A stretch of DNA of 64,000 bases. Origin: Calditrichota bacterium (lineage in GTDB: Bacteria; Caldisericota; Caldisericia; UBA6126). The stretch's first letter is position 1. Each line of letters starts with the position of its first letter. Positions 1-64,000 of the stretch are shown one piece after another. The stretch spans positions 13,461 to 77,460 of the forward strand of contig DAIMET010000003.1 of the NCBI GenBank assembly GCA_036725105.1, written 5' to 3'. The notes beneath the pieces were generated by a model. That model ran no database searches. It was not told the origin of the DNA and worked only from the letters and a program-made list of their open reading frames with translations. Position numbers and translations under genes: made by a program.

Positions 1-422
1 GGATGGGCTCAGCTAAAGCTCTTTACATTTCTGGTAATCAAGCTGCTGGTGCCTTGTCGGAAAAACCTGATCTTTTTGGACGATTGTTTGTTTTAATGGC
101 TTTACCCGCCACTCAAGGACTTTATGGATTTGTACTTTGTTTTCTTGGAATGCAGCAAATGGGTTTAAGTACAGGACAAACATTGACTGTGCAAGCTGGT
201 CTTGCTTTATGTTTCGCCTTTATTTTTATTGGATTTGTACTTTACTTCTCTGCTATATATCAAGGAAAGAGTTCTGCAGCTGCTATTAATTTAACGGTCA
301 AACAACCGAATAAATCCGGTAGTGCTCTTCTTTTTCCAGCCTTAGTCGAAACATACGCTCTTTTAGCCTTTGTTGGGGGATTTTTACTGTTAACATTCAT
401 CCAAGGGTCTTCCATATTTTAA
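1..422 (+). CDS. ntpK: V-type ATP synthase proteolipid subunit K, 5'-truncated by the window edge
   Basis: The ORF is open to base 1. By eye it is colinear with the C-terminal two-thirds of Enterococcus hirae NtpK (GSAKA, LPATQGLYGF, IYQGK, ALVETYALLAF). It is the first gene of a K-E-C-F-A-B-D array. Confidence 0.9.
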   Translation, partial: MGSAKALYISGNQAAGALSEKPDLFGRLFVLMALPATQGLYGFVLCFLGMQQMGLSTGQTLTVQAGLALCFAFIFIGFVLYFSAIYQGKSSAAAINLTVKQPNKSGSALLFPALVETYALLAFVGGFLLLTFIQGSSIF

Positions 423-423
423 G

Positions 424-999
424 ATGAATATACAGAAGCTTAAAGAAGTAGTCACAAATCAAGCTAGAAAAGAAGCTAAAGAGCAAATCGATCAGACAAA
501 AAAAGACATTGAAATACAACTTGAAGAATTCATGAAAATTCTATCTGAGGATAGACAAAAGCAATTGAAAGAAGTTGAGGATACATTTCAAGCCTCAATG
601 CATCAAGCAGAATTCAATGTTGAGTCTCAGTTTAAAAAGAAAGTTTTACATACACGACATGATCTTCTCCAAAAACTGAAAAGCAAGCTCATGGAAGAAT
701 ATCTCTTATCCGTACAAAAAGATCCACTCGTGTTTTTAAAAAGTATAGTTGCTACATTTCCTCCTTCTGCTGACATATATTGCAGCAAGGAACTTGAAAC
801 TGCAATTACATCAAATGCGATCGCATCCGTTGGGTTACAAGGACCACAGTACAGATTCTGTGGTGTTGATCCATTACTTTCACCTGGTGTATCTTGTATT
901 TCAGATAAAGTTAAATACTTGTTCCTTTTAGAAGAAGAAATTGATAGCTACCTTGATAAACATCAAAAAGAATTTGGAGACCTTATTCTTCATGAATAA
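424..999 (+). CDS. ntpE: V-type ATP synthase subunit E (peripheral stalk)
   Basis: A 191-aa protein with a highly charged, coiled-coil-like N-terminus (KEAKEQIDQTKKDIEIQLEE). Its position between K and C fits the canonical operon. Confidence 0.8.
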   Translation: MNIQKLKEVVTNQARKEAKEQIDQTKKDIEIQLEEFMKILSEDRQKQLKEVEDTFQASMHQAEFNVESQFKKKVLHTRHDLLQKLKSKLMEEYLLSVQKDPLVFLKSIVATFPPSADIYCSKELETAITSNAIASVGLQGPQYRFCGVDPLLSPGVSCISDKVKYLFLLEEEIDSYLDKHQKEFGDLILHE

Positions 1000-1843
1000 A
1001 CCTTCAGTTATTAAAAATACTGTACCAGATTACGAATATGGCTACCTTTCTGCATATTTAAAATCAAGAGAGAGTCATTTTCTTTCTACAGAGAGCATTA
1101 CTTCTTTATATCGAAGTGTTACCTTAGAAGAAATTTTTCATCATTTGAGTCAAACCCGATATTCAACTATTCCTTTTACTTTGGATCCAAAAGACTTTGA
1201 GAATTATGCATGGAGTTTTTATTTTTCTGAAATGGAGGAGATAAAACCTGTATTACCAGAAAATTACATTCTGTTCTTTCTTGAACGGTTACATTCTGTG
1301 ATTTTTTCACAAGAAGAAATTTTCTCTTTTTTAGAAAATGAAGATTTCAATAAGCGTCTTTTAAGTTTCGTAACGTTAGCTGTAAATGGTACAGTTTATA
1401 CCAAAAAATTATCTTCCTATATTGTAGATCGATTCAATATGTTTGAATCAATTCGGAGAACTATCGAACCATCTTTTTCTACACACACCTACTATACAGG
1501 AGGAAACATTTCTGAAGATTCCTTGAACCGTCTTTTTGATAGCAATTTTGCTCAAATCGATCTTTCCTGGATTCAGACACAATGGATGGACTATATTGAA
1601 AAAGAAAAACCTGTAAAAGCTTATGATTTTACATTTATGTTTCGATTTGAAACCTATTGGTGGCAGCTTATTTGGAAGTTAATCAAAGAACCTTCGTATG
1701 AAAACACCGGATTGGATTACGTGATTTCGTATTTTGGCCATTTCATACTAGAAATCGAAATTTTAAAAAAATTGTACATTTGTACTCGGTATCAATTGCC
1801 CTGTACAAATTTAAAGGAGATCATTCTTCATGCAATCGGATAG
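992..1843 (+). CDS. ntpC: V-type ATP synthase subunit C
   Basis: Size and position are right for subunit C. I chose the ATG at 992, which forms an ATGAATAA overlap with the ntpE stop, rather than the longer ORF starting at 941. Confidence 0.7.
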   Translation: MNKPSVIKNTVPDYEYGYLSAYLKSRESHFLSTESITSLYRSVTLEEIFHHLSQTRYSTIPFTLDPKDFENYAWSFYFSEMEEIKPVLPENYILFFLERLHSVIFSQEEIFSFLENEDFNKRLLSFVTLAVNGTVYTKKLSSYIVDRFNMFESIRRTIEPSFSTHTYYTGGNISEDSLNRLFDSNFAQIDLSWIQTQWMDYIEKEKPVKAYDFTFMFRFETYWWQLIWKLIKEPSYENTGLDYVISYFGHFILEIEILKKLYICTRYQLPCTNLKEIILHAIG

Positions 1844-2177
1844 AATTAAAGGATGTGTGATTGGTGAACGAGATATTGTAAGAATTTTTTCTGCTTTCTC
1901 GTTTCATACGATTGCAGTGAACGACAAAAAACAGTTTAACCAAGAACTCCGACAAGAAATATTTGCCAAGAATTATCGTTTTTTTATTGTGACAGAGACA
2001 TTTATTCAACAAATATCCCCAGAAAATGAGTTACTGATTCAGGAGAATCATGTAATTGTCATATCCATCCCTACGAATACTGGATCTAGAGAAGCGGCAA
2101 TACAAAAGCTTTCCAACATGATTCGAAGAGCGGTGGGAATTGATATTGTTAAAACTGAAGGAGATTCCTATGAGTAA
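1830..2177 (+). CDS. ntpF: V-type ATP synthase subunit F
   Basis: A 115-aa protein between C and A. The N-terminal IKGCVIGERDIVRIF resembles the subunit F start. It overlaps the ntpC stop by 14 nt. Confidence 0.75.
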   Translation: MQSDRIKGCVIGERDIVRIFSAFSFHTIAVNDKKQFNQELRQEIFAKNYRFFIVTETFIQQISPENELLIQENHVIVISIPTNTGSREAAIQKLSNMIRRAVGIDIVKTEGDSYE

Positions 2178-3954
2178 TGAAAAACAACAAGGACGAATCG
2201 TCAGCATATCTGGCCCTCTTATCGTAGCTGAAAATTTACCTCAAGCACATATGATGGAAGTCGTCCGAATTGGTAATGAAAAACTCTTTGGAGAGATTAT
2301 TGAACTTCACAAAAATCTTGTGTATATACAATGCTATGAAGAAACTACCGGGTTGCGTCCTGGAGAACCTGTTTTGTCTTCTGGATATCCACTTTCTGTA
2401 ATTTTAGGACCTGGAATCATTGGTTCTATTTATGATGGAGTACAAAGGCCCTTAAACATTATCTACGATGAACATGGTGATTTTATTGCCAGAGGAATTG
2501 ATGTAGAACCCCTAAATTACATTAAAAAATGGGAATTTCATCCTATGCTAAAAAAGGGTGATTCTGTTCATCAGGGACAAAAAATTGGATGGGTGGAAGA
2601 AACACCAACCATCAAACACTATATCATGATACCACCTGGAATATCGGGCGTGATTGATCATATTCAAGAAGGTACATTTACTGTAAAAGACGAAGTGGCC
2701 ATTGTACGAGATAAAAGTAATAAAAATCACTCTATATCTATGCTTCAAGTATGGCCAGTTCGAACGAAACGACCTTTTGAGAAACGTATTGTACCAACAC
2801 AACCTTTGATTACTGGTCAACGAGTAATTGATATGTTTTTCCCTGTAGCAGAAGGTGGAACAGCTTGCGTCCCAGGACCTTTTGGTTCTGGAAAAACCGT
2901 TATTCAACACCAGCTAGCAAAATGGGCCTCTGCCGACATGATTGTTTATGTTGGATGCGGAGAGCGAGGAAATGAAATGACGGATGTCTTGATGGAGTTT
3001 CCTCATTTGAAAGACCCAAAAACCGGACGATCTTTGATGGAAAGAACAATTTTGATTGCCAATACATCCAATATGCCAGTTGCAGCACGGGAAGCTTCTG
3101 TTTATAGTGGCATCACCATCGCTGAATATTTCCGAGACATGGGATACAACGTTGCTATAATGGCTGACTCTACATCTCGATGGGCAGAAGCCATGCGAGA
3201 GATTTCAGGAAGACTGGAAGAAATGCCTGGTGAAGAAGGTTATCCTGCTTATTTATCCTCTCGTATTGCAGGTTTTTATGAACGTTCTGGTAAAGTCCAA
3301 ACACTAGGCGGAGATCATGGAAGTCTTTCTGTTATTGGAGCAGTTTCACCCCCGGGTGGTGACTTATCTGAACCAGTCGTACAGTCTACTCTTCGAGTTG
3401 TTAAGGTGTTCTGGTCCTTGGAAGCATCACTGGCTTATGCACGTCATTTTCCTGCCATTAATTGGCTTAATAGCTATTCCTTATATTCCAACCTTACTGA
3501 TTCTTATTTCCAAAAACAAATTAATGAAAAATGGCCCAAATATCGAATTCAGGCAATGAGTTTGCTTCAAAAAGAAAGTGAATTGAATGAAATCGTTCGA
3601 CTTGTTGGAACCGATGCCCTTTCCGAAACCGAAAAACTTGTGATGGAAATTGCAAAATCAATTCGTGAGGATTTTCTTCATCAAAATGCCTTTGATGACG
3701 TTGATACATTCACAAGTGGTATGAAGCAGTACTATATGATACAAAATATCATCAAAATGTACGAAGAGTCCCTTTCTCAGCTTAAGTTACATAAAACACT
3801 AAAAGTGGCTGATATTATGAAGTTGCCAGTGCGTGCTTCGATCGCTCGAGTAAAATATATTCCCGAAGAGGAACTCCAAAAATGTGATTTAACTTCTCAG
3901 ATTAAATCAGCTATTGAGCAATTGTCTTCTACCTTGGAGGAATCGAATGATTAA
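2170..3954 (+). CDS. ntpA: V-type ATP synthase catalytic subunit A
   Basis: Walker A GPFGSGKT is present, along with the long conserved blocks [38 protein letters not shown] and [10 protein letters not shown]. The ATG at 2170 overlaps the ntpF stop. Confidence 0.97.
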
Positions 3955-5323
3955 AGAGTATAGAACTTTATCGGATGTTGCAGGACCTATCATCATTGTT
4001 GATGGACTAGAAGGTTGTAGCTATGGTGAATTGGTTGAGATTTACCTCCCTGATGGTACTATGCGTCATGGCGAAGTCCTAAAGGCTGAAGAACACAAAG
4101 CTCTAGTTCAAATGTTTGAAGGAACTGAAAACCTAAACATACAATCTACTCGAATTCGATTCAGTGGCAAACCATCAGAAATAAGTCTATCCCCCGATAT
4201 TATTGGGCGTGTTTTTAGTGGTTTAGGAAAACCTATTGATGATGGTGGAAAGATTATTGCACAAGTTACCAGATCTACAATTGGTGAACCAATCAACCCC
4301 TACGCTCGTGATTATCCTTCAGAATTTATTCAAACAGGAATATCTGGAATTGATGGACTGAACACGCTTGTCCGTGGTCAAAAATTACCAATTTTTTCAG
4401 GTGCAGGATTACCTCATAATGAACTAGCTCTTCAGATTGCACGACAAGCTAAGGTTTTAAAAAAGAGCGATCAATTTGCTGTTGTTTTTGGTGCAATGGG
4501 CGTTACATTTGATGAGTCTAACGAATTTGTTAGTTCTCTGCGGGAAAGCGGAGCAATAGAACGTTCAGTGATGTTTATCAACCTAGCTAATGATCCTGTT
4601 ATTGAAAGATTAGCTGTTCCCAAGTATGCATTAACGACAGCTGAATATCTTGCTTTCGAGCTGGGCTATCATGTATTGGTTATTTTAACAGACATGACGA
4701 ATTACTGTGAGGCATTGCGTGAAGTTTCAGCCGCAAGAAAAGAAATACCAGGTCGAAGAGGCTATCCTGGATACATGTATACAGATTTAGCTACTATTTA
4801 TGAACGTTGTGGTAGAATTAAAAACAAAGATGGTTCCATTACAATGATGCCTATTCTCTCCATGCCCGATGATGACAAAACACACCCAATTCCTGATCTA
4901 ACCGGATACATTACCGAGGGTCAAATTTTCGTTTCAAGATCTTTATATGCAAAGGGATTTTATCCTGCCATTGACGTTCTACCCTCCTTATCCCGATTAA
5001 AAGATAAAGGAATTGGTAAAGACAAAACACGTGAAGATCATGCCAATTTAATGAACCAATTATTCGCAGCTTATGCACATGGCCGGGAAGTACAAGAATT
5101 GGCTGTTATCCTTGGTGAAAGTGCTTTAAGCGAAATTGATCAGCTTTATATCAAATTTGCCAATGAATTTGAAGAACGATACGTAAAACAAAACACTCGA
5201 GAAGATCGAACAATTGAAGAAACACTGAATTTGGGGTGGGAACTATTACGAATTCTACCCGAAACAGAAATGACTCGAGTTAGTGATGCATTTATTGAAA
5301 AATACTATAAGAAAAGGCGGTAA
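3947..5323 (+). CDS. ntpB: V-type ATP synthase subunit B
   Basis: Conserved blocks [37 protein letters not shown] and PSLSRL are present. The ATG at 3947 forms an ATGATTAA overlap with the ntpA stop. Confidence 0.97.
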
Positions 5324-5326
5324 AGT

Positions 5327-5956
5327 GTGGCTCAACGCGTAAGTCCTACTCGAATGAAGCTGTTGGAAACCCGAAAAAGGCACAAAACAGCAAAAAGAGG
5401 ACACAAACTTTTAAAAGAAAAATTAGAAGCTCTCGCTAGAGAACTCGTTGAATTAGCCAAAGAATTTGAAAAACAAGAAAAAAAAGTTGGAGATCGACTT
5501 CCTCAGATTTTAGAGCAATTCTTGATTCTTCGAACAACTGTAACCGATGAAGAAATGAGAAATATCGTTTCCGATTATCCCGCTGAGTTTTCTCTTACAA
5601 TGTCACAAAAAAATGTGATGAACATTGTATTGCCTGAATTTCATATCCATCATATTCATCCATCCAAACCTGTGTTTAGCGAATGTGGTCTAAATCCAGC
5701 TTTTGACATTGTTTTACGTGAATTTGATCGGATTCTAGATGATCTACTAAAGCTGGCAGAGTTAGAATTTTCCATTTATGAAATTGCTCGTATTGTTGAA
5801 ATGACAAAACGTCGTGTGAATGCACTGGAATACGTGTTAGTCCCAGAATTAGAATCTACAATTAAATATATTACGTCCAAGCTTGAAGAAAATGAGCGAT
5901 CCACTACAATTAGGTTGATGAAAATTAAAGACATCCTAAGTAAACGTTCCTATTAA
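5327..5956 (+). CDS. ntpD: V-type ATP synthase subunit D (central stalk)
   Basis: GTG start. The N-terminus VSPTRMKLLETRKRHKTAKRGHKLLKEK and the C-terminal KRRVNALEYVLVPEL are typical of subunit D. Confidence 0.9.
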   Translation: MAQRVSPTRMKLLETRKRHKTAKRGHKLLKEKLEALARELVELAKEFEKQEKKVGDRLPQILEQFLILRTTVTDEEMRNIVSDYPAEFSLTMSQKNVMNIVLPEFHIHHIHPSKPVFSECGLNPAFDIVLREFDRILDDLLKLAELEFSIYEIARIVEMTKRRVNALEYVLVPELESTIKYITSKLEENERSTTIRLMKIKDILSKRSY

Positions 5957-5998
5957 CATTTCCTTAGTAAATACCCAGTTAGAAGGTGGTTTTAACTC

Positions 5999-6796
5999 AT
6001 GAAAAATCAGATGAAACTGCACACATTTATCATGCAGTGCAATATTGGATCCCGACGGAAATGCGATGAGTTTATTCGTTCTGGGTATATCTATGTGAAT
6101 GGTCAAATTGTTGTAAAACCTGAGCATTTAATTGATCCGCAGGTTGATATCGTTTCATTTAAAGAAAAAAGAATTCAACCCGATACCACTCTGTATTACT
6201 TTCTGTTTTACAAACCTCTGAAAACTGTTACCACTACATCGGATCCTGAAAAAAGAAGAACAGTGATGGACTTTTTCCCAAAACATCTTCCCATCTTCCC
6301 TGTCGGTCGATTGGATTACGATTCAGAGGGCCTTGTGATCATGACAAATGATGGTGAGTTAGCCCATAAAATCACCCACCCAAGGCACCATATTCCTAAA
6401 ACCTATATTGTCAGAGTTAAGGGAGCTCCTGAGCTGAAGGTTATTGAGCGACTTCGTAAAGGGATATTTATGGATGGGTATCGTTCAAAGCCTGCATATA
6501 TAAGACTGTTAAATAAAAACAGACAATCGGCAGTATATGAAGTTGTCTTAGAAGAGGGCAAAAACCATCAGATACGAAATATGTTCCTTTATATGGGACA
6601 TCCAGTAATCGACTTAAAAAGAGTTGCGATTGGAACATTGAAAATTGATGCACTAAAACCTGGTCAATACAGAGTTATAACAAAAAAAGAAATGCAACAA
6701 CTATTTCAAAAATCCTTGTCAGTAAAACAAAGAATTGAGAAAAAAAGAGCTATACGAGAGCACAAAAAAGAGCAATCAAGCCAACACCTTAATTAG
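5999..6796 (+). CDS. RsuA/RluB-family rRNA pseudouridine synthase (S4 domain plus catalytic domain)
   Basis: An S4-like N-terminus (GSRRKCDEFIRSGYIYVNGQIV), the catalytic GRLDYDSEGL motif, and GKNHQIRNMF are present. The true start may be the ATG at 6011. Confidence 0.88.
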   Translation: MKNQMKLHTFIMQCNIGSRRKCDEFIRSGYIYVNGQIVVKPEHLIDPQVDIVSFKEKRIQPDTTLYYFLFYKPLKTVTTTSDPEKRRTVMDFFPKHLPIFPVGRLDYDSEGLVIMTNDGELAHKITHPRHHIPKTYIVRVKGAPELKVIERLRKGIFMDGYRSKPAYIRLLNKNRQSAVYEVVLEEGKNHQIRNMFLYMGHPVIDLKRVAIGTLKIDALKPGQYRVITKKEMQQLFQKSLSVKQRIEKKRAIREHKKEQSSQHLN

Positions 6797-9700
6797 GAAG
6801 TTCTTTCCCAATTAAATACAGATCTTTCAGGTTGATTTTATCATCTTGGAAACAGTCAAATATCGGATTCCACGTATTATCTTTACTTGTCTTACCAAGG
6901 TTTTGTTGAAACATTAAACGATCTTCTTCATCAATCGTTCCATTTTCGTTAAAATCACCTAAAAGGAATTCTTCATCAAGGATTACAGTTGGATGGATGT
7001 GCTTTTTCAAAATATCAGATGGATATTGATACGGTAGAGTACCTTGAATGATGAAACTGGGAATATGATCTTTGCCATTGGGGACGGATTGTAAGAAAAG
7101 CTGTGCATATGAAATTGGTTGAGAAGAAGCATTTCTTTGATGATGGATCAAACGAACGGTGTTCGTTCCTTTTTGAACTTCTACTGCTCCTTGTTTTTCA
7201 TCAAAGCCAGTAATTTTTATCCAAGGGTCGAATGTTATAAATACATCAAAAAGACCTTCATAAGCATTGTGGAGTTTGATTTCCAGTTCAAATATTTCAC
7301 CAGCTCGAACTTTTTTTGGAGTACATATCTCGAGAAATGGGTAGGGAGGAAGATTAGAATTCTGTATTGAAAATGGTAATGGATCACTTTCTAGAATTCT
7401 AGTATTCGTTTCTACTTTTCGATATGTTTCTTTATCGTTCTGAACGGTTGTGTGATAGATCTCTTCGTAATATGGGATAACAATTCTGAAATAATAAGAA
7501 CCATCAGGCAAGAAAGGTTGTTTGTAGATGTTATATCCATCCCAAAAAAACGTGTAACGACCAATTGGAATGGTTTCTCCGAAGTGAATAGTATGAACTT
7601 GGTTTCCGTATTCATCATAAATGTAAAGGAAGACTTGTTCTGCATAGTTTCTGGTTTTATCAATACTTCGTGAAACAGAACCATCTTCTTTAACAAATAT
7701 TGAACGAGTAATTGTACCAGAGTTCAACTGAAAAGATAGAAATCCAAAGTTGTCTTTATTCATGTGGAAAGTATCAACCGATAATGAGATATCAGAGATT
7801 GGAGGCTTAATAGTCTTTATACTGCTCTTGGAGACCATGAAAGGAATGTGAAGTCGAGATGATGGATTGGGATTATGTTCGTCAGGAAGGATTTCAATCC
7901 AAACAACACCTTCCATGAAGTCTGGAAGATTTTCTTTGTTGGGGTACAACCAACATTGTATGGTTTCAGTGGAATGAGGATCAATTGTAACGTAGGGTTT
8001 ATCAAATACTGCGATGTAGCCATCCGCAAAATCTTGGTGAGATAGAATTTCCGATGATAAGCGTCCTGAAATTGTTTGGGTAGATGTATTTTTAATATGA
8101 ATATCTACTGGATCCTGGATGCTTTCAGATTTCATCATAATGGAGGGTGGTGTCGCTATCAACGAAGATTCCATAGCTGCTTGAAGGTCGATTTGACCTG
8201 CACCTTGATACAAAAAAGAAAAAGGAGTATTTGTGAGAGGATTTTTTAACAACGAGGATGTGTTCATCATTAAAGCAGTGATTTCGTCGATGGATAAGGA
8301 CGGATTGGCATATCGTAGAATGGCAGCACATCCGGCAATAACAGGTGTGGCCATAGATGTACCTTGTTTTTTACCCCACATAGGAACGGGATCTTCTGGT
8401 TTAAAAGAAGGGACAGCTGAATAGATAGAAGTACCTGGTGCTGTGATTTCTGGTTTGAAATATCCTTCATCTCCTGAGAAACAAGGACCTGCTGAGGTAT
8501 ATGAAGATATCAACGATGTTTTTGGTTCAAAAGAGATATAACCAAATCCGTCAATAATTCCTTGAAGTGTTTCTTCCATTTTGGCACTTACCATCATGCA
8601 TGGTAAAAAATCATATTTATTTGGATCTGCAATGCCTTCTACCACAAGTGATGGGCTAAAACTTCGATCTTCGTAATTGAATATGATGCATGCTTTTGCA
8701 CCTGCCTCCTTGGCGTTTAAATTCTTTTCAAAAAATGTAATTCCATTGTCTTTAGGACCTCTTTGTATGAATGCTATTTTTCCTTGTAAATCAGTCTGAT
8801 TGCATTCATCTTTAGATCCAAAACCACAATACACAATATCAAGACCGTCTAGATCAGATGTAAAAGGAGGAGAAAATCGAGAAGATTGGCCAAAGAAAGT
8901 TGTCTGATGAATGGGTGTATGGATGGTAAAGGGTTGCATCAGTCGGTCATCAGAAGCAGCTACTTGCAGAATTGAAGAAAAAACTCCCGGAGCATCGATA
9001 GGCCATGCATTGTATTCGGTTCTACTACCACCATTGCCAGCTGCTGCTACTATCATTACACCGCTCTTTTTTGTTGCTTGAAAAGCGTCATAATAAGGGC
9101 TATCATCTGCAATAGAGGGATTTTCACCAGGGTGACCCAGAGATAGGTTGATTACAGAGCATTGATCACGAACTGCATACTCGCAAGCAGTTATAAGGGT
9201 ATACGAAGGAGCTCCCCCACTATGGTTAGAGGGGAATACTTTGTACGCATATAAAGTTGCATCTGGACAAATACCATGTAGCGAAATTGAAGTAGGATTG
9301 TTTGCAGCTGCAATACCAGCCACATGAGTACCGTGTCCTCCAGTGAAAGGAGAATCGTCAATAGGATCAGGATCCCCTGGTGTTTCTTTCTCAAGGTCTT
9401 CTTCAGGAAAATAACAATCCCAACCCCCCGCAACTTTTGATTCATCTGTAGAGAAACCAGTAGGATAAAAATCAGGATGTTGATAATCAATTCCTGAATC
9501 TACTATTCCTAAACGAATATCTGGATTGGGTTTAATAAGAGTTTCTTGATACGATTTTAAAGAGGGTATATCATTTCGTCCTATGGTTTGAATTGTAATA
9601 TCTCGAACCGGGTAAAACAGTTTGTCATCTAGGAATACTTTTTCTACGTGTGGATTTTTAGCAATAAAAGGAATTGTGTATCCAGGAATAGAAACAGCAA

Positions 9701-10073
9701 AGCCATTAAAAACGTATTGCCAGGAACCAAGTAGTTTTGCACTTTTTGTTTCGAGAAGGGAGTCAACAACTTGCTTTTGATCGTTTTCTAGCTTCTTCAT
9801 ATAATGTCCTTCGTTCCATTTTGAAAGCGTATTGTTGGAAAGAAGAGTACGAAGAGAGTATCTTTTTTCAACGACTGAAAGTCCCCTGCATTTTACTATA
9901 ACTGTAATAGGTGTTGATGCAGAGAGTAAATCAGTATTGACGGAAGTAAAATTGGAAATTTTCTCAATGTAGGACGGAGAAAATGCCCAAAAAGAACCAA
10001 CTGGTTTAATGGGTACAAAAAAAACCGTGAAAACTATTGCTACAACAACGAATTTAATAAAAGCGAGTTTCAT
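6789..10073 (-). CDS. Secreted S8 subtilisin-like serine protease with a PA-domain insert, FlgD-Ig-like domain and C-terminal dockerin-like module
   Basis: There is an N-terminal signal/anchor. The catalytic triad blocks are GIVDSGIDY (Asp), HGTHVAGIAAA (His) and GTSMATPVIAG (Ser). A PA-like block LQGKIAFIQRG is present. The C-terminus carries GDFNENGTIDEEDRLMF followed by DDKINLKDLYLIG. Confidence 0.92.
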   Translation of the reverse strand: MKLAFIKFVVVAIVFTVFFVPIKPVGSFWAFSPSYIEKISNFTSVNTDLLSASTPITVIVKCRGLSVVEKRYSLRTLLSNNTLSKWNEGHYMKKLENDQKQVVDSLLETKSAKLLGSWQYVFNGFAVSIPGYTIPFIAKNPHVEKVFLDDKLFYPVRDITIQTIGRNDIPSLKSYQETLIKPNPDIRLGIVDSGIDYQHPDFYPTGFSTDESKVAGGWDCYFPEEDLEKETPGDPDPIDDSPFTGGHGTHVAGIAAANNPTSISLHGICPDATLYAYKVFPSNHSGGAPSYTLITACEYAVRDQCSVINLSLGHPGENPSIADDSPYYDAFQATKKSGVMIVAAAGNGGSRTEYNAWPIDAPGVFSSILQVAASDDRLMQPFTIHTPIHQTTFFGQSSRFSPPFTSDLDGLDIVYCGFGSKDECNQTDLQGKIAFIQRGPKDNGITFFEKNLNAKEAGAKACIIFNYEDRSFSPSLVVEGIADPNKYDFLPCMMVSAKMEETLQGIIDGFGYISFEPKTSLISSYTSAGPCFSGDEGYFKPEITAPGTSIYSAVPSFKPEDPVPMWGKKQGTSMATPVIAGCAAILRYANPSLSIDEITALMMNTSSLLKNPLTNTPFSFLYQGAGQIDLQAAMESSLIATPPSIMMKSESIQDPVDIHIKNTSTQTISGRLSSEILSHQDFADGYIAVFDKPYVTIDPHSTETIQCWLYPNKENLPDFMEGVVWIEILPDEHNPNPSSRLHIPFMVSKSSIKTIKPPISDISLSVDTFHMNKDNFGFLSFQLNSGTITRSIFVKEDGSVSRSIDKTRNYAEQVFLYIYDEYGNQVHTIHFGETIPIGRYTFFWDGYNIYKQPFLPDGSYYFRIVIPYYEEIYHTTVQNDKETYRKVETNTRILESDPLPFSIQNSNLPPYPFLEICTPKKVRAGEIFELEIKLHNAYEGLFDVFITFDPWIKITGFDEKQGAVEVQKGTNTVRLIHHQRNASSQPISYAQLFLQSVPNGKDHIPSFIIQGTLPYQYPSDILKKHIHPTVILDEEFLLGDFNENGTIDEEDRLMFQQNLGKTSKDNTWNPIFDCFQDDKINLKDLYLIGKELPN

Positions 10074-10123
10074 AGTTCACCCCATTCGGTTTATTTTTAT
10101 CAATTTCAATATACAATAGTTTT

Positions 10124-10567
10124 ATGAGATTTGAAAAATCTTGCGGCGTTATTATTTATCGTTTTGATAAAAAAAGAGTCCTTTATTTGATTGTTCGTTA
10201 CAGTGCTTTTTCTCGATATTGGGGTCTAGTAAAGGGTCATGTCGAAGCAGAAGAAACCGAACTACAAACTGCAAAAAGAGAAGTTTACGAAGAAGTTGGG
10301 TTTCAAAATATCCAAATTGCTTCTGGTTTTCGTGAAACAATTAGTTACAGTCCATATCCTGATTGCTTAAAAGATGTTGTATTCTTTCTAGGTACAACAA
10401 ATGAATACAAAGTACGTTTCATATTCAAAGAACATGATAAGTCTCTCTGGATACCAATAGAAGATGCCTTTACTCACCTTAAGCATGGTAACGATCGTTT
10501 TGTATTACATCGCGCTGAGTTGTTTATTCAAAATAATTTTTTAGATGGAGGTACACATGGCTACTAA
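10124..10567 (+). CDS. NUDIX hydrolase (Ap4A-hydrolase-like)
   Basis: A perfect NUDIX box Gx5Ex7REUxEExGU is present: GHVEAEETELQTAKREVYEEVGF. Confidence 0.9.
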   Translation: MRFEKSCGVIIYRFDKKRVLYLIVRYSAFSRYWGLVKGHVEAEETELQTAKREVYEEVGFQNIQIASGFRETISYSPYPDCLKDVVFFLGTTNEYKVRFIFKEHDKSLWIPIEDAFTHLKHGNDRFVLHRAELFIQNNFLDGGTHGY

Positions 10568-10949
10568 AAGCAGTATTTATGAATGTGAAATTTGCGGAAA
10601 CGTTGTAGAAGTCCTTCGAAGTGGTGCTGCACCACTAATTTGTTGTGGTAAACCTATGGTTGAAAGAATCCCTCAGACTGAAGACAAGGGAAATGAAAAG
10701 CACAAACCCGTGGTAGAGCAAAATCCTGATAATATGGTTGTGAAAATTGGAAGCGTTCCACATCCCATGGAAGAAAAGCACCATATTGAATGGATTGAAT
10801 TTCGTGGGAACGATGGTTTTGTTGTACGAAAAGAAGTAATAGGACAAGAGTTAGCGGAAACAATGTTTGAAATTCCTCCTCAGGCAGGAACTGTTTTTGC
10901 TTTTTGCAATATACATGGCTTGTGGAAAACAGATGTAAAGCCCCAATAA
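10557..10949 (+). CDS. dfx: Desulfoferrodoxin (2Fe superoxide reductase)
   Basis: The N-terminal desulforedoxin Cys4 site is present (CEICGN...CCGKPM). The centre II ligands are present (HPMEEKHHIEW, FCNIHGLW). The ATG at 10557 follows an RGGAGG-like site. Confidence 0.92.
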   Translation: MATKSSIYECEICGNVVEVLRSGAAPLICCGKPMVERIPQTEDKGNEKHKPVVEQNPDNMVVKIGSVPHPMEEKHHIEWIEFRGNDGFVVRKEVIGQELAETMFEIPPQAGTVFAFCNIHGLWKTDVKPQ

Positions 10950-10974
10950 ATCCATCTTTTTAAAGGAGATTGTT

Positions 10975-11484
10975 ATGAACAAAAGAATTGAAGAGAACTT
11001 TAACAAACAGATTAACGAAGAACTATACTCTGCATATTTATACCAGTCCATTCGTGCTTATTTCGAAAGCATTGGGTTGTCGGGTTTTGCAAATTGGATG
11101 AAAGTGCAATCAGAAGAAGAAATGTTCCATGCAGAAAAGTTTTTCAGTCACCTTGTCCAAAGAGGCGGTCGAATACATCTGACTGCCATTAAAGAACCAT
11201 CATTTCAATGGAATTCACCGCTTGAAGCATTCAAGGCTTCACTTGAACATGAAAAACATATCACTTCCTGTATTCACAATTTAGCTGTTGTTGCTGATGA
11301 AGAAAAAGATTATTCCAGCAAAACTCTTTTGAATTGGTTCGTAGATGAACAGGTAGAAGAAGAAGACAATGTTGGCAAAATTGTAAACGAACTTGAAATG
11401 ATACAAAATGATGGTCGGGGGATATTAATGTTAGACAGGGAATTACAATCACGAACCTTTAATCCTCCTTCAACAGAAGAATAA
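10975..11484 (+). CDS. ftn: Non-heme ferritin
   Basis: The ferroxidase-centre pattern is present: EELYSAYLY, EEEMFHAEKF, LEHEKH and FVDEQVEEE. An AAGGAG ribosome-binding site lies upstream. Confidence 0.9.
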   Translation: MNKRIEENFNKQINEELYSAYLYQSIRAYFESIGLSGFANWMKVQSEEEMFHAEKFFSHLVQRGGRIHLTAIKEPSFQWNSPLEAFKASLEHEKHITSCIHNLAVVADEEKDYSSKTLLNWFVDEQVEEEDNVGKIVNELEMIQNDGRGILMLDRELQSRTFNPPSTEE

Positions 11485-11509
11485 TTAAAACAAAGTAGGA
11501 CTTCTCTCC

Positions 11510-13126
11510 ATGAAACAAAATAAGATTTTTTGGATTTTGATGTTAATTTCCATGATGCTATTCAACAGTATGTTTGTTGTTTCTTGTAAAAAAGAGACAA
11601 AACCTTCAACTACTATCGATTCATCAACTACTTTACCAGAGGATACGGAGGATCCATCAACACCTTCTCAAAACGACCCATCAAACGAAGTTGGAGATGA
11701 ACAAGAAACTGATTCTTTTGTATTGGATCTATCTCATGGGAAAATGCTTCGTCATGAATCTATACATTCTTATCCTGCTACTATGGGGCCTCCCGGATAC
11801 AATAGCATATGGAAAGAAAAAGAAATATTTGTGAGTACCGGAGATTCTGGTTTCACTAAAATTGCACTTTCCGATAATATTATGGTTCCTGAGGAGTCCT
11901 ACTTTTTTTATCGTTCTTTTATCCATTCTTCCGAAAACTATTTTCTTTGCCGTGACAAAACTACCGTGTATTGTTTGGCAAAGAAGAATGCAAAAGAACT
12001 TTGGAAAAAGGATTCAGATTCCTCCGGGCAGGATTATTACTTTGCAATTAATCCTGATACAGTTGCCAATATGCGTTTTTCGGCTACAACAAAAGAGGGT
12101 ATTGTAACTGCTTATCATGCACAAGACGGCCATGTGCTTTGGACAAAAACTTTAACCGATCGATCACAATCCTTTCTTGGTTTTTCACCACAAATCCTTC
12201 TTTTCACCGAAGGAACTACACTTGTGGGTATTCATCCCCAAACTGGACAAAAGTCATGGGAGATTAAAAATATTCTTGATATAGCAGAAGAACTATATCA
12301 ACAAGAATACTTTCGTAATTTCCGAATCCTTACTGATGGAACCCTATTTATTCCATTAAAAGAAAATGGTACCCCTTTTGCTTATCGAATTGAACCTAGT
12401 ACTGGGCAAGTGTTAACAGAGTATCGAATGGATACAGTTGATGAACTACGATTTCATACAAGTTTTATGGAATCCTCTACCAGTATTATTGGTGGATATC
12501 GGAACAAAATGGAGTACTTTTTAGTTGCATTCGACAAACAAACTGGGAATATTCTTTGGGAAACTTCAATAAACAACTATATGGGAGAATTTGCTAAAAA
12601 ATATGGTGTTGAATATGAATTTACTGATTTTGGATCACCAAATCACATTATAGTTAAAATATCATATTCCACGATTCTACATTTGAATGTTGACACTGGG
12701 GAAATCCAATGGGTAGTTCATTCAGATTTTTCACAAATGGATACCATTTGGAACGATTCGATCTATATTCGCCTAGTTGAGTCGGAGCTCCATCAATGGA
12801 GGATTGAGTTTATTTCTCTGGATAGTGGTGAACTGATTAAACAGTGGACATTACCCGATACATACCAACCACCAACAGCTCCTATTGAATTGTTGCATGC
12901 TACGAAAAGCTATATTGTTCTTAGATACGATAAAGCGAACCAACCTAGATGGATTTTTTTCCGTCCATCTGACCATGGCATTGAATATGTAGGAAATCTT
13001 TCAGCATCAAAAGAAAATGATTCATCAGAGTTGATTTTCTTTGTATCTTCCATGAATGATCAATGTTTGTTTTTAACTTCTGGAGAAAATGGATATCAAT
13101 TGAATATCGTAGAAATTCTCGATTAA
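11510..13126 (+). CDS. Lipoprotein with PQQ-like/BamB-like beta-propeller repeats
   Basis: The signal peptide ends in the lipobox FVVSC. Repeated G-x-(V/I)-(L/S/Q)-W motifs occur (DGHVLWTKT, TGQKSWEIK, TGNILWETS, TGEIQWVV). Confidence 0.6.
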   Translation: MKQNKIFWILMLISMMLFNSMFVVSCKKETKPSTTIDSSTTLPEDTEDPSTPSQNDPSNEVGDEQETDSFVLDLSHGKMLRHESIHSYPATMGPPGYNSIWKEKEIFVSTGDSGFTKIALSDNIMVPEESYFFYRSFIHSSENYFLCRDKTTVYCLAKKNAKELWKKDSDSSGQDYYFAINPDTVANMRFSATTKEGIVTAYHAQDGHVLWTKTLTDRSQSFLGFSPQILLFTEGTTLVGIHPQTGQKSWEIKNILDIAEELYQQEYFRNFRILTDGTLFIPLKENGTPFAYRIEPSTGQVLTEYRMDTVDELRFHTSFMESSTSIIGGYRNKMEYFLVAFDKQTGNILWETSINNYMGEFAKKYGVEYEFTDFGSPNHIIVKISYSTILHLNVDTGEIQWVVHSDFSQMDTIWNDSIYIRLVESELHQWRIEFISLDSGELIKQWTLPDTYQPPTAPIELLHATKSYIVLRYDKANQPRWIFFRPSDHGIEYVGNLSASKENDSSELIFFVSSMNDQCLFLTSGENGYQLNIVEILD

Positions 13127-13137
13127 TTCAAGTAAAA

Positions 13138-13174
13138 ACGGAGATTCAAGGCAGGCAAAAAATGAATCTCCGTT
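13138..13174 (+). terminator. Hairpin after the propeller lipoprotein gene
   Basis: A perfect 11-bp stem pairs ACGGAGATTCA with TGAATCTCCGT around a 14-nt loop, 12 nt after the stop. The trailing T-tract is weak. Confidence 0.5.
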
Positions 13175-13224
13175 GAATATAATATGCAAAAATCAAAAAA
13201 AGTTTCACTTTTTTTGATTTACGA

Positions 13225-13253
13225 TTTCACATTTAAAGATTTTTACATACAAT
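13225..13253 (+). promoter_or_regulatory. Candidate sigma-70-type promoter for the ATPase gene
   Basis: A -35 TTTCAC (13225-13230), a 17-nt spacer and a -10 TACAAT (13248-13253) are present. AAGGAG at 13281 and the ATG at 13294 follow. An AT-only 12-bp hairpin (13190-13220) lies just upstream. Confidence 0.35.
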
Positions 13254-13293
13254 AAATAAAAATAAAACTCATAATTATTTAAGGAGTCCCATT

Positions 13294-14646
13294 ATGATCC
13301 ATAAAAGAGAGTTTGATTACCTGCAAAAAGTCTACGAAGAACAGAACTTTAAAATGATTCTTCTACATGGAACTACTGGTGGCGGTAAAACCTATCTTGT
13401 AAGAAATTTTCTTCAAGATAAAAAAGGATTTTACTTTAAATGCTTATCACAACATCCACCAGTGCAGATCAAACGGTTTATTCGTGTTATCCGAAGGCAG
13501 TACCCAGATTTCGAAGCAGATATTACTTGGAAAGACTTTATTACCAATCTTTACGCTCTTGCTAAAAAAGAAAATCTGGTCGTGATTTGGGATGACTTCC
13601 ATTTCTTGTACAAAATTACTCAAGACATTCTCAGTATTGTTGAAAAAAACTCTGTGAATTCACCCTTTACTATTTTTATCACTTCTTCCTTCCCTCAAGC
13701 TAATTTTATTAATTTCCGCTTTTCTAGCTTCTCTCAAGAACGTTTCTTGTCGATCGAGTTAAAACCACTCCTATTTAGCGAATTCAGAGATCATTATCAA
13801 GGGATGGATCCGATTCGTCAAATTGAATTGTATGGACTTACTGGTGGAGTCTCGAGATACATGGAATGGCTTGATCCAAACATGGATCTTTTCCAGAATG
13901 TTAAAGAAAACTTTCTCTCCCCAACAAGAGTCCCATTTTATGATCCAACTTCAGTTCTACGCTATGAATTCCATGAACCTTCTACATACTATTCTGTTTT
14001 ACAAGTATTAGCATATCATGAACTGAAAATTGGCGATCTATCGCATCAACTTAATTTACAAACACACAATTTAACCTCCTTCGTTGATCGATTACGCGAA
14101 ATGAAACTTATCGGAAGAGTTGTACCCGGAAATAGCACAAATCCAAAAGTGACCAGAAAGAGCAAGTATATGATTAGTGATATGTTCTTGTATTTCTGGT
14201 TCCGTTATGTCTATTATGATCCAGAAGCCTTATTCATGCTTGATCCACAAATCATTGTCGATCATTTGAAAGATGATTACCACAATTTCATTGATCACAT
14301 TGTGCTGGAGATTGCAAAACAATGGTTGTCCCACGTAAAGGATCCTTTTGAACCTGTCATCACGTCTCCTTGGTGGGATTATGAAGCTCATGGTGTTGAT
14401 ATCTTAAGCACTGACTACAAAAAAGCGATTTTTGGTGACATATTTATTGATGACACTCAATATACGAAACAAATGTACCGCAATTTTGTAGAAAGCACTC
14501 AGGTTGTACCTTTTAAATCTAAAATCCGTCAAAAATACTACTACTTTATTAGCAAAAATGGATTTACTCCAGATCTGTTAAGAATTATTTCCAACCGTAA
14601 GAATATCAAGATTTTTGATTTAAAGGAATTTGTGGAATCTGTATAA
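13294..14646 (+). CDS. AAA-type ATPase of the archaeal-ATPase/DUF234 architecture
   Basis: Walker A LLHGTTGGGKTYL and Walker B VVIWDDFHFL are present. The central region looks like a winged helix. The C-terminal block HGVDILSTDYKKAIFGDIFIDD resembles the DUF234 region. Confidence 0.65.
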   Translation: MIHKREFDYLQKVYEEQNFKMILLHGTTGGGKTYLVRNFLQDKKGFYFKCLSQHPPVQIKRFIRVIRRQYPDFEADITWKDFITNLYALAKKENLVVIWDDFHFLYKITQDILSIVEKNSVNSPFTIFITSSFPQANFINFRFSSFSQERFLSIELKPLLFSEFRDHYQGMDPIRQIELYGLTGGVSRYMEWLDPNMDLFQNVKENFLSPTRVPFYDPTSVLRYEFHEPSTYYSVLQVLAYHELKIGDLSHQLNLQTHNLTSFVDRLREMKLIGRVVPGNSTNPKVTRKSKYMISDMFLYFWFRYVYYDPEALFMLDPQIIVDHLKDDYHNFIDHIVLEIAKQWLSHVKDPFEPVITSPWWDYEAHGVDILSTDYKKAIFGDIFIDDTQYTKQMYRNFVESTQVVPFKSKIRQKYYYFISKNGFTPDLLRIISNRKNIKIFDLKEFVESV

Positions 14647-14663
14647 GCCTACTATGATCAAAT

Positions 14664-14700
14664 CATCTAAGCTCCTTCGGGAAATGGAGGAGCTTAGATG
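14664..14700 (+). terminator. Hairpin after the ATPase gene
   Basis: A perfect 12-bp stem pairs CATCTAAGCTCC with GGAGCTTAGATG around a 13-nt loop. It is not followed by a T-tract. Confidence 0.45.
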
Positions 14701-14737
14701 ACATTCGAGATAAACTTGGAAAAGGGAAAATTTCAAA

Positions 14738-15370
14738 ATGAGTAGAAAACATATAAATCAAGGCATTGGTTTGTTTGATCAAGCTTCTTACGTTTTATTT
14801 GATTTTGAAACTACGGGATTAAAACCTCCAAAAGATAAGCCTCTACAGCTCGCATACCTACTTCTTAACTCGAACTTTCAAGTGTTGAAAGCCAAGAATT
14901 TTTATTTTCAAGTTCAAGATGAAGTTCCTTTGTCTGCTACCAAAATCCACGGACTAACAAAAGCGAAACTTGTAGCACTAGGGGCTCAGCCGCTAGCTTA
15001 TCATCAAGAAGAAATTCAATCAGATTTTTCAGCAAAAAACATATTGCCAATTGCTCATAATGCCAGTTTTGACGTTCTTTTCTTGAGAAACTTTTTTCTA
15101 AGAGACTTTTCTACAAAACTTTTTTGTACAATGAAATACTACACCAACATTATTAAATTACCAGGGCTATACAATGATTTTAAATGGCCCAAAGTATCGG
15201 AAACTATGAAGTTTTTAGATATAGATGAAAAGCAAACTCTTTTGACCTGCAAAGACCTTTTTTTAAGTGATTCAATAGGCTATCATGATGCGCGGTTTGA
15301 TATTGTATGCATTTTGAAGATGATTCAAGTAGACCCACTTCTGAGAGATAAAATATTACTCCAGCATTGA
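14738..15370 (+). CDS. Stand-alone DnaQ-like DEDDh 3'-5' exonuclease
   Basis: Exo I is FDFETTGL, Exo II is AHNASFDVLFL and Exo III is YHDARFDIV. Confidence 0.85.
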   Translation: MSRKHINQGIGLFDQASYVLFDFETTGLKPPKDKPLQLAYLLLNSNFQVLKAKNFYFQVQDEVPLSATKIHGLTKAKLVALGAQPLAYHQEEIQSDFSAKNILPIAHNASFDVLFLRNFFLRDFSTKLFCTMKYYTNIIKLPGLYNDFKWPKVSETMKFLDIDEKQTLLTCKDLFLSDSIGYHDARFDIVCILKMIQVDPLLRDKILLQH

Positions 15371-15505
15371 AAGCGATAATCAAAACTCAATAAAGGCTTC
15401 TTTACAAAGGATACTCATGGTTTCAAGATTTATATGTCCGTTATGTACCCTTAACAGACATATGAAAAAAAAGAGTATTGTTGTGTGATAATCGAAGTGA
15501 ATCGA

Positions 15506-16039
15506 TTATTTCGATGCCATATCGTAACCAAATTTTGCAGCCTTAATATTCAATGTAAGCTTGTCATCGGAGAAAAAGTCACTTATAGCTTGTGTAAAAG
15601 AAGATAACTCCAGTACTTTTGTAATACCAAGCACATAACCGGTTGCCAACATATTAGCAGCAAGTCGAGTACCAAACTCTTCTTCACAAATTGCTGTAAA
15701 AGGCTCGGTATAGGAAACAGCCTTAGAAATTGGTTCAGAGTCAGGTATAAAAAAGCTATCTAAAATCCGAATACCATTTTCACGAATCAAAGTACCATAT
15801 TTTTGATAGGCTTCTTGTGTCATTAACAGAAGAATATCCGGTACTTCAATTTCTGGGTAGAAAATGTCTCGATCACTGATAATAACTTCGCTTTTTGTGG
15901 CACCACCACGTGCTTCAGCACCGTATGATTGGGATTGTAGTGCATTTTTATTTTCTCGTAATGCTGCCCTGGCAATAATACGTGTGGCAGTAATTAAGCC
16001 TTGACCACCAGAACCTGAATAACGGATTTCTTTTCTCAT
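15506..16039 (-). CDS. 2-oxoacid:ferredoxin oxidoreductase, gamma subunit (cluster 1)
   Basis: SGSGGQGLITA...YGAEARGG is typical of the gamma subunit. It makes a 4-nt overlap with the beta subunit gene. Confidence 0.9.
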   Translation of the reverse strand: MRKEIRYSGSGGQGLITATRIIARAALRENKNALQSQSYGAEARGGATKSEVIISDRDIFYPEIEVPDILLLMTQEAYQKYGTLIRENGIRILDSFFIPDSEPISKAVSYTEPFTAICEEEFGTRLAANMLATGYVLGITKVLELSSFTQAISDFFSDDKLTLNIKAAKFGYDMASK

Positions 16040-16851
16040 GATTCTCTCACCTTTTTCAAAAGTTGTTCCCGTTTTTCAATATAGGAATGCTGCGTGTTGT
16101 CTTCAATAAACTCACCCATCATAAGGCGTGATGAACGATCTTCTTCAGAAAGGGCTTCATATTTTTCTTTTGTTAGTAGAATATCTTTCTGTTGTAGCAT
16201 CATTTTATAGGGATCTGAGATGCCGTTTAAACGACCATAATAAACTGGACATTGTGTGATAACTTCAATCAGAGAGAATCCTTTTCTTGTAAATGCTTTA
16301 TTCATATACTTTTTCATATGTTTGAAGTAGTAGCTACCAGTTCTTGCAGCATATGTGGCACCAGCGCCGATAACAAGACGCATGAGATCAAATTGATTTT
16401 CATAGTTACCAAACCGTGCAGTTGTACCTTTTTTATACTGTGCGGTTAAAGGTGAGACTTGTCCTCCTGTCATGCCATAAATACTATTGTTAAAAACAAT
16501 GACCGTGATATCTACATTTCTTCTAGCTGCATGAATCAGGTGGTTCCCGCCAATAGCACTTGCATCTCCATCACCTGTGAATACAATTACTTTTTTATCT
16601 GGGCGTGAAAGTTTTATGGCAGTAGCAAATGGGATTGCTCGACCATGGAGTGTATGCACTTGGTCAAACTGTGTGTATGTACCGGAACGAGAAGAACAAC
16701 CTATACCAGAAACACAGACAACATCTTTTTTTGAACAATTCATCTCTTCCAGAGTTTCTAAAGCAGCATGCAAAACAATTCCATTGCCGCACCCAGGGCA
16801 CCATATTGTGGGTAAACGATCTGGTTTAAAAAACTTTTCACCTTTAATCAT
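16036..16851 (-). CDS. 2-oxoacid:ferredoxin oxidoreductase, beta (TPP-binding) subunit (cluster 1)
   Basis: WCPGCGNG, the TPP motif GDGDASAIGGNH and YGMTGGQ are present. Confidence 0.92.
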   Translation of the reverse strand: MIKGEKFFKPDRLPTIWCPGCGNGIVLHAALETLEEMNCSKKDVVCVSGIGCSSRSGTYTQFDQVHTLHGRAIPFATAIKLSRPDKKVIVFTGDGDASAIGGNHLIHAARRNVDITVIVFNNSIYGMTGGQVSPLTAQYKKGTTARFGNYENQFDLMRLVIGAGATYAARTGSYYFKHMKKYMNKAFTRKGFSLIEVITQCPVYYGRLNGISDPYKMMLQQKDILLTKEKYEALSEEDRSSRLMMGEFIEDNTQHSYIEKREQLLKKVRES

Positions 16852-17968
16852 GGATATCCTCGATTCTTCTCAACATTTCTTTGGGGGGGATAAGTTCTCC
16901 TCCAATTTTCTCCATAAGATGAACTTTTTTATTGGGTAGGATTCTTTGCATTTCATATACATATTGACCCAGATTTAGTTCGGAAACAATAATTTTCTTA
17001 GCATTCTTTGTAGCATCTTGAATTTTAATGGGATCAATAGGGAAGAGTGTTTTAGGGCGAATAAGGCCAATTCCAGGATGATCGGTATAAAGCAGTGACT
17101 TTACCGTGCGACTTGCTACACCATAAGATATGAACATTATTTCTGCATTTGGGTTGATAATTTCTACTTCGAATAACTCTGAAGTGTGTTTTTCAATTTT
17201 GCGGTGAATTCTACGAATCAATCTGTCAGCAACTTCATAATCTGCACTTTGAAAACCATTTTCCATATGGATTAATCCGGTTACACTGGTTCCAAGACCA
17301 TCTCCAATGTTTCCGATAACAGGAACGTCATCTACAAATTTGCCGTAGGACAAATAAGAATCTCCGGGTTTTAAGTCAGGAAGAAGACGATTAATGATAC
17401 GAATATTATCTTGTGGATCAATTTCAACTTTTTCACGCATATGGACAATTGTTTCAGTGGTGAGTATAACGACAGGAGTGCGATATTTTTCAGACAAATT
17501 AAAGGCTTGAATTGTCATTTCATATAATTCTTGAACAGAGGATGGGCTTAATACAATCATGGGATGATCTCCATGCGAACCCCACCTTGATTGCATTACG
17601 TCGCCTTGTGCAACTTTGGTAGGTAAACCCGTGGAGGGCCCACCACGCTGAACATTGACAATGACGAGAGGTACTTCTACCATTGCTGCATAACCCAGTC
17701 CCTCTTGCATAAGCGAAAAACCTGGACCAGAGGTTGCAGTCATAGATTTCTTCCCAGCTAGGGAAGCTCCAATGATTGCAGTAATGCTGGCGATTTCATC
17801 TTCCATCTGAATAAAGATTTCTTCTTCTCTTGCTAAAACAGTAGAGAACAGCTCAGCTATTTCAGTAGAGGGAGTGATTGGATATCCAGCAAAAAAACCT
17901 ATACCTGCTTTCAAAGCTCCCCTTACACAAGCTTCGGCACCTTGCAATATTTCTGTCTGTTTACTCAT
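16844..17968 (-). CDS. 2-oxoacid:ferredoxin oxidoreductase, alpha subunit (cluster 1)
   Basis: GYPITPSTEI and TATSGPGFSLM are present. I chose the ATG at 17968 (MSKQTE), which overlaps the delta-subunit stop by 8 nt. Confidence 0.9.
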   Translation of the reverse strand: MSKQTEILQGAEACVRGALKAGIGFFAGYPITPSTEIAELFSTVLAREEEIFIQMEDEIASITAIIGASLAGKKSMTATSGPGFSLMQEGLGYAAMVEVPLVIVNVQRGGPSTGLPTKVAQGDVMQSRWGSHGDHPMIVLSPSSVQELYEMTIQAFNLSEKYRTPVVILTTETIVHMREKVEIDPQDNIRIINRLLPDLKPGDSYLSYGKFVDDVPVIGNIGDGLGTSVTGLIHMENGFQSADYEVADRLIRRIHRKIEKHTSELFEVEIINPNAEIMFISYGVASRTVKSLLYTDHPGIGLIRPKTLFPIDPIKIQDATKNAKKIIVSELNLGQYVYEMQRILPNKKVHLMEKIGGELIPPKEMLRRIEDIHD

Positions 17969-18161
17969 GGAAGTGCACCTCAACTGCTAAATCTGGGCAA
18001 TGTTCCTGGCATGCTAAACAACCAATACAGGCTGCAATATTTTCGACAAAAACATAGCCAGTTGAATCGACAGCAAAAACATTCTTTGGACAAATATGAA
18101 CGCAAATACTACATCTCTTACATCGTTTCTCATTAATCAAAACATCTTTAACTTTTTTCAA
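17961..18161 (-). CDS. 2-oxoacid:ferredoxin oxidoreductase, delta subunit (2x[4Fe-4S] ferredoxin)
   Basis: A 66-aa protein with two CxxCxxCxxxCP motifs (CKRCSICVHICP, CIGCLACQEHCP). Confidence 0.9.
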   Translation of the reverse strand: MKKVKDVLINEKRCKRCSICVHICPKNVFAVDSTGYVFVENIAACIGCLACQEHCPDLAVEVHFHE

Positions 18162-18199
18162 GATATTTACCTGCTTTCAAAGCTTTGATTACGTTGACC

Positions 18200-18227
18200 A
18201 TTAAAGAAAACATTCCAGTTTTGTCAA
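18200..18227 (-). promoter_or_regulatory. Candidate promoter for oxidoreductase cluster 1
   Basis: On the minus strand there is a -35 TTGACA (18227-18222), a 16-nt spacer and a -10 TTTAAT (18205-18200). This lies about 40 nt upstream of the delta-subunit ATG, in the only gap over 30 nt in this part of the block. Confidence 0.4.
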
Positions 18228-18228
18228 T

Positions 18229-21195
18229 TTAAAGAAATGAAAAATTGGAAGAATTTTTCTTCTTTTCTATAAAAAGATGCTGATGAAATGAATTTTTGAA
18301 ATCCTCCTGATGGGTAATAAGCATGATTTTTTGGAATTGATTCTGAATCTTCAAAATTGTGTACATGATTTGATTTTTACTGGATGGATCAAGAAACCCA
18401 AAGTCTTGATCGATGCATAAAAAATCAGTTTTTAATGATTGATTCTTATGCAAAATGTTGGAAAGAGCGAGACGAAATGAAACATGTAATGAAAATTGTT
18501 CTCCCTGACTTAAAAAAGGGAATTCTACAGGATTACCATAATTATAGATGAAGGTTCGAATTCCTTTTTCTTGATCAGATTGAGTGTCGAGGTGAATTTG
18601 TATGGAGAGTGAATCCTGCGATATACTCCGGAGAATTCGATTTACATCTCTTTCTATGAGAGGTAAAACACGGCAAAGAATGTATGCAGGAAGATTTTCT
18701 TGGGAAAATATTTGTTGGCAAAATGTAACTATTTCGGTTTGTATTTGAAGCTCGGTTAATTCTTTTACCGATTTGTCATATTCTTTTTGAACTTCGTACA
18801 TAATTTCCATGTCTCGTTCATGTCTTGCAATAGAAGAAATAATGATTTCTTTTTCTTTTTGATATTCCTCCAAAGACTTTTCAACTTCTTTTAAACGATC
18901 TTCTGCTTCTTCGAGATCATGTTTTTGATAAGGGATATTTTTTATTTTTTCAATCTGATCGTTAAGATCTATCTCAAGCTTTTCTAATTTTTGTTCAACT
19001 TCATTTAATTGGTTCAATATTCGATTTTTCTCGTTTAATTTTTCATCCATGATCTTTTTTTCTGTTTCAAAATACTTGAGCTGATTAATTTTGTTCTTAA
19101 TTGTTTCGTGTTCAGGAGCACTGTAGTGAATTGCAAAAAACTTGAGTTTCACGTCGTTGATTTTTTTCCATTGGTCGTTTGCATAATTTTTTGTTTCGAT
19201 GCGACGCTTTATATCAATAAGTTGTTTTGTGATGTGAGGTAATTTTTGGTCTGCTTCCAACGCACTTGATATCTGAAGTTGAAGGTCGCTTAAGGTATTT
19301 TCGAGTATGGATTGACTAGAAACAGCATACATGGCTTCCACATATTGCTTGTCGATTGTCTTAAACCGACTTTTCAGGTTGGTGATTTTGTAAAGCGTTT
19401 TGTTCATTTCTTCTTCAATTTTGGATTCTTGTAATTTGGCCCGATAGAGGTTTTCAGTCATCTTTCCTAGATTCGATTTGTAATCTTGGATGCGTAAAAA
19501 GAAGGCCTGCAATTCGTCTTCTTGGTCAAAATCTGAGGAGAGAACAAGAATTTCACTTTTCAGTGTTTCAATGTGATTAGAGATACGCTGAATAGTGTTT
19601 TTATTCTTTTCAAGAGTAGTTTCTCTCATTTCAAGATCTCTTCGATAGTTCAGTAGTATATCTGCTTCTTTCTCTTTGTTGAGTGGTGTACCACATAGGG
19701 GACAGCGATTTTCTGTAATCTTTGGAAGCTCAAGAAAGTGAATTTTTTCACGAAGACGGACAGCCATTTCGTAAAATTTTTCATTCTGTATCAAAAGATT
19801 GTGTTTTTTACTTTGTTCTATTTCGATGTTATTTTGAAGTAGCTTCAATTTTTCTTTGTTTTCATGAATGGTTTGGAGTTTTTTCTTTGTCGAAGTTTCT
19901 TTCTGAATAACCTGCTCGTATTCTGCTATCTGTTTAGCAATTGCATTACAGGTTTCAAGTATGTTCAATTTTTCCTGTTTGAGTGATCCAACATTTTCAT
20001 TTAAACTATCGACTTGATCTTGGATATCATGTTTTTCTTGTTCAATGGTGTTAATTTGATAGCGCTTTTTTTCCATCTCTTTCAGTTTTGACTGAATTTC
20101 ATGCATTTTAAGATTCAAATCCGGTAAAAGACTTTTCTTCTCAGAATACTCAATTTCTTTTTTCTCTAGTTCATTGCGCTGTGTTTTTAATTCCATTTCT
20201 TCTTGGTCAATATTGGTTTGAATATCCTTCATTTGAAGCTCTAGTCGCTGTCTTTGTTCTAAGTTTTCATTGAACACTTTGTTCCTTTGAATAAGATCAA
20301 GTAGTTGTTTATAACCATTCTCAATTTCATGCTGCAGTTGAATCGATTGCTGCAATTCATTAATCTTTTCCAGCAGGATGTTTCTCTCTTTATGATGGTC
20401 ATTTTGATAGTTTCGCAGTTGATGAATCTGATCCATAAGGTTCGACTTGCGCTCTAAAAGATTGTGGATCTGTAAAATTTTATTTTTTAAGGATTGAATG
20501 GCTTCGTTAGAATTTTGAATGTGTTCTTCAAGCTCTTTTTTTTGTAGAATCTCCTCGTCAATTTTTTTCTGGAAAACTTTCTTTTGGATTAGTTTATCTT
20601 TATTTTTTTGAATAAAATCTTCCAAAAGACTTTCTCTGATTTTATTTTGTGAATAGTCTTTTTGCGTTTGTTTGTAGGACTTATTATATGCATCGAGTCG
20701 TAAAAAATGCGATAACTTTTTATAACGATCACTTGGTGTATATTCTAAAAACTCCTTTTGTGTTGAAAAGGAAGAGCTCATTATAGTTGTCATAAGAAGG
20801 TTTTCGAGGCTTACATTTACAATTGAGTCAATAGTGCTTTGAGTATCATCTACTGTTGAATGTAGAATAGTCTTCCAATAGGATTTCCTTTTTTCTTTTA
20901 TCTCAACAGAGGGACTTGGAGATAGGACTCTCTTGATTTTCCACAGGCTAGAATTGTTTTGAAAAACACACTCTGTAAATGAATCCTCTTCACCAAAATG
21001 AACCAGAGAAGAGGAATTGCATTCCTGAGGATTTCTAGCAAAACCAAAGAGTGTAAACAACATGGCATCAACAATACTACTTTTCCCTGCACCATTGTTG
21101 CCAGTTATGATGATACTTCGAGTATTTGATAGATCGAGCTGATGGGTACCCTGATAGGATAAAAAGTTGTGAAGAGTGATCTCAATTGGAATCAT
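18229..21195 (-). CDS. sbcC: SbcC/Rad50-like coiled-coil ATPase with a variant Walker B (D-Q) and variant signature motif
   Basis: The N-terminus is MIPIEITLHNFLSYQG and Walker A is GNNGAGKSS. A coiled coil of about 700 aa carries a central CPLCG zinc hook. The C-terminal head has LSQGE (instead of LSGGE), FLCIDQDFGFLD (instead of hhhhDEGFG.LD) and the H-loop LITH. The start is set at 21195, since the ORF-track N-terminal extension is not Rad50-like. Confidence 0.85.
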   Translation of the reverse strand: MIPIEITLHNFLSYQGTHQLDLSNTRSIIITGNNGAGKSSIVDAMLFTLFGFARNPQECNSSSLVHFGEEDSFTECVFQNNSSLWKIKRVLSPSPSVEIKEKRKSYWKTILHSTVDDTQSTIDSIVNVSLENLLMTTIMSSSFSTQKEFLEYTPSDRYKKLSHFLRLDAYNKSYKQTQKDYSQNKIRESLLEDFIQKNKDKLIQKKVFQKKIDEEILQKKELEEHIQNSNEAIQSLKNKILQIHNLLERKSNLMDQIHQLRNYQNDHHKERNILLEKINELQQSIQLQHEIENGYKQLLDLIQRNKVFNENLEQRQRLELQMKDIQTNIDQEEMELKTQRNELEKKEIEYSEKKSLLPDLNLKMHEIQSKLKEMEKKRYQINTIEQEKHDIQDQVDSLNENVGSLKQEKLNILETCNAIAKQIAEYEQVIQKETSTKKKLQTIHENKEKLKLLQNNIEIEQSKKHNLLIQNEKFYEMAVRLREKIHFLELPKITENRCPLCGTPLNKEKEADILLNYRRDLEMRETTLEKNKNTIQRISNHIETLKSEILVLSSDFDQEDELQAFFLRIQDYKSNLGKMTENLYRAKLQESKIEEEMNKTLYKITNLKSRFKTIDKQYVEAMYAVSSQSILENTLSDLQLQISSALEADQKLPHITKQLIDIKRRIETKNYANDQWKKINDVKLKFFAIHYSAPEHETIKNKINQLKYFETEKKIMDEKLNEKNRILNQLNEVEQKLEKLEIDLNDQIEKIKNIPYQKHDLEEAEDRLKEVEKSLEEYQKEKEIIISSIARHERDMEIMYEVQKEYDKSVKELTELQIQTEIVTFCQQIFSQENLPAYILCRVLPLIERDVNRILRSISQDSLSIQIHLDTQSDQEKGIRTFIYNYGNPVEFPFLSQGEQFSLHVSFRLALSNILHKNQSLKTDFLCIDQDFGFLDPSSKNQIMYTILKIQNQFQKIMLITHQEDFKNSFHQHLFIEKKKNSSNFSFL

Positions 21196-22351
21196 GGATA
21201 CCTTTTTCTGAGAGATACTTCCAGCAAGCTTCGCGAATTTCACCTTGAAGTTCCTTTGGAAATTTGGATTGCTTTTCATCAAAAAAAGCATTCATGTAGT
21301 TATCAAGAGGTAATATTTCTTCATCTCCTACAAAGCAAAGGCGTTTACCTTGTTGTTCAATGCTATGGATATGGAAGCAATGATCTTCAAAGAGTTGATA
21401 AATTTGTTGAATAGAAAGTTTAGCATCTGTATGGAGTAATATTCTGGTGATGTGTTCTCGATAGTTGTTGAGTAAGAATTCTTCATTCAGCTTTTCAATA
21501 GTTTCTTTTTCAGAATTAGCATTAATACGTATCAAAGCAGTTTGTCGTTGATTTTCGTTGTGAATAAAAGCTGGTTTTGTATCGGCATGTAATGTATTAA
21601 AGACAACAAAACCTCTTTCAATTGATGAATCGGAAAACTCAAACTCTCCTAAAGTGCCTGGATAAGAGAACCAAGGACCACCTTCATGTAGACGTTCAAC
21701 TCTCTTATACGGTTGTCCTCCCAGTGCATAATAATGAAAGGGAAGATTTTTCAGATATTCCATATCAAGAATGGGTAGATCAGGCAGAAGGAAGAAAGGT
21801 TCTAGAGGCTCTATTTGTGCTTGCATGAATAGAATTGAGAAATAGTCATTTTGAATTTTGGGAATCAGCGTAGCGATATGCTTTTTTGCTGACTCTGCAA
21901 ATGATGAAGGATTTTCAGCTGTAGAGTGAAAAGTATTATATGGAATTGCAGCGATTTGAAGAGTTTCCTCCTCTTTTTTTATAAGAATGCAATCGTTTTT
22001 GCGAATGATATGGAGGTAGTTATTAGATATTGACTGCAGGGTTTGTAAAAAAGAGTGACCTTGGCACTCTTGATCATATTTACCCTCAAGAATAACAATA
22101 TGAATTTTAGATTGGATACAATCTCGCACACCGTCTGTTAATATTGATTGAAGATAATCACTGGGAAGAGATGAAAAGAAGAAATTTCCCGAAAACAAAA
22201 CTGCATCAACGGCATTAGTTTTTGCATATTGAGTTATGTAGGCCCAGTATCTTGCATAGTCATGTATTTGAGAAAAATGATACAAAGAGGATTCTCTTTT
22301 TCCCATGTTCTGGATTCCAAGAAAAAAATCTCCTGTTTGTAAAATTTTCAT
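21182..22351 (-). CDS. sbcD: SbcD/Mre11-like protein with degenerate metallophosphoesterase motifs
   Basis: Length, position upstream of sbcC and overall motif spacing match SbcD. The motifs read GDFFLG (in place of DxH), SGNFFF (GD), EGKYD (GNHD) and ALGGQP (GHxH). The ATG overlaps the minE stop as ATGA. Confidence 0.7.
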   Translation of the reverse strand: MKILQTGDFFLGIQNMGKRESSLYHFSQIHDYARYWAYITQYAKTNAVDAVLFSGNFFFSSLPSDYLQSILTDGVRDCIQSKIHIVILEGKYDQECQGHSFLQTLQSISNNYLHIIRKNDCILIKKEEETLQIAAIPYNTFHSTAENPSSFAESAKKHIATLIPKIQNDYFSILFMQAQIEPLEPFFLLPDLPILDMEYLKNLPFHYYALGGQPYKRVERLHEGGPWFSYPGTLGEFEFSDSSIERGFVVFNTLHADTKPAFIHNENQRQTALIRINANSEKETIEKLNEEFLLNNYREHITRILLHTDAKLSIQQIYQLFEDHCFHIHSIEQQGKRLCFVGDEEILPLDNYMNAFFDEKQSKFPKELQGEIREACWKYLSEKGIHDSN

Positions 22352-22581
22352 TGATCTTTTTCTAACTCGCTTCTTTTGATAGGCATATCAGCGATTAACT
22401 CGTAAGCAGTTTGATATTGAGTGCGGGTAATTCGAATATGTAGCTTTCTTTTGTCAATGGGAAAGTATTGACTGAGAACAGCTGCTAATTTTTTCCGTAA
22501 GTCTCGTTCACTTTTTGGAGAAAGAACTTTACGATCTTCGTCTAAAATTCGTTTTAAACGATCTGTTAATTTTGACGCCAT
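22348..22581 (-). CDS. minE: Cell division topological specificity factor MinE
   Basis: A 77-aa protein immediately downstream of minD. The central DLRKKLAAVLSQYFPIDKRKLHIRI matches the MinE pattern. Confidence 0.8.
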   Translation of the reverse strand: MASKLTDRLKRILDEDRKVLSPKSERDLRKKLAAVLSQYFPIDKRKLHIRITRTQYQTAYELIADMPIKRSELEKDQ

Positions 22582-22590
22582 ACGATCTCC

Positions 22591-23388
22591 TTATGATGCA
22601 TTGTTTTTCATTTTCTCCCAGATAGATTTTGATGCAGGTGCTTTCTCTTGTATGGATTTCTTTTTGTCAATCAGCTTTTCAGCAATAAGTTTAATATCGT
22701 TTGTAACTGTGAAACTACTTTGATACACAAAAGGTACACCCGAATTGTTTTGACGTAATACTCTTTCATCCTCTGAAATAACTCCTAGACAGGGAACATT
22801 CAAAAGATTGATTATGTCTGGTGCGGTTATGTAATAACTTCGACGACTCAACTCTTTGCGATACCGATTAATGATGAGAAAGATGTCCTTTTTAATACGG
22901 TGGTTTTCAAGTAATGCTAAAACTCTATCTGCGTCGCGAATCGAAGATATTTCTGGATTTACAACAACAATCGCTTTTTTTGCAAAGAAGATCGATTTGT
23001 TAAATCCTTCCTCAATACCAGCAGGTGAATCTATAATGATATAGTCAAACATGGTTTCTAAATCGGTCAGTACCTGATGAAATTTAAATAGGTTGACATC
23101 TTTTTTTAAATCACTTTGTGAAGCAGCGATTAGAGCTAGATAATTATGTGTTCTTTTATCGTAGACTAGAGCTTCTTCTAGTGAACTTAGGCCTTTGGTT
23201 AAATCAACAATGTTAGATTTTACTCTTCGCTCCAGACCGATAATCATGTCTAGGTTGCGTAAGCCAATATCCATATCAATAACAACAACACTTCTTTTGT
23301 GAAGTGCTATGCTTGTTCCAATATTTGCAACTAAAGTTGACTTTCCTACACCACCCTTACCGGATGTGAAAACAATAATCTGGGCCAT
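22591..23388 (-). CDS. minD: Septum site-determining ATPase MinD
   Basis: The deviant Walker A SGKGGVGKST, DMDIGLRNLD and a C-terminal amphipathic tail are present. Confidence 0.95.
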   Translation of the reverse strand: MAQIIVFTSGKGGVGKSTLVANIGTSIALHKRSVVVIDMDIGLRNLDMIIGLERRVKSNIVDLTKGLSSLEEALVYDKRTHNYLALIAASQSDLKKDVNLFKFHQVLTDLETMFDYIIIDSPAGIEEGFNKSIFFAKKAIVVVNPEISSIRDADRVLALLENHRIKKDIFLIINRYRKELSRRSYYITAPDIINLLNVPCLGVISEDERVLRQNNSGVPFVYQSSFTVTNDIKLIAEKLIDKKKSIQEKAPASKSIWEKMKNNAS

Positions 23389-23389
23389 A

Positions 23390-24103
23390 TTAATTCTGTG
23401 TCATTTTAACGATACTGACTTCTCCTTCATTGAAATAAATATAGACAGGAATAGAAACTTCATTAAGTGAGGAGATTGAACCATCCAGAGTTTTATCGGC
23501 AGCATAAACGCGCATAGCTTTCATTCCTTGGCAGGCAAGAAGAGCTTGCTTGCATCCAGGCTTATTTCCAAAACCAACTTCTCCTTTAATGGATCCAAAA
23601 ACATAGAGTGATTTTCCCGCAAAGACCTTAGCACCGGAGTGAACGTCACCAAAAATCACAATATTGCCCGGTGATTGTACAACTACTCCAGCCCTAACAG
23701 CTTTTCCAATTACAAGAAATTCATTTAGATCCACTGATTCTTCCGAAGAAGCAGGGACGGTAGTTGGTATATCATATTGATTTGATGAAGGTGTAGTTGG
23801 GGAAACAGATGCTGGATTTTGAGATTCAGATGGATTTTCTCGATAGGTAAAAACTTGTTTTTTCATCAAGTAATGGAACATTGTGCGAACCATTCCACCT
23901 TCATCGTCAGTTAGTTCTCGTTCAAAACCTGTTGCGTATAAATCAACACTTGAACCAAAAAAATCTTGTTTCTTTTTATATATGGAAGCAGCTTTGCGGA
24001 TGACTCGATCAAATTCATAGTCTTTGAGCATCAAGGACATTAGGATTCCTTCTGAAAATCCTTTAAAACTTACAACTGAGTCTGGTGTTCTTTTTGAGGG
24101 CAA
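23390..24103 (-). CDS. minC: Septum site-determining protein MinC
   Basis: The C-terminal beta-helix pattern is present (VRAGVVVQSPGNIVIFGDVHSGAKVFAGKSLYVFGSIKGEV). Its position upstream of minD fits. Confidence 0.85.
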   Translation of the reverse strand: MPSKRTPDSVVSFKGFSEGILMSLMLKDYEFDRVIRKAASIYKKKQDFFGSSVDLYATGFERELTDDEGGMVRTMFHYLMKKQVFTYRENPSESQNPASVSPTTPSSNQYDIPTTVPASSEESVDLNEFLVIGKAVRAGVVVQSPGNIVIFGDVHSGAKVFAGKSLYVFGSIKGEVGFGNKPGCKQALLACQGMKAMRVYAADKTLDGSISSLNEVSIPVYIYFNEGEVSIVKMTQN

Positions 24104-24118
24104 TTATTTCACCTCCGC

Positions 24119-25918
24119 TTAGTAAAGTTCATCATAGTATAGTATAAAATCTTTCAAGTAAGGTGCTAGTTCACTAGCATATTCAAATGAAGAATTTTCA
24201 AACATAATGAAAGCGACACAGGATGGTTTTTCGTAAGGAAACATGGCACCCATCCAAAGATGTTGCTGGGTTTCTCTTTGACCTTCCACAAGGGCAGTAC
24301 CTGTTTTTGCAGCAATGTGTAATGACGGTATGTTAAGTCCAGTTGCTGTACCAGGATAAACTGTTGTTTTATAAAGCCCTTCTAAGACAAGTTTATAATA
24401 TTCTTCAGAAATGTTAAAGGTAGTGGACTGATGTTTAAATTGAGGGTGAAGATCAATAAAAGTTTTCTCGGTGGAGGTTTTTTTTAGCAAATGTGGAGTA
24501 ATATTGGAGTCTCGAGCGGCGATAATACCATATAGTTTTGTCATTTGAAGAGGTGTTACAGAAAGAAAACCTTGCCCAATTCCTAAATTCATTGAATCAC
24601 CACGATACCAAGGAACTCCTTTGAATTTTTCTTTCCACTCAGGAGTACCCAGAAACCCGCTTTCTTCATATGTTAGATCAATACCAGTTTTTCGTGAAAT
24701 CCCCCCATACTGCACTGCAAAATCAACAAAGCCTTCAATGTTAAAGCGATCAGCTAACTTATAAAAAAATACATCGCATGACACCTGAATCGCTTCAATA
24801 AGCTTTATGTATCCATGAGAAGATGGATATACCCAACATCGATACTTATCTTTTTGACCTGGAATATCTAATGATCCTTCACAAAGAATGTTTTCCTGTT
24901 GCGTGATCAGAGATTCCTTTAATCCATAGAGTGCAATTAGTGGTTTAAACGTAGAGCCCGGGGGATACTGCCCCATAGAGGCGATATTGAAGAAAGCACG
25001 ATTTTCAATCCATTGATTCCATTTTTCGACGGGTCTCGGGCCAGAGAAAAAATTCGGATCGAAACCAGGGTTTGATACAAAAGTAAGGATTTCTCCGGAA
25101 GGAATATTCATCAGCAGTAAGCAACCACGGTGGTCCGAAAGGATTTCTTCAGCCTTTTTTTGTAAACGAATATCTACGGTGAGATATACATCATCTCCCT
25201 TGATAATATCCTTTTCTGTTGTTTCTTTTTGAATAGAACCAAAAACATTGATGGTTTGGTGTACGATACCTGGATGGCCATGGAGAATGTCTTCATAATA
25301 TCTCTCTATACCAGTTTGACCTATTCGTTCATTTGGCTTGAAACGAACAAAAGCAGGATTCTGTAAATCATCCTTTGTAATCATTCCAGTATATCCTAAT
25401 ACGTGACATAGTGAAGAATTATGTGGATAGTATCGCTTAAAACCTTCTTTCATGAAGATCCCTTTTAACTTGTATTTGTTTTCCTCAATGCGTGTTTTTT
25501 CTTCATAGGTAAGATTTTCTTTTAAAAGAACTTCCGAATAAGAATACTGCTCTTCAATTGTGGTCACTGTTGTTTCTTGTGGTAAACCAATGTACTGCTC
25601 TAAAAGAGAAGCAACATGTTTTATATCAGGGATTTCATTCGGGGATGCGTATAAATGAAAAGTTGGAACATCTTTAGCTACTACGATACCGTTGCGATCA
25701 TATATATTTCCCCTTGGACTTTCTTGGGTAAGAGTTCTACTATAGTTGTTAATTGCCATATTTTTATACTTTTCTTGGTGGAAAGCCTGCATTTGGAAAA
25801 TCCGAACGAGCAAGAAAACAAAACTTACTACGATCAAAAAAGAAAAGAGAATCATTTTAAAGGGATGAATATCTTTGTCGACCAAACCTTGCAGGATATT
25901 GTGAGGGTGATATTTCAT
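24119..25918 (-). CDS. mrdA: Penicillin-binding protein 2 (elongation-specific transpeptidase)
   Basis: An N-terminal TM segment and a PBP dimerisation region are present. SxxK is STFKP and KTG is KTGTA. The gene follows mreD. Confidence 0.92.
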   Translation of the reverse strand: MKYHPHNILQGLVDKDIHPFKMILFSFLIVVSFVFLLVRIFQMQAFHQEKYKNMAINNYSRTLTQESPRGNIYDRNGIVVAKDVPTFHLYASPNEIPDIKHVASLLEQYIGLPQETTVTTIEEQYSYSEVLLKENLTYEEKTRIEENKYKLKGIFMKEGFKRYYPHNSSLCHVLGYTGMITKDDLQNPAFVRFKPNERIGQTGIERYYEDILHGHPGIVHQTINVFGSIQKETTEKDIIKGDDVYLTVDIRLQKKAEEILSDHRGCLLLMNIPSGEILTFVSNPGFDPNFFSGPRPVEKWNQWIENRAFFNIASMGQYPPGSTFKPLIALYGLKESLITQQENILCEGSLDIPGQKDKYRCWVYPSSHGYIKLIEAIQVSCDVFFYKLADRFNIEGFVDFAVQYGGISRKTGIDLTYEESGFLGTPEWKEKFKGVPWYRGDSMNLGIGQGFLSVTPLQMTKLYGIIAARDSNITPHLLKKTSTEKTFIDLHPQFKHQSTTFNISEEYYKLVLEGLYKTTVYPGTATGLNIPSLHIAAKTGTALVEGQRETQQHLWMGAMFPYEKPSCVAFIMFENSSFEYASELAPYLKDFILYYDELY

Positions 25919-26391
25919 GAGGGAATTTTTCTTTTTTCAAAGTGAGTATTCATTTTTTTCTGCAGATACAGCAAAATAGGATAGGGTATCATCAGAGCAA
26001 CGAGGATTTGAAGTAGAAAAGAAGCCCATATTGATAAAGAAACAAATTGTGACATAAACAGCAGGTAGAATGGAAATAAAAGAAGAATTTCTGCTTGAAA
26101 CAAGACCAGCGAGGAAATTTGAAAAACCTTTTGGGATATATAGTAAAAGAGGATCATAAAACCATATGCAATAGCAACTGGAAGAATGAGTGTATGAGGG
26201 ACGTAGCTTAGTTTTAAGAGAAGTAATGGAACAGACAGAGCAAGAGAAGTATTTTCAAAAAGAGCAATTCCACCAATGACTACAACAATAGAGATGTCAA
26301 TCCAATAGGTGGCTGGAAAAAATGAAGGAAAAAAAAACAAATCAAGAATGATTGCAACAAGTTGAAGGATAAAAAAGGTAAACCACGTCAT
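25915..26391 (-). CDS. mreD: Rod shape-determining protein MreD
   Basis: A 158-aa polytopic membrane protein between mreC and pbp2, with 4-nt overlaps on both sides. Confidence 0.8.
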   Translation of the reverse strand: MTWFTFFILQLVAIILDLFFFPSFFPATYWIDISIVVVIGGIALFENTSLALSVPLLLLKLSYVPHTLILPVAIAYGFMILFYYISQKVFQISSLVLFQAEILLLFPFYLLFMSQFVSLSIWASFLLQILVALMIPYPILLYLQKKMNTHFEKRKIPS

Positions 26392-27209
26392 TGAAATACA
26401 AATACTTCAGTCAAGGTTGAAATATTAAAAGATGGTTGAACAATTGCTATGGAATGAATTGAAGAAGAAGACTCAATTGAATCAACAACTCCAAGAATAA
26501 GGTTATTCGGTAGTGAAGAGTAACTGCTTACAACAACAACATCGTTTTCCTTGAAATCTTGCTCTTGATAAAACTTTACAAACAAAAAGTCTCCTTGCTT
26601 GTCATATGCTAACGTACCGTTAATATTGTTTCGAAGATTTCGGATGCTGATAAAGGATGATTCGTCATATATTGATAAAACATCAGATTCCAAAACGCCG
26701 ACGCGAGAAATTCTTCCGACTAATTGAAAATGAGTCTTTGCTGTTCCTGTAGAAATTGGACTTACTACAGCAGCATTATCGGATACTTTCAAGTTTGTTC
26801 CAGCATTGAGAGTAAAATTCATGGGGTTGGTAGCATCCCGTATCAAAATTGAGCAAGGCAATAGGTTGCTATATTGCTGTTGAATCCTGAAAAAAGAGAG
26901 AAGACGTTGATTTTCTTCTTTTACTTGTTCCAAGACGGTAATCTGAGCAAGAAGTCTTTGGTTTTCATCTTTAAGAGAGTTAACTTTTTCATTAAGTGAT
27001 GGGTATTGTCCAATATTTTTGAAAAATCTTTGTACAGAATGTGAGCTCTTTGAAACAACATTTCCTATTGGTGCAAGAACAGACCGACTGACCGTAAGTG
27101 AGATAGTAGAAAACCGAGAGGTATTGTAGATAGACCAAAAAACAATGAGTACAACAGATAACAGGATGGTAAAGACAAAAATGGACCAACCTTTTTTGGG
27201 AGTTATCAT
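26388..27209 (-). CDS. mreC: Rod shape-determining protein MreC
   Basis: An N-terminal TM segment, a coiled coil (LKDENQRLLAQITVLEQVKEENQRL) and a beta-rich C-terminal domain are present. It lies downstream of mreB. Confidence 0.88.
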   Translation of the reverse strand: MITPKKGWSIFVFTILLSVVLIVFWSIYNTSRFSTISLTVSRSVLAPIGNVVSKSSHSVQRFFKNIGQYPSLNEKVNSLKDENQRLLAQITVLEQVKEENQRLLSFFRIQQQYSNLLPCSILIRDATNPMNFTLNAGTNLKVSDNAAVVSPISTGTAKTHFQLVGRISRVGVLESDVLSIYDESSFISIRNLRNNINGTLAYDKQGDFLFVKFYQEQDFKENDVVVVSSYSSLPNNLILGVVDSIESSSSIHSIAIVQPSFNISTLTEVFVFQ

Positions 27210-27212
27210 GAT

Positions 27213-28250
27213 TTACCGATAATACTTCACTTTTAGGAGTAATGGCAAGAGCTTTTCAAGATTTTCAACTATCTTTCCAGCTCCAAGAGCTACGCAGAGA
27301 ACAGGATTTTCGGCATTTGAAACCAAAATACCCGTGCCTTCTGAAATATATCGCGCCATACCTCGAATGAGAGAGCCACCACCTGCAAGAAAAATACCTC
27401 TATCTATGATGTCGGCTGCTAAGTCAGGGGGAGTTATTTCTAATGTGGCCTTTAATGCTTCCATGATACTAATCAACACATCGTTTAGAGCAATTCTCGT
27501 TTCTTCTGATGTTATGGTAACGGTTCTGGGAAGTCCTGTAATCAGATCCCGTCCTTTAATTTCAGCTGATGCAATGTCGTCTGATGGATAAGCCGTCCCA
27601 ATCTCGATTTTTATCTCTTCGGCAGTGTAAATGCCTACAAGAAGATTATACTGCCGTTTTAAGTATTGGAGAATAGCTTCGTTCATTTCATCACCGGCGA
27701 TGCGAATAGAGTTCTTGGCTACAATACCATTTAGTGATACAACAGCAACTTCACAAGTACCACCACCAATATCTACAATCATATTGCCCGTGGGTTCATT
27801 TACAGGTAAATTAGCTCCTAGCGCTGCTGCCATAGGCTCTTGAACAAGACCTACATATTTCGCACCTGCTTGATATCCAGCTTCAATAACTGCTCGCATT
27901 TCTACTTCCGTGATACCAGAAGGAATTCCAATAACAAGTCTAGGACGAAGTCTTCCTAAAAGACCCTTGCGTGCACCAACTTTTTGAATTAGATATTCAA
28001 TGAGCTTTTGGGTTACTTCAAAATTAGCAATAACTCCATCTTTTAATGGACGAATGATTTGTATGGCTTCGGGAACTCTTCCTGCCATGCGTTTCGCTTC
28101 ATTACCGATGGCAATGATTTGCCCATTTTCTCTTTGGACTGCTACAATAGAGGGTTCACGTAGCATAATTCCTTTACCAGCAATATAGACAAGTGTATTT
28201 GCAGTTCCTAAATCAATTGCAATATCTTTACTAAAATGACCAAATCTCAT
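27213..28250 (-). CDS. mreB: Rod shape-determining actin homologue MreB
   Basis: DIAIDLGTANTLVY, VDIGGGTCEVAVVSL and GIFLAGGGSL are the actin-fold phosphate and adenosine motifs. Confidence 0.97.
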   Translation of the reverse strand: MRFGHFSKDIAIDLGTANTLVYIAGKGIMLREPSIVAVQRENGQIIAIGNEAKRMAGRVPEAIQIIRPLKDGVIANFEVTQKLIEYLIQKVGARKGLLGRLRPRLVIGIPSGITEVEMRAVIEAGYQAGAKYVGLVQEPMAAALGANLPVNEPTGNMIVDIGGGTCEVAVVSLNGIVAKNSIRIAGDEMNEAILQYLKRQYNLLVGIYTAEEIKIEIGTAYPSDDIASAEIKGRDLITGLPRTVTITSEETRIALNDVLISIMEALKATLEITPPDLAADIIDRGIFLAGGGSLIRGMARYISEGTGILVSNAENPVLCVALGAGKIVENLEKLLPLLLKVKYYR

Positions 28251-28271
28251 GATTCACTCCAATTCATTAAT

Positions 28272-28796
28272 TTATGTCACAGGTTGATTAATCTTTGGTA
28301 GTGCTATCGTAACAATCCATCCTGTGATAAAGCCACCAAAAAAACCAGAAATTATCAGTAATGGTAGATAGTATAGTAAATATTTATCAGGAATAAAAAA
28401 AAGAACAACCATTAATTGACCGATATTGTGTGCAATTGCTCCAACGATACTCATATGAATGATTTTTCTGGGGGATAATACTACAACAATATACATTCCA
28501 ATCAGGCTCAATACTATACCACCAAAAGTAATACATATCGTAATGGCATTAACAGAAGGTTCAAACAAACCTGATAAAATGCCTCTGGAAAGTGATAAAA
28601 AAACAGCATCACGAAAACTTAACAAATAAATACAGAACAAAACAACAATGTTGGAAATACCTGGCTTCAACAAATAGCCACCTATAGGAATCGAAATATA
28701 GAATTCTAAAAAGTGTAGAATTATGCCCATTCCAAGAAGTAATGAGAAAAAAGTGATTCTATGAACTGTAGTTCTTTGCATAAATATCAAACTCAC
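28272..28796 (-). CDS. Gx-transporter family membrane protein (heptaprenyl diphosphate synthase component I-like)
   Basis: A 5-6 TM protein with LEFYISIP...KPGISNIVVLF...LSRGILSGL. Its adjacency to apbE is typical of the family. Confidence 0.6.
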   Translation of the reverse strand: MSLIFMQRTTVHRITFFSLLLGMGIILHFLEFYISIPIGGYLLKPGISNIVVLFCIYLLSFRDAVFLSLSRGILSGLFEPSVNAITICITFGGIVLSLIGMYIVVVLSPRKIIHMSIVGAIAHNIGQLMVVLFFIPDKYLLYYLPLLIISGFFGGFITGWIVTIALPKINQPVT

Positions 28797-29769
28797 GAGA
28801 GAGAAGGTACAAATATATTGAAGATTGTGCTACGTATTGATTTTGTATACATTGATTAGGTTGGTGACCAACTAAAAAAAAGTAAGTGGATAAAAAATCT
28901 GATTCTAAACCACTCCAAGTAACGACTGTTGCAGAAGAAATTTCAGGTATCGCAGATCCAGTTTTTGGATGTATAATGTGGCAGTATGTTACTCCATCAT
29001 ATTGAAAAGACTGATGTTTTGATGAAGAAGTAGATACAAATCCTTTTTGAACCTGAATTCCTTTTTCAGTAGCCTTGCTGAAAGGATTTTCGATACCTAC
29101 ATATAGAGGATCTTTCGTTGAGATGCATAAATTACCACCAAAATCTACATAGTAGTACTCCATGTTGTTCAGAATAAAATACTCAGCAATTCTATCAAGA
29201 GTATACCCTTTTAATATCCCTGACAAATCAATATACATCCCTTTCTTTGGCAAATACACGGTCTTTTCAAGTGTATTTAATACAATTTTCCGATAATCCA
29301 CATATTGTATCGCGTTTTGAATCTTTTTCTTTGAGGGAACAGATGGTTGTGGGTCATGAAAGTGATACAAATCCATAAGAGGTCCCATTGTAATATCAAA
29401 GATGCCATCCGATTCCTGGCATAAACGATATGCCTGCTCAATTAAAAAAAAGGTTTCATCATCAACACAAATAGGCACATATCCAGCATTTTGTTTAATA
29501 CGATAAAGGTCAGAACCAATGGTGTAAACATTCATTTTTTTATCAATGTCTTGAACCATTTCCATGATGTTATTTATATGATGATCTGAATATTCATTAG
29601 AAGGTAGTTTGATAGATAAAAACGTGTTCATCGAAAAAAAAGTTCGTTCTGTCCAAGGAGAAATCTCAGGTGGATGACATGAAGAAAGTAAAACACTGAC
29701 TAAAACTACTACCGTGATAATGCATATGTGTCTGATATAAGGCATACGTCGTGGAATGGGATCAATCAT
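28759..29769 (-). CDS. apbE: FAD:protein FMN transferase ApbE (lipoprotein)
   Basis: The lipobox is LLSSC. FDITMGPLMDLY, DLSGILKGYTLD and VDFGGNL are ApbE blocks. An alternative start lies at 29745. Confidence 0.88.
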   Translation of the reverse strand: MIDPIPRRMPYIRHICIITVVVLVSVLLSSCHPPEISPWTERTFFSMNTFLSIKLPSNEYSDHHINNIMEMVQDIDKKMNVYTIGSDLYRIKQNAGYVPICVDDETFFLIEQAYRLCQESDGIFDITMGPLMDLYHFHDPQPSVPSKKKIQNAIQYVDYRKIVLNTLEKTVYLPKKGMYIDLSGILKGYTLDRIAEYFILNNMEYYYVDFGGNLCISTKDPLYVGIENPFSKATEKGIQVQKGFVSTSSSKHQSFQYDGVTYCHIIHPKTGSAIPEISSATVVTWSGLESDFLSTYFFLVGHQPNQCIQNQYVAQSSIYLYLLSREFDIYAKNYSS

Positions 29770-32566
29770 CCTTGGATTGAAATCGCTTTACAATGTCATG
29801 AACAGAATATACAGTGATCCCCTGCAGAATTTTAGGTAAACGATAGGAAGTGATATAAAATCGAATTCGCTTCTTTTTACACAAAGCAAATGCTCGTCCT
29901 GCTTCTTCAAAAGTGTCGCAAACATCAGACATTGTATTTGCTTTGGCGATATCATTGGAATTCAACTTGACTGTTTTTATGTGGGATACTACAGCAGGAT
30001 TTAGTTTTTTTGATGAAATAGATGATATAAAGCCTTTTGTGAAGTTTTGTAGATATCCTTCAATAAACAAACGGTTTGCAGCTCCAGGATCGAACACAAC
30101 CGAAGTGTAAAAAAGATTTTCAAAGTTTGAAACCATAGTTTCTTTGCTGTGTTTTTCTGAAACAGGTTCTTGGTAAATCTTTTGGATCATTTCCTTTTTA
30201 ACTGAGGAGGTTGAATGGTCATCATCTTCTTTACAGGTATCTGAGAGATTTTTTTTAAGAGTATTTTTAGAGGTGAGAACTTCATCTGGATGATTCTGAG
30301 TAACTGGATCAAGAGTAGAAGATGGTTTTACTTTTTCATCTGAAAGTGAATTGTCTTGTTTTTTTTGGTTTGTTCGGTGTATTTCACTAAAAATCTTTTC
30401 TTCGTCTAAGTGCAGGGAAGGAATCTCATTTTGGAAATCTATATTTTCTATAGTAGGTTCAGATATTCGTATGCCTTTACGATGTTTCTGTGGACTAGAG
30501 TTTGTTGTTGAGTTCAAAGATTCTTCCGTTTGTTCTTCTGGTTTACTTTTATCTTCTTTGCTTTCCTTTGGGTTAGGATTCAACCATTTTGGCTTGTGAG
30601 CAGGATCTAAGCGAATTCTTTTCTTGGTGGTTTCTTGTGTAGACTCTTCTGAAGGGTCTATTTCGTTTGATGTTGGAGGAGTGATTTCAGATTCTTGTTG
30701 TGATTTTTCACTTAAGTTAACCGTTGCATTAATTTGAGGAGTCTCAATGGAGTCATTTGCATGGGGATATTTTCGAACGGATTGTACAGAGGAAAAATCC
30801 TCTTCATCATTCATTTCAGTAGAATCTAAAGATTCAGGTGAGAGAGGAGAACAAGGGGGTATTATGGATTGTGATTCAACCAATGGCATACTAATGGGGT
30901 GTTTTTTTAATATCAATAACAAAGCTAGAATGAGGAAAAGTACGATTAATCCTCCAAAGAAAATGGTGAATATGAGAAGATCGGGATTAAAAATTTGATG
31001 AGAAAAAGATCTCCATCTATCAACAGAAAAGAACATACTATAGTGAAAGTTACCATCTGATGGATTTGCAAAAAGAGCACCTTCATTTGAAGGTGAAGTG
31101 TGAAATGAGTAAGTTAACTGAGAGTTCTCAATAGGGGGGACATAATAAAAAAGACCTTTATTTGTGTAATTGTGAAGTTGCAGACACAAAATCGAATTGT
31201 CAGAAGAAATGTTGATCTTTTCTAGTGGAACAGTTGAAAAATAGTTATAGATCGCATATTCATCCAAGGTTACATTTTGATCATTGGAAGGATCTAATGT
31301 TGATATTTCAACTTTCGTATGGGGATATTGACTGTAAAGCTCAATCAAGCTTTTTTGATCTTTTGAAAATTCTTTAGAAATTTTGGAGGATAACAGTGTA
31401 AACACTTTGTCTAAATATGCACCATAGCGGCCAGGAGAAAATTCACCACCAAAATTTTTGCCCGAAGAGAATGTAAGTACATAAAATGGTACGTTAGAAG
31501 AAGCGGTAAAATAGACATATTCTGGCAATGATGGAGTATAGCTTTGGATGAGGGAGACAAGGGTTGATTCTCCTGCATTTTGTAATGATATGGTCTCTTT
31601 TTTGTCTTTGTAAAGAAGTCGAATATCTGCATTATCAAAAGGAGAATAGAAAAGAAGATCGCCGAAGCAAAATCCATTTACATCAGCTGAGTTTCCCAGT
31701 ACATAGGAGAAATTTTCATTATCCAAATAGCCAAACTGTGCTGTAATAGGACTACTTGCAAGAATAGAGTAAGCTCCGGGTGGAAGATCATCAATAAAGA
31801 TACCTTGATTGGGTTGAATTGTAATATTTTTTACCTGAAGCTGGTCTTCGTCAAGAATTTTCACAATAGTATCTTTTTGATAGGAGGATAACCAAAGATG
31901 TCCAGGGTGGTAGAAAAAAAGATGATCTCCGAATAAAGTTGTTGTATCGCTATCCTCAGCTTCTTTGTTTGTAAGAGGATCTAGTGATAAAGAGCTAGCA
32001 TAAACAAATATAGGTTTTTTTGATTGAACAAGAATGTTCGTTGGATTCAACGATGTATAAGTGTACATTTTTCCTTTTTGGAGAACAAAAGTCTCGAGTA
32101 GTTTCTTGTTGTCAGTAAGTACTTCGATGTGGTTTTCATCTTCGCAAGAAATGATGTAAGCGTTTTCGTAGTTTACGAAATGATGCAATGTACCAGCTTC
32201 AGTAGAGATAGGAATTATGGATGGAACAGAATCTTTACGTTCTCGAATTTGAAAAACTTTCGTTTCTTCACTTTTTAAAGGAGTGTTGAGGAGCAATATG
32301 TTTTCCTGAGAGGATATACTTACACTGCTTTGTATGGAGGAACTGCTTGCGTCAGCTCCTTCTTCAATAAATTGATAACTACCATTTGGAGGTTTTTCAA
32401 GCGGTATACGGATCTGGGCTCGAGAATACGATGTTGCACTATTGTTTTTTATAGTTAAATATTGTGGTTTTGCTCCATATACAAAAAAAATGGGTAAAAC
32501 AAATAAAACCATAAATATGGAAAGGACGAAATTTCGTACCCTTCTGAAAAATTTATTGTTATTCAT
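29762..32566 (-). CDS. Orphan 934-aa bitopic membrane protein (large ectodomain, TM segment, disordered cytoplasmic linker, small alpha/beta C-terminal domain)
   Basis: This is an intact ORF overlapping the rnfB stop and the apbE start by 8 nt each. It has a signal/anchor at aa 12-31, a TM segment at aa 529-553 (nt 30908-30982), a S/E/K/P/T-rich linker at aa ~556-812, and a C-terminal globular region of about 120 aa. I recognise no family. Confidence 0.75.
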   Translation of the reverse strand: MNNNKFFRRVRNFVLSIFMVLFVLPIFFVYGAKPQYLTIKNNSATSYSRAQIRIPLEKPPNGSYQFIEEGADASSSSIQSSVSISSQENILLLNTPLKSEETKVFQIRERKDSVPSIIPISTEAGTLHHFVNYENAYIISCEDENHIEVLTDNKKLLETFVLQKGKMYTYTSLNPTNILVQSKKPIFVYASSLSLDPLTNKEAEDSDTTTLFGDHLFFYHPGHLWLSSYQKDTIVKILDEDQLQVKNITIQPNQGIFIDDLPPGAYSILASSPITAQFGYLDNENFSYVLGNSADVNGFCFGDLLFYSPFDNADIRLLYKDKKETISLQNAGESTLVSLIQSYTPSLPEYVYFTASSNVPFYVLTFSSGKNFGGEFSPGRYGAYLDKVFTLLSSKISKEFSKDQKSLIELYSQYPHTKVEISTLDPSNDQNVTLDEYAIYNYFSTVPLEKINISSDNSILCLQLHNYTNKGLFYYVPPIENSQLTYSFHTSPSNEGALFANPSDGNFHYSMFFSVDRWRSFSHQIFNPDLLIFTIFFGGLIVLFLILALLLILKKHPISMPLVESQSIIPPCSPLSPESLDSTEMNDEEDFSSVQSVRKYPHANDSIETPQINATVNLSEKSQQESEITPPTSNEIDPSEESTQETTKKRIRLDPAHKPKWLNPNPKESKEDKSKPEEQTEESLNSTTNSSPQKHRKGIRISEPTIENIDFQNEIPSLHLDEEKIFSEIHRTNQKKQDNSLSDEKVKPSSTLDPVTQNHPDEVLTSKNTLKKNLSDTCKEDDDHSTSSVKKEMIQKIYQEPVSEKHSKETMVSNFENLFYTSVVFDPGAANRLFIEGYLQNFTKGFISSISSKKLNPAVVSHIKTVKLNSNDIAKANTMSDVCDTFEEAGRAFALCKKKRIRFYITSYRLPKILQGITVYSVHDIVKRFQSKDD

Positions 32567-33383
32567 CTTTCTCCGTTAAAGCTTGGCGCAAGGATAAGGA
32601 ATGTACTGGACATATTGTAACACAAATTCCACAAAGATCACATTTTTCAATATCGATTACAGGCAGATTGTTCTTAAAAGTTATAGCTTTTTGTGGACAT
32701 TTTTTCACACACAAACCACAAGATATACAACCTACTTTACATGCTTTACGAACAAGAGAACCTGTATCCCTGTTGCTACATAAGCACAATACTCTCTTAG
32801 TGTCAGAAAACAGACGCATAATATCTCGAGGGCATTTGTCTACACAGATTCCGCAACCTGTGCATATTGTAGTATTCACTATAGGTAAACCATTTTTACC
32901 CATAGTGATAGCACCAAAAGGACAAGCTTTTGCGCAATCACCATAGCCTAGGCATCCGAAATTACAAGCCCGATCGGATAATCGTAAATAATGGGCCATA
33001 CGACAAGAACTTGCACCTCTAGCATCTGCATTAACAAGTGCTTCATCTATACCACCCTTGCATAATACTACCGCTACATATCGAGTTTGAGTCTCTTTTT
33101 GGGAGACTCCCATAATATTCGCTAAGGTATCGATGGTTTCTTGGCCACCAGCTACACAGCCATTTATGGGTGCATCTCCCCTAGCTACTGCTTCAGCAAA
33201 AGAACCACAACCCGAATAACCGCAAGCGCCACAATTTGCCTGAGGAAGTGCCTCTTTTATTTTTTCTACAAGAGGGTTTTCTTTAACATGGAATACATTA
33301 GAGAAAACTCCTAACATCCAACCAAACAAAAGACCAAGAGATAATAAAATTACAACAGATGAAACTACGATGATCCAGTTCAT
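32559..33383 (-). CDS. rnfB: Rnf complex subunit B (polyferredoxin)
   Basis: An N-terminal TM segment, the CGACGYSGC cluster and multiple CxxCxxCxxxCP motifs are present. Confidence 0.93.
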   Translation of the reverse strand: MNWIIVVSSVVILLSLGLLFGWMLGVFSNVFHVKENPLVEKIKEALPQANCGACGYSGCGSFAEAVARGDAPINGCVAGGQETIDTLANIMGVSQKETQTRYVAVVLCKGGIDEALVNADARGASSCRMAHYLRLSDRACNFGCLGYGDCAKACPFGAITMGKNGLPIVNTTICTGCGICVDKCPRDIMRLFSDTKRVLCLCSNRDTGSLVRKACKVGCISCGLCVKKCPQKAITFKNNLPVIDIEKCDLCGICVTICPVHSLSLRQALTEKDE

Positions 33384-33959
33384 TTAACCACCTAATCCTT
33401 GCAAACCCATAAAGGCGATAGCAATAAAAGAAGCTGCTATAAATACAATTGGTGCTCCTTTAAAAAATGCTGGTATATTCGAATCTCCCATACGAATTCT
33501 GACTGCAGTCATTAGGACCATCGCTAGCGTAAAACCTACGGAAGACCCAAAGGCAAAAAAGATTGTTTCCAGTAGGGAGTAACCTTCTTGAATGTTAATC
33601 AATGTTACACCAAGAATCATGCAATTTGTTGTAATAAGGGGTAAATAAATTCCCATTACTTTGTACAAGTTTGGGATCATTTTTTTAAGATAAATCTCTA
33701 CTAACTGAACAAAGACTGCTATGGTTAAAATAAAAGCAATCGTTTGCAGGTATTCCACACCGAAGGGAATTAAAACAAAATAGTAAACAAAATAACTTAC
33801 AACAGAAGCCATTACCGTAACAAACGTAACTGCTCCTCCCATACCTATTGAAGAATCCATGTCATTGGTAAGTCCAAAAAATGGACACAATCCTAAAAAG
33901 CGCATAAAAATAAAATTTTGAGAAAAAATGGTTTGAATTAAGATATTGACAAGGCTCAT
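33384..33959 (-). CDS. rnfA: Rnf complex subunit A
   Basis: A 191-aa 6-TM protein with FLGLCPF and PLITTNC blocks. Confidence 0.93.
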   Translation of the reverse strand: MSLVNILIQTIFSQNFIFMRFLGLCPFFGLTNDMDSSIGMGGAVTFVTVMASVVSYFVYYFVLIPFGVEYLQTIAFILTIAVFVQLVEIYLKKMIPNLYKVMGIYLPLITTNCMILGVTLINIQEGYSLLETIFFAFGSSVGFTLAMVLMTAVRIRMGDSNIPAFFKGAPIVFIAASFIAIAFMGLQGLGG

Positions 33960-34573
33960 CTTGCAACTCCTTTTCTAGAAGCTTTTTTTGTGATGTGGTT
34001 CATGATTCCAATCTCAATACCAATCACTAAAAAGGCTCCCGGAGGGAGAATAAACATTAATGCAGGTTCGTAACTGGAACCTAGAATTGGAAAACCAAGA
34101 ATTGTCCCATTTCCGAGAATTTCTCGAACGATGGCGATACACACAATGGCAATGCCGTATCCTAAACTGATTCCCAATCCATCAAGGATTGATTCGAATA
34201 CAGGCTTTTTGGAAGCAAACGATTCAATTCTCCCAATAATGATGCAATTGACTACAATAAGGGGAATGAAAATTCCCAAAGCCTTGTTAAGAGAGGGTAG
34301 ATATGCTTGTAACAAAAATTGTAAAATTGTAACAAAACTTGCGATTACAACGATAAAAATAGGAATACGTAAGCTCTTGGGAATCCATTTCCGAAGAATC
34401 GAGATTGTAATTTCCGACAGAATTGTAACAAAAGTGAAGGCTAAAGTCATGCCTAGAGCATTTACAACAGATACTGAAACAGCCAATACACTACACAAAC
34501 CTAGCATTAAAACAAAAACAGGATTTTCTTTGATAAGGCCTTTTGTTAAAAGATTTTTAAAGTTAGATTTCAT
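33956..34573 (-). CDS. rnfE: Rnf complex subunit E
   Basis: A paralogue of RnfA with LGLCS and PLIVVNCIIIGR blocks. Confidence 0.93.
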   Translation of the reverse strand: MKSNFKNLLTKGLIKENPVFVLMLGLCSVLAVSVSVVNALGMTLAFTFVTILSEITISILRKWIPKSLRIPIFIVVIASFVTILQFLLQAYLPSLNKALGIFIPLIVVNCIIIGRIESFASKKPVFESILDGLGISLGYGIAIVCIAIVREILGNGTILGFPILGSSYEPALMFILPPGAFLVIGIEIGIMNHITKKASRKGVAR

Positions 34574-35168
34574 TATTTAGCTCCGATATATGCTCTACTA
34601 CAAAAGACACACTCTTTTTTATTCCCTCTGAAAGAGCTTTTGAGGTAATTGTGGAAGCAGTAATTGGTGTAACATCCTGTTTTACAACAAAGCAATCAGC
34701 TATAGGTTTGCCTTGAAATTGATCTAAGAAGGATGACTTAGCTACATTTGCTCCTAAACCGGGTGTTTCAGAGTGTTCAACGATAGAAACAGAATGTATG
34801 GTTTCATCGGGATTGAGTCCATAGATAAACAGTATAGGGCCACCATACCCAAGAGATGATCCTTTGACAAGGTATCCTAAAAAAGTTTCATCGATAGAAA
34901 AACCTTTATATATGCAGTCTATTGAGATACAGCTATCGATCATTTGATTGTGGAAGACTGGAGCATCTTGTTCGTTGGTGCATAATTCAAAGGAGGTTGC
35001 ATCTGGATAGATACTTTTCATGCTTTCTTCGGTGGCTTTCTTTTGTTGATATTGAATTTGCGGAAGGGTTACTGAATAGGTCATGCTAAGAGCTAAACCA
35101 GCAACAATACAATAGGTCGATAAGACTAGTCCTAGTTTAATAATTTGTTTTGCAGGATTTTGTTTCAT
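34563..35168 (-). CDS. rnfG: Rnf complex subunit G (FMN-binding)
   Basis: An N-terminal TM segment, ETPGLG, and the flavinylation-site region ITASTITS (an SGATxTS-like motif with the Thr conserved) are present. Confidence 0.9.
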   Translation of the reverse strand: MKQNPAKQIIKLGLVLSTYCIVAGLALSMTYSVTLPQIQYQQKKATEESMKSIYPDATSFELCTNEQDAPVFHNQMIDSCISIDCIYKGFSIDETFLGYLVKGSSLGYGGPILFIYGLNPDETIHSVSIVEHSETPGLGANVAKSSFLDQFQGKPIADCFVVKQDVTPITASTITSKALSEGIKKSVSFVVEHISELNNEI

Positions 35169-36118
35169 GAGGATTTCTCCTTAACATAGCCAATGGGGTG
35201 TTTAATGCGATTATCTAATAGGGGAGTGATAACATTCATGAGTAATATGGCAAATGTTGTACCTTCAGGCATGTTGGCAAAGAAACGAATCAGAACGTTT
35301 AAGAAACCGCACCCAAACCCATAGATAATTTTACTGGAAGGGAGCATGGGAGAGGTAACATAGTCCGTTGCCATAAAAAAGGCACCGAACATGACACCAC
35401 CACTAAGTATTGAAAATATCGGATCCATACCAAAAAGCCAAGAGAAAACAAACACTGTAGCAACGTATATTGTGGGGATATACCATTGGATGGTTTTGGA
35501 AACTAATAAAACAATAAGCCCGATCAGAAGTCCTGGAATAAAAACTTCACCGATACATCCTCCACGTATTCCCAACAACATCGTTTGATACATAGCTGGG
35601 AGAGAACCCTGAAAAATGGACATTACACCCTCCATACCATTTTCTGCAAAAACAGCCAGGGGGGTAGATGTTGTAACGGTATCAAAAGGTTTTAACCATG
35701 AAGTCATATGGGCAGGAAACGATAATACTAAGAATGCACGACCTATCAATGCAGGATTGAAGGGATTGTGTCCCAAACCACCAAATACCTGCTTTGAAAA
35801 GATAGCAAAAAAACTACCGATTGCAGGAAGCCAAAGCGGAATGCCTGGAGGGCAACAAAGGGCAAGCAAAAAACCAGTAACTAAAGCACTACCATCAAGA
35901 TAGGTTAAAGGAATGCGTAAAATCTTTTGTAAAATTGCTTCACTTACAATTGCAGAAACAATTGAAACTAGAATAAGCGGGAGTGTATTGAGCCAGCCAA
36001 ATATTACTATTCCACCTATCGTTGCTGGTATTAAAGAAATGCTGACCGTATTCATTAAAAAAACTGTGTTGATTTTCGAGCGTATATGGGGTGATGCAGT
36101 GATTACATAATTCTTCAT
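35165..36118 (-). CDS. rnfD: Rnf complex subunit D
   Basis: A polytopic protein with SPHIRS at the N-terminus and a TTSTPL flavinylation-like site. I chose the ATG at 36118, which forms an ATGA overlap with the rnfC stop. Confidence 0.92.
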   Translation of the reverse strand: MKNYVITASPHIRSKINTVFLMNTVSISLIPATIGGIVIFGWLNTLPLILVSIVSAIVSEAILQKILRIPLTYLDGSALVTGFLLALCCPPGIPLWLPAIGSFFAIFSKQVFGGLGHNPFNPALIGRAFLVLSFPAHMTSWLKPFDTVTTSTPLAVFAENGMEGVMSIFQGSLPAMYQTMLLGIRGGCIGEVFIPGLLIGLIVLLVSKTIQWYIPTIYVATVFVFSWLFGMDPIFSILSGGVMFGAFFMATDYVTSPMLPSSKIIYGFGCGFLNVLIRFFANMPEGTTFAILLMNVITPLLDNRIKHPIGYVKEKSS

Positions 36119-37443
36119 TGTCCACTCCTTTTTCGTTTTATCTCCTGTTTTGTGACGCGAATGTAGTTTAGTATAGGTATTCTTGCAGGACAGTTGTATG
36201 TGCACAGACCACATTCAATGCAAGAAGAAACGTAATAACGATTGGCTTGAAAATGGTTGTTTCTCTTAGCAAGCTCAACAAAACGATAAGGCATAAGACC
36301 ACTAGGACAATTCTGAATGCATCGTCCACACCGAATACACGAAGATTCATTTAAAGGCTCTAATTTACTAAGGAAGATGATTCCGGATGTTCCTTTCAAT
36401 ATGGGCACATCTTGTGATCGTTGATTAATACCCATCATAGGACCACCAAATACAAGTTCTTTCGGCTCTTCAATAAAACCACCACAAAACTCAATAATAT
36501 CAGATAAAAGAGTACCAATGGGTGCACGAATATTTTTGGGGTCTTTCAGACAATCTCCACTAGCTGTAAAAACACGATGAATAAGAGGCGTATTGTGTCG
36601 ATATGCGTTGGAAATTGCAATCAATGTACCTACATTTTGAACGATACAACCAACTGCAAAAGGAAGTTTTCCCACAGGTACAATTCTTTTGGTAAGGGCG
36701 TTGATTAAACTTTTTTCAGCTCCTTGAGGGTATTTCTTCTCTAATGGTACTACCCGAATCCTTGGTTCGATAGGATGTTCTTTTATGTATGACAGAAGAT
36801 GTTCGATTGCATCCATTTTATTGGATTCTATTCCAATAATGATTTCTTTAAAGTGGAGATAAGACTGTACAATCTGTATGCCATCAAACAGTTCTTTTGT
36901 GTTCTCTAACATGAGTCGATGATCACAAGTTAGGTAAGGTTCGCACTCTGCACCGTTTATAATGTATGTGTCAACAGAAGCATCAGGAGGTGGATTAAGT
37001 TTTAAATGAGTGGGAAAAGTAGCACCACCCATACCAACAATACCGCAATCCTGGATAAATGAAACAAATGACCCAAGATCGTTGTTTTGTTCAAAAACCG
37101 GTGGTTCTGGAGTTGGTAGCGGAGTATATTGAAAATCATTCTCGATATGAATAGCAGTTCCTAATCCAGTGATGGGGTGAGGGTATTCTTTGATATCTTT
37201 GACAATTCCAGATACGGAGGCATGAATGTTTGAAGAAAAATCACCCTGTGCTTTCGCAATCAGTTGGCCAACAAGTACTTGTTGATCTTTTTCTACAATT
37301 GGTTCAGCAGGGATACCAACATGCTGTGAAAGTGGGAATAATAAGTCTTTTCCGGGGTTCATGTCAATGATAGTTAAATCTTTTGTTTGATCTTTATGAT
37401 CGGGAACATGCATTCCACCGGGATGAAATGTTTTAGTTTTCAT
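36115..37443 (-). CDS. rnfC: Rnf complex subunit C (NADH/FMN-binding, 2x[4Fe-4S])
   Basis: GMGGATFPTH, INGAECEPYLTCD, CIRCGRCIQNCP and CIECGLCTYNCP are present. Confidence 0.95.
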   Translation of the reverse strand: MKTKTFHPGGMHVPDHKDQTKDLTIIDMNPGKDLLFPLSQHVGIPAEPIVEKDQQVLVGQLIAKAQGDFSSNIHASVSGIVKDIKEYPHPITGLGTAIHIENDFQYTPLPTPEPPVFEQNNDLGSFVSFIQDCGIVGMGGATFPTHLKLNPPPDASVDTYIINGAECEPYLTCDHRLMLENTKELFDGIQIVQSYLHFKEIIIGIESNKMDAIEHLLSYIKEHPIEPRIRVVPLEKKYPQGAEKSLINALTKRIVPVGKLPFAVGCIVQNVGTLIAISNAYRHNTPLIHRVFTASGDCLKDPKNIRAPIGTLLSDIIEFCGGFIEEPKELVFGGPMMGINQRSQDVPILKGTSGIIFLSKLEPLNESSCIRCGRCIQNCPSGLMPYRFVELAKRNNHFQANRYYVSSCIECGLCTYNCPARIPILNYIRVTKQEIKRKRSGQ

Positions 37444-37948
37444 GTTTGTTAATATCCCTTTCTTTGTGTTCGCAATATGGACATACTGTCCAGCTTATCT
37501 CGATCAATTTCTTACAGTGAGGACATTCTTTTCGGAGCTTTGTAAAGCAATTTGGACAAATGGTGTACTCTTTCTCTATAGGTAGTCCGCAAACAGGGCA
37601 AATATTCCCGGCTTTACTTAACTCGTATTCATAGTACTTTTTTGTCAAATCACGGAGTCTTTGATCGGTTTCAATGGTGGAAATCTCGTCTTGAGTGAAT
37701 TCAGGTCGAATGATGAGATACACAACCCATAGAAAAATAGAAACTAAAAGCCAATTCGTATTTCTTGTACTATCAAAGATTTTTACCAGAAAAGGCCCAA
37801 ATGTAATTCCTAGAACAATACATGGAATAATCCATTTGTTTTGATACCTACGAAAAGAATCGAAAACAATCCAGAGTGTAATTACTATGGCTACTGCTAC
37901 AATGAGAAACTCAAGATAGTTCATCCACGTACCTGTATTAAAAGACAT
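37433..37948 (-). CDS. Membrane protein with a PLDc_N-like N-terminal TM domain and a C-terminal double zinc ribbon
   Basis: Three predicted TM segments are present. The C-terminus reads CPVCG...CPNC...CPHC...CPYC. It overlaps the rnfC start by 11 nt. Confidence 0.6.
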   Translation of the reverse strand: MSFNTGTWMNYLEFLIVAVAIVITLWIVFDSFRRYQNKWIIPCIVLGITFGPFLVKIFDSTRNTNWLLVSIFLWVVYLIIRPEFTQDEISTIETDQRLRDLTKKYYEYELSKAGNICPVCGLPIEKEYTICPNCFTKLRKECPHCKKLIEISWTVCPYCEHKERDINKHEN

Positions 37949-37957
37949 AGTACCCCC

Positions 37958-39253
37958 TTACGTTACATTCAAAAGTAAAGCTCGAAAAAAACTAGCTAGT
38001 ATTAGTGAACCAGTAATAAGAACAGGTTGATGATTGGATTGTATGGAATCAAGAAAGGAAGTGGATTCTGAAGAATAATAACAGTGAACAGGACCTGAGA
38101 AATGAAAACTTTCTACAATTTCACAAAGCGATTCCAATGGAGCAGAATGTATTTCAGGAATATCCGTGAAAACAAAGGAAGATGCAATCTCGAGAAGTGG
38201 TTTAATGAGAGATTGTGCATTTTTGTTGTGTTTGCACCCGAATATTATTGGGACTTTTTGGTTAGGGTATCTTTCTTTGATTGTCTTGGCAACAAACTCG
38301 CATGAATGGAATGTATGCGCTCCATCTAAAATCCAAGTAGCGTTGTCTTTTCGAAATATCTCAAATCTGCAAGGGATGGATATAGTGGACAAAGAATCAC
38401 GAAAGTTCTCTTCAGTTACAATAAAACCGCTTTTGGTTAACAATTCTGAAGCAATAATTGCCACAGAGGCGTTGTTTACTTGATGAATACCCAAAGGTTT
38501 ACAATGTATATCTTTATAGGTGTTACCTGTTATACCGCTGTTAAGAGTGAAAGTCTCAAAGGGTTGAGAAAAGTTACTGCTACGCTGGACGTATGAATGC
38601 TGATCCATTGAATACAGTTTCACACTTTTTCGAGAAGCATATTCCTGAATTACAAGAGCTGCCTCTAATGATTGTTTGGCCATTAAAACTGGAGTATGCG
38701 AGCGAATGATCCCTGCCTTTTCACGAGCAATTTGCTCAACTGAAGTTCCTAGTTTTAAAGTGTGTTCAAGCTCTATCAAGGTGATGATAGAGAGACTGGG
38801 ATCAGGTATTGCTGTTGTGGCATCTAGACGGCCACCTAGTCCAGTTTCAATAAATGCTATATCAATGTTGTTTTTTTGAAAAGCCATGACTGCAAGAAGG
38901 GTCATTGTCTCAAAAAAGGTGAGTTCTTCAAAAAGATGTGGTGGCAGAATTTGCTGTATTTTTTCATAAAGTTCGTTAAATAACATGGACTCTATGGGTT
39001 GGTTTTGTATAGTGATCCGTTCTCGAACAGAGTGAATATGAGGGGAAACAAACAACCCGGTTTTATAACCTGATTGTCGGTAAACAGCATCTAACATAGT
39101 AGTTACAGATCCTTTTCCTTTCGAACCTGCGACCTGAACCCAAGAAAAAGGCAAAGTATCTGCATCAATGTAGCTCAGTGCAGATTTGATACGATCCAAT
39201 GTCGGAATCTCGTGAAATCGTGGCAATCTAATAATGATTTCTTCTGCCAACAT
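37958..39253 (-). CDS. folC: Folylpolyglutamate synthase / dihydrofolate synthase
   Basis: The P-loop VAGSKGKGS, a Mur-ligase fold pattern and position directly after valS (Firmicutes synteny) support the call. Confidence 0.88.
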   Translation of the reverse strand: MLAEEIIIRLPRFHEIPTLDRIKSALSYIDADTLPFSWVQVAGSKGKGSVTTMLDAVYRQSGYKTGLFVSPHIHSVRERITIQNQPIESMLFNELYEKIQQILPPHLFEELTFFETMTLLAVMAFQKNNIDIAFIETGLGGRLDATTAIPDPSLSIITLIELEHTLKLGTSVEQIAREKAGIIRSHTPVLMAKQSLEAALVIQEYASRKSVKLYSMDQHSYVQRSSNFSQPFETFTLNSGITGNTYKDIHCKPLGIHQVNNASVAIIASELLTKSGFIVTEENFRDSLSTISIPCRFEIFRKDNATWILDGAHTFHSCEFVAKTIKERYPNQKVPIIFGCKHNKNAQSLIKPLLEIASSFVFTDIPEIHSAPLESLCEIVESFHFSGPVHCYYSSESTSFLDSIQSNHQPVLITGSLILASFFRALLLNVT

Positions 39254-39254
39254 G

Positions 39255-41876
39255 TTATTTTCCTAAAAGGTCTTCTATTCGCTGTAAAATAGATTGTTTT
39301 TGGTTGGAAAACTCTTCAAAATTGGATCGAACTTCTTGTATCAGATCTTCAGATGCATGTTTCATAAAATTCTCATTGCTGAGTTTCTGTTGTAATTTTT
39401 CAAGTTCTTTCTCAATTTTTTGGATTCGTTGTTTTTTGTTTTGAATCTCACTATCAATATCTAGAAGATTCTTTGAGAAAAAGACTGTAGTAGAGGAGTC
39501 TACTACAGTTGCTATCAATGAGGAATCTGGTTGGTCTTCGTAGAAAACTTCTTCTATCTTAGCAAGATCAGAAATCGTATGAATATTACTTTCTACTGTA
39601 CTCTTGAAAGAGTCGTCATTTGTCTGGATTCCAACTCGTATACCAGATGGCTTAGAAAGATGAAATTCAGCTTTCGTATTACGAATAACCCTAATTAATT
39701 CTTGTATTTTTTGAACCCCTGTGGATGCTTCGTCGAGAATATTCTCTGGTAGACTAATCGCAGAAGGCCATTTACTATACATAATAGAAGAATTTGCGTT
39801 TTCTTCCATCAATAGCCATAAGGCTTCGGTAACAAATGGTGTAATAGGATGCATCATTTGTAATGATTTTGAGAAGATTACTCGTAAAAGCGTTGGATTG
39901 GGATTTGTTTTTGAGACTTCAATGTACCAATCACAAAAATCATGCCAAAAAAAAGCATATACCGATTGTGCTGCATCATTAAAACTATAGGTTTCAATGC
40001 TGTTTTTCACTGATTTTACGGTTTCATTATATCGGTGGATAATCCATTGGTCCCAAATCGAAAGGTTAATTGAATCAATGGTTTCCGAGGAAAGACGATT
40101 TGTATTGTCCAAAACATAATGACCAGCATTCCATATCTTGTTCACAAAGTTTCGCGATGCTTTGTTTTTTTGGATGTCAAAACGAATATCTTGACCAGCG
40201 GAGTTACTATATGAAGTTACGGTGTAACGAAGTGCATCAGCACCATATTCTTGTATGAGAGAGGTAGGATCCACTGCATTTGAAGATGATTTACTCATTT
40301 TTTTACCCTGACTGTCGAGGATCAATCCATGGTAATAGACTTTTTCAAAAGGAATTGCATTCACAAAATAAAGTGAAGAGAAAATCATCCGAGAAACCCA
40401 AAAAAAGATTATATCAAAGCCTGTAACCATTAAGCTAGAGGGGTAATATCGGTGAAGCATTTCTGTATCTTCTGGCCATCCCATACATGCAAATGGCCAC
40501 AAAGCAGAACCAAACCAAGTATCTAAAACATCTTCTTCTTGACGTAAGTTATATGAAGTACATTCAGGACAGTTTTTAGGAGTCGTTTCTGAGACAATCA
40601 TTTCACCGCAATCGTCACAATACCAGACAGGAATGCGTATTCCCCACCAGATTTGCCTGGAGATACACCAGTCCATGATATTTTCCATCCAGTCTTGGTA
40701 TACCTTTTGCCAACGATTTGGTATGAACTGAATGTCTCCTTGTTGGACAGTTTTTAATCCTTTTTCTGCTAAAGATTTTGTACGTAGATACCATTGATCT
40801 GAGATGACAGGTTCGAGTATGTGTTTGCAACGATCACAATGTCCAACAGAATGATAAAAGGGTTCTACCTGAATCAAGTATCCTTGTTCTTGAAGGTCAT
40901 TTTTAATTTTTTCTCTTGCTTCTTGCAAAGAAAGACCTTTGTATTCACCAGCGTTATCATTCATTTCTTTTCCATGATCAATGACGTTAACAAAGTCTAG
41001 GTTGTGTTTTTTACCTAAGTTGAAATCATTTGGATCATGACTCGGAGTGACTTTTAATGCGCCGGTTCCAAATTCTTTATCTACATATTCATCAGTAATG
41101 ATAGGAATTCTCCGATTTACAAGAGGAACAATGGCGAACTTACCATGATACTTTTTGTATCTTGGATCATCTGGGTGAACAGCAATAGCAGTATCCCCTA
41201 ACATTGTTTCCACTCGAGTGGTAGCAATCGTAATGTACTCAGTAGAGTTTTCAATGTAATATTTTATTGTTACCAACTCTCCCTTAACACTTTGATGATC
41301 AACTTCAATGTCAGATAAGGCAGTTTTACAACGTGGACAATACTGTACCATCCGTTTACCTCGATAAATCAATCCTTGTTCGAAGTAAGTTACAAAAGCT
41401 TTTATGACGGCCTTTTCATAGTTTTCATCTTTAGTGAACCGTAGTTTTGTCCAATCTGCTGAAGTACCAAGCAGTTTCATTTGCTCTATGATCTTGTTAC
41501 CGTAAACGGACTTCCATTCCCAGACTTTTTCGATAAAAGCTTCACGCCCAATATCCTCTTTTAAGATTCCCTGTTTTTTCAGGAAAGCTTCTACTTTGTT
41601 ATCGGTAGCTAAACCAGCTTGATCTGTACCTGGAAACCAGCACACAGAATATCCATTCATACGTTTGAATCGACAAATGATGTCGGGGAGAGTTAAGTCT
41701 AGTGCATGACCAAGGTGGAGCGCACCAGTGATATTGGGAGGTGGCATCGTAATGCTGAAAACATGATCACTTGTTGTATCAGTAGGTTGAAACAAGTGGT
41801 TTGATTCCCAGTATTCGTAGATTTGAGGTTCAATTTCATCGGCAGGATAGGCTCCTTTGGTATACTTTAACATCAA
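39255..41876 (-). CDS. valS: Valine--tRNA ligase
   Basis: The HIGH motif is PPPNITGALHLGHAL and KMSKS is present. There is a CP1 editing domain with a zinc-knuckle-like CPRC...CDRC, and a C-terminal coiled coil. Confidence 0.97.
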   Translation of the reverse strand: MMLKYTKGAYPADEIEPQIYEYWESNHLFQPTDTTSDHVFSITMPPPNITGALHLGHALDLTLPDIICRFKRMNGYSVCWFPGTDQAGLATDNKVEAFLKKQGILKEDIGREAFIEKVWEWKSVYGNKIIEQMKLLGTSADWTKLRFTKDENYEKAVIKAFVTYFEQGLIYRGKRMVQYCPRCKTALSDIEVDHQSVKGELVTIKYYIENSTEYITIATTRVETMLGDTAIAVHPDDPRYKKYHGKFAIVPLVNRRIPIITDEYVDKEFGTGALKVTPSHDPNDFNLGKKHNLDFVNVIDHGKEMNDNAGEYKGLSLQEAREKIKNDLQEQGYLIQVEPFYHSVGHCDRCKHILEPVISDQWYLRTKSLAEKGLKTVQQGDIQFIPNRWQKVYQDWMENIMDWCISRQIWWGIRIPVWYCDDCGEMIVSETTPKNCPECTSYNLRQEEDVLDTWFGSALWPFACMGWPEDTEMLHRYYPSSLMVTGFDIIFFWVSRMIFSSLYFVNAIPFEKVYYHGLILDSQGKKMSKSSSNAVDPTSLIQEYGADALRYTVTSYSNSAGQDIRFDIQKNKASRNFVNKIWNAGHYVLDNTNRLSSETIDSINLSIWDQWIIHRYNETVKSVKNSIETYSFNDAAQSVYAFFWHDFCDWYIEVSKTNPNPTLLRVIFSKSLQMMHPITPFVTEALWLLMEENANSSIMYSKWPSAISLPENILDEASTGVQKIQELIRVIRNTKAEFHLSKPSGIRVGIQTNDDSFKSTVESNIHTISDLAKIEEVFYEDQPDSSLIATVVDSSTTVFFSKNLLDIDSEIQNKKQRIQKIEKELEKLQQKLSNENFMKHASEDLIQEVRSNFEEFSNQKQSILQRIEDLLGK

Positions 41877-41882
41877 ATACTC

Positions 41883-42815
41883 CTACATTGTTGCATTTAA
41901 AATTTGGTGATGGATATGGTTTGCAGCAATTGCACCATCATTCATGGCAGTTACAATTTGTCGAAGTGATTTGGAAACAATGTCTCCAACAGCATAAAAA
42001 CCAGGTGTTTTCGTCTCTTTGTAAGCATTTACTTTTATGTATCCTTTTTCATCAATATCTACAATATCTTTGCATATACCAGTATCAGGTATATATCCTG
42101 CAAATACAAAAACACCATCGATTGGAATTTTAAATGTTTGATCTGTGGTAAGGTTTTTGTAGGTAATCGAATTGACGATTTCTTTACCGTGTATTTCTAC
42201 AGGGATTGAGGAGTAATGGATGTTGATGGTTGGTATGTTTTGAATCTTCTTGACGAGTATATCAAAACCACGGAAAGCATCTCTTCGATGGAACAAATGA
42301 ATACTCTTTGCATACGAACTTAGAAACAGTGTTTCTGTCAAGGCTGTGTCTCCACCACCTATAACGGCAATAGTTTTATTTTTAAACAAAGGTCCATCAC
42401 ATGTTCCACATGTGCTGACTCCTCTTCCTGTCCACTCTTTTTCCCCTGGAATATTCAAAGGTCTGTTTTTTGTACCAATTCCACAAACGATATACTTTGC
42501 AGGTAGTGTTTCTTTGTTTTCTAAATGAATTGTGAATTGGTTAATGTCTTCATTTTTAATATTTGTAACTTTTTGGTGGATAATGGGAATGTCTAAATCT
42601 TGGACATGCTGATGAAGAATCGAGGCAAACTCAAACCCATTAATTCCTTTAGGAAAACCCAAATAATTTTCGATGATGTGAGGGATCATAACCTGCCCTC
42701 CCAACATTGGATTTGGCTCAATAACCGTAACTTCATGAGAGAAACGACGCAGATAAATGGCTGCAGCAACACCAGCAGGACCACCACCAACAACGTAAAT
42801 ACTTTCATTTTTCAT
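41883..42815 (-). CDS. trxB: Thioredoxin-disulfide reductase
   Basis: VVGGGPAG, the redox-active CGTCDG and the NADPH site GGGDTALTE are present. Confidence 0.92.
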   Translation of the reverse strand: MKNESIYVVGGGPAGVAAAIYLRRFSHEVTVIEPNPMLGGQVMIPHIIENYLGFPKGINGFEFASILHQHVQDLDIPIIHQKVTNIKNEDINQFTIHLENKETLPAKYIVCGIGTKNRPLNIPGEKEWTGRGVSTCGTCDGPLFKNKTIAVIGGGDTALTETLFLSSYAKSIHLFHRRDAFRGFDILVKKIQNIPTINIHYSSIPVEIHGKEIVNSITYKNLTTDQTFKIPIDGVFVFAGYIPDTGICKDIVDIDEKGYIKVNAYKETKTPGFYAVGDIVSKSLRQIVTAMNDGAIAANHIHHQILNATM

Positions 42816-43344
42816 TTTGTTCAGTCCTTTCTAGTAAAGAGTCTGCTATCGTGAAATGGACATTCTGATGCTGAGGATCATATTGGAAAATACCTTCGTA
42901 GTGAATTTGATCAGTCAGAATGTATCCTCTATAAAGTTCAATAGAATCATTTACTGGTGAATCAGTACGGAAGGGGTCAATATCATTAGTTGGAGTTGTA
43001 GAATTATCTTTAAGAGGGATTTTACCAGTTATTTTGATGGTAGTTTTAGAAAATGAATCGTATATAAAAGGGAATTGATCAGAGCATAAAAAATCGGTAG
43101 AACGATTAGATGAAAGGTTGTTCATTTGATCTGGTGAAAGGTGAAATTGTTCAATTGTTCCACAGAGTATCATTTTTTTAGTGTCGAGTAATGATTGCAA
43201 ATTGTTTTCTATGAGGTGAAAATCAGGACTTTTTTTTAAAAATGAACAACTGCTTACACTGCAAAGAACAAAACTAATAACCATGAACCAAGTAAAAAAT
43301 TTTGATTTTGTCACTATGCGCCTTCGGAAGAATCCATAGTCCAC
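42805..43344 (-). CDS. Hypothetical lipoprotein
   Basis: A signal peptide ends in the lipobox-like SVSSC. I recognise no domain. The start is uncertain, with an alternative at 43284. Confidence 0.45.
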   Translation of the reverse strand: MDYGFFRRRIVTKSKFFTWFMVISFVLCSVSSCSFLKKSPDFHLIENNLQSLLDTKKMILCGTIEQFHLSPDQMNNLSSNRSTDFLCSDQFPFIYDSFSKTTIKITGKIPLKDNSTTPTNDIDPFRTDSPVNDSIELYRGYILTDQIHYEGIFQYDPQHQNVHFTIADSLLERTEQNEK

Positions 43345-44027
43345 TCAAACGAGAGTCCATCAACATGTAGAAAACACTTTTCTAAATCAGAGGGTAGTAA
43401 ACCGAGAAAGCGTAGAGGGGTTACTTCATCTTTTTTCAAAAAAGTAGGATAATCACATGTCATCAGAGACTCAGAAATATAACGATCGATAGGGTACTGC
43501 GTTCCATTTTCATCATAGAAATAAATAGAAACGTCTTCAAGTAATACTTTTTTTCGAGTTCGATTTTGTAGAGAAAGTGAAACCATAGCAATATTGAAAT
43601 GAGGATCGACAGGTTTCATTTCTGCACTATAACGATTGACCATGTAAGAAGCATTAGTATTTGCAGGTAAGTCGGATATATTTTCAGGTTCTTCTATGAT
43701 ATACGCTGTTTTTACATTGGGTTTATCGATTAGAAGATCAAGAGTATTGCCGTCTCTAGTTATCTTAATAATCTTCATCGGATTTCCTTCAACTTGCAGG
43801 TAAGTGAATGGAAACTGTCGAATATTTGTAATGGAAGTCGGGATCCTTAAAGAAGGTGCAGAAACGATATTTTGGAATACAACGGAAAGATAGGATTCAC
43901 TGTGTACCATTTCTGAAGCTCGGTATGTTTTTGTTAGGTCACTTGTTTCGACAGGTGGGGAACAGCTTTGGAGTAAAAACAGACTAATAAAAAAAATGCA
44001 TACCCAACAATAAAAGGAATTTTTCAT
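43314..44027 (-). CDS. Hypothetical lipoprotein
   Basis: The signal peptide has the lipobox LLQSC. The body is beta-rich. I recognise no domain. Confidence 0.5.
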   Translation of the reverse strand: MKNSFYCWVCIFFISLFLLQSCSPPVETSDLTKTYRASEMVHSESYLSVVFQNIVSAPSLRIPTSITNIRQFPFTYLQVEGNPMKIIKITRDGNTLDLLIDKPNVKTAYIIEEPENISDLPANTNASYMVNRYSAEMKPVDPHFNIAMVSLSLQNRTRKKVLLEDVSIYFYDENGTQYPIDRYISESLMTCDYPTFLKKDEVTPLRFLGLLPSDLEKCFLHVDGLSFEWTMDSSEGA

Positions 44028-44057
44028 GACTACCTCAATTTGTGTTTTATAAAAAAA

Positions 44058-44375
44058 TTAGTTGAAAGATTCTTCGTCCATAGAATCGCAATCTGATATT
44101 TTTTCTTTCACATTCTGTTCGATCGATTGAAACTTACTGCTGGCATTCTTTTCAATTTCTTTAACAAAATCTTTGCCTTTGCGAATCATTTCATCAGTTT
44201 CTTTTTTAACTTTTTGTGAAAGGTTTTTTAAATTGGATTGAATATCCTCAGTCGATTCTATGAGTTTGCGTCGAGTTTCTTCTCCAGTGCTTGGAGCTAA
44301 CAAAACACCTGCTAATGCACCAAGTAAAATACCAAAGATTAGACCAATACCAAAACTGTTACTTTGTTTTTCCAT
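44058..44375 (-). CDS. YtxH-like general stress protein
   Basis: MEKQSNSFGIGLIFGILLGALAGVLLAPSTGEETRRKL is the YtxH signature. I chose the ATG at 44375, immediately after the upstream stop. Confidence 0.75.
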   Translation of the reverse strand: MEKQSNSFGIGLIFGILLGALAGVLLAPSTGEETRRKLIESTEDIQSNLKNLSQKVKKETDEMIRKGKDFVKEIEKNASSKFQSIEQNVKEKISDCDSMDEESFN

Positions 44376-44376
44376 T

Positions 44377-44739
44377 TTAAACTCCTTTTCTAGTTTTTTG
44401 AAACATTTGAATAAAATTAAAGAGAATAGTTCCAATAGCTATTACCTTATTGGTTACATCGGCCCATTTTTTTGTTTCGTGTTCAGTTTCTGGTGGGGGG
44501 CTTATACGTCGATTTAACTGCTCTAAAGCTTTTGAAGCTTGATCTCCAATATCGTTTGTTTTTTCTTTTAAGGTTTCAACTAGGGAATCAATGCTTTCTG
44601 TTAAACGGGTAACTCGATTCATCAATATTTTTCCAGCAACTAAATAAATAACCAACCGAATCAAAATTGCTGCAGCTATAACAATGACTGATATTGCAAC
44701 AGCCCACACAATAGAAGATGGTAAATCCATACGTGTCAC
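44377..44739 (-). CDS. DUF948 (YtxG-like) membrane-anchored stress protein
   Basis: An N-terminal TM segment is followed by a helical region (LTESIDSLVETLKEKTNDIGDQ). The pairing with a ytxH-like gene mirrors the Bacillus ytxGH arrangement. Confidence 0.65.
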   Translation of the reverse strand: MTRMDLPSSIVWAVAISVIVIAAAILIRLVIYLVAGKILMNRVTRLTESIDSLVETLKEKTNDIGDQASKALEQLNRRISPPPETEHETKKWADVTNKVIAIGTILFNFIQMFQKTRKGV

Positions 44740-44940
44740 CCTACTTTCTTAAAATTACCTACATGTATTATAGCAAATTCTTTCTTGTTTCGACAATTCT
44801 ATATTTCTGCTTGTTTTCATTAAGTTACAAAAAAGTAACAGAACAAAACAAGGGAAAATGTTCACTAGGAGAAGTAATAAGTCAAAACTTCAATAGTTTA
44901 ATCGTCATCCTACTTCAGATTAAAGTTTTATATCCCTTGA

Positions 44941-44970
44941 TTGAAGCAGCTTTACAGATAAAATTATAGA
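44941..44970 (+). promoter_or_regulatory. Candidate promoter for the envelope operon
   Basis: TTGAAG (44941-44946), an 18-nt spacer and TATAGA (44965-44970) are present. GGAGG follows at 44985. The match is weak. Confidence 0.25.
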
Positions 44971-44994
44971 AATTTGTAACTTTTGGAGGTATAT

Positions 44995-47900
44995 GTGTTG
45001 AAGAGTATTAAGCGTATTGTATCCGTAACGCTCACTTTACTCATGGCATGCAGTATTGTATTTGTCAATATGCCAAAAACGAGTGCTTTAGACATATTCC
45101 CGTTTGTGGTTTTATGTACTGGTAATGTCAGAGGACAATTGACCCCTTTTGAATATGGTCCCAATGTTAATGAAGGGGGATTATCAAAGATTGCAACCGT
45201 TGTTAAAAACATCCGAAAAGAAACGGAAGACCGCGAAGGGTATCATATGACGATTGATGCCGGTAACACCCTTTTTGGATCCGATTTGGCAACGTATTAC
45301 ACACAAAAACCCATGGCTGGTAAACCACATCCAGTTGTAGCTGTTATGAATGAACTTTCATATGATGCAGCCGGCTATAGCTCTCTCGATTTTTCCATGC
45401 CTCCACAAATTCGTGATGCAAGAAAAAGAGAAAGCGATTTTACATGGGTCTGTACAAATGCATACAGAAGCGGAAGCTTATATGCTTCTGATCACAGAAT
45501 GCTGGTATACGATGTACCGAATTCTGCCCACGTTTTAAAAATTGCGATCATATCGTTACCCGACCCATCTAGGCAAAATGCTATCCCACCAGAGAGCATC
45601 AGTGGTCTAGAATTCTATGATCCGATCGAAGAAGTTGTTCGTTCCAGTGATGTATTGAAAGAAATTGAACGCGCTGACTTTATTATTCTTCTAACCGATA
45701 TGAAGTGGGAAACTGATCCAGAAAAACGAGAAAACTCTTTTTTAAATGAGCTTTTATTCCGTTCACGTATTGATATTTGTATAACCACCGCCGATGATAC
45801 AATTCCAGGTGAACAAGTAGTATATCCTGATTCTGATGAGTTTCCAGAACACGATGTTCTTATTTCTTCACCAGGCCGCTATGGTTTAGGCCTTTCAAGA
45901 ATTGAACTCATGCTCGAAAAATGTAAATGCCCCGTAAAACCTTACGAGGTCATGAAAAAAGAAAATGGAAACCGAATGATTACTGGGAAAGTCGTTAAAA
46001 TTGGACAGGCTATCTCAGAAGATCAAGAAGTTCGTACTCTTATTAATTCGTACAAGAAAAATGCTAGCAACACCTTTAATGAATTAGTTGGAACTGCAGC
46101 TCAAACATTTACCTTTTCTGGTAGTACATACCGTCCAACAAGTCTTCCAAACTTGATGCTAGACACTATGATCAGTGTTACCCAAACACCTTTAGCAATA
46201 TGTCAACCCTCTGAAATTTTACATAATCTCAATAAAGGTCCTTTAACCTATGGAGACATTTATAGTATTGTTGCATCCGAAGACACCGTTTACAAAGTCT
46301 CATTATCAGGAAAGACCATCAAAGATACTCTCGAAGATGTAGGAAATAGTCTTGCATTTGGAATTGAAAGTGCAGGAATAAGCACCAAAGGTTTTTCCTA
46401 TCGCATGGATTTAAGAAAACCTGATGGGCAAAAAATTATTGATTTAAAAGTCCTGGGAAAACCCATCGAACCCAATAAAAATTACGATGTTGCTGTAACT
46501 GCCGGTTTGATTTGCGGTTCCGGTCGACCTGATTCTTTAGCAAATGTAGGAATTAAAGAGAATTCAAGAAAAACGATTCGTCGTGCTTTGGTTGATGCAT
46601 TGTATGATATGCCCAACAAGACAATATCTCCAGTAACCTCTGGTACATGGTACGTTGTCCCTGACTATTTAGACCATTGGGGCGAGGAACCAATCAGTTT
46701 TCTTGTAGATAAAAATGTTATTAAGGGATATACTGATGGAAGTTTTAAACCCAACAATGATATTACGAGAGCTGAATATACTACCGTAGTACTGAATGCT
46801 TACAATATTCCTCAGATCAAACCTAAAACACCGTCTTTTAAAGATGTAAAAACATCTGACTGGTTTTATGGCATTGTAGAAGGTGCTCATGCTAAAAAAA
46901 TGATCCCCTTTGCTACAAACGATCTGTTTATGCCTAACAAACCCATTACTCGACAAGAAGCAATGATCGAACTTGTCATTGCTTATCGGAACAATCCAGA
47001 ACCTCCAGAGATTTCTGATCAAAGCCTCAATCTGTTTAAAGAAAAAGTAAAAGACTGGCAGAGTATTTCAAAACTCGCCCTTCCTTTCATGATTTTTGCT
47101 TACGAAAATAACTTGATTACAGGATATTCTGACGGTACAATACGACCAGAAAAATCGATTTCTAGAGCTGAAACTGCGACTATTGTCTTTAGAGCACATT
47201 ATCCTGTCATCATGATTGGTTCTACAGGAAACGTTGCAAACGAAATCCGTTCATTGTATCGCGATCCTAACGAAGACCGTCCTATCGGCGGTTTTGCATC
47301 TGTTGCTTCATATTTTGACCAGTTATCAAAAAGAAATCCAAACTTTATGGCTATTGATGCAGGCAACTTCTTAATGGGTTCTTCATTATCATACCTTACT
47401 AAAGGCGAGTATGTTGTAAAACAATATGAACCTATGAATTACGGTGCAATTGGATTGTCAGATGAAGATTTCTTTTATGGATTTGAGTATCTAGATTTAA
47501 TTAACAAGTACATTGATATTGTTGCTGCAGATATTTATAGCAAAGATACCGGTAAAGCTTTATATAAAGATTCCATTATTCATGAACTATCTGGAATTAA
47601 AATTGGCATTACTGGTGTAACAGGATTTTCGATTGAAAAACCTTATATCCATCCTGAAGTTTTGGAGAAAATCGAGATTAAAGATTCTGTCGAATCTGCA
47701 AACAAAATGCTCCAATCCCTAGTTAATGAAGGATCAAATATTACTGTCCTTACGGTTGGTATGGATAGCCGAGTGAACCTTGACAATGAACTATCTCCCG
47801 TACTTGTGAAATTTATAGATCAGCTGAATCCTAAGCCATCATTTATAATTGCTTTGAATGGAGATTTTGGCTATAAATTCAATCACGATGGAATACCAGT

Positions 47901-48660
47901 GATTGCTGCTGGCAAATACGGTAATTCTTTAGGACAAACCAAAATCATTATGGATGCTATTACAAAGAAGATTGAACGAATAACTTTACACAATCAATAC
48001 TCATATGTTGATGATATGGAACCTTCTGCTACTTCATTCGAGATTCAAAGCGAATACAAAAAACAGTATGAAACTGAATTACAGGAGATTATTGGAAAAT
48101 CCAATAATGGAATGAAAATAAGTTTCGGTGGAGAATCCCCTCTTGGAAATCTGATTTCCGATGTGATGCTTTATACAATGGAAGACGATGGTGCTCAGGT
48201 TGCCTGCATCACTCCTAACCTGATTAAAGAAAACATTGATGCTGGTGATATAACTGCTGAAGAAATCTATGCTGTTCTACCCAAAGACGAAGATCTGGTA
48301 TTAATTGAAATGCTAGGCGAAGACTTATTGATGGTTTTTGAACACGGCTGTACTTTTAGCTCTGGAATGGTGCAAGTTTCAGGTGCTACATTTGCATATG
48401 ACAATCTTCGTTTTCTCTATGATCGAATCGTAGAATGCAAGATTAATGGTGTAGGCGAACTTGTCTATGAAGATACATATAAAGTTGTCACTACTGAATC
48501 GATGCGAAGAGGTCTTGATGGCTACGAATGGTTTGCTAATGGCAAAGTAGTTAAGTATTATAACAAAACACTTCGCGAAAGTTTATTCGAGTATATCGAA
48601 AAAGAAGGCACCGTTGATCGTGGAATCGAAGATCGTATTGTATTAGTATATACTGGTTAA
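44995..48660 (+). CDS. Cell-wall-anchored protein: 5'-nucleotidase/UshA-like module, 3 SLH repeats, second 5'-nucleotidase-like module (metal ligands substituted in both)
   Basis: I chose the GTG at 44995, which lies 5 nt after the GGAGG. A signal peptide is present. The SLH repeats lie at about nt 46660-47205 (ITRAEYTTVVL, ITRQEAMIELV, ISRAETATIVF). The UshA-like blocks read CTGNVRGQ/DAGNTLFGS and GSTGNVANE/DAGNFLMGS. Confidence 0.8.
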   Translation: MLKSIKRIVSVTLTLLMACSIVFVNMPKTSALDIFPFVVLCTGNVRGQLTPFEYGPNVNEGGLSKIATVVKNIRKETEDREGYHMTIDAGNTLFGSDLATYYTQKPMAGKPHPVVAVMNELSYDAAGYSSLDFSMPPQIRDARKRESDFTWVCTNAYRSGSLYASDHRMLVYDVPNSAHVLKIAIISLPDPSRQNAIPPESISGLEFYDPIEEVVRSSDVLKEIERADFIILLTDMKWETDPEKRENSFLNELLFRSRIDICITTADDTIPGEQVVYPDSDEFPEHDVLISSPGRYGLGLSRIELMLEKCKCPVKPYEVMKKENGNRMITGKVVKIGQAISEDQEVRTLINSYKKNASNTFNELVGTAAQTFTFSGSTYRPTSLPNLMLDTMISVTQTPLAICQPSEILHNLNKGPLTYGDIYSIVASEDTVYKVSLSGKTIKDTLEDVGNSLAFGIESAGISTKGFSYRMDLRKPDGQKIIDLKVLGKPIEPNKNYDVAVTAGLICGSGRPDSLANVGIKENSRKTIRRALVDALYDMPNKTISPVTSGTWYVVPDYLDHWGEEPISFLVDKNVIKGYTDGSFKPNNDITRAEYTTVVLNAYNIPQIKPKTPSFKDVKTSDWFYGIVEGAHAKKMIPFATNDLFMPNKPITRQEAMIELVIAYRNNPEPPEISDQSLNLFKEKVKDWQSISKLALPFMIFAYENNLITGYSDGTIRPEKSISRAETATIVFRAHYPVIMIGSTGNVANEIRSLYRDPNEDRPIGGFASVASYFDQLSKRNPNFMAIDAGNFLMGSSLSYLTKGEYVVKQYEPMNYGAIGLSDEDFFYGFEYLDLINKYIDIVAADIYSKDTGKALYKDSIIHELSGIKIGITGVTGFSIEKPYIHPEVLEKIEIKDSVESANKMLQSLVNEGSNITVLTVGMDSRVNLDNELSPVLVKFIDQLNPKPSFIIALNGDFGYKFNHDGIPVIAAGKYGNSLGQTKIIMDAITKKIERITLHNQYSYVDDMEPSATSFEIQSEYKKQYETELQEIIGKSNNGMKISFGGESPLGNLISDVMLYTMEDDGAQVACITPNLIKENIDAGDITAEEIYAVLPKDEDLVLIEMLGEDLLMVFEHGCTFSSGMVQVSGATFAYDNLRFLYDRIVECKINGVGELVYEDTYKVVTTESMRRGLDGYEWFANGKVVKYYNKTLRESLFEYIEKEGTVDRGIEDRIVLVYTG

Positions 48661-48675
48661 TGTATAGGAGGTATC

Positions 48676-49707
48676 ATGAGAGACATGATGAAACAGCTTT
48701 TTGTTCTATTTCTTGTTTTTACAGTCGGATCCGCTCTTTTAATGGGTTGCGGTGGTAATAATACTGACAATGGTTCTGTTGACAATGGAGGAACTTCACA
48801 AAATGAAACTCCAGGGGAAAAACCCGAAGATCTTACTGACACCATTGTGGAATGTCGTTTTGTTGATGCACAACCTACAATTGATGGAGTAGGCGATGAA
48901 GAAGTTTGGTCTAACATTGAACCAACCACTGTCGAACTCGAAAGCGGAATGTGGGTAGATGTGAAAACTTATTACGATAACGATAACATCTACTTTCTAT
49001 ATGATTGGATTTCTGATATGACCACTTCGCCCGACGATAGTACTGCTGGTCATTGGAAAAAAGATGATGACGGCAATTGGACATGGGATTCAAAAATGGA
49101 TGCTTTGTCTGTTGCTTGGGATTTAAGTGATATTCCCGAATTTTTAACTACCGGTTGTACCCCCCTTTGCCATGACCAATCAAACTCTTTAGACAATCGC
49201 TACATGGCCACGGAAATACCTGGTGATATCGTAGAACTTTGGGTGTGGAGTCCCGCAGTTAGTGGCATGAAGAATATTATGGCTTCTTACATTTTAACCG
49301 ATGTACCTGCTGGAACTGATACCGAAGATCCCAATTTTAATAACAAGATTGCCTGGGAAAAACTCCCGGGGGAATATGGTTTCTTTTACAACCGAGCTGA
49401 AGATGAAAAGAAACCCATGGAAGGTGATGAAGGCGCTCCGCTATACATCATCAATGATGAAAACCCTGAAGGCGAAGCTGCTCTGATCCAAGCTTTTGGT
49501 ATGTATGAATTTGGTGGATACAAACTTGAAGTTGCCAGACCCCGAAATCCATCTTCTCGTGATTTAACTCATTTTGAAGTAAGCGACAATGGGTATGCTG
49601 ATTTTTATTTTGCTATAGCAATGCATAGCATGGAGGAACGTGAAAACCATAAGACAGCTGAAACTGCCTCTACCCTCCGATTAATCGGAAAAAGTGTCGC
49701 TGAATAA
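48676..49707 (+). CDS. Lipoprotein with an EB_dh / cytochrome c-552-DMSO-reductase-like (DOMON-type) heme-binding domain
   Basis: The lipobox is LLMGC. PTIDGVGDEEVW, GCTPLCH, VELWVWS, YKLEVARPRN..RDLTHF and FAIAMH fit my recollection of the EB_dh family pattern. Confidence 0.6.
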   Translation: MRDMMKQLFVLFLVFTVGSALLMGCGGNNTDNGSVDNGGTSQNETPGEKPEDLTDTIVECRFVDAQPTIDGVGDEEVWSNIEPTTVELESGMWVDVKTYYDNDNIYFLYDWISDMTTSPDDSTAGHWKKDDDGNWTWDSKMDALSVAWDLSDIPEFLTTGCTPLCHDQSNSLDNRYMATEIPGDIVELWVWSPAVSGMKNIMASYILTDVPAGTDTEDPNFNNKIAWEKLPGEYGFFYNRAEDEKKPMEGDEGAPLYIINDENPEGEAALIQAFGMYEFGGYKLEVARPRNPSSRDLTHFEVSDNGYADFYFAIAMHSMEERENHKTAETASTLRLIGKSVAE

Positions 49708-49722
49708 TACAGGAGTGTTTTT

Positions 49723-51105
49723 ATGAATTTAAAAAAAGTTCTATCATTTTTTGTTGTTGCTATACTGCTTAGCAGTATCCAATTTATTCCAGGGAGCCTT
49801 AATTCTACTACAGAAGCTGCTTCTCCAGATAAAATTGGAATTTATACAAATTCTTTCGGTTACTATGTCTATGTCACTGATCCCATTCAAAACCGTGTAC
49901 TGAAGTATTCTACAGAAGGGATGTATTTATCCGTCATTATTCCAACCGTTGCCACTCACTCATCCGGGGAAAAATGGATTCTAAAGAAATGTGTCGACGT
50001 TGTAACTTGCCGTCTTACCGATGTAATCGGAGTTGCTGATGCACTTACCGGCCATTCCTTTATTTATGAGTTAAACGGACACACTCACCATAAAAACGGT
50101 GAAATGGGAACAGGCACTGGAAAACTTACAGAAATGTGGGATGTAGCTATGACTGAGATTGATGAAATCAAATCTCAAGCACTCCTTGACCGCAAACAAA
50201 GCAAAGTTTCCCATTGGACTCCACCACCCGGCGGAATTAAAGACCCACGCGACGGTACCTTTGTACGTGATTTTGGCAACACAGGTTCTGCAAACGAAAA
50301 ACTAAAGAATCCTGAAGGAATGTGTTATGCCAAAGATACAACTCTTTTAGTTGCTGATACTGGTAACAAACGCGTAGCCATTTACGATCTTAAAGGTCGA
50401 TACACTGGTGAAATTAAAGGTTCATTTGGAGATATTTGTGACATTGGTGTAGACTTTTTATCCTCCCAGGGAAACAAAATATACATTTTGGATCGCGGAT
50501 CAAAAAAGGTTCATGTCTATTCACACGACTATAAGTTTGTTAAATCTATTAATCTTCCCGGCATGGGTACCGCTTCTGCTCTTACCATTGATACTGAAAA
50601 CTTTATTTGGGTCACCGATATTGCTCAAAACAAAGTTTTCAAATATGATCAATCTGGGAAGCAGATGCTTGTTATCAATAACGCTATCAACCCTCCCAAC
50701 ACGACAAGAAAAATAGTTCGCGTTTACATCAAGAAATATATCATGATGGTGAACGATGATATTGCAAAACTAGATGCTCCACCATTTATTGATAAAGGTC
50801 GTACTTTTGTTCCCCTTCGCGCAATCTCTGAAGGCTTAGGCGCCGATGTTGGCTGGGAAGGAAAAGAACAGAAAGTGACTGTTAAACTTGGCAGCAATAC
50901 TGTGGAAATTTGGATTGGTAAAACCACTGGAAAAATTAACGGAAAACCTTATCAAATTCCCGATGGTGTTGCTCCAACTATTGTTCGCGGTAGAACTTTT
51001 GTCCCCATCCGTTTTGTTGCTGAAGCTTTAGATTGTTACGTAGGTTGGAATCCTAAAGATCTTCGATACAGTGCCTCTGCAGTAACTGTATATTATCCTA
51101 AATAA
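49723..51105 (+). CDS. Secreted NHL-repeat beta-propeller protein with a C-terminal copper-amine-oxidase-N-like 'stalk' domain
   Basis: A signal peptide is present. The NHL-like blades are VTDPIQNRVLKY, VADTGNKRVAIYD, ILDRGSKKVHVY and VTDIAQNKVFKYD. The C-terminus carries GRTFVPLRAISEGLGADVGW and GRTFVPIRFVAEALDCYVGW. Confidence 0.75.
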   Translation: MNLKKVLSFFVVAILLSSIQFIPGSLNSTTEAASPDKIGIYTNSFGYYVYVTDPIQNRVLKYSTEGMYLSVIIPTVATHSSGEKWILKKCVDVVTCRLTDVIGVADALTGHSFIYELNGHTHHKNGEMGTGTGKLTEMWDVAMTEIDEIKSQALLDRKQSKVSHWTPPPGGIKDPRDGTFVRDFGNTGSANEKLKNPEGMCYAKDTTLLVADTGNKRVAIYDLKGRYTGEIKGSFGDICDIGVDFLSSQGNKIYILDRGSKKVHVYSHDYKFVKSINLPGMGTASALTIDTENFIWVTDIAQNKVFKYDQSGKQMLVINNAINPPNTTRKIVRVYIKKYIMMVNDDIAKLDAPPFIDKGRTFVPLRAISEGLGADVGWEGKEQKVTVKLGSNTVEIWIGKTTGKINGKPYQIPDGVAPTIVRGRTFVPIRFVAEALDCYVGWNPKDLRYSASAVTVYYPK

Positions 51106-51118
51106 GAAATCTGATTTA

Positions 51119-51152
51119 ACTTCTCTCCACCACAAAAGTGGTGGAGAGAAGT
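51119..51152 (+). terminator. Strong hairpin after the NHL protein gene
   Basis: A perfect 15-bp stem pairs ACTTCTCTCCACCAC with GTGGTGGAGAGAAGT around a 4-nt AAAA loop, 14 nt after the stop. There is no clear T-tract. Confidence 0.55.
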
Positions 51153-51161
51153 ATCGCAAAC

Positions 51162-51857
51162 ATGAAGAAAAATACTTCAAAAAAACTCGGTAATCTACTC
51201 AACATTTCTGTATTGCTTATTTTCTTACTATTTGTTTTTTATTTTTATCATCGCAATTTATCACAATATACTATTCACAAAAATTCACCAAATCTCATTA
51301 TGGATGAGCACACCGTTCAAGATAATCTTATGAGAGTGTATGAAAAATCTGTTTTAAATCCTGACCATTCACCTTCATGGTTTCAAAACATTTCTTTTAA
51401 AACTATGAATTATCTAGCATTAGCTCCATTTAGCTCCAAAATGGTCTCTTATATTCATTCTAGACAAGATTGGGTTATGGATTGCTCAGAATGTGCGCTA
51501 GATGGATCATGTGAAGATTTAGAAAAAGAACAATATTTTTATCCAATCAGTATCAACTATGAAACCCTTGAAGAGATTCAAAATCGCTATCAAGAAATCT
51601 TTATTATTGATGTGCGACCTATAGATAAATGGGAAAAGGGACATATCCCTTCTTCTGTGCCTGTCCCACTAACAGACGTTGTTCCATACTTATTCCCAAT
51701 GAACCGCTGGCACGAGATTGTCATTGTAGGTGATAATTACCTTGAAACTAAATTAGCTGGTGAAGCTTTAATCCAACTGAATTTTCACAGAGTTTACCGG
51801 TTGACTCAACCTATAAGAAAATATCCAGGAAAATTGGACTCTATTGATGAAAACTAA
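51162..51857 (+). CDS. Membrane-anchored rhodanese-homology-domain protein lacking the catalytic Cys
   Basis: I chose the ATG at 51162, because the upstream GTG lies inside the hairpin. An N-terminal TM segment is present. IIDVRPIDKWEKGHIP is the rhodanese start. The active-site loop reads IVIVGDNYLETK with no Cys. A separate CSEC...C lies at nt 51483-51512. Confidence 0.7.
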   Translation: MKKNTSKKLGNLLNISVLLIFLLFVFYFYHRNLSQYTIHKNSPNLIMDEHTVQDNLMRVYEKSVLNPDHSPSWFQNISFKTMNYLALAPFSSKMVSYIHSRQDWVMDCSECALDGSCEDLEKEQYFYPISINYETLEEIQNRYQEIFIIDVRPIDKWEKGHIPSSVPVPLTDVVPYLFPMNRWHEIVIVGDNYLETKLAGEALIQLNFHRVYRLTQPIRKYPGKLDSIDEN

Positions 51858-52518
51858 AGATATCACCCTAGTAGGTGTTGTAAGTGCTGTTGGAGCAATA
51901 TTTTACTTAGCAACTGCTCCTTTTATTGAAACAACTGTACCTGTTATTGGCTGCATTATGCGACCCGTTGTATTTATTTCGTTTATTATGGCACGATTCC
52001 ACTTTGATACAAAAAGACTCTTATGGGTCGCCATATTGAGCACTTTTTTGTATTCCCTGATTATTCCTTGCTTCATCAATTATGTGTCCCTTCCTATCAG
52101 CATTATTTATGTTCTTATTGTTGCTGGTTTTCGCACAAAAATGAATGCTTTCTGGCTGACAATTGTTGGAACTGTTGTAGCTTTTATTGGTTTACTGCTT
52201 TTTACTTTTCTTTTTGCCACAAATGCAAGCGAATGGTTAATGTATTTGAAATATTTCTTTCCTGTTATTATACTAGGTGCTATTGTTGGTGCGTTACGAC
52301 AAAAATTTGGGAAATTCAGCTGCGTTGGTTGTGATTTATGCAACAAGCCTAATGCTGATGTTCATTTTGAAAAAAGAGAAAAAGAACGAAAACGTAAAAA
52401 AAATGAATCAACTCAAACAAAAGATAGTAATAATGATATGAATATTGATTTATCCAGTAACGTTTTTACTAAAGGAGACAAAGATTGTGGTAAGGATGCT
52501 AAGAAAAATGAAAAATAA
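51847..52518 (+). CDS. Six-TM membrane protein of unknown family with a cytoplasmic CxxCxxC and Lys-rich tail
   Basis: About six hydrophobic segments are present, with Cys in TM2 (VIGCIMRP) and TM3 (IIPCFIN). CVGCDLC lies at nt 52321-52341. The gene overlaps both neighbours. Confidence 0.6.
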   Translation: MKTKDITLVGVVSAVGAIFYLATAPFIETTVPVIGCIMRPVVFISFIMARFHFDTKRLLWVAILSTFLYSLIIPCFINYVSLPISIIYVLIVAGFRTKMNAFWLTIVGTVVAFIGLLLFTFLFATNASEWLMYLKYFFPVIILGAIVGALRQKFGKFSCVGCDLCNKPNADVHFEKREKERKRKKNESTQTKDSNNDMNIDLSSNVFTKGDKDCGKDAKKNEK

Positions 52519-53419
52519 GTGGATTGTTGTAGTACTTTCTTTTCTAGTTTTTTCCTCCTTTTACTCTACATTCGCTACTACCAAAACAGCATTTCCCTGT
52601 GATTTAACTTTTTACAAAAATAAATATGTTTTCAAGATTGAAGGGCATCCAGTCGAAATGCCTGTAAAAGTTTTTTTTGATGATGCATTACAATCGTATA
52701 TGATTCCCTTACGTTTCCTTGCTGATTCACTTCGATATACTGTTCAATGGGACTCAAATGAATCTATTGCTTATTTCTCTTCGGAACAAAATAATTTTTC
52801 TATCAAAATAAACGGACAAGATTCTCTTGGGATTCTATCAACATCACAAAATGCTGTGCACTTTATTCTACAACAAGATCGCATATATGCCGATGAAACA
52901 ACAGTAGCATACCTTTTCGAAATTGATTTAAAAGATTCTTTGGAACCATATACTGTTGTTTTTACGACAAAGCGTGATCGAATCTATATTCCTGCTCCTA
53001 ATTTCACATTGATGGATACCAAAGGACAACAATTCGATCTATATCAAGAATTAGAAAAACCAGAAAATGAATTTATTGTGCTCAACTTTTATGCCACTCG
53101 ATGTCCATTTTGCCTGAAAGCTCTTCCAATGCTTGTAGAGTTATCTAATGACTACACCGATAAAAACGTTTCTGTTGTTGGTGTGAACACCGATACTGCA
53201 GGTCAGGAAAAGGATCGGGATGAAAAATTAGAGAAATACCATGTTCAATACACCGTTGTTCAAGACATTAACAACTTAGTCTATGATCGATATCATGTAG
53301 CTGGAGTACCGAATTTTTATGTTGTGAATCAAGCACATGAGATTGTTTTTCACAGTTTAGTTGCCGACGAAAATCAAATCAAATTGCTTCGGCAATGGTT
53401 GGATTTAAATTTAAAATAG
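52496..53419 (+). CDS. Secreted TlpA/ResA-like thiol:disulfide oxidoreductase with an N-terminal copper-amine-oxidase-N-like domain
   Basis: A signal peptide is present. YMIPLRFLADSLRYTVQWD is stalk-like. The thioredoxin fold carries PNFTL.D..G and CPFC (nt 53102-53113). Start alternatives are the GTG at 52487 (AGGAG 9 nt upstream) and the ATG at 52508. Confidence 0.8.
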   Translation: MLRKMKNKWIVVVLSFLVFSSFYSTFATTKTAFPCDLTFYKNKYVFKIEGHPVEMPVKVFFDDALQSYMIPLRFLADSLRYTVQWDSNESIAYFSSEQNNFSIKINGQDSLGILSTSQNAVHFILQQDRIYADETTVAYLFEIDLKDSLEPYTVVFTTKRDRIYIPAPNFTLMDTKGQQFDLYQELEKPENEFIVLNFYATRCPFCLKALPMLVELSNDYTDKNVSVVGVNTDTAGQEKDRDEKLEKYHVQYTVVQDINNLVYDRYHVAGVPNFYVVNQAHEIVFHSLVADENQIKLLRQWLDLNLK

Positions 53420-53458
53420 CTTGCATGTAAGTAATTAACTTTATTGGAGGTATATACA

Positions 53459-53917
53459 ATGCTTAAGGAACGCATTAATGATGATTTTATGAAGGCTTAC
53501 AAGGCGAAAGACACGTTAAGGGCAGAACTGCTCAAAATGATTAAATCTGCAATTCAGTACAAAGAAGTCGATTTCAAAGCACAAAACAAAGAATTAACAG
53601 ATGATGATGTATTTAGCATTCTCAAAGCTGAAATCAAAAAGCACAAAGAATCGATTGATCAGTACGAACAAGCAGGTCGACACGAAGCTGCAGAAAAAGA
53701 AGAAAAGGAAATGAAGATGATTCAAGAATATCTTCCCGAAGTGATGCCGTTTGACGAAGTATACGAAAAAGTGAAATCTATGGTAGACATGGATGAGAAA
53801 AAAAACTCAATTGGACAATTAATGAAGGAAGCATTTGCTGCTCTTCGTAACGACGCAGATAGTGACGATATCAAAAAAGCAGTGAATCAACTTTGGGAGA
53901 ATGTCAAAAATTCATAG
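53459..53917 (+). CDS. yqeY: GatB/YqeY domain protein
   Basis: MLKERINDDFMKAYKAKDTLRAELLKMIKSAI is the YqeY signature. A GGAGG lies 7 nt upstream of the ATG at 53459. Confidence 0.88.
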   Translation: MLKERINDDFMKAYKAKDTLRAELLKMIKSAIQYKEVDFKAQNKELTDDDVFSILKAEIKKHKESIDQYEQAGRHEAAEKEEKEMKMIQEYLPEVMPFDEVYEKVKSMVDMDEKKNSIGQLMKEAFAALRNDADSDDIKKAVNQLWENVKNS

Positions 53918-54836
53918 ACACTGTTTTAAAAGGCGTATTAGTCTCATAAAATAGGTTTATGGCTTCAATATTTTTTGAAATCTTAAAAATTCCTGGGTGA
54001 TGAGTATGGCCGCAGAGTACTTTTCTTAGTTTTGGATGCATGACTACGAAATCACCCAGGAATTTACAACCCCGGTAAGCATTGTAAAACTCTTTTTCGT
54101 ACGATGAGTATCTACATATGCAATTCTCAAACAGTACATAGTGCGATAGAAATAGGAGATGATCAATAGATGATTCAATTTCTTGAAATTGTTGATTTAT
54201 TGTACTATAGCACATATGACAAAAGTCAATGTCATCCATACCCTTTGGCCACTTGATATAAAACAAATCATTCCACGCACATATTCGTATAGGGTTATGA
54301 TGCTCATCATTGGCCCATAATTGTTTACTTGCCAAATCTTCATATCTCATTTCAGACCAGAGAAATTGTTGATTCGAGCTTCGTCGAACAAATGTTAAGG
54401 ACTTGGAAACATGTGGTTCTACTGGAGAAAAAAAGGAGAAATCATACCACCCAATATTTCCAATAATGCCAACACGATTTGTAACAAAAGGTTCTTGGTC
54501 AAGATAATGAAAACCAGTTTTTTTACAGATTTCTGGTAGTACCGATGTATAGATTTCTAAGGAATCAAGCGATTTATAAGGAGAATCTATTAGTGATTTT
54601 TGTGACCAAATATCATGATTACCTGCAACATAAAGCTTTGGTATTTCCAACGAAGAGAACGTTGCAAGAAAGTTATGTAGTGTCAGAAGATTTTGCGAAA
54701 CATCGCCTAAAATAGCAAAAATAATTTCTTCAGAAGGATTTTGTGCCACGTAATCTTGAATTTGATTACATAGACTTGTTGGACTTGCACTTTTTTCCTT
54801 ATCAACATGTATATCTGATGTAACAAGGAGCTTCAT
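53904..54836 (-). CDS. Metallophosphoesterase with an intact ligand set
   Basis: SDIHVD, ILGDVS, GNHD and GHTHH are all present. I prefer the ATG at 54836 (GGAGA 10 nt upstream) to the ATG at 54845. Confidence 0.8.
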   Translation of the reverse strand: MKLLVTSDIHVDKEKSASPTSLCNQIQDYVAQNPSEEIIFAILGDVSQNLLTLHNFLATFSSLEIPKLYVAGNHDIWSQKSLIDSPYKSLDSLEIYTSVLPEICKKTGFHYLDQEPFVTNRVGIIGNIGWYDFSFFSPVEPHVSKSLTFVRRSSNQQFLWSEMRYEDLASKQLWANDEHHNPIRICAWNDLFYIKWPKGMDDIDFCHMCYSTINQQFQEIESSIDHLLFLSHYVLFENCICRYSSYEKEFYNAYRGCKFLGDFVVMHPKLRKVLCGHTHHPGIFKISKNIEAINLFYETNTPFKTVSMNF

Positions 54837-54853
54837 ATTAATCATTTCTCCTA

Positions 54854-54881
54854 CTGACCGAATTACGAAAAATGGTACAAT
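54854..54881 (+). promoter_or_regulatory. Candidate extended -10 promoter for the second subtilase
   Basis: CTGACC (54854-54859), a 16-nt spacer and TGgTACAAT (54873-54881) are present. GAGGA and the ATG at 54918 lie downstream. Confidence 0.4.
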
Positions 54882-54917
54882 ACTAACATCATATCACAAA
54901 AAGTGAGGAACCGTAAG

Positions 54918-57665
54918 ATGAAGAAGATCTTCAATTCGCGTCATACGATTATGACGGTTAGCTTTATTCTATTTATTTCTTCCTTCCTTCCTTCACATAC
55001 AGCTTTAGCAAATCACCAAAGCAATCAACTTTCACAAAAAGAAGTGCAATACATTTTAGAATTTCATGGACCTCCATTGATCGAATTTCCTACGAGTAAC
55101 ATTCCAGAAAACAACTCTAAAATGCAATCTTTAATCCGGCATCAACATACTCTTTTCCTGCAAGAATGCTTTAAAAGGAATCCAATACATCTATCCTTGG
55201 AGTTTGAATACTTTCATGTTTTAAATGGAATGGCTATTCGAACAAGCCCTGAAACAATCCAAGAAATACAAAACTCTCCTTATGTCAAAACAATCTACCT
55301 GGCACAAGAATATTATTTGCAAAGAGAAACCTCGGTTCCTAGCACGGGAGCTTCTTTTTGTTGGGAACAGAAAGATAGTACCGGGGAGTATTATAAAGGG
55401 CAAGGTGTACTCGTTGGTGTTATAGATACTGGAGTGGATTATTGGCATGGTGAACTTGGAGGTGGATTGGGTAAAACATGGAATGATCAATGGTATAAGG
55501 TTCGCTATGGTTATGATTTTTCCGAGATGAAATCCATTCCCTACTCTATTGGTTTAAGTAACCATGGAACACATGTTGCTGGAATTATTGCAGGAAACGG
55601 TGAAAATGGTATTGCTATTGGAAAAAATAATGCCTCAGGAGTAGCACCACGTGCATCACTTTGTGTATACAAAGTGTTTACCAATCAAAAAAATTCTACA
55701 GGTGAAGCTGCTTTATTGATGGCACTCGAACAAGCAATCTCAGATGGATGTGATGTAGTAAACCTAAGCCTAGGAAAGAATTATGGTTGGACCAATGATC
55801 CTTTGTCTTTAGCTTGTGATCGAGTATCAGAAGCTGGTATTTTAGTAGTCGCCTCAGCTGGTAATTCAGGAAATCGCAACCAACATTACAACCGATTTCC
55901 AGTTCATGCACCCGGGAGTAGTATACCTTCATTATCAGTAGCTGCTTCTGATGCGACTCCAAAAGATGGATTTTACTTCCAGATTTCAAATCAAACCAGA
56001 AGATTTGCCATAGGAAAAAAATTTGACTCCACACCAAATGCCTCTTCTGAAAACACAGAACTTGTATTTGTTGATGAAACAGAATTAAGCAGTCTAAAAC
56101 AGAGCCATTACCAAGGTAAAGCGATTATTGTATTCCAGTCTACACTTTCGTTAACAGATATTATTACAACCACTTCCAACTCTGGCATCCACTCACTTAT
56201 TGTAGTTCATACCAAAGACTATCCATCAACAGAGAAAATCTCTACAACACTTCAACCTGTCATGAGCGTTGCAAAAACAACAGGCACATTTTTACGTTCT
56301 TTGGTGGAAGATTCCAAAGAAATGCTTGAGATCCAGTATGCTTATGAAGAACCGGTACACACTATGGCTTCATTTTCATCGGAAGGACCAACACCTGATC
56401 TTATTTTAAAGCCTGAGATTACTGCTCCTGGAGTTCGAATTAATTCCACCCTTACAAACCATCAATTTGGTACAATGAGCGGTACTAGCATGTCAAGTCC
56501 TCATGTTGCAGGCGGAGCAGCTCTTCTAATCCAAAAACATCCCGACTGGAAACCTGCTGAAATTAAATCTTGCCTGATCAACTATTCTACACCAATTGTA
56601 AATCCATTAACTGGCGAATTATACTCGATCTATCAACAGGGCGGTGGTGAGATGAATTTGAAAAATTCATTTTCAGCATCCATATTAATGGATCCACCAA
56701 CACTATCTTTTGGTGCAGTCGAAAAAAACACAAGAAAATCATTCACACTGACAAACAAAGGCGCAAGTCTTCAGTCTATTGAGATACTATGTTCTTCTCC
56801 GCAGAAATTGAATGTCTCTGTCGTAGTATCTCCATACCGAGTAAGTGTGAAACCAAATGAATCTATCACTATTGAAATCACTCTTGAAATTCAAGAGGAT
56901 ACAATGGATGGTTTTTGTGAATTCTGGATAGAAGGTCGCGATGTTTCAGAAACTGTATTTCAGATCCCCTGTATTTTTCACCATGGTTCATTAGAAACAA
57001 TGGATGCAATCTTACACTCTTACATGTTCCCTAATCTTGCTTGTTCACCAAATTCCGATGGATACGGAGATGAAACCAATTATGTCTGTTTGAGTCCATA
57101 CAACATTGATGGAATCGAAATGGACCTGTTTGACAAAGATGACAAATTTATTCAAAACCTCTTCTATCACAGAGGTACTATTGGTGCAGGATATTATTCA
57201 GTACCATTTTTTGGAAAACATAATGGTGCTCCATTACCCGATGGTCTTTATTCAATTAAATCATATGCACTCCCAACTGGAAAAAATTACGAAAAAGTAA
57301 CGAATTGGGAGTTTGGTAAAGAATCAAAGGTTCTCATCGATACAAAACCTCCAAACTTATCTCTTGAGGCCCAATGGTTACAAAATGATACGATCAAAAT
57401 AACGGGACGAATTCAGGATGAAAACTCCGATTTTGGGATGTTTCTTTATTACGAACTGGACTATGACGATGGTTCAATTCTGTCTTTAAACGAAGATGGT
57501 TCGTTTGATCATACGATACAAATTCTACAAGAACACTGCTTTATTCGTTTTACAGCTCAAGATCTAGCTGGGAATCGTACTTCGATCAAGAAAAGAATAC
57601 CGAATGCAAGTTTTAGTATGGTTGTGACTTTTCCTATAAGTCATATAATAAACTTAGCTCTATAA
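54918..57665 (+). CDS. Secreted S8 subtilisin-like serine protease (paralogue of 6789-10073) with an I9-like propeptide, PA-like insert and FlgD-Ig-like C-terminal region
   Basis: A signal peptide is present. The triad blocks are GVIDTGVDYWH, HGTHVAGIIAG and GTSMSSPHVAGGAALL. There is no dockerin-like tail. Confidence 0.92.
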   Translation: MKKIFNSRHTIMTVSFILFISSFLPSHTALANHQSNQLSQKEVQYILEFHGPPLIEFPTSNIPENNSKMQSLIRHQHTLFLQECFKRNPIHLSLEFEYFHVLNGMAIRTSPETIQEIQNSPYVKTIYLAQEYYLQRETSVPSTGASFCWEQKDSTGEYYKGQGVLVGVIDTGVDYWHGELGGGLGKTWNDQWYKVRYGYDFSEMKSIPYSIGLSNHGTHVAGIIAGNGENGIAIGKNNASGVAPRASLCVYKVFTNQKNSTGEAALLMALEQAISDGCDVVNLSLGKNYGWTNDPLSLACDRVSEAGILVVASAGNSGNRNQHYNRFPVHAPGSSIPSLSVAASDATPKDGFYFQISNQTRRFAIGKKFDSTPNASSENTELVFVDETELSSLKQSHYQGKAIIVFQSTLSLTDIITTTSNSGIHSLIVVHTKDYPSTEKISTTLQPVMSVAKTTGTFLRSLVEDSKEMLEIQYAYEEPVHTMASFSSEGPTPDLILKPEITAPGVRINSTLTNHQFGTMSGTSMSSPHVAGGAALLIQKHPDWKPAEIKSCLINYSTPIVNPLTGELYSIYQQGGGEMNLKNSFSASILMDPPTLSFGAVEKNTRKSFTLTNKGASLQSIEILCSSPQKLNVSVVVSPYRVSVKPNESITIEITLEIQEDTMDGFCEFWIEGRDVSETVFQIPCIFHHGSLETMDAILHSYMFPNLACSPNSDGYGDETNYVCLSPYNIDGIEMDLFDKDDKFIQNLFYHRGTIGAGYYSVPFFGKHNGAPLPDGLYSIKSYALPTGKNYEKVTNWEFGKESKVLIDTKPPNLSLEAQWLQNDTIKITGRIQDENSDFGMFLYYELDYDDGSILSLNEDGSFDHTIQILQEHCFIRFTAQDLAGNRTSIKKRIPNASFSMVVTFPISHIINLAL

Positions 57666-57679
57666 GTAAAGGAGTTGTT

Positions 57680-58738
57680 ATGGGTGACAAAATTTTAATG
57701 AAGGGCGCCGAAGTTATCGGCGAAGCTGCTGTTAAAGCAGGTTGTAGACTTTTTTTTGGGTATCCAATTACACCTCAAAATGAAGCTCCAGCATATATGG
57801 CAAAGCGATTGCCTGAAGTTGGAGGCACATTTGTTCAAGCAGAAAGTGAAGTTGCTGCAATCAATATGTTGTACGGAGCCTCCGCTGCTGGACATCGTGT
57901 TATGACGAGTTCTTCAAGTCCTGGTATCAGTTTGATGATGGAAGGTATTTCCTATTGTGCAGGATCAGAACTCCCCATTGTTATTGTTAATGTTATGCGA
58001 GGAGGACCAGGACTTGGTGGTATTGGACCTTCTCAGTCTGATTATTTTCAATCTACAAAAGGCGGTGGGCATGGTGATTATCGGATGATTACCCTTGCAC
58101 CGACAAACTTGCAAGAACAAGCCGACCTTATGAAAACCGCTTTTGATTTAGCAGATTTATATCGTATTCCTGTTATGGTGTTAAGTGATGGATTATTAGG
58201 ACAAATCATGGAAGCTGTTGAATTTAACTTTGATATTGATCCAGCTTCCTTGCCAAACAAAGAATGGGCAGCAAATGGTCGCAAAAATCGCGAAAAGCAC
58301 TTAATCAATTCATTAGATCTTGATCTAGATGGCCTTGAACATCACAATGAAAAACTTCAAGCTCGATACAAGAAAATAGAGGAAAATGAAGTTTTGTGTG
58401 AAGATTTTCTAGTGGATGATGCGAAAATTGTCATTGTTGCTTATGGTACAACGGCTCGTATTGCAAAAACTGCCGTTGAAATGATGCGCGAAGAAGGATA
58501 TAAAGTTGGCTTGATTCGTCCTATTACTTTATGGCCTTTCCCAGTAAAGAACATTCAAAAATCTGTACAGAATTCTGCTACAGAATCTTTCTATGTTTTT
58601 GAAATGAATGCTGGTCAAATGCTTGAAGATGTTCAAATTGTTGTGAATGGGAAAAAACCAATTCGCTTCTTTGGTCGTATGGGCGGTAATGTCCCTAGTC
58701 CCATTGAACTCATTTCTAAAATCAAAGAAATCTATTAA
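57680..58738 (+). CDS. 2-oxoacid:ferredoxin oxidoreductase, alpha subunit (cluster 2)
   Basis: GYPITPQNE and TSSSSPGISLM are present. AAAGGAG lies upstream. Confidence 0.9.
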   Translation: MGDKILMKGAEVIGEAAVKAGCRLFFGYPITPQNEAPAYMAKRLPEVGGTFVQAESEVAAINMLYGASAAGHRVMTSSSSPGISLMMEGISYCAGSELPIVIVNVMRGGPGLGGIGPSQSDYFQSTKGGGHGDYRMITLAPTNLQEQADLMKTAFDLADLYRIPVMVLSDGLLGQIMEAVEFNFDIDPASLPNKEWAANGRKNREKHLINSLDLDLDGLEHHNEKLQARYKKIEENEVLCEDFLVDDAKIVIVAYGTTARIAKTAVEMMREEGYKVGLIRPITLWPFPVKNIQKSVQNSATESFYVFEMNAGQMLEDVQIVVNGKKPIRFFGRMGGNVPSPIELISKIKEIY

Positions 58739-58750
58739 GGGGGCGACAGA

Positions 58751-59503
58751 ATGAACGAAATGAAACAAATATTTAAAGTGACTCCCTTGCTATCCAAAAC
58801 AAAACGTTCGTATTGCCCGGGTTGTACACATGGAGTAATACATCGTTTAGTATGTGAAGTTATCGAAGAACTTGATCAGTATGAAAATTCTGTAATCGTG
58901 GTGCCTGTTGGATGTTCAACCCTTGCCATTCATTACTTTGAAATGGATACTGTACAAGCCGCACACGGCAGGGCACCAGCTGTAGCTACCGGAATGAAAA
59001 GAGCAATGCCCGATAAAACGATATTCACCTATCAAGGCGATGGAGATTTAGCCTCTATTGGAACTGCAGAAATTGTTCATGCAGCAACTCGAGGAGAAAA
59101 AATTACTACCATATTCGTAAACAACGGTATATACGGAATGACTGGTGGACAAATGGCTCCTACAACCCTGGAAGGATGGAAAACCGAAACTTCACCTTAT
59201 GGCCGAGATGTTAACAAAGAGGGTTATCCAATCCGTATTTGTGAAATGTTGAGCCAACTAAATGGACCTGCCTATATTGCTCGTACCAGTGTTCACAATC
59301 CTGCAAATATCGTTAAGACCAAGAAAGCCATCCGTAAAGCATTCAAAGCTCAACTGAACAATTTAGGTTTTTCACTGGTTGAAATTCTGTCGACTTGTCC
59401 CACCAATTGGGGTTTAAAACCAGTTGATTCTCTAAAAAGAATTGAAAACGAGACCATGAACTATTACCCCCTTGGTGAATTTAAAAGTGTGGAGGGTCTA
59501 TAA
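58751..59503 (+). CDS. 2-oxoacid:ferredoxin oxidoreductase, beta (TPP) subunit (cluster 2)
   Basis: YCPGCTHG, YQGDGDLASIG and YGMTGGQ are present. Confidence 0.9.
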   Translation: MNEMKQIFKVTPLLSKTKRSYCPGCTHGVIHRLVCEVIEELDQYENSVIVVPVGCSTLAIHYFEMDTVQAAHGRAPAVATGMKRAMPDKTIFTYQGDGDLASIGTAEIVHAATRGEKITTIFVNNGIYGMTGGQMAPTTLEGWKTETSPYGRDVNKEGYPIRICEMLSQLNGPAYIARTSVHNPANIVKTKKAIRKAFKAQLNNLGFSLVEILSTCPTNWGLKPVDSLKRIENETMNYYPLGEFKSVEGL

Positions 59504-60036
59504 TGAGATTTGAAGTTTGCGCTGCTGGATTTGGCGGTCAAGGAGTAATGGCCATTGGCCAGTTAATCTCTTATGCCGCTGTTGAAGAAAACCGATATGC
59601 CCTGTTTCTTCCTTCATATGGTCCTGAAATGCGAGGAGGAACTGCAAATTGTGTATGCATAGTGTCAGACCAAGAAATTGGATCCCCAATCGTACCTAAA
59701 AATGAGAGCGCAATTGTAATGAACACTCCCTCCTTTTTAAAATTTGAACCAACGATCGAGAAAAATGGAACACTGCTTGTAAATTCTGCGCTTATCAACG
59801 AGAAGTCTAAACGAGATGATATTGATGTACGATATATACCCGCCAATTATTTAGCTCAAGAAGCTGGAAACAAAATTGTTGCAAATATTGTTATGTTAGG
59901 AGCTCTATTAAAGCTAAAGAATTTTGCCAAAACTGAAACAATTCAAAGTGTAATCAAAGAAAAGTTTGCAGAAAAAGGCTCAAAAATTATTGATATGAAT
60001 ATGAAAGCCTTACAAATGGGGTTTGATGCAATATGA
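59503..60036 (+). CDS. 2-oxoacid:ferredoxin oxidoreductase, gamma subunit (cluster 2)
   Basis: AGFGGQGVMAIG...YGPEMRGG is present. It makes a 1-nt overlap with the beta subunit gene. Confidence 0.9.
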   Translation: MRFEVCAAGFGGQGVMAIGQLISYAAVEENRYALFLPSYGPEMRGGTANCVCIVSDQEIGSPIVPKNESAIVMNTPSFLKFEPTIEKNGTLLVNSALINEKSKRDDIDVRYIPANYLAQEAGNKIVANIVMLGALLKLKNFAKTETIQSVIKEKFAEKGSKIIDMNMKALQMGFDAI

Positions 60037-61151
60037 CAACATATCGAAAAGATCGGTTAAAAGAGATTTTTGAACAACTATTACGCTCTGATGGTGCTTC
60101 TAAAAATGAAAAAAATACAGTCGCCGTAGTTCAAAGTATACTTTCCGATCTTCCAGTGAACATTGTTCAAACTGCATCAAAATCAAAAACTCGACCTAAT
60201 CTCTATATTAAGCTACCAAAAAGGGGAGCCACAAGCTCCCCTCCCATTCTTCTTTCTGCGCACATGGATACAGTTGAACCAACTCCCAATATCTGCTTTA
60301 CATGTCAGAATGAACAATATACTACCGATGGGAATACAATCCTTGGTTCTGATGATAAAGCCGGAGTAGCTGCAATTATTGAGTGCCTTTTTTCTGTTCA
60401 TGAGTCCAACAAGCCCCACCCTGATATAGAAGTTGCCTTTACAGTAGAAGAAGAAATTGGACTTGAAGGAGCAAAGGATTTTGATACATCTCTGATTCAA
60501 GCAAAACAAGGTATTGTGATTGATGCAGATGGAGACCCGGGTATTATTATGTACGCAGGCCCTTCTCAGGTAGTGTTTGAAGTCAATATTCAAGGCAAAT
60601 CTGCTCATGCAGGTATGTCCCCAGAAGAAGGTAAAAGTGCAATCTTGTTTGCTAGCGAATGCATTTCTAAAATACCCTTTGGTAGGATTGATTCCGAAAC
60701 CACAACAAATATAGGGAAAATAGAAGGTGGAAAAGCTACAAATATTGTTGCTGAACACTGTTTCTTAAACGGTGAGATCCGATCCCACAATCCTTCGAAA
60801 CTAGAGATAGTAAAGCATCAGATAAAATCAATTTTCGAAAAAGGCTCTTTATATGGTTACAAAATTCAGTTTAAAGACCATTATGCCTATAAATCTTTTT
60901 CATTTCACCAAGATACTTCCATCATTCGGAAGATTTCTACTGCCATGGAAACCATTGGTCTAGATCCAGAGCTAAAAGTGTGTGGTGGCGGTTGCGATGC
61001 CAATGTCTTTAATGAAACAATACCTTCTATGGAATGTGTAAACCTTGCTTGTGGCATGACTGATGTACATACACATAAAGAAAGTATCTATTTCTCTGAT
61101 ATTGAGAAAATTACTGAGCTTTTGATTCAAGTTTGTACTATGGAAGGTTGA
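60033..61151 (+). CDS. M20-family metallopeptidase (peptidase T-like)
   Basis: SAHMDTV, GSDDKAGVAA, EEEIGLEGA and the HAG region are present. Confidence 0.8.
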   Translation: MTTYRKDRLKEIFEQLLRSDGASKNEKNTVAVVQSILSDLPVNIVQTASKSKTRPNLYIKLPKRGATSSPPILLSAHMDTVEPTPNICFTCQNEQYTTDGNTILGSDDKAGVAAIIECLFSVHESNKPHPDIEVAFTVEEEIGLEGAKDFDTSLIQAKQGIVIDADGDPGIIMYAGPSQVVFEVNIQGKSAHAGMSPEEGKSAILFASECISKIPFGRIDSETTTNIGKIEGGKATNIVAEHCFLNGEIRSHNPSKLEIVKHQIKSIFEKGSLYGYKIQFKDHYAYKSFSFHQDTSIIRKISTAMETIGLDPELKVCGGGCDANVFNETIPSMECVNLACGMTDVHTHKESIYFSDIEKITELLIQVCTMEG

Positions 61152-61155
61152 TAGC

Positions 61156-62040
61156 ATGCATGTTCTACTGTCGCATATGCTTCTTCATGCTCAAGAAAAC
61201 AAGTATGCTGTAGGTGCTTTTAATGTAAACAACTTCGAGTATGCTGATGCTTTTATAAAAGCAGCAGAAGAAACGAATTCACCTCTCATATTACAGTTTT
61301 CTCCTGGCGTTTTACGTACCTATCAAAACTCTTCTCTTATATCTGCCTGTGCCGCTATTGCTAATGAATCATCAGCACCTATTTGTCTCCATGTAGATCA
61401 TGCTAAGAACATTGCGGATATTCATCTTGCTCTATCTACAGGAGTTTTTCATTCTTTTATGATTGATGGGTCTGCACTTCCCCTTGAAGAAAATATTCAA
61501 CTCACAAACGAAACATCTGATCTTCTACACTCCAGCTTTCAATCGAAAGAAGAAAACATCTTTTCGATTGAAGCAGAAATAGGACACGTAGGAACATCCC
61601 AAAAAGAACCATCACACAGCACAACCCTTGAAGAAGTAAACCAATTCATAAATGCTACCCATGTTGATGCACTAGCCATATCAATTGGTAATATTCATGG
61701 AGAAAATGATCGAAATACAGAATTGGATATACCCTTACTTGCACGAATTCGTAACCATTGCTCCATTCCACTTGTCTTACATGGATCTTCGGGTATACGC
61801 CCCAATCAAGTACAACTGGCGATATCGAATGGCATCACCAAGGTCAATGTGAATACCTATTTTAAAAATGCTTTTACAGATACCATGTGCAAAAATTACG
61901 AAGAAAAAGGGAATCGATTCTTCAAAGAGTACAAGCTCTACCATCCTCCAATTCATGACACGTTGAAAGCAAAAGCAATTGAAATGGTTCAGCTACTGGG
62001 ATCTAACAATCAATCTACTAGCGTATTCTCTTCGCTCTAA
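61156..62040 (+). CDS. Class II ketose-bisphosphate (fructose/tagatose-1,6-bisphosphate) aldolase family protein
   Basis: AVGAFNVNNFE, LHVDHA, IGNIHG, LHGSSG and TKVNVNT are present. Confidence 0.85.
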   Translation: MHVLLSHMLLHAQENKYAVGAFNVNNFEYADAFIKAAEETNSPLILQFSPGVLRTYQNSSLISACAAIANESSAPICLHVDHAKNIADIHLALSTGVFHSFMIDGSALPLEENIQLTNETSDLLHSSFQSKEENIFSIEAEIGHVGTSQKEPSHSTTLEEVNQFINATHVDALAISIGNIHGENDRNTELDIPLLARIRNHCSIPLVLHGSSGIRPNQVQLAISNGITKVNVNTYFKNAFTDTMCKNYEEKGNRFFKEYKLYHPPIHDTLKAKAIEMVQLLGSNNQSTSVFSSL

Positions 62041-62042
62041 CC

Positions 62043-63269
62043 TTAGTCAATCGAAGAAAAATTCCATCGTTTCAATGACCACATCAGAGTAATATCATTG
62101 CTGTACTCTATTGGGTAGCGGTTTAACAGCAAGGTGTCAATCATAGTACAATATTGTATATAGCTACTTTCGTTATAACTTAGCCCAGAAAAAGTATAAA
62201 CACGTGGCATTTTTACAAACCAGCCATCTGTTGATGTGATTTGATCATTGGCATGGAAAAGCCATTGTTGACCATCTTTAAAGGCAGAGAATAAGTAGCG
62301 GTTTTGTTGATCCGGTTTGTCGATTTTTGATACATAAACAGCAACATCGGAAAAATATTCTGTTACATCTCCCATTTTGTCAGTACATTGTATAATGATT
62401 GGAACATCTATTCTTGCTGAAGCCCAATCAAAATGATTTGGATTTTCATAACCAGCATTTTTCATCATTCCAATCACTTGGTCAATAAGAATTTTGTGTT
62501 CGGATGAGGTGATTTCTCGATCGTTTTTGCTTACTTTATAATGTTTTGGCAAATAGTAATAGAGTTCTTCGCTAGAAGAAAGCCACGTAACTTCTTCTAT
62601 TTGTACGGTATGAGAACCCTGTTCGATGAAAGGAAGATCTGAATAGAAAAAAGGATTCCATATTTGCGCTGAAAAAAGCAGAGTTATTCCTTTTAATGTA
62701 TCTGGACTGCTTTTCTCCGGTAGCTCTGATTGTAAATGTTGCAAATAATAAGTGTAAAAGAGATATGGGGATGGATACAGAGGAGGATAGTCAATATAGC
62801 TATAAAAACCTTCTGATGAACCAATTTCTTCTAGACAAGGAGTATTAGACGCAATAGAAAAAATCCACAATTCAGATTTCTCAAATCGGATTCCGCTTAC
62901 ATGATAAGTACTTGTTTCTTTACCAAAGTTACACAATACTCGTATCTGTGGGAAATAATGAGCCTTCCAGTTCCCCCGATGGGATACAAGTAGTATGGGT
63001 AAAGAAACAGGGTATACTTTTGCGCTTTGAATCTTTTTGCCTTCTAAAGCTCTACTAGACTCAACAAATTCGCGTATGAGAGTAACGTCCTTTTCTAGAA
63101 GGTCATAGGAATCTGTTTTCACCCAACATTGCCTTGGAAGGAAAGAGTACAATTCCGAAAATGAGGAGGCACTATCTTTCACATCTTTTATTGGTTCTGT
63201 TGCAAAACTCACCTGTGAAAGGGAAAAAAACAACAATATAACCAACGATACTATCCATTTGTTCTTCAT
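62043..63269 (-). CDS. Orphan secreted protein (408 aa)
   Basis: The signal peptide is MKNKWIVSLVILLFFSLSQVSFA. I recognise no domain. The body is aromatic-rich. Confidence 0.55.
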   Translation of the reverse strand: MKNKWIVSLVILLFFSLSQVSFATEPIKDVKDSASSFSELYSFLPRQCWVKTDSYDLLEKDVTLIREFVESSRALEGKKIQSAKVYPVSLPILLVSHRGNWKAHYFPQIRVLCNFGKETSTYHVSGIRFEKSELWIFSIASNTPCLEEIGSSEGFYSYIDYPPLYPSPYLFYTYYLQHLQSELPEKSSPDTLKGITLLFSAQIWNPFFYSDLPFIEQGSHTVQIEEVTWLSSSEELYYYLPKHYKVSKNDREITSSEHKILIDQVIGMMKNAGYENPNHFDWASARIDVPIIIQCTDKMGDVTEYFSDVAVYVSKIDKPDQQNRYLFSAFKDGQQWLFHANDQITSTDGWFVKMPRVYTFSGLSYNESSYIQYCTMIDTLLLNRYPIEYSNDITLMWSLKRWNFSSID

Positions 63270-63453
63270 AACTGCTCCATTTCTTTTTGCATTGAACGAT
63301 CAAAAGAGTAGTACTTCCTATCTGTTGTACTGGTTTTTTGGAAAAAGTGCAAATCACAGATGAAAAAAAACAATGAATATCGACGAAAAAGATGTTTCCC
63401 TCATTGCAATATGAAACAAATTGTAGTATAAAATAGTGTGAAAATGGAGGGTT

Positions 63454-64000
63454 TTAATCCTTAAGTGGAGTAAGATCCTCTTTTTTTTTGTCCCGTTTAA
63501 AAATCTCCAAAGCCCTTTCTAAATCACCATGAAGATAAGACAAAATCATTCCATAATTCGTGAATGGTACTCCACTTTTTTTAGCCTTTCGAATGCGATG
63601 CTGAATCTCTTGTCGATTTAAAATACATCCTCCACAATGAATAATCAATCGATACTTCGTGATATCTTCCGGAAAATCGTGTCCTGAGTGAATGTCAAAG
63701 TGTAATTTTTTTCCTGTACATTCTCTCAAACCATTGGGTATTTGTTCTCGTCCAATATCATTACACACCGGATTGTGGGAGCAAGCTTCCAAAATAAGGA
63801 TTTGATCTCCTGTATCTAAACTAGGAATCACTTGAATACCTTCAACAAATGTATGTAAATCCCCTTTTAGCTTTGCTAAAAGTATGGAGAATCCTGTTAC
63901 TGGTATATCGGTCGGAACTATCGAAAAAACTTCTTTAAATGCTTGTGAATCTGTTACTACCAATGCTGGCTTTTCTTTTAAATTGCCAAGAACTTTTGGA
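63454..64000 (-). CDS. hydF: [FeFe]-hydrogenase maturation GTPase HydF, C-terminal part (5' end outside the window)
   Basis: The reading frame is open to base 64000. The C-terminal cluster-binding motif CSH...(46)...HCGGC is present, along with GMILSY. Confidence 0.8.
   Translation of the reverse strand, partial: PKVLGNLKEKPALVVTDSQAFKEVFSIVPTDIPVTGFSILLAKLKGDLHTFVEGIQVIPSLDTGDQILILEACSHNPVCNDIGREQIPNGLRECTGKKLHFDIHSGHDFPEDITKYRLIIHCGGCILNRQEIQHRIRKAKKSGVPFTNYGMILSYLHGDLERALEIFKRDKKKEDLTPLKD

Follow-up and report, generated by a model that had tools for sequence, protein, structure and literature searches.

The minus strand of a 64-kb stretch of Caldisericia DNA (the window) carries a 389-aa ORF with an Mre11/SbcD fold and a 988-aa ORF of the Rad50/SbcC type, which by position and by sequence are orthologues of the sbcD-sbcC (Mre11-Rad50) pair that is linked to the min genes in Caldisericia. 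Catalysis appears to have been lost in one subclade, to which the window belongs, and because this loss of chemistry would affect both subunits the complex is most likely a pseudoenzyme; that it binds or tethers without cutting is the reading we regard as probable. A head of two SbcD and two SbcC subunits with hook-joined arms would still assemble, as the coupling of the two genes suggests, SbcC would still bind ATP and hydrolyse it slowly or not at all, and the complex may bind, bridge, or tether DNA, or scaffold other proteins, without cutting. Caldisericia is a little-known class, one branch of which retains an intact, selected SbcCD despite the apparent decay of its sites for cutting and for ATP hydrolysis. 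No description of such a catalytically dead SbcCD pair was found in the searchable literature, and the statement in an earlier sequence-only reading of this DNA that no such system had been described stands. The observation made in that reading was confirmed, and its interpretation is partly supported.

Folds and catalytic sites of the two proteins

The start of sbcC is the ATG at 21195 (MIPIE...), where all homologues begin, rather than the position 21291 given by the mechanical ORF call, and its junction with sbcD is alike in relatives, being either overlapping or, in L005, directly abutting. Both gene overlaps described in the sequence-only reading, the intact SbcD-like ORF, and the coordinates given for its motifs were verified on the sequence (Table 1).

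Table 1. The sbcDC locus of the window, its sequence motifs, and its neighbouring genes
Feature	Position	Strand	Remark
mreB	27213-28250	-	Pfam/NCBIfam
mreC	26388-27209	-	Pfam/NCBIfam
mreD-like ORF	25915-26391	-	Named by position only; no Pfam match
pbp2	24119-25918	-	Pfam/NCBIfam
minC	23390-24103	-	Pfam/NCBIfam
minD	22591-23388	-	Pfam/NCBIfam
minE	22348-22581	-	PF03776 and TIGR01215
minE stop/sbcD start overlap, ATGA	22348-22351	-	AATGA junction invariant in 6 aligned degenerate-clade loci
sbcD CDS (Mre11 fold, putative pseudonuclease)	21182-22351	-	389 aa; ORF and translation
SbcD motif I remnant GDFFLG	22316-22333	-	Asp kept, His to Phe
SbcD motif II remnant SGNFFF	22175-22192	-	Asp to Asn
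SbcD motif III remnant EGKYD	22073-22087	-	Asn-His to Lys-Tyr; trailing Asp stays
SbcD motif IV site FMQAQ	21815-21829	-	His-bearing TAHLT loop of canonical relatives deleted; Gln177 nearby
SbcD motif V remnant ALGGQP	21710-21727	-	GHxH lost; His-x-His to Gly-Gln-Pro
Clade-specific, highly conserved block TALIRINANSEKETIEKLNEEFLLNNYREHITRI	21440-21541	-	SbcD capping domain
sbcD 3' end/sbcC start overlap	21182-21195	-	14 nt
sbcC CDS (Rad50 type)	18229-21195	-	988 aa
SbcC Walker A GNNGAGKSS	21076-21102	-	Intact
SbcC Q-loop site IMSSSF	20767-20784	-	Canonical MQG to SSS
SbcC zinc hook CPLCG	19690-19704	-	Coiled-coil apex; CPxCG invariant in clade
SbcC signature motif LSQGE	18499-18513	-	Canonical SGGE to SQGE; signature Ser kept
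SbcC Walker B FLCIDQ	18406-18423	-	Asp kept, catalytic Glu to Gln
SbcC H-loop LITHQ	18307-18321	-	His962 invariant
Sigma-70-like promoter TTGACA-16-TTTAAT for porDABG	18200-18227	-	Directly past sbcC stop; conserved

The AlphaFold (AF2) model of the window SbcD (pLDDT 71) resembles Mre11/SbcD structures, and its Foldseek matches to 3tho_B, 3av0_A, and 4nzv (E 1e-15, TM 0.6-0.76) place the Mre11 nuclease and capping-domain fold in this protein. In profile searches it matched TIGR00619 (sbcd) at 5e-11 and 42.8 bits, below the cutoff of 77.65, and it had no match in Pfam, PF00149 included. The SbcC protein matches the Pfam families AAA_23, SMC_N, and Rad50_zn_hook (the last at an E-value of 0.0018), aligns to Rad50 structures at 5e-16, and gives an AF2 model whose top Foldseek match is Rad50 7zr1_D, with helices over residues 168-830 that form a long antiparallel coiled coil and an apical CxxC zinc hook at 498-501. 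Its score against TIGR00618 is 70.6 bits (cutoff 478.5), and unlike its canonical relatives it has no match to PF13558 in the Pfam search. Together with the canonical orthologues in the same slot, these fold and structure matches confirm the earlier assignment of an Mre11/Rad50 pair.

Ligand positions in SbcD were placed by a family profile alignment to Thermotoga maritima Mre11 (residues 1-261) and by alignment with canonical Caldisericia SbcD. Both, along with the structure comparisons, put the changes at true ligand positions and show every metallophosphoesterase motif substituted, as had been claimed, although motif I still has its first Asp and motif III its trailing Asp. Of the seven Mn2+ ligands five have been lost, as has the catalytic His, and the motif IV loop has a 5-residue deletion relative to canonical sister sequences. 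From what these residues are known to do in Mre11, such a protein would be unable to act as a phosphodiesterase and its nuclease activity is predicted to be lost, though the Asp/Asn/Asp set that is left could still coordinate a metal in principle. Within the 150 nearest representative SbcD clusters, this family alone lacks all of the motifs. It has acquired conservation in the capping domain, where the block TALIRINANSEKETIEKLNEEFLLNNYREHITRI contains the longest invariant run of the family (EKLNEEFLLN) and ranks as the best conserved stretch in window-based comparisons; its consensus, EKL[ND]EEFLLN[ND], is absent from canonical Caldisericia SbcD. At the C terminus, in the Rad50-binding helix-loop-helix region, two helices are predicted at 349-382 with pLDDT <50, and the region is poorly conserved.

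In the case of SbcC, alignments to Rad50 structures and to canonical relatives bear out the retained Walker A, hook, and H-loop, the LSQGE signature, and the Gln at the Walker B Glu position, though the range 18406-18411 given earlier for IDQ covers DQ only, IDQ being 18406-18414. Loss of the Q-loop is a further change, missed by the sequence-only reading. The clade conserves a bipartite head comprising GNNGAGKS, IDx with the Walker B Asp, the D-loop GFLD, and the H-loop ITH. The proposal of a classical E-to-Q ATP trap did not hold, as the seven clade members aligned have Q (three), N (two), E, and D at the Walker B Glu position and all of them lack the Q-loop, a pattern more in keeping with a hydrolysis site in general decay than with a tuned trap. 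Judging from the known functions of these residues in Rad50 and other ABC ATPases, ATP hydrolysis is probably impaired; since one member (L009) keeps the Glu, some ATP may still be turned over in parts of the clade. A dead nuclease centre alongside a degenerate ATPase site, as first proposed, is supported.

Selection and constraint in the degenerate clade

The degenerate clade comprises 6 GTDB species, all Caldisericota MAGs, and is monophyletic in a tree of pbp2, minD, porA, and porB. Both genes evolve under purifying selection, with dN/dS of 0.09-0.10 for sbcD and 0.054-0.057 for sbcC, values similar to those of mreC and pbp2. The distribution of that constraint differs from the canonical one: the SbcC proteins of the canonical pair L016/L021 share 66% and 77% identity in the two head lobes and 43-50% in the arms, whereas deep pairs within the degenerate clade share 31-42% in the heads, 52-57% in the distal arms, and 63-71% in the hook. 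Constraint has shifted away from the ATPase head and now falls on the coiled coil, the hook, and a new surface block of SbcD. For comparable divergence in housekeeping genes, the two canonical SbcD proteins are 45% identical, but degenerate and canonical ones only 24%, which indicates faster evolution on the degenerate branch.

Gene order behind minE and alternative readings

Each of the four other Caldisericia lineages examined (L016, L021, L025-27, and L028) has a canonical sbcD-sbcC pair immediately after minE. Unlike the window pair, these pairs carry every Mre11 motif in SbcD (DLH, GD, GNHD, AH, and GHIH; PF00149) and MQG, SGGE, IDEGFG, and PF13558 in SbcC, and the slot order minE-sbcD-sbcC-porDABG is common to degenerate and canonical loci. 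The Min linkage therefore predates the loss of activity, and the position of sbcDC is inherited gene order that gives no sign of a new Min-dependent function. The pair is probably the last of its transcription unit, since the conserved porDABG promoter follows the sbcC stop, with both hexamers invariant in 6 loci at PorA identities down to 75-78%. To this extent the earlier description of distal genes in a shape and division operon stands, but that operon belongs to a co-directional array of 28 genes of unrelated function, spaced by gaps of ≤21 nt (trxB-like, valS, rnfCDGEAB, apbE, mreBCD, pbp2, minCDE, sbcDC, then porDABG), so that the adjacency of minE and sbcDC carries little functional weight. 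No second, canonical sbcCD and no other break-repair genes occur within the 64-kb window.

The sequence-only reading had gone further and proposed a dead Mre11/Rad50 scaffold wired to MinCDE that would coordinate nucleoid and septum, tether the chromosome during division, or act like a cytoskeletal element. We consider this unlikely, and equally so the related idea that a hook-and-arm DNA tether, kept after catalysis was lost, works with the Min system so that septum placement is tied to nucleoid position or to the bridging of sister chromosomes. If true, class-wide coupling of sbcDC to minE would represent a so far unknown role of Mre11-Rad50 in bacterial division. The minE-sbcD junction is indeed tight, being a 4-8 nt overlap or an abutment in every Caldisericia locus examined except L028 (5-nt gap), no conserved promoter is found inside minE in the six aligned degenerate-clade loci, and the arms and hook are unusually conserved, as a structural protein would be. 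The linkage is also probably lineage-specific, since the gene for the one nearest SbcD relative examined from outside Caldisericia has no link to min genes. However, the four sister lineages with full catalytic motifs have the same linkage, which accordingly does not go with catalysis loss, the junctions with the rnf, apbE, valS, and por genes of the array are equally tight, and any contact with Min proteins would be hypothetical. A non-catalytic structural role is still the most reasonable one; what is not supported is the wiring to MinCDE and the idea that linkage, conserved as it is among relatives, is specific to the dead version.

It is more doubtful still that the pair is an enzyme, with Asp7, Asn56, Asp93, and Gln177 forming an altered metal site or with SbcC hydrolysing ATP non-canonically, so that DNA ends or hairpins are processed. 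All but one of the clade members retain the motif I Asp, the motif III Asp never varies, Walker A is likewise invariant together with the Asp of Walker B and the His of the H-loop, and the L009 Glu would also fit, but no member has any of the four His ligands or the catalytic His, the motif IV loop is deleted, and constraint is weakest in the head domains. The former active-site positions, moreover, differ among members (D/S, K/Q, Q/Y/F), which argues against a new conserved catalytic site. This same drift, with the faster evolution of both proteins relative to their canonical counterparts, might instead suggest functionless relics that survive only through embedding in an essential transcription unit, a reading already disfavoured and the least probable of those considered. 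The low dN/dS speaks against it, as do ORFs of ~390 and ~990 codons intact in all seven aligned clade loci (at least six GTDB species) and the strong conservation of arms, hook, and the SbcD block.

Comparison with known systems

Several other families combine a P-loop head with a coiled coil as SbcC does, including arcadin-4/Rkd4, LmuB of Lamassu, JetC of Wadjet, and DndD/PbeC. The window SbcC matches SMC/Rad50-like structural and defence profiles weakly, mostly over the N-terminal Walker A region, and none reaches its family cutoff; membership in these families was rejected, as their partner genes are absent and synteny establishes SbcC orthology. An anti-phage SMC-like system (Lamassu, Wadjet, or Dnd/Pbe) was likewise rejected, as PADLOC returned only partial or weak generic SMC-like matches for SbcC, LmuB being the best, no match for SbcD, and no defence partner genes in the conserved housekeeping block. 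An SMC/MukB condensin is contradicted by a hook in place of a hinge, by matches to SMC models confined to the N-terminal P-loop, and by min and por neighbours.

The closest comparators are the canonical Caldisericia SbcCD proteins of L016 (SbcD, 413 aa, at 8763-10004; SbcC, P0161, 993 aa), which have like lengths and arm architecture, share the arm motifs EIExGY, CPxCG, EAxQKLP, ETKxY, and ETEKK, and are 30% (SbcC) and 23% (SbcD) identical to the window pair over full length. In these canonical proteins conservation is higher in the heads than in the arms, the reverse of the degenerate clade. The subunit folds, the zinc-hook coiled coil, and the adjacent, overlapping genes are also those of Escherichia coli SbcCD and of T. 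maritima, Methanocaldococcus jannaschii, and Pyrococcus furiosus Mre11-Rad50 (PDB 6s6v, 3tho, 3av0, and 1ii7), but those complexes are ATP-dependent nucleases whose metal and ATPase sites are complete, and the window pair lacks both sites. Laboratory Rad50 Walker B E-to-Q mutants and nuclease-dead Mre11 His mutants are expected to be ATP-bound and non-cutting while still binding or tethering DNA. These separation-of-function mutants are affected at the same positions as the window pair (the Walker B Glu and the motif III His), but in the window pair the changes are natural, fall in both subunits at once, and are joined by loss of the Q-loop and of the signature Gly, and Gln is only one of several residues at the Walker B position in its clade.

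Degeneration of the SbcD and SbcC active sites

The degenerate SbcD has no Pfam match and reaches SbcD/Mre11 models only below threshold (TIGR00619, 5e-11); its AlphaFold model, built from the family alignment (pLDDT 71), resembles crystal and cryo-EM structures of Mre11/SbcD (Foldseek E about 1e-15, TM up to 0.76), and the family profile aligns over residues 1-261 to T. maritima Mre11. Its partner SbcC matches AAA_23, SMC_N and the zinc hook in Pfam and, with each of its lobes, Rad50 head structures (5e-16), and is modeled with a Rad50-type head, an antiparallel coiled coil at residues 168-830 and an apical CPLCG hook, the best Foldseek match being Rad50 chain 7zr1_D. All homologues support the sbcC start at the ATG at 21195 (MIPIE...) instead of at 21291, where the first in-frame ATG lies; this gives a 988-aa protein whose gene overlaps sbcD by 14 nt, while the sbcD ATG overlaps the minE stop as ATGA. 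Membership of the arcadin-4-like cytoskeletal proteins was rejected, as the NCBIfam match spans residues 5-51 only, and so was an anti-phage system, the PADLOC matches being partial or weak, to generic SMC-like models, and the setting a conserved housekeeping block.

Ligand positions were assigned from the SbcD profile alignment and from direct alignment with the canonical sister proteins, and both bear out that the metallophosphoesterase motifs are substituted. The canonical DxH of motif I reads D-F-F, the GD of motif II is GN, the GNHD of motif III is GKYD, the His-bearing TAHLT loop of motif IV is deleted to leave FMQAQ, and the GHIH of motif V is GGQP. These losses are common to all nine aligned sequences of the degenerate clade, one of which has also lost the motif I Asp, and as the alignments place them the catalytic residues of this SbcD are truly gone. 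The degenerate SbcC retains Walker A, the Walker B Asp, the D-loop and the H-loop His, and across the clade the MQG of the Q-loop gives way to SSS or the like and the SGGE signature to SQGE, SSGE or STAE. The motif strings and coordinates of the sequence-only reading all agree with the sequence except for the range given to the Walker B IDQ, which spans 18406-18414. That reading had seen a classical ATP trap in this Gln; the E-to-Q change is present in the window protein, but a conserved trap is not, since the position reads Gln in three aligned clade sequences, Asn in two, Glu in one and Asp in one, which makes the window's E-to-Q one state of a drifting position. A deep-branching member of the clade (L009/L014, SbcC at L009:11124-14096) lacks all SbcD ligands and the Q-loop and retains Glu in Walker B (FIDEDFG), with an LSSGE signature, and may be an intermediate in the order of losses, in which nuclease and Q-loop went first and Walker B later.

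Features of the window in and around the gene array that holds the degenerate sbcDC pair
Feature	Position (nt)	Strand	Remarks
Subtilase, >900 aa	6789-10073	-	Ig-like domains
28-gene co-directional array	44027 to 15506	-	junctions <=21 nt except 67 nt before porD
porD start (TTG)	18159-18161	-	preceded by RBS
por promoter candidate, TTGACA-16-TTTAAT	18200-18227	-	in 67-nt gap 3' of sbcC
sbcC (degenerate)	18229-21195	-	
sbcD (degenerate), 389 aa	21182-22351	-	directly 3' of minE
minE	22348-22581	-	Pfam and NCBIfam
minD	22591-23388	-	Pfam and NCBIfam
minC	23390-24103	-	Pfam and NCBIfam
pbp2	24119-25918	-	Pfam and NCBIfam
mreD-like ORF, 158 aa	25915-26391	-	named by position, no Pfam match
mreC	26388-27209	-	Pfam and NCBIfam
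mreB	27213-28250	-	Pfam and NCBIfam
934-aa ORF	29762-32566	-	upstream of apbE, no Pfam match
1225-aa protein	44983-48660	+	S-layer-homology repeats, 5'-nucleotidase C-terminal domain
Subtilase, >900 aa	54903-57665	+	Ig-like domains

Ancestry of the pair and its linkage to minE

The best match of the degenerate SbcC outside its family is P0161 (30% identity over the full length), a canonical SbcC in which MQG, SGGE, IDEGFG and TH are all there. Its locus, L016, runs apbE-hpre-mreBCD-pbp2-minCDE, SbcD, SbcC, porDABG, where hpre labels the position between apbE and mreB, and the SbcD is a canonical 413-aa protein with five of five motifs and PF00149. The arrangement is identical in the three other canonical Caldisericia lineages examined (L021, L025-27 and L028), and canonical Caldisericia SbcDs of this sort form about 24 clusters; the nearest SbcD relative from outside Caldisericia, beside which the listed matches carry Anaerolineae/Chloroflexi annotation, has no min linkage at the one locus examined. 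In a neighbour-joining tree of pbp2, minD, porA and porB the degenerate clade is monophyletic against the four canonical lineages. With canonical sbcDC in the same slot in those four lineages and a monophyletic degenerate clade, the ancestral Caldisericia order is therefore sbcDC behind minE with all catalytic motifs, and the window pair is a derived orthologue whose loss of catalysis is most simply explained by one event.

A word-indexed search recovered only 7 relatives of the degenerate SbcD, and when 1.84 billion representatives were searched exhaustively with a profile, 3 clusters scored below 1e-30, followed by a gap and then canonical SbcDs at 1e-26; a scan of GTDB species genomes placed the family in 6 species, all Caldisericota/Caldisericia and all uncultivated MAGs. 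The six MAGs of the clade (CAZOYI01, CAZBOU01, CAYRWA01, JAXGOZ01, JAGLCW01 and CAYRBR01) are found in anaerobic digesters. Among the 150 nearest representative SbcD clusters all motifs are absent in this family only and there is no independent degenerate lineage, single absent motifs being fragments or artefacts of regular-expression windows. No second canonical sbcCD lies within the 64-kb window or the flanks examined. Public records name the degenerate proteins P0003, P0004, P0158 and P0159 "DNA repair exonuclease SbcCD nuclease subunit" or "exonuclease SbcC"; because the catalytic residues are missing these names probably misstate the function. The proteins are almost certainly no nucleases, and the label calls for caution in annotation.

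The sequence-only reading had proposed a dead SbcCD scaffold wired to MinCDE, on the strength of its coupling to minE. That coupling is real and conserved: degenerate sbcDC pairs follow minE in the relatives surveyed, the AATGA junction is invariant in the aligned clade loci, and comparison with relatives found no conserved promoter inside minE, the TTGACA-16-TCGAAT in the window's own minE, considered as a promoter of sbcD, being rejected as not conserved. The inference of a shared function is weakened, however, by the canonical sbcDC of the sister lineages, which are coupled to minE likewise. Moreover, the pair sits in an array that also contains a trxB-like (thioredoxin-reductase-like) gene, valS, a folC-like ligase, a zinc-ribbon protein, rnfCDGEAB, the 934-aa ORF, apbE, a heptaprenyl-PP synthase component I-like gene, mreBCD, pbp2, minCDE and porDABG, and in such compact co-directional arrays adjacency or overlap is weak evidence for shared function. 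The proposal of a Min-wired scaffold, the more exciting reading, thus loses its main support and is unlikely, and the linkage turns out to be inherited gene order.

In the gap after sbcC the TTGACA-16-TTTAAT is followed by conserved TCAACGTA and TGAAAGCxGG, and it is invariant in 6 Caldisericia loci although PorA identity is 75-78%; a consensus promoter scan gave no match at TTTAAT, which breaks the rule that the scan applies to the second base of the -10 hexamer. These elements are likely the promoter and leader of porDABG. A pattern scan found no terminator 3' of sbcC, and an Rfam scan of the window gave no matches. Because minE holds no conserved promoter and an invariant, likely por promoter follows sbcC, the pair would plausibly be the last genes of their transcript.

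From the 934-aa ORF to porG the gene order is unchanged in every degenerate-clade locus examined, and canonical loci share the larger part of it, beginning at apbE or hpre and to the limit of their contigs. The 934-aa ORF keeps its position at 42-76% identity across the degenerate clade, and L016 has a large family-less ORF there. In the closest relative (L013, JAXGOZ010000001.1, about 8250-9240) tblastn matches to minC (107 aa) and minD (172 aa) are partial, for which masked Ns, an assembly problem or disruption are possible causes. Elsewhere in the window, the 1225-aa protein and the two subtilases are large proteins that the cell probably secretes or carries in its envelope.

Selection and the shift of constraint

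Against relatives at 89% and 80% identity, dN/dS is 0.09-0.10 for sbcD and 0.054-0.057 for sbcC, within the range of mreC (0.07-0.11) and pbp2 (0.05), and both ORFs are intact throughout the aligned clade loci. By these sequence measures the two genes are functional and not decaying. At similar housekeeping divergence, identity between the degenerate and canonical clades is 24% for SbcD and 31% for SbcC, compared with 45% and 53% between two canonical lineages, so sequences have changed faster within the degenerate clade or on the branch to it. The canonical SbcCs of L016 and L021 have 66% and 77% identity in their two ATPase lobes and 43-50% in the arms, whereas among degenerate SbcCs the deepest pairs show 31-42% in the lobes, 52-57% in the distal arms and 63-71% in the hook. 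The degenerate SbcD carries a clade-specific block at about residues 271-304, EKL[ND]EEFLLN[ND], on a capping-domain helix; the block holds the family's longest invariant run and is missing from canonical relatives.

The two arms of the SbcC coiled coil have paired breaks in the model, at residues 283-338 and 666-707 (about nt 20182-20349 and 19075-19200; pLDDT 50-66 there). In or beside these breaks lie the most conserved arm motifs (QHEIENGYKQLLDLI..., IETKNYAxDQWKK and KNKINQLKYFETEK), versions of which P0161 also carries, and the modeled breaks may mark a joint of the arms, or a module for binding, that has been conserved.

A probable pseudoenzyme derivative of Mre11-Rad50

From the fold, the loss of ligands, the retained P-loop, H-loop and hook, the purifying selection and the way constraint has moved, we infer that the pair is a pseudoenzyme derivative of SbcCD. 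Such a complex would still assemble and bind ATP, with slow or absent turnover, and would leave DNA uncut, working by binding or bridging DNA or by serving as a scaffold, and selection would act on its arms, on its hook and on the surface new to SbcD. It might serve repair, in end tethering or sensing alongside another nuclease, or else the organization of the chromosome or division. The searchable literature holds nothing relevant on Caldisericota SbcC/Rad50, on SbcCD with MinCDE or on inactive Mre11 or pseudonucleases, and describes no Mre11-Rad50 pair that is by nature both nuclease-dead and ATPase-degenerate, in keeping with the sequence-only reading's statement that such a system is undescribed.

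The Mre11-Rad50 complex is, to our knowledge, universal, and how much of its work is structural, in tethering and sensing, and how much enzymatic is an old debate that rests mostly on engineered mutants. The degenerate clade offers a natural case of separation of function, in which both active sites have decayed while purifying selection on the complex persists, centred now on the coiled-coil arms with their zinc hook and on a surface new to Mre11, and since canonical orthologues occupy the same slot in sister lineages, the two forms make a matched pair for biochemical comparison.
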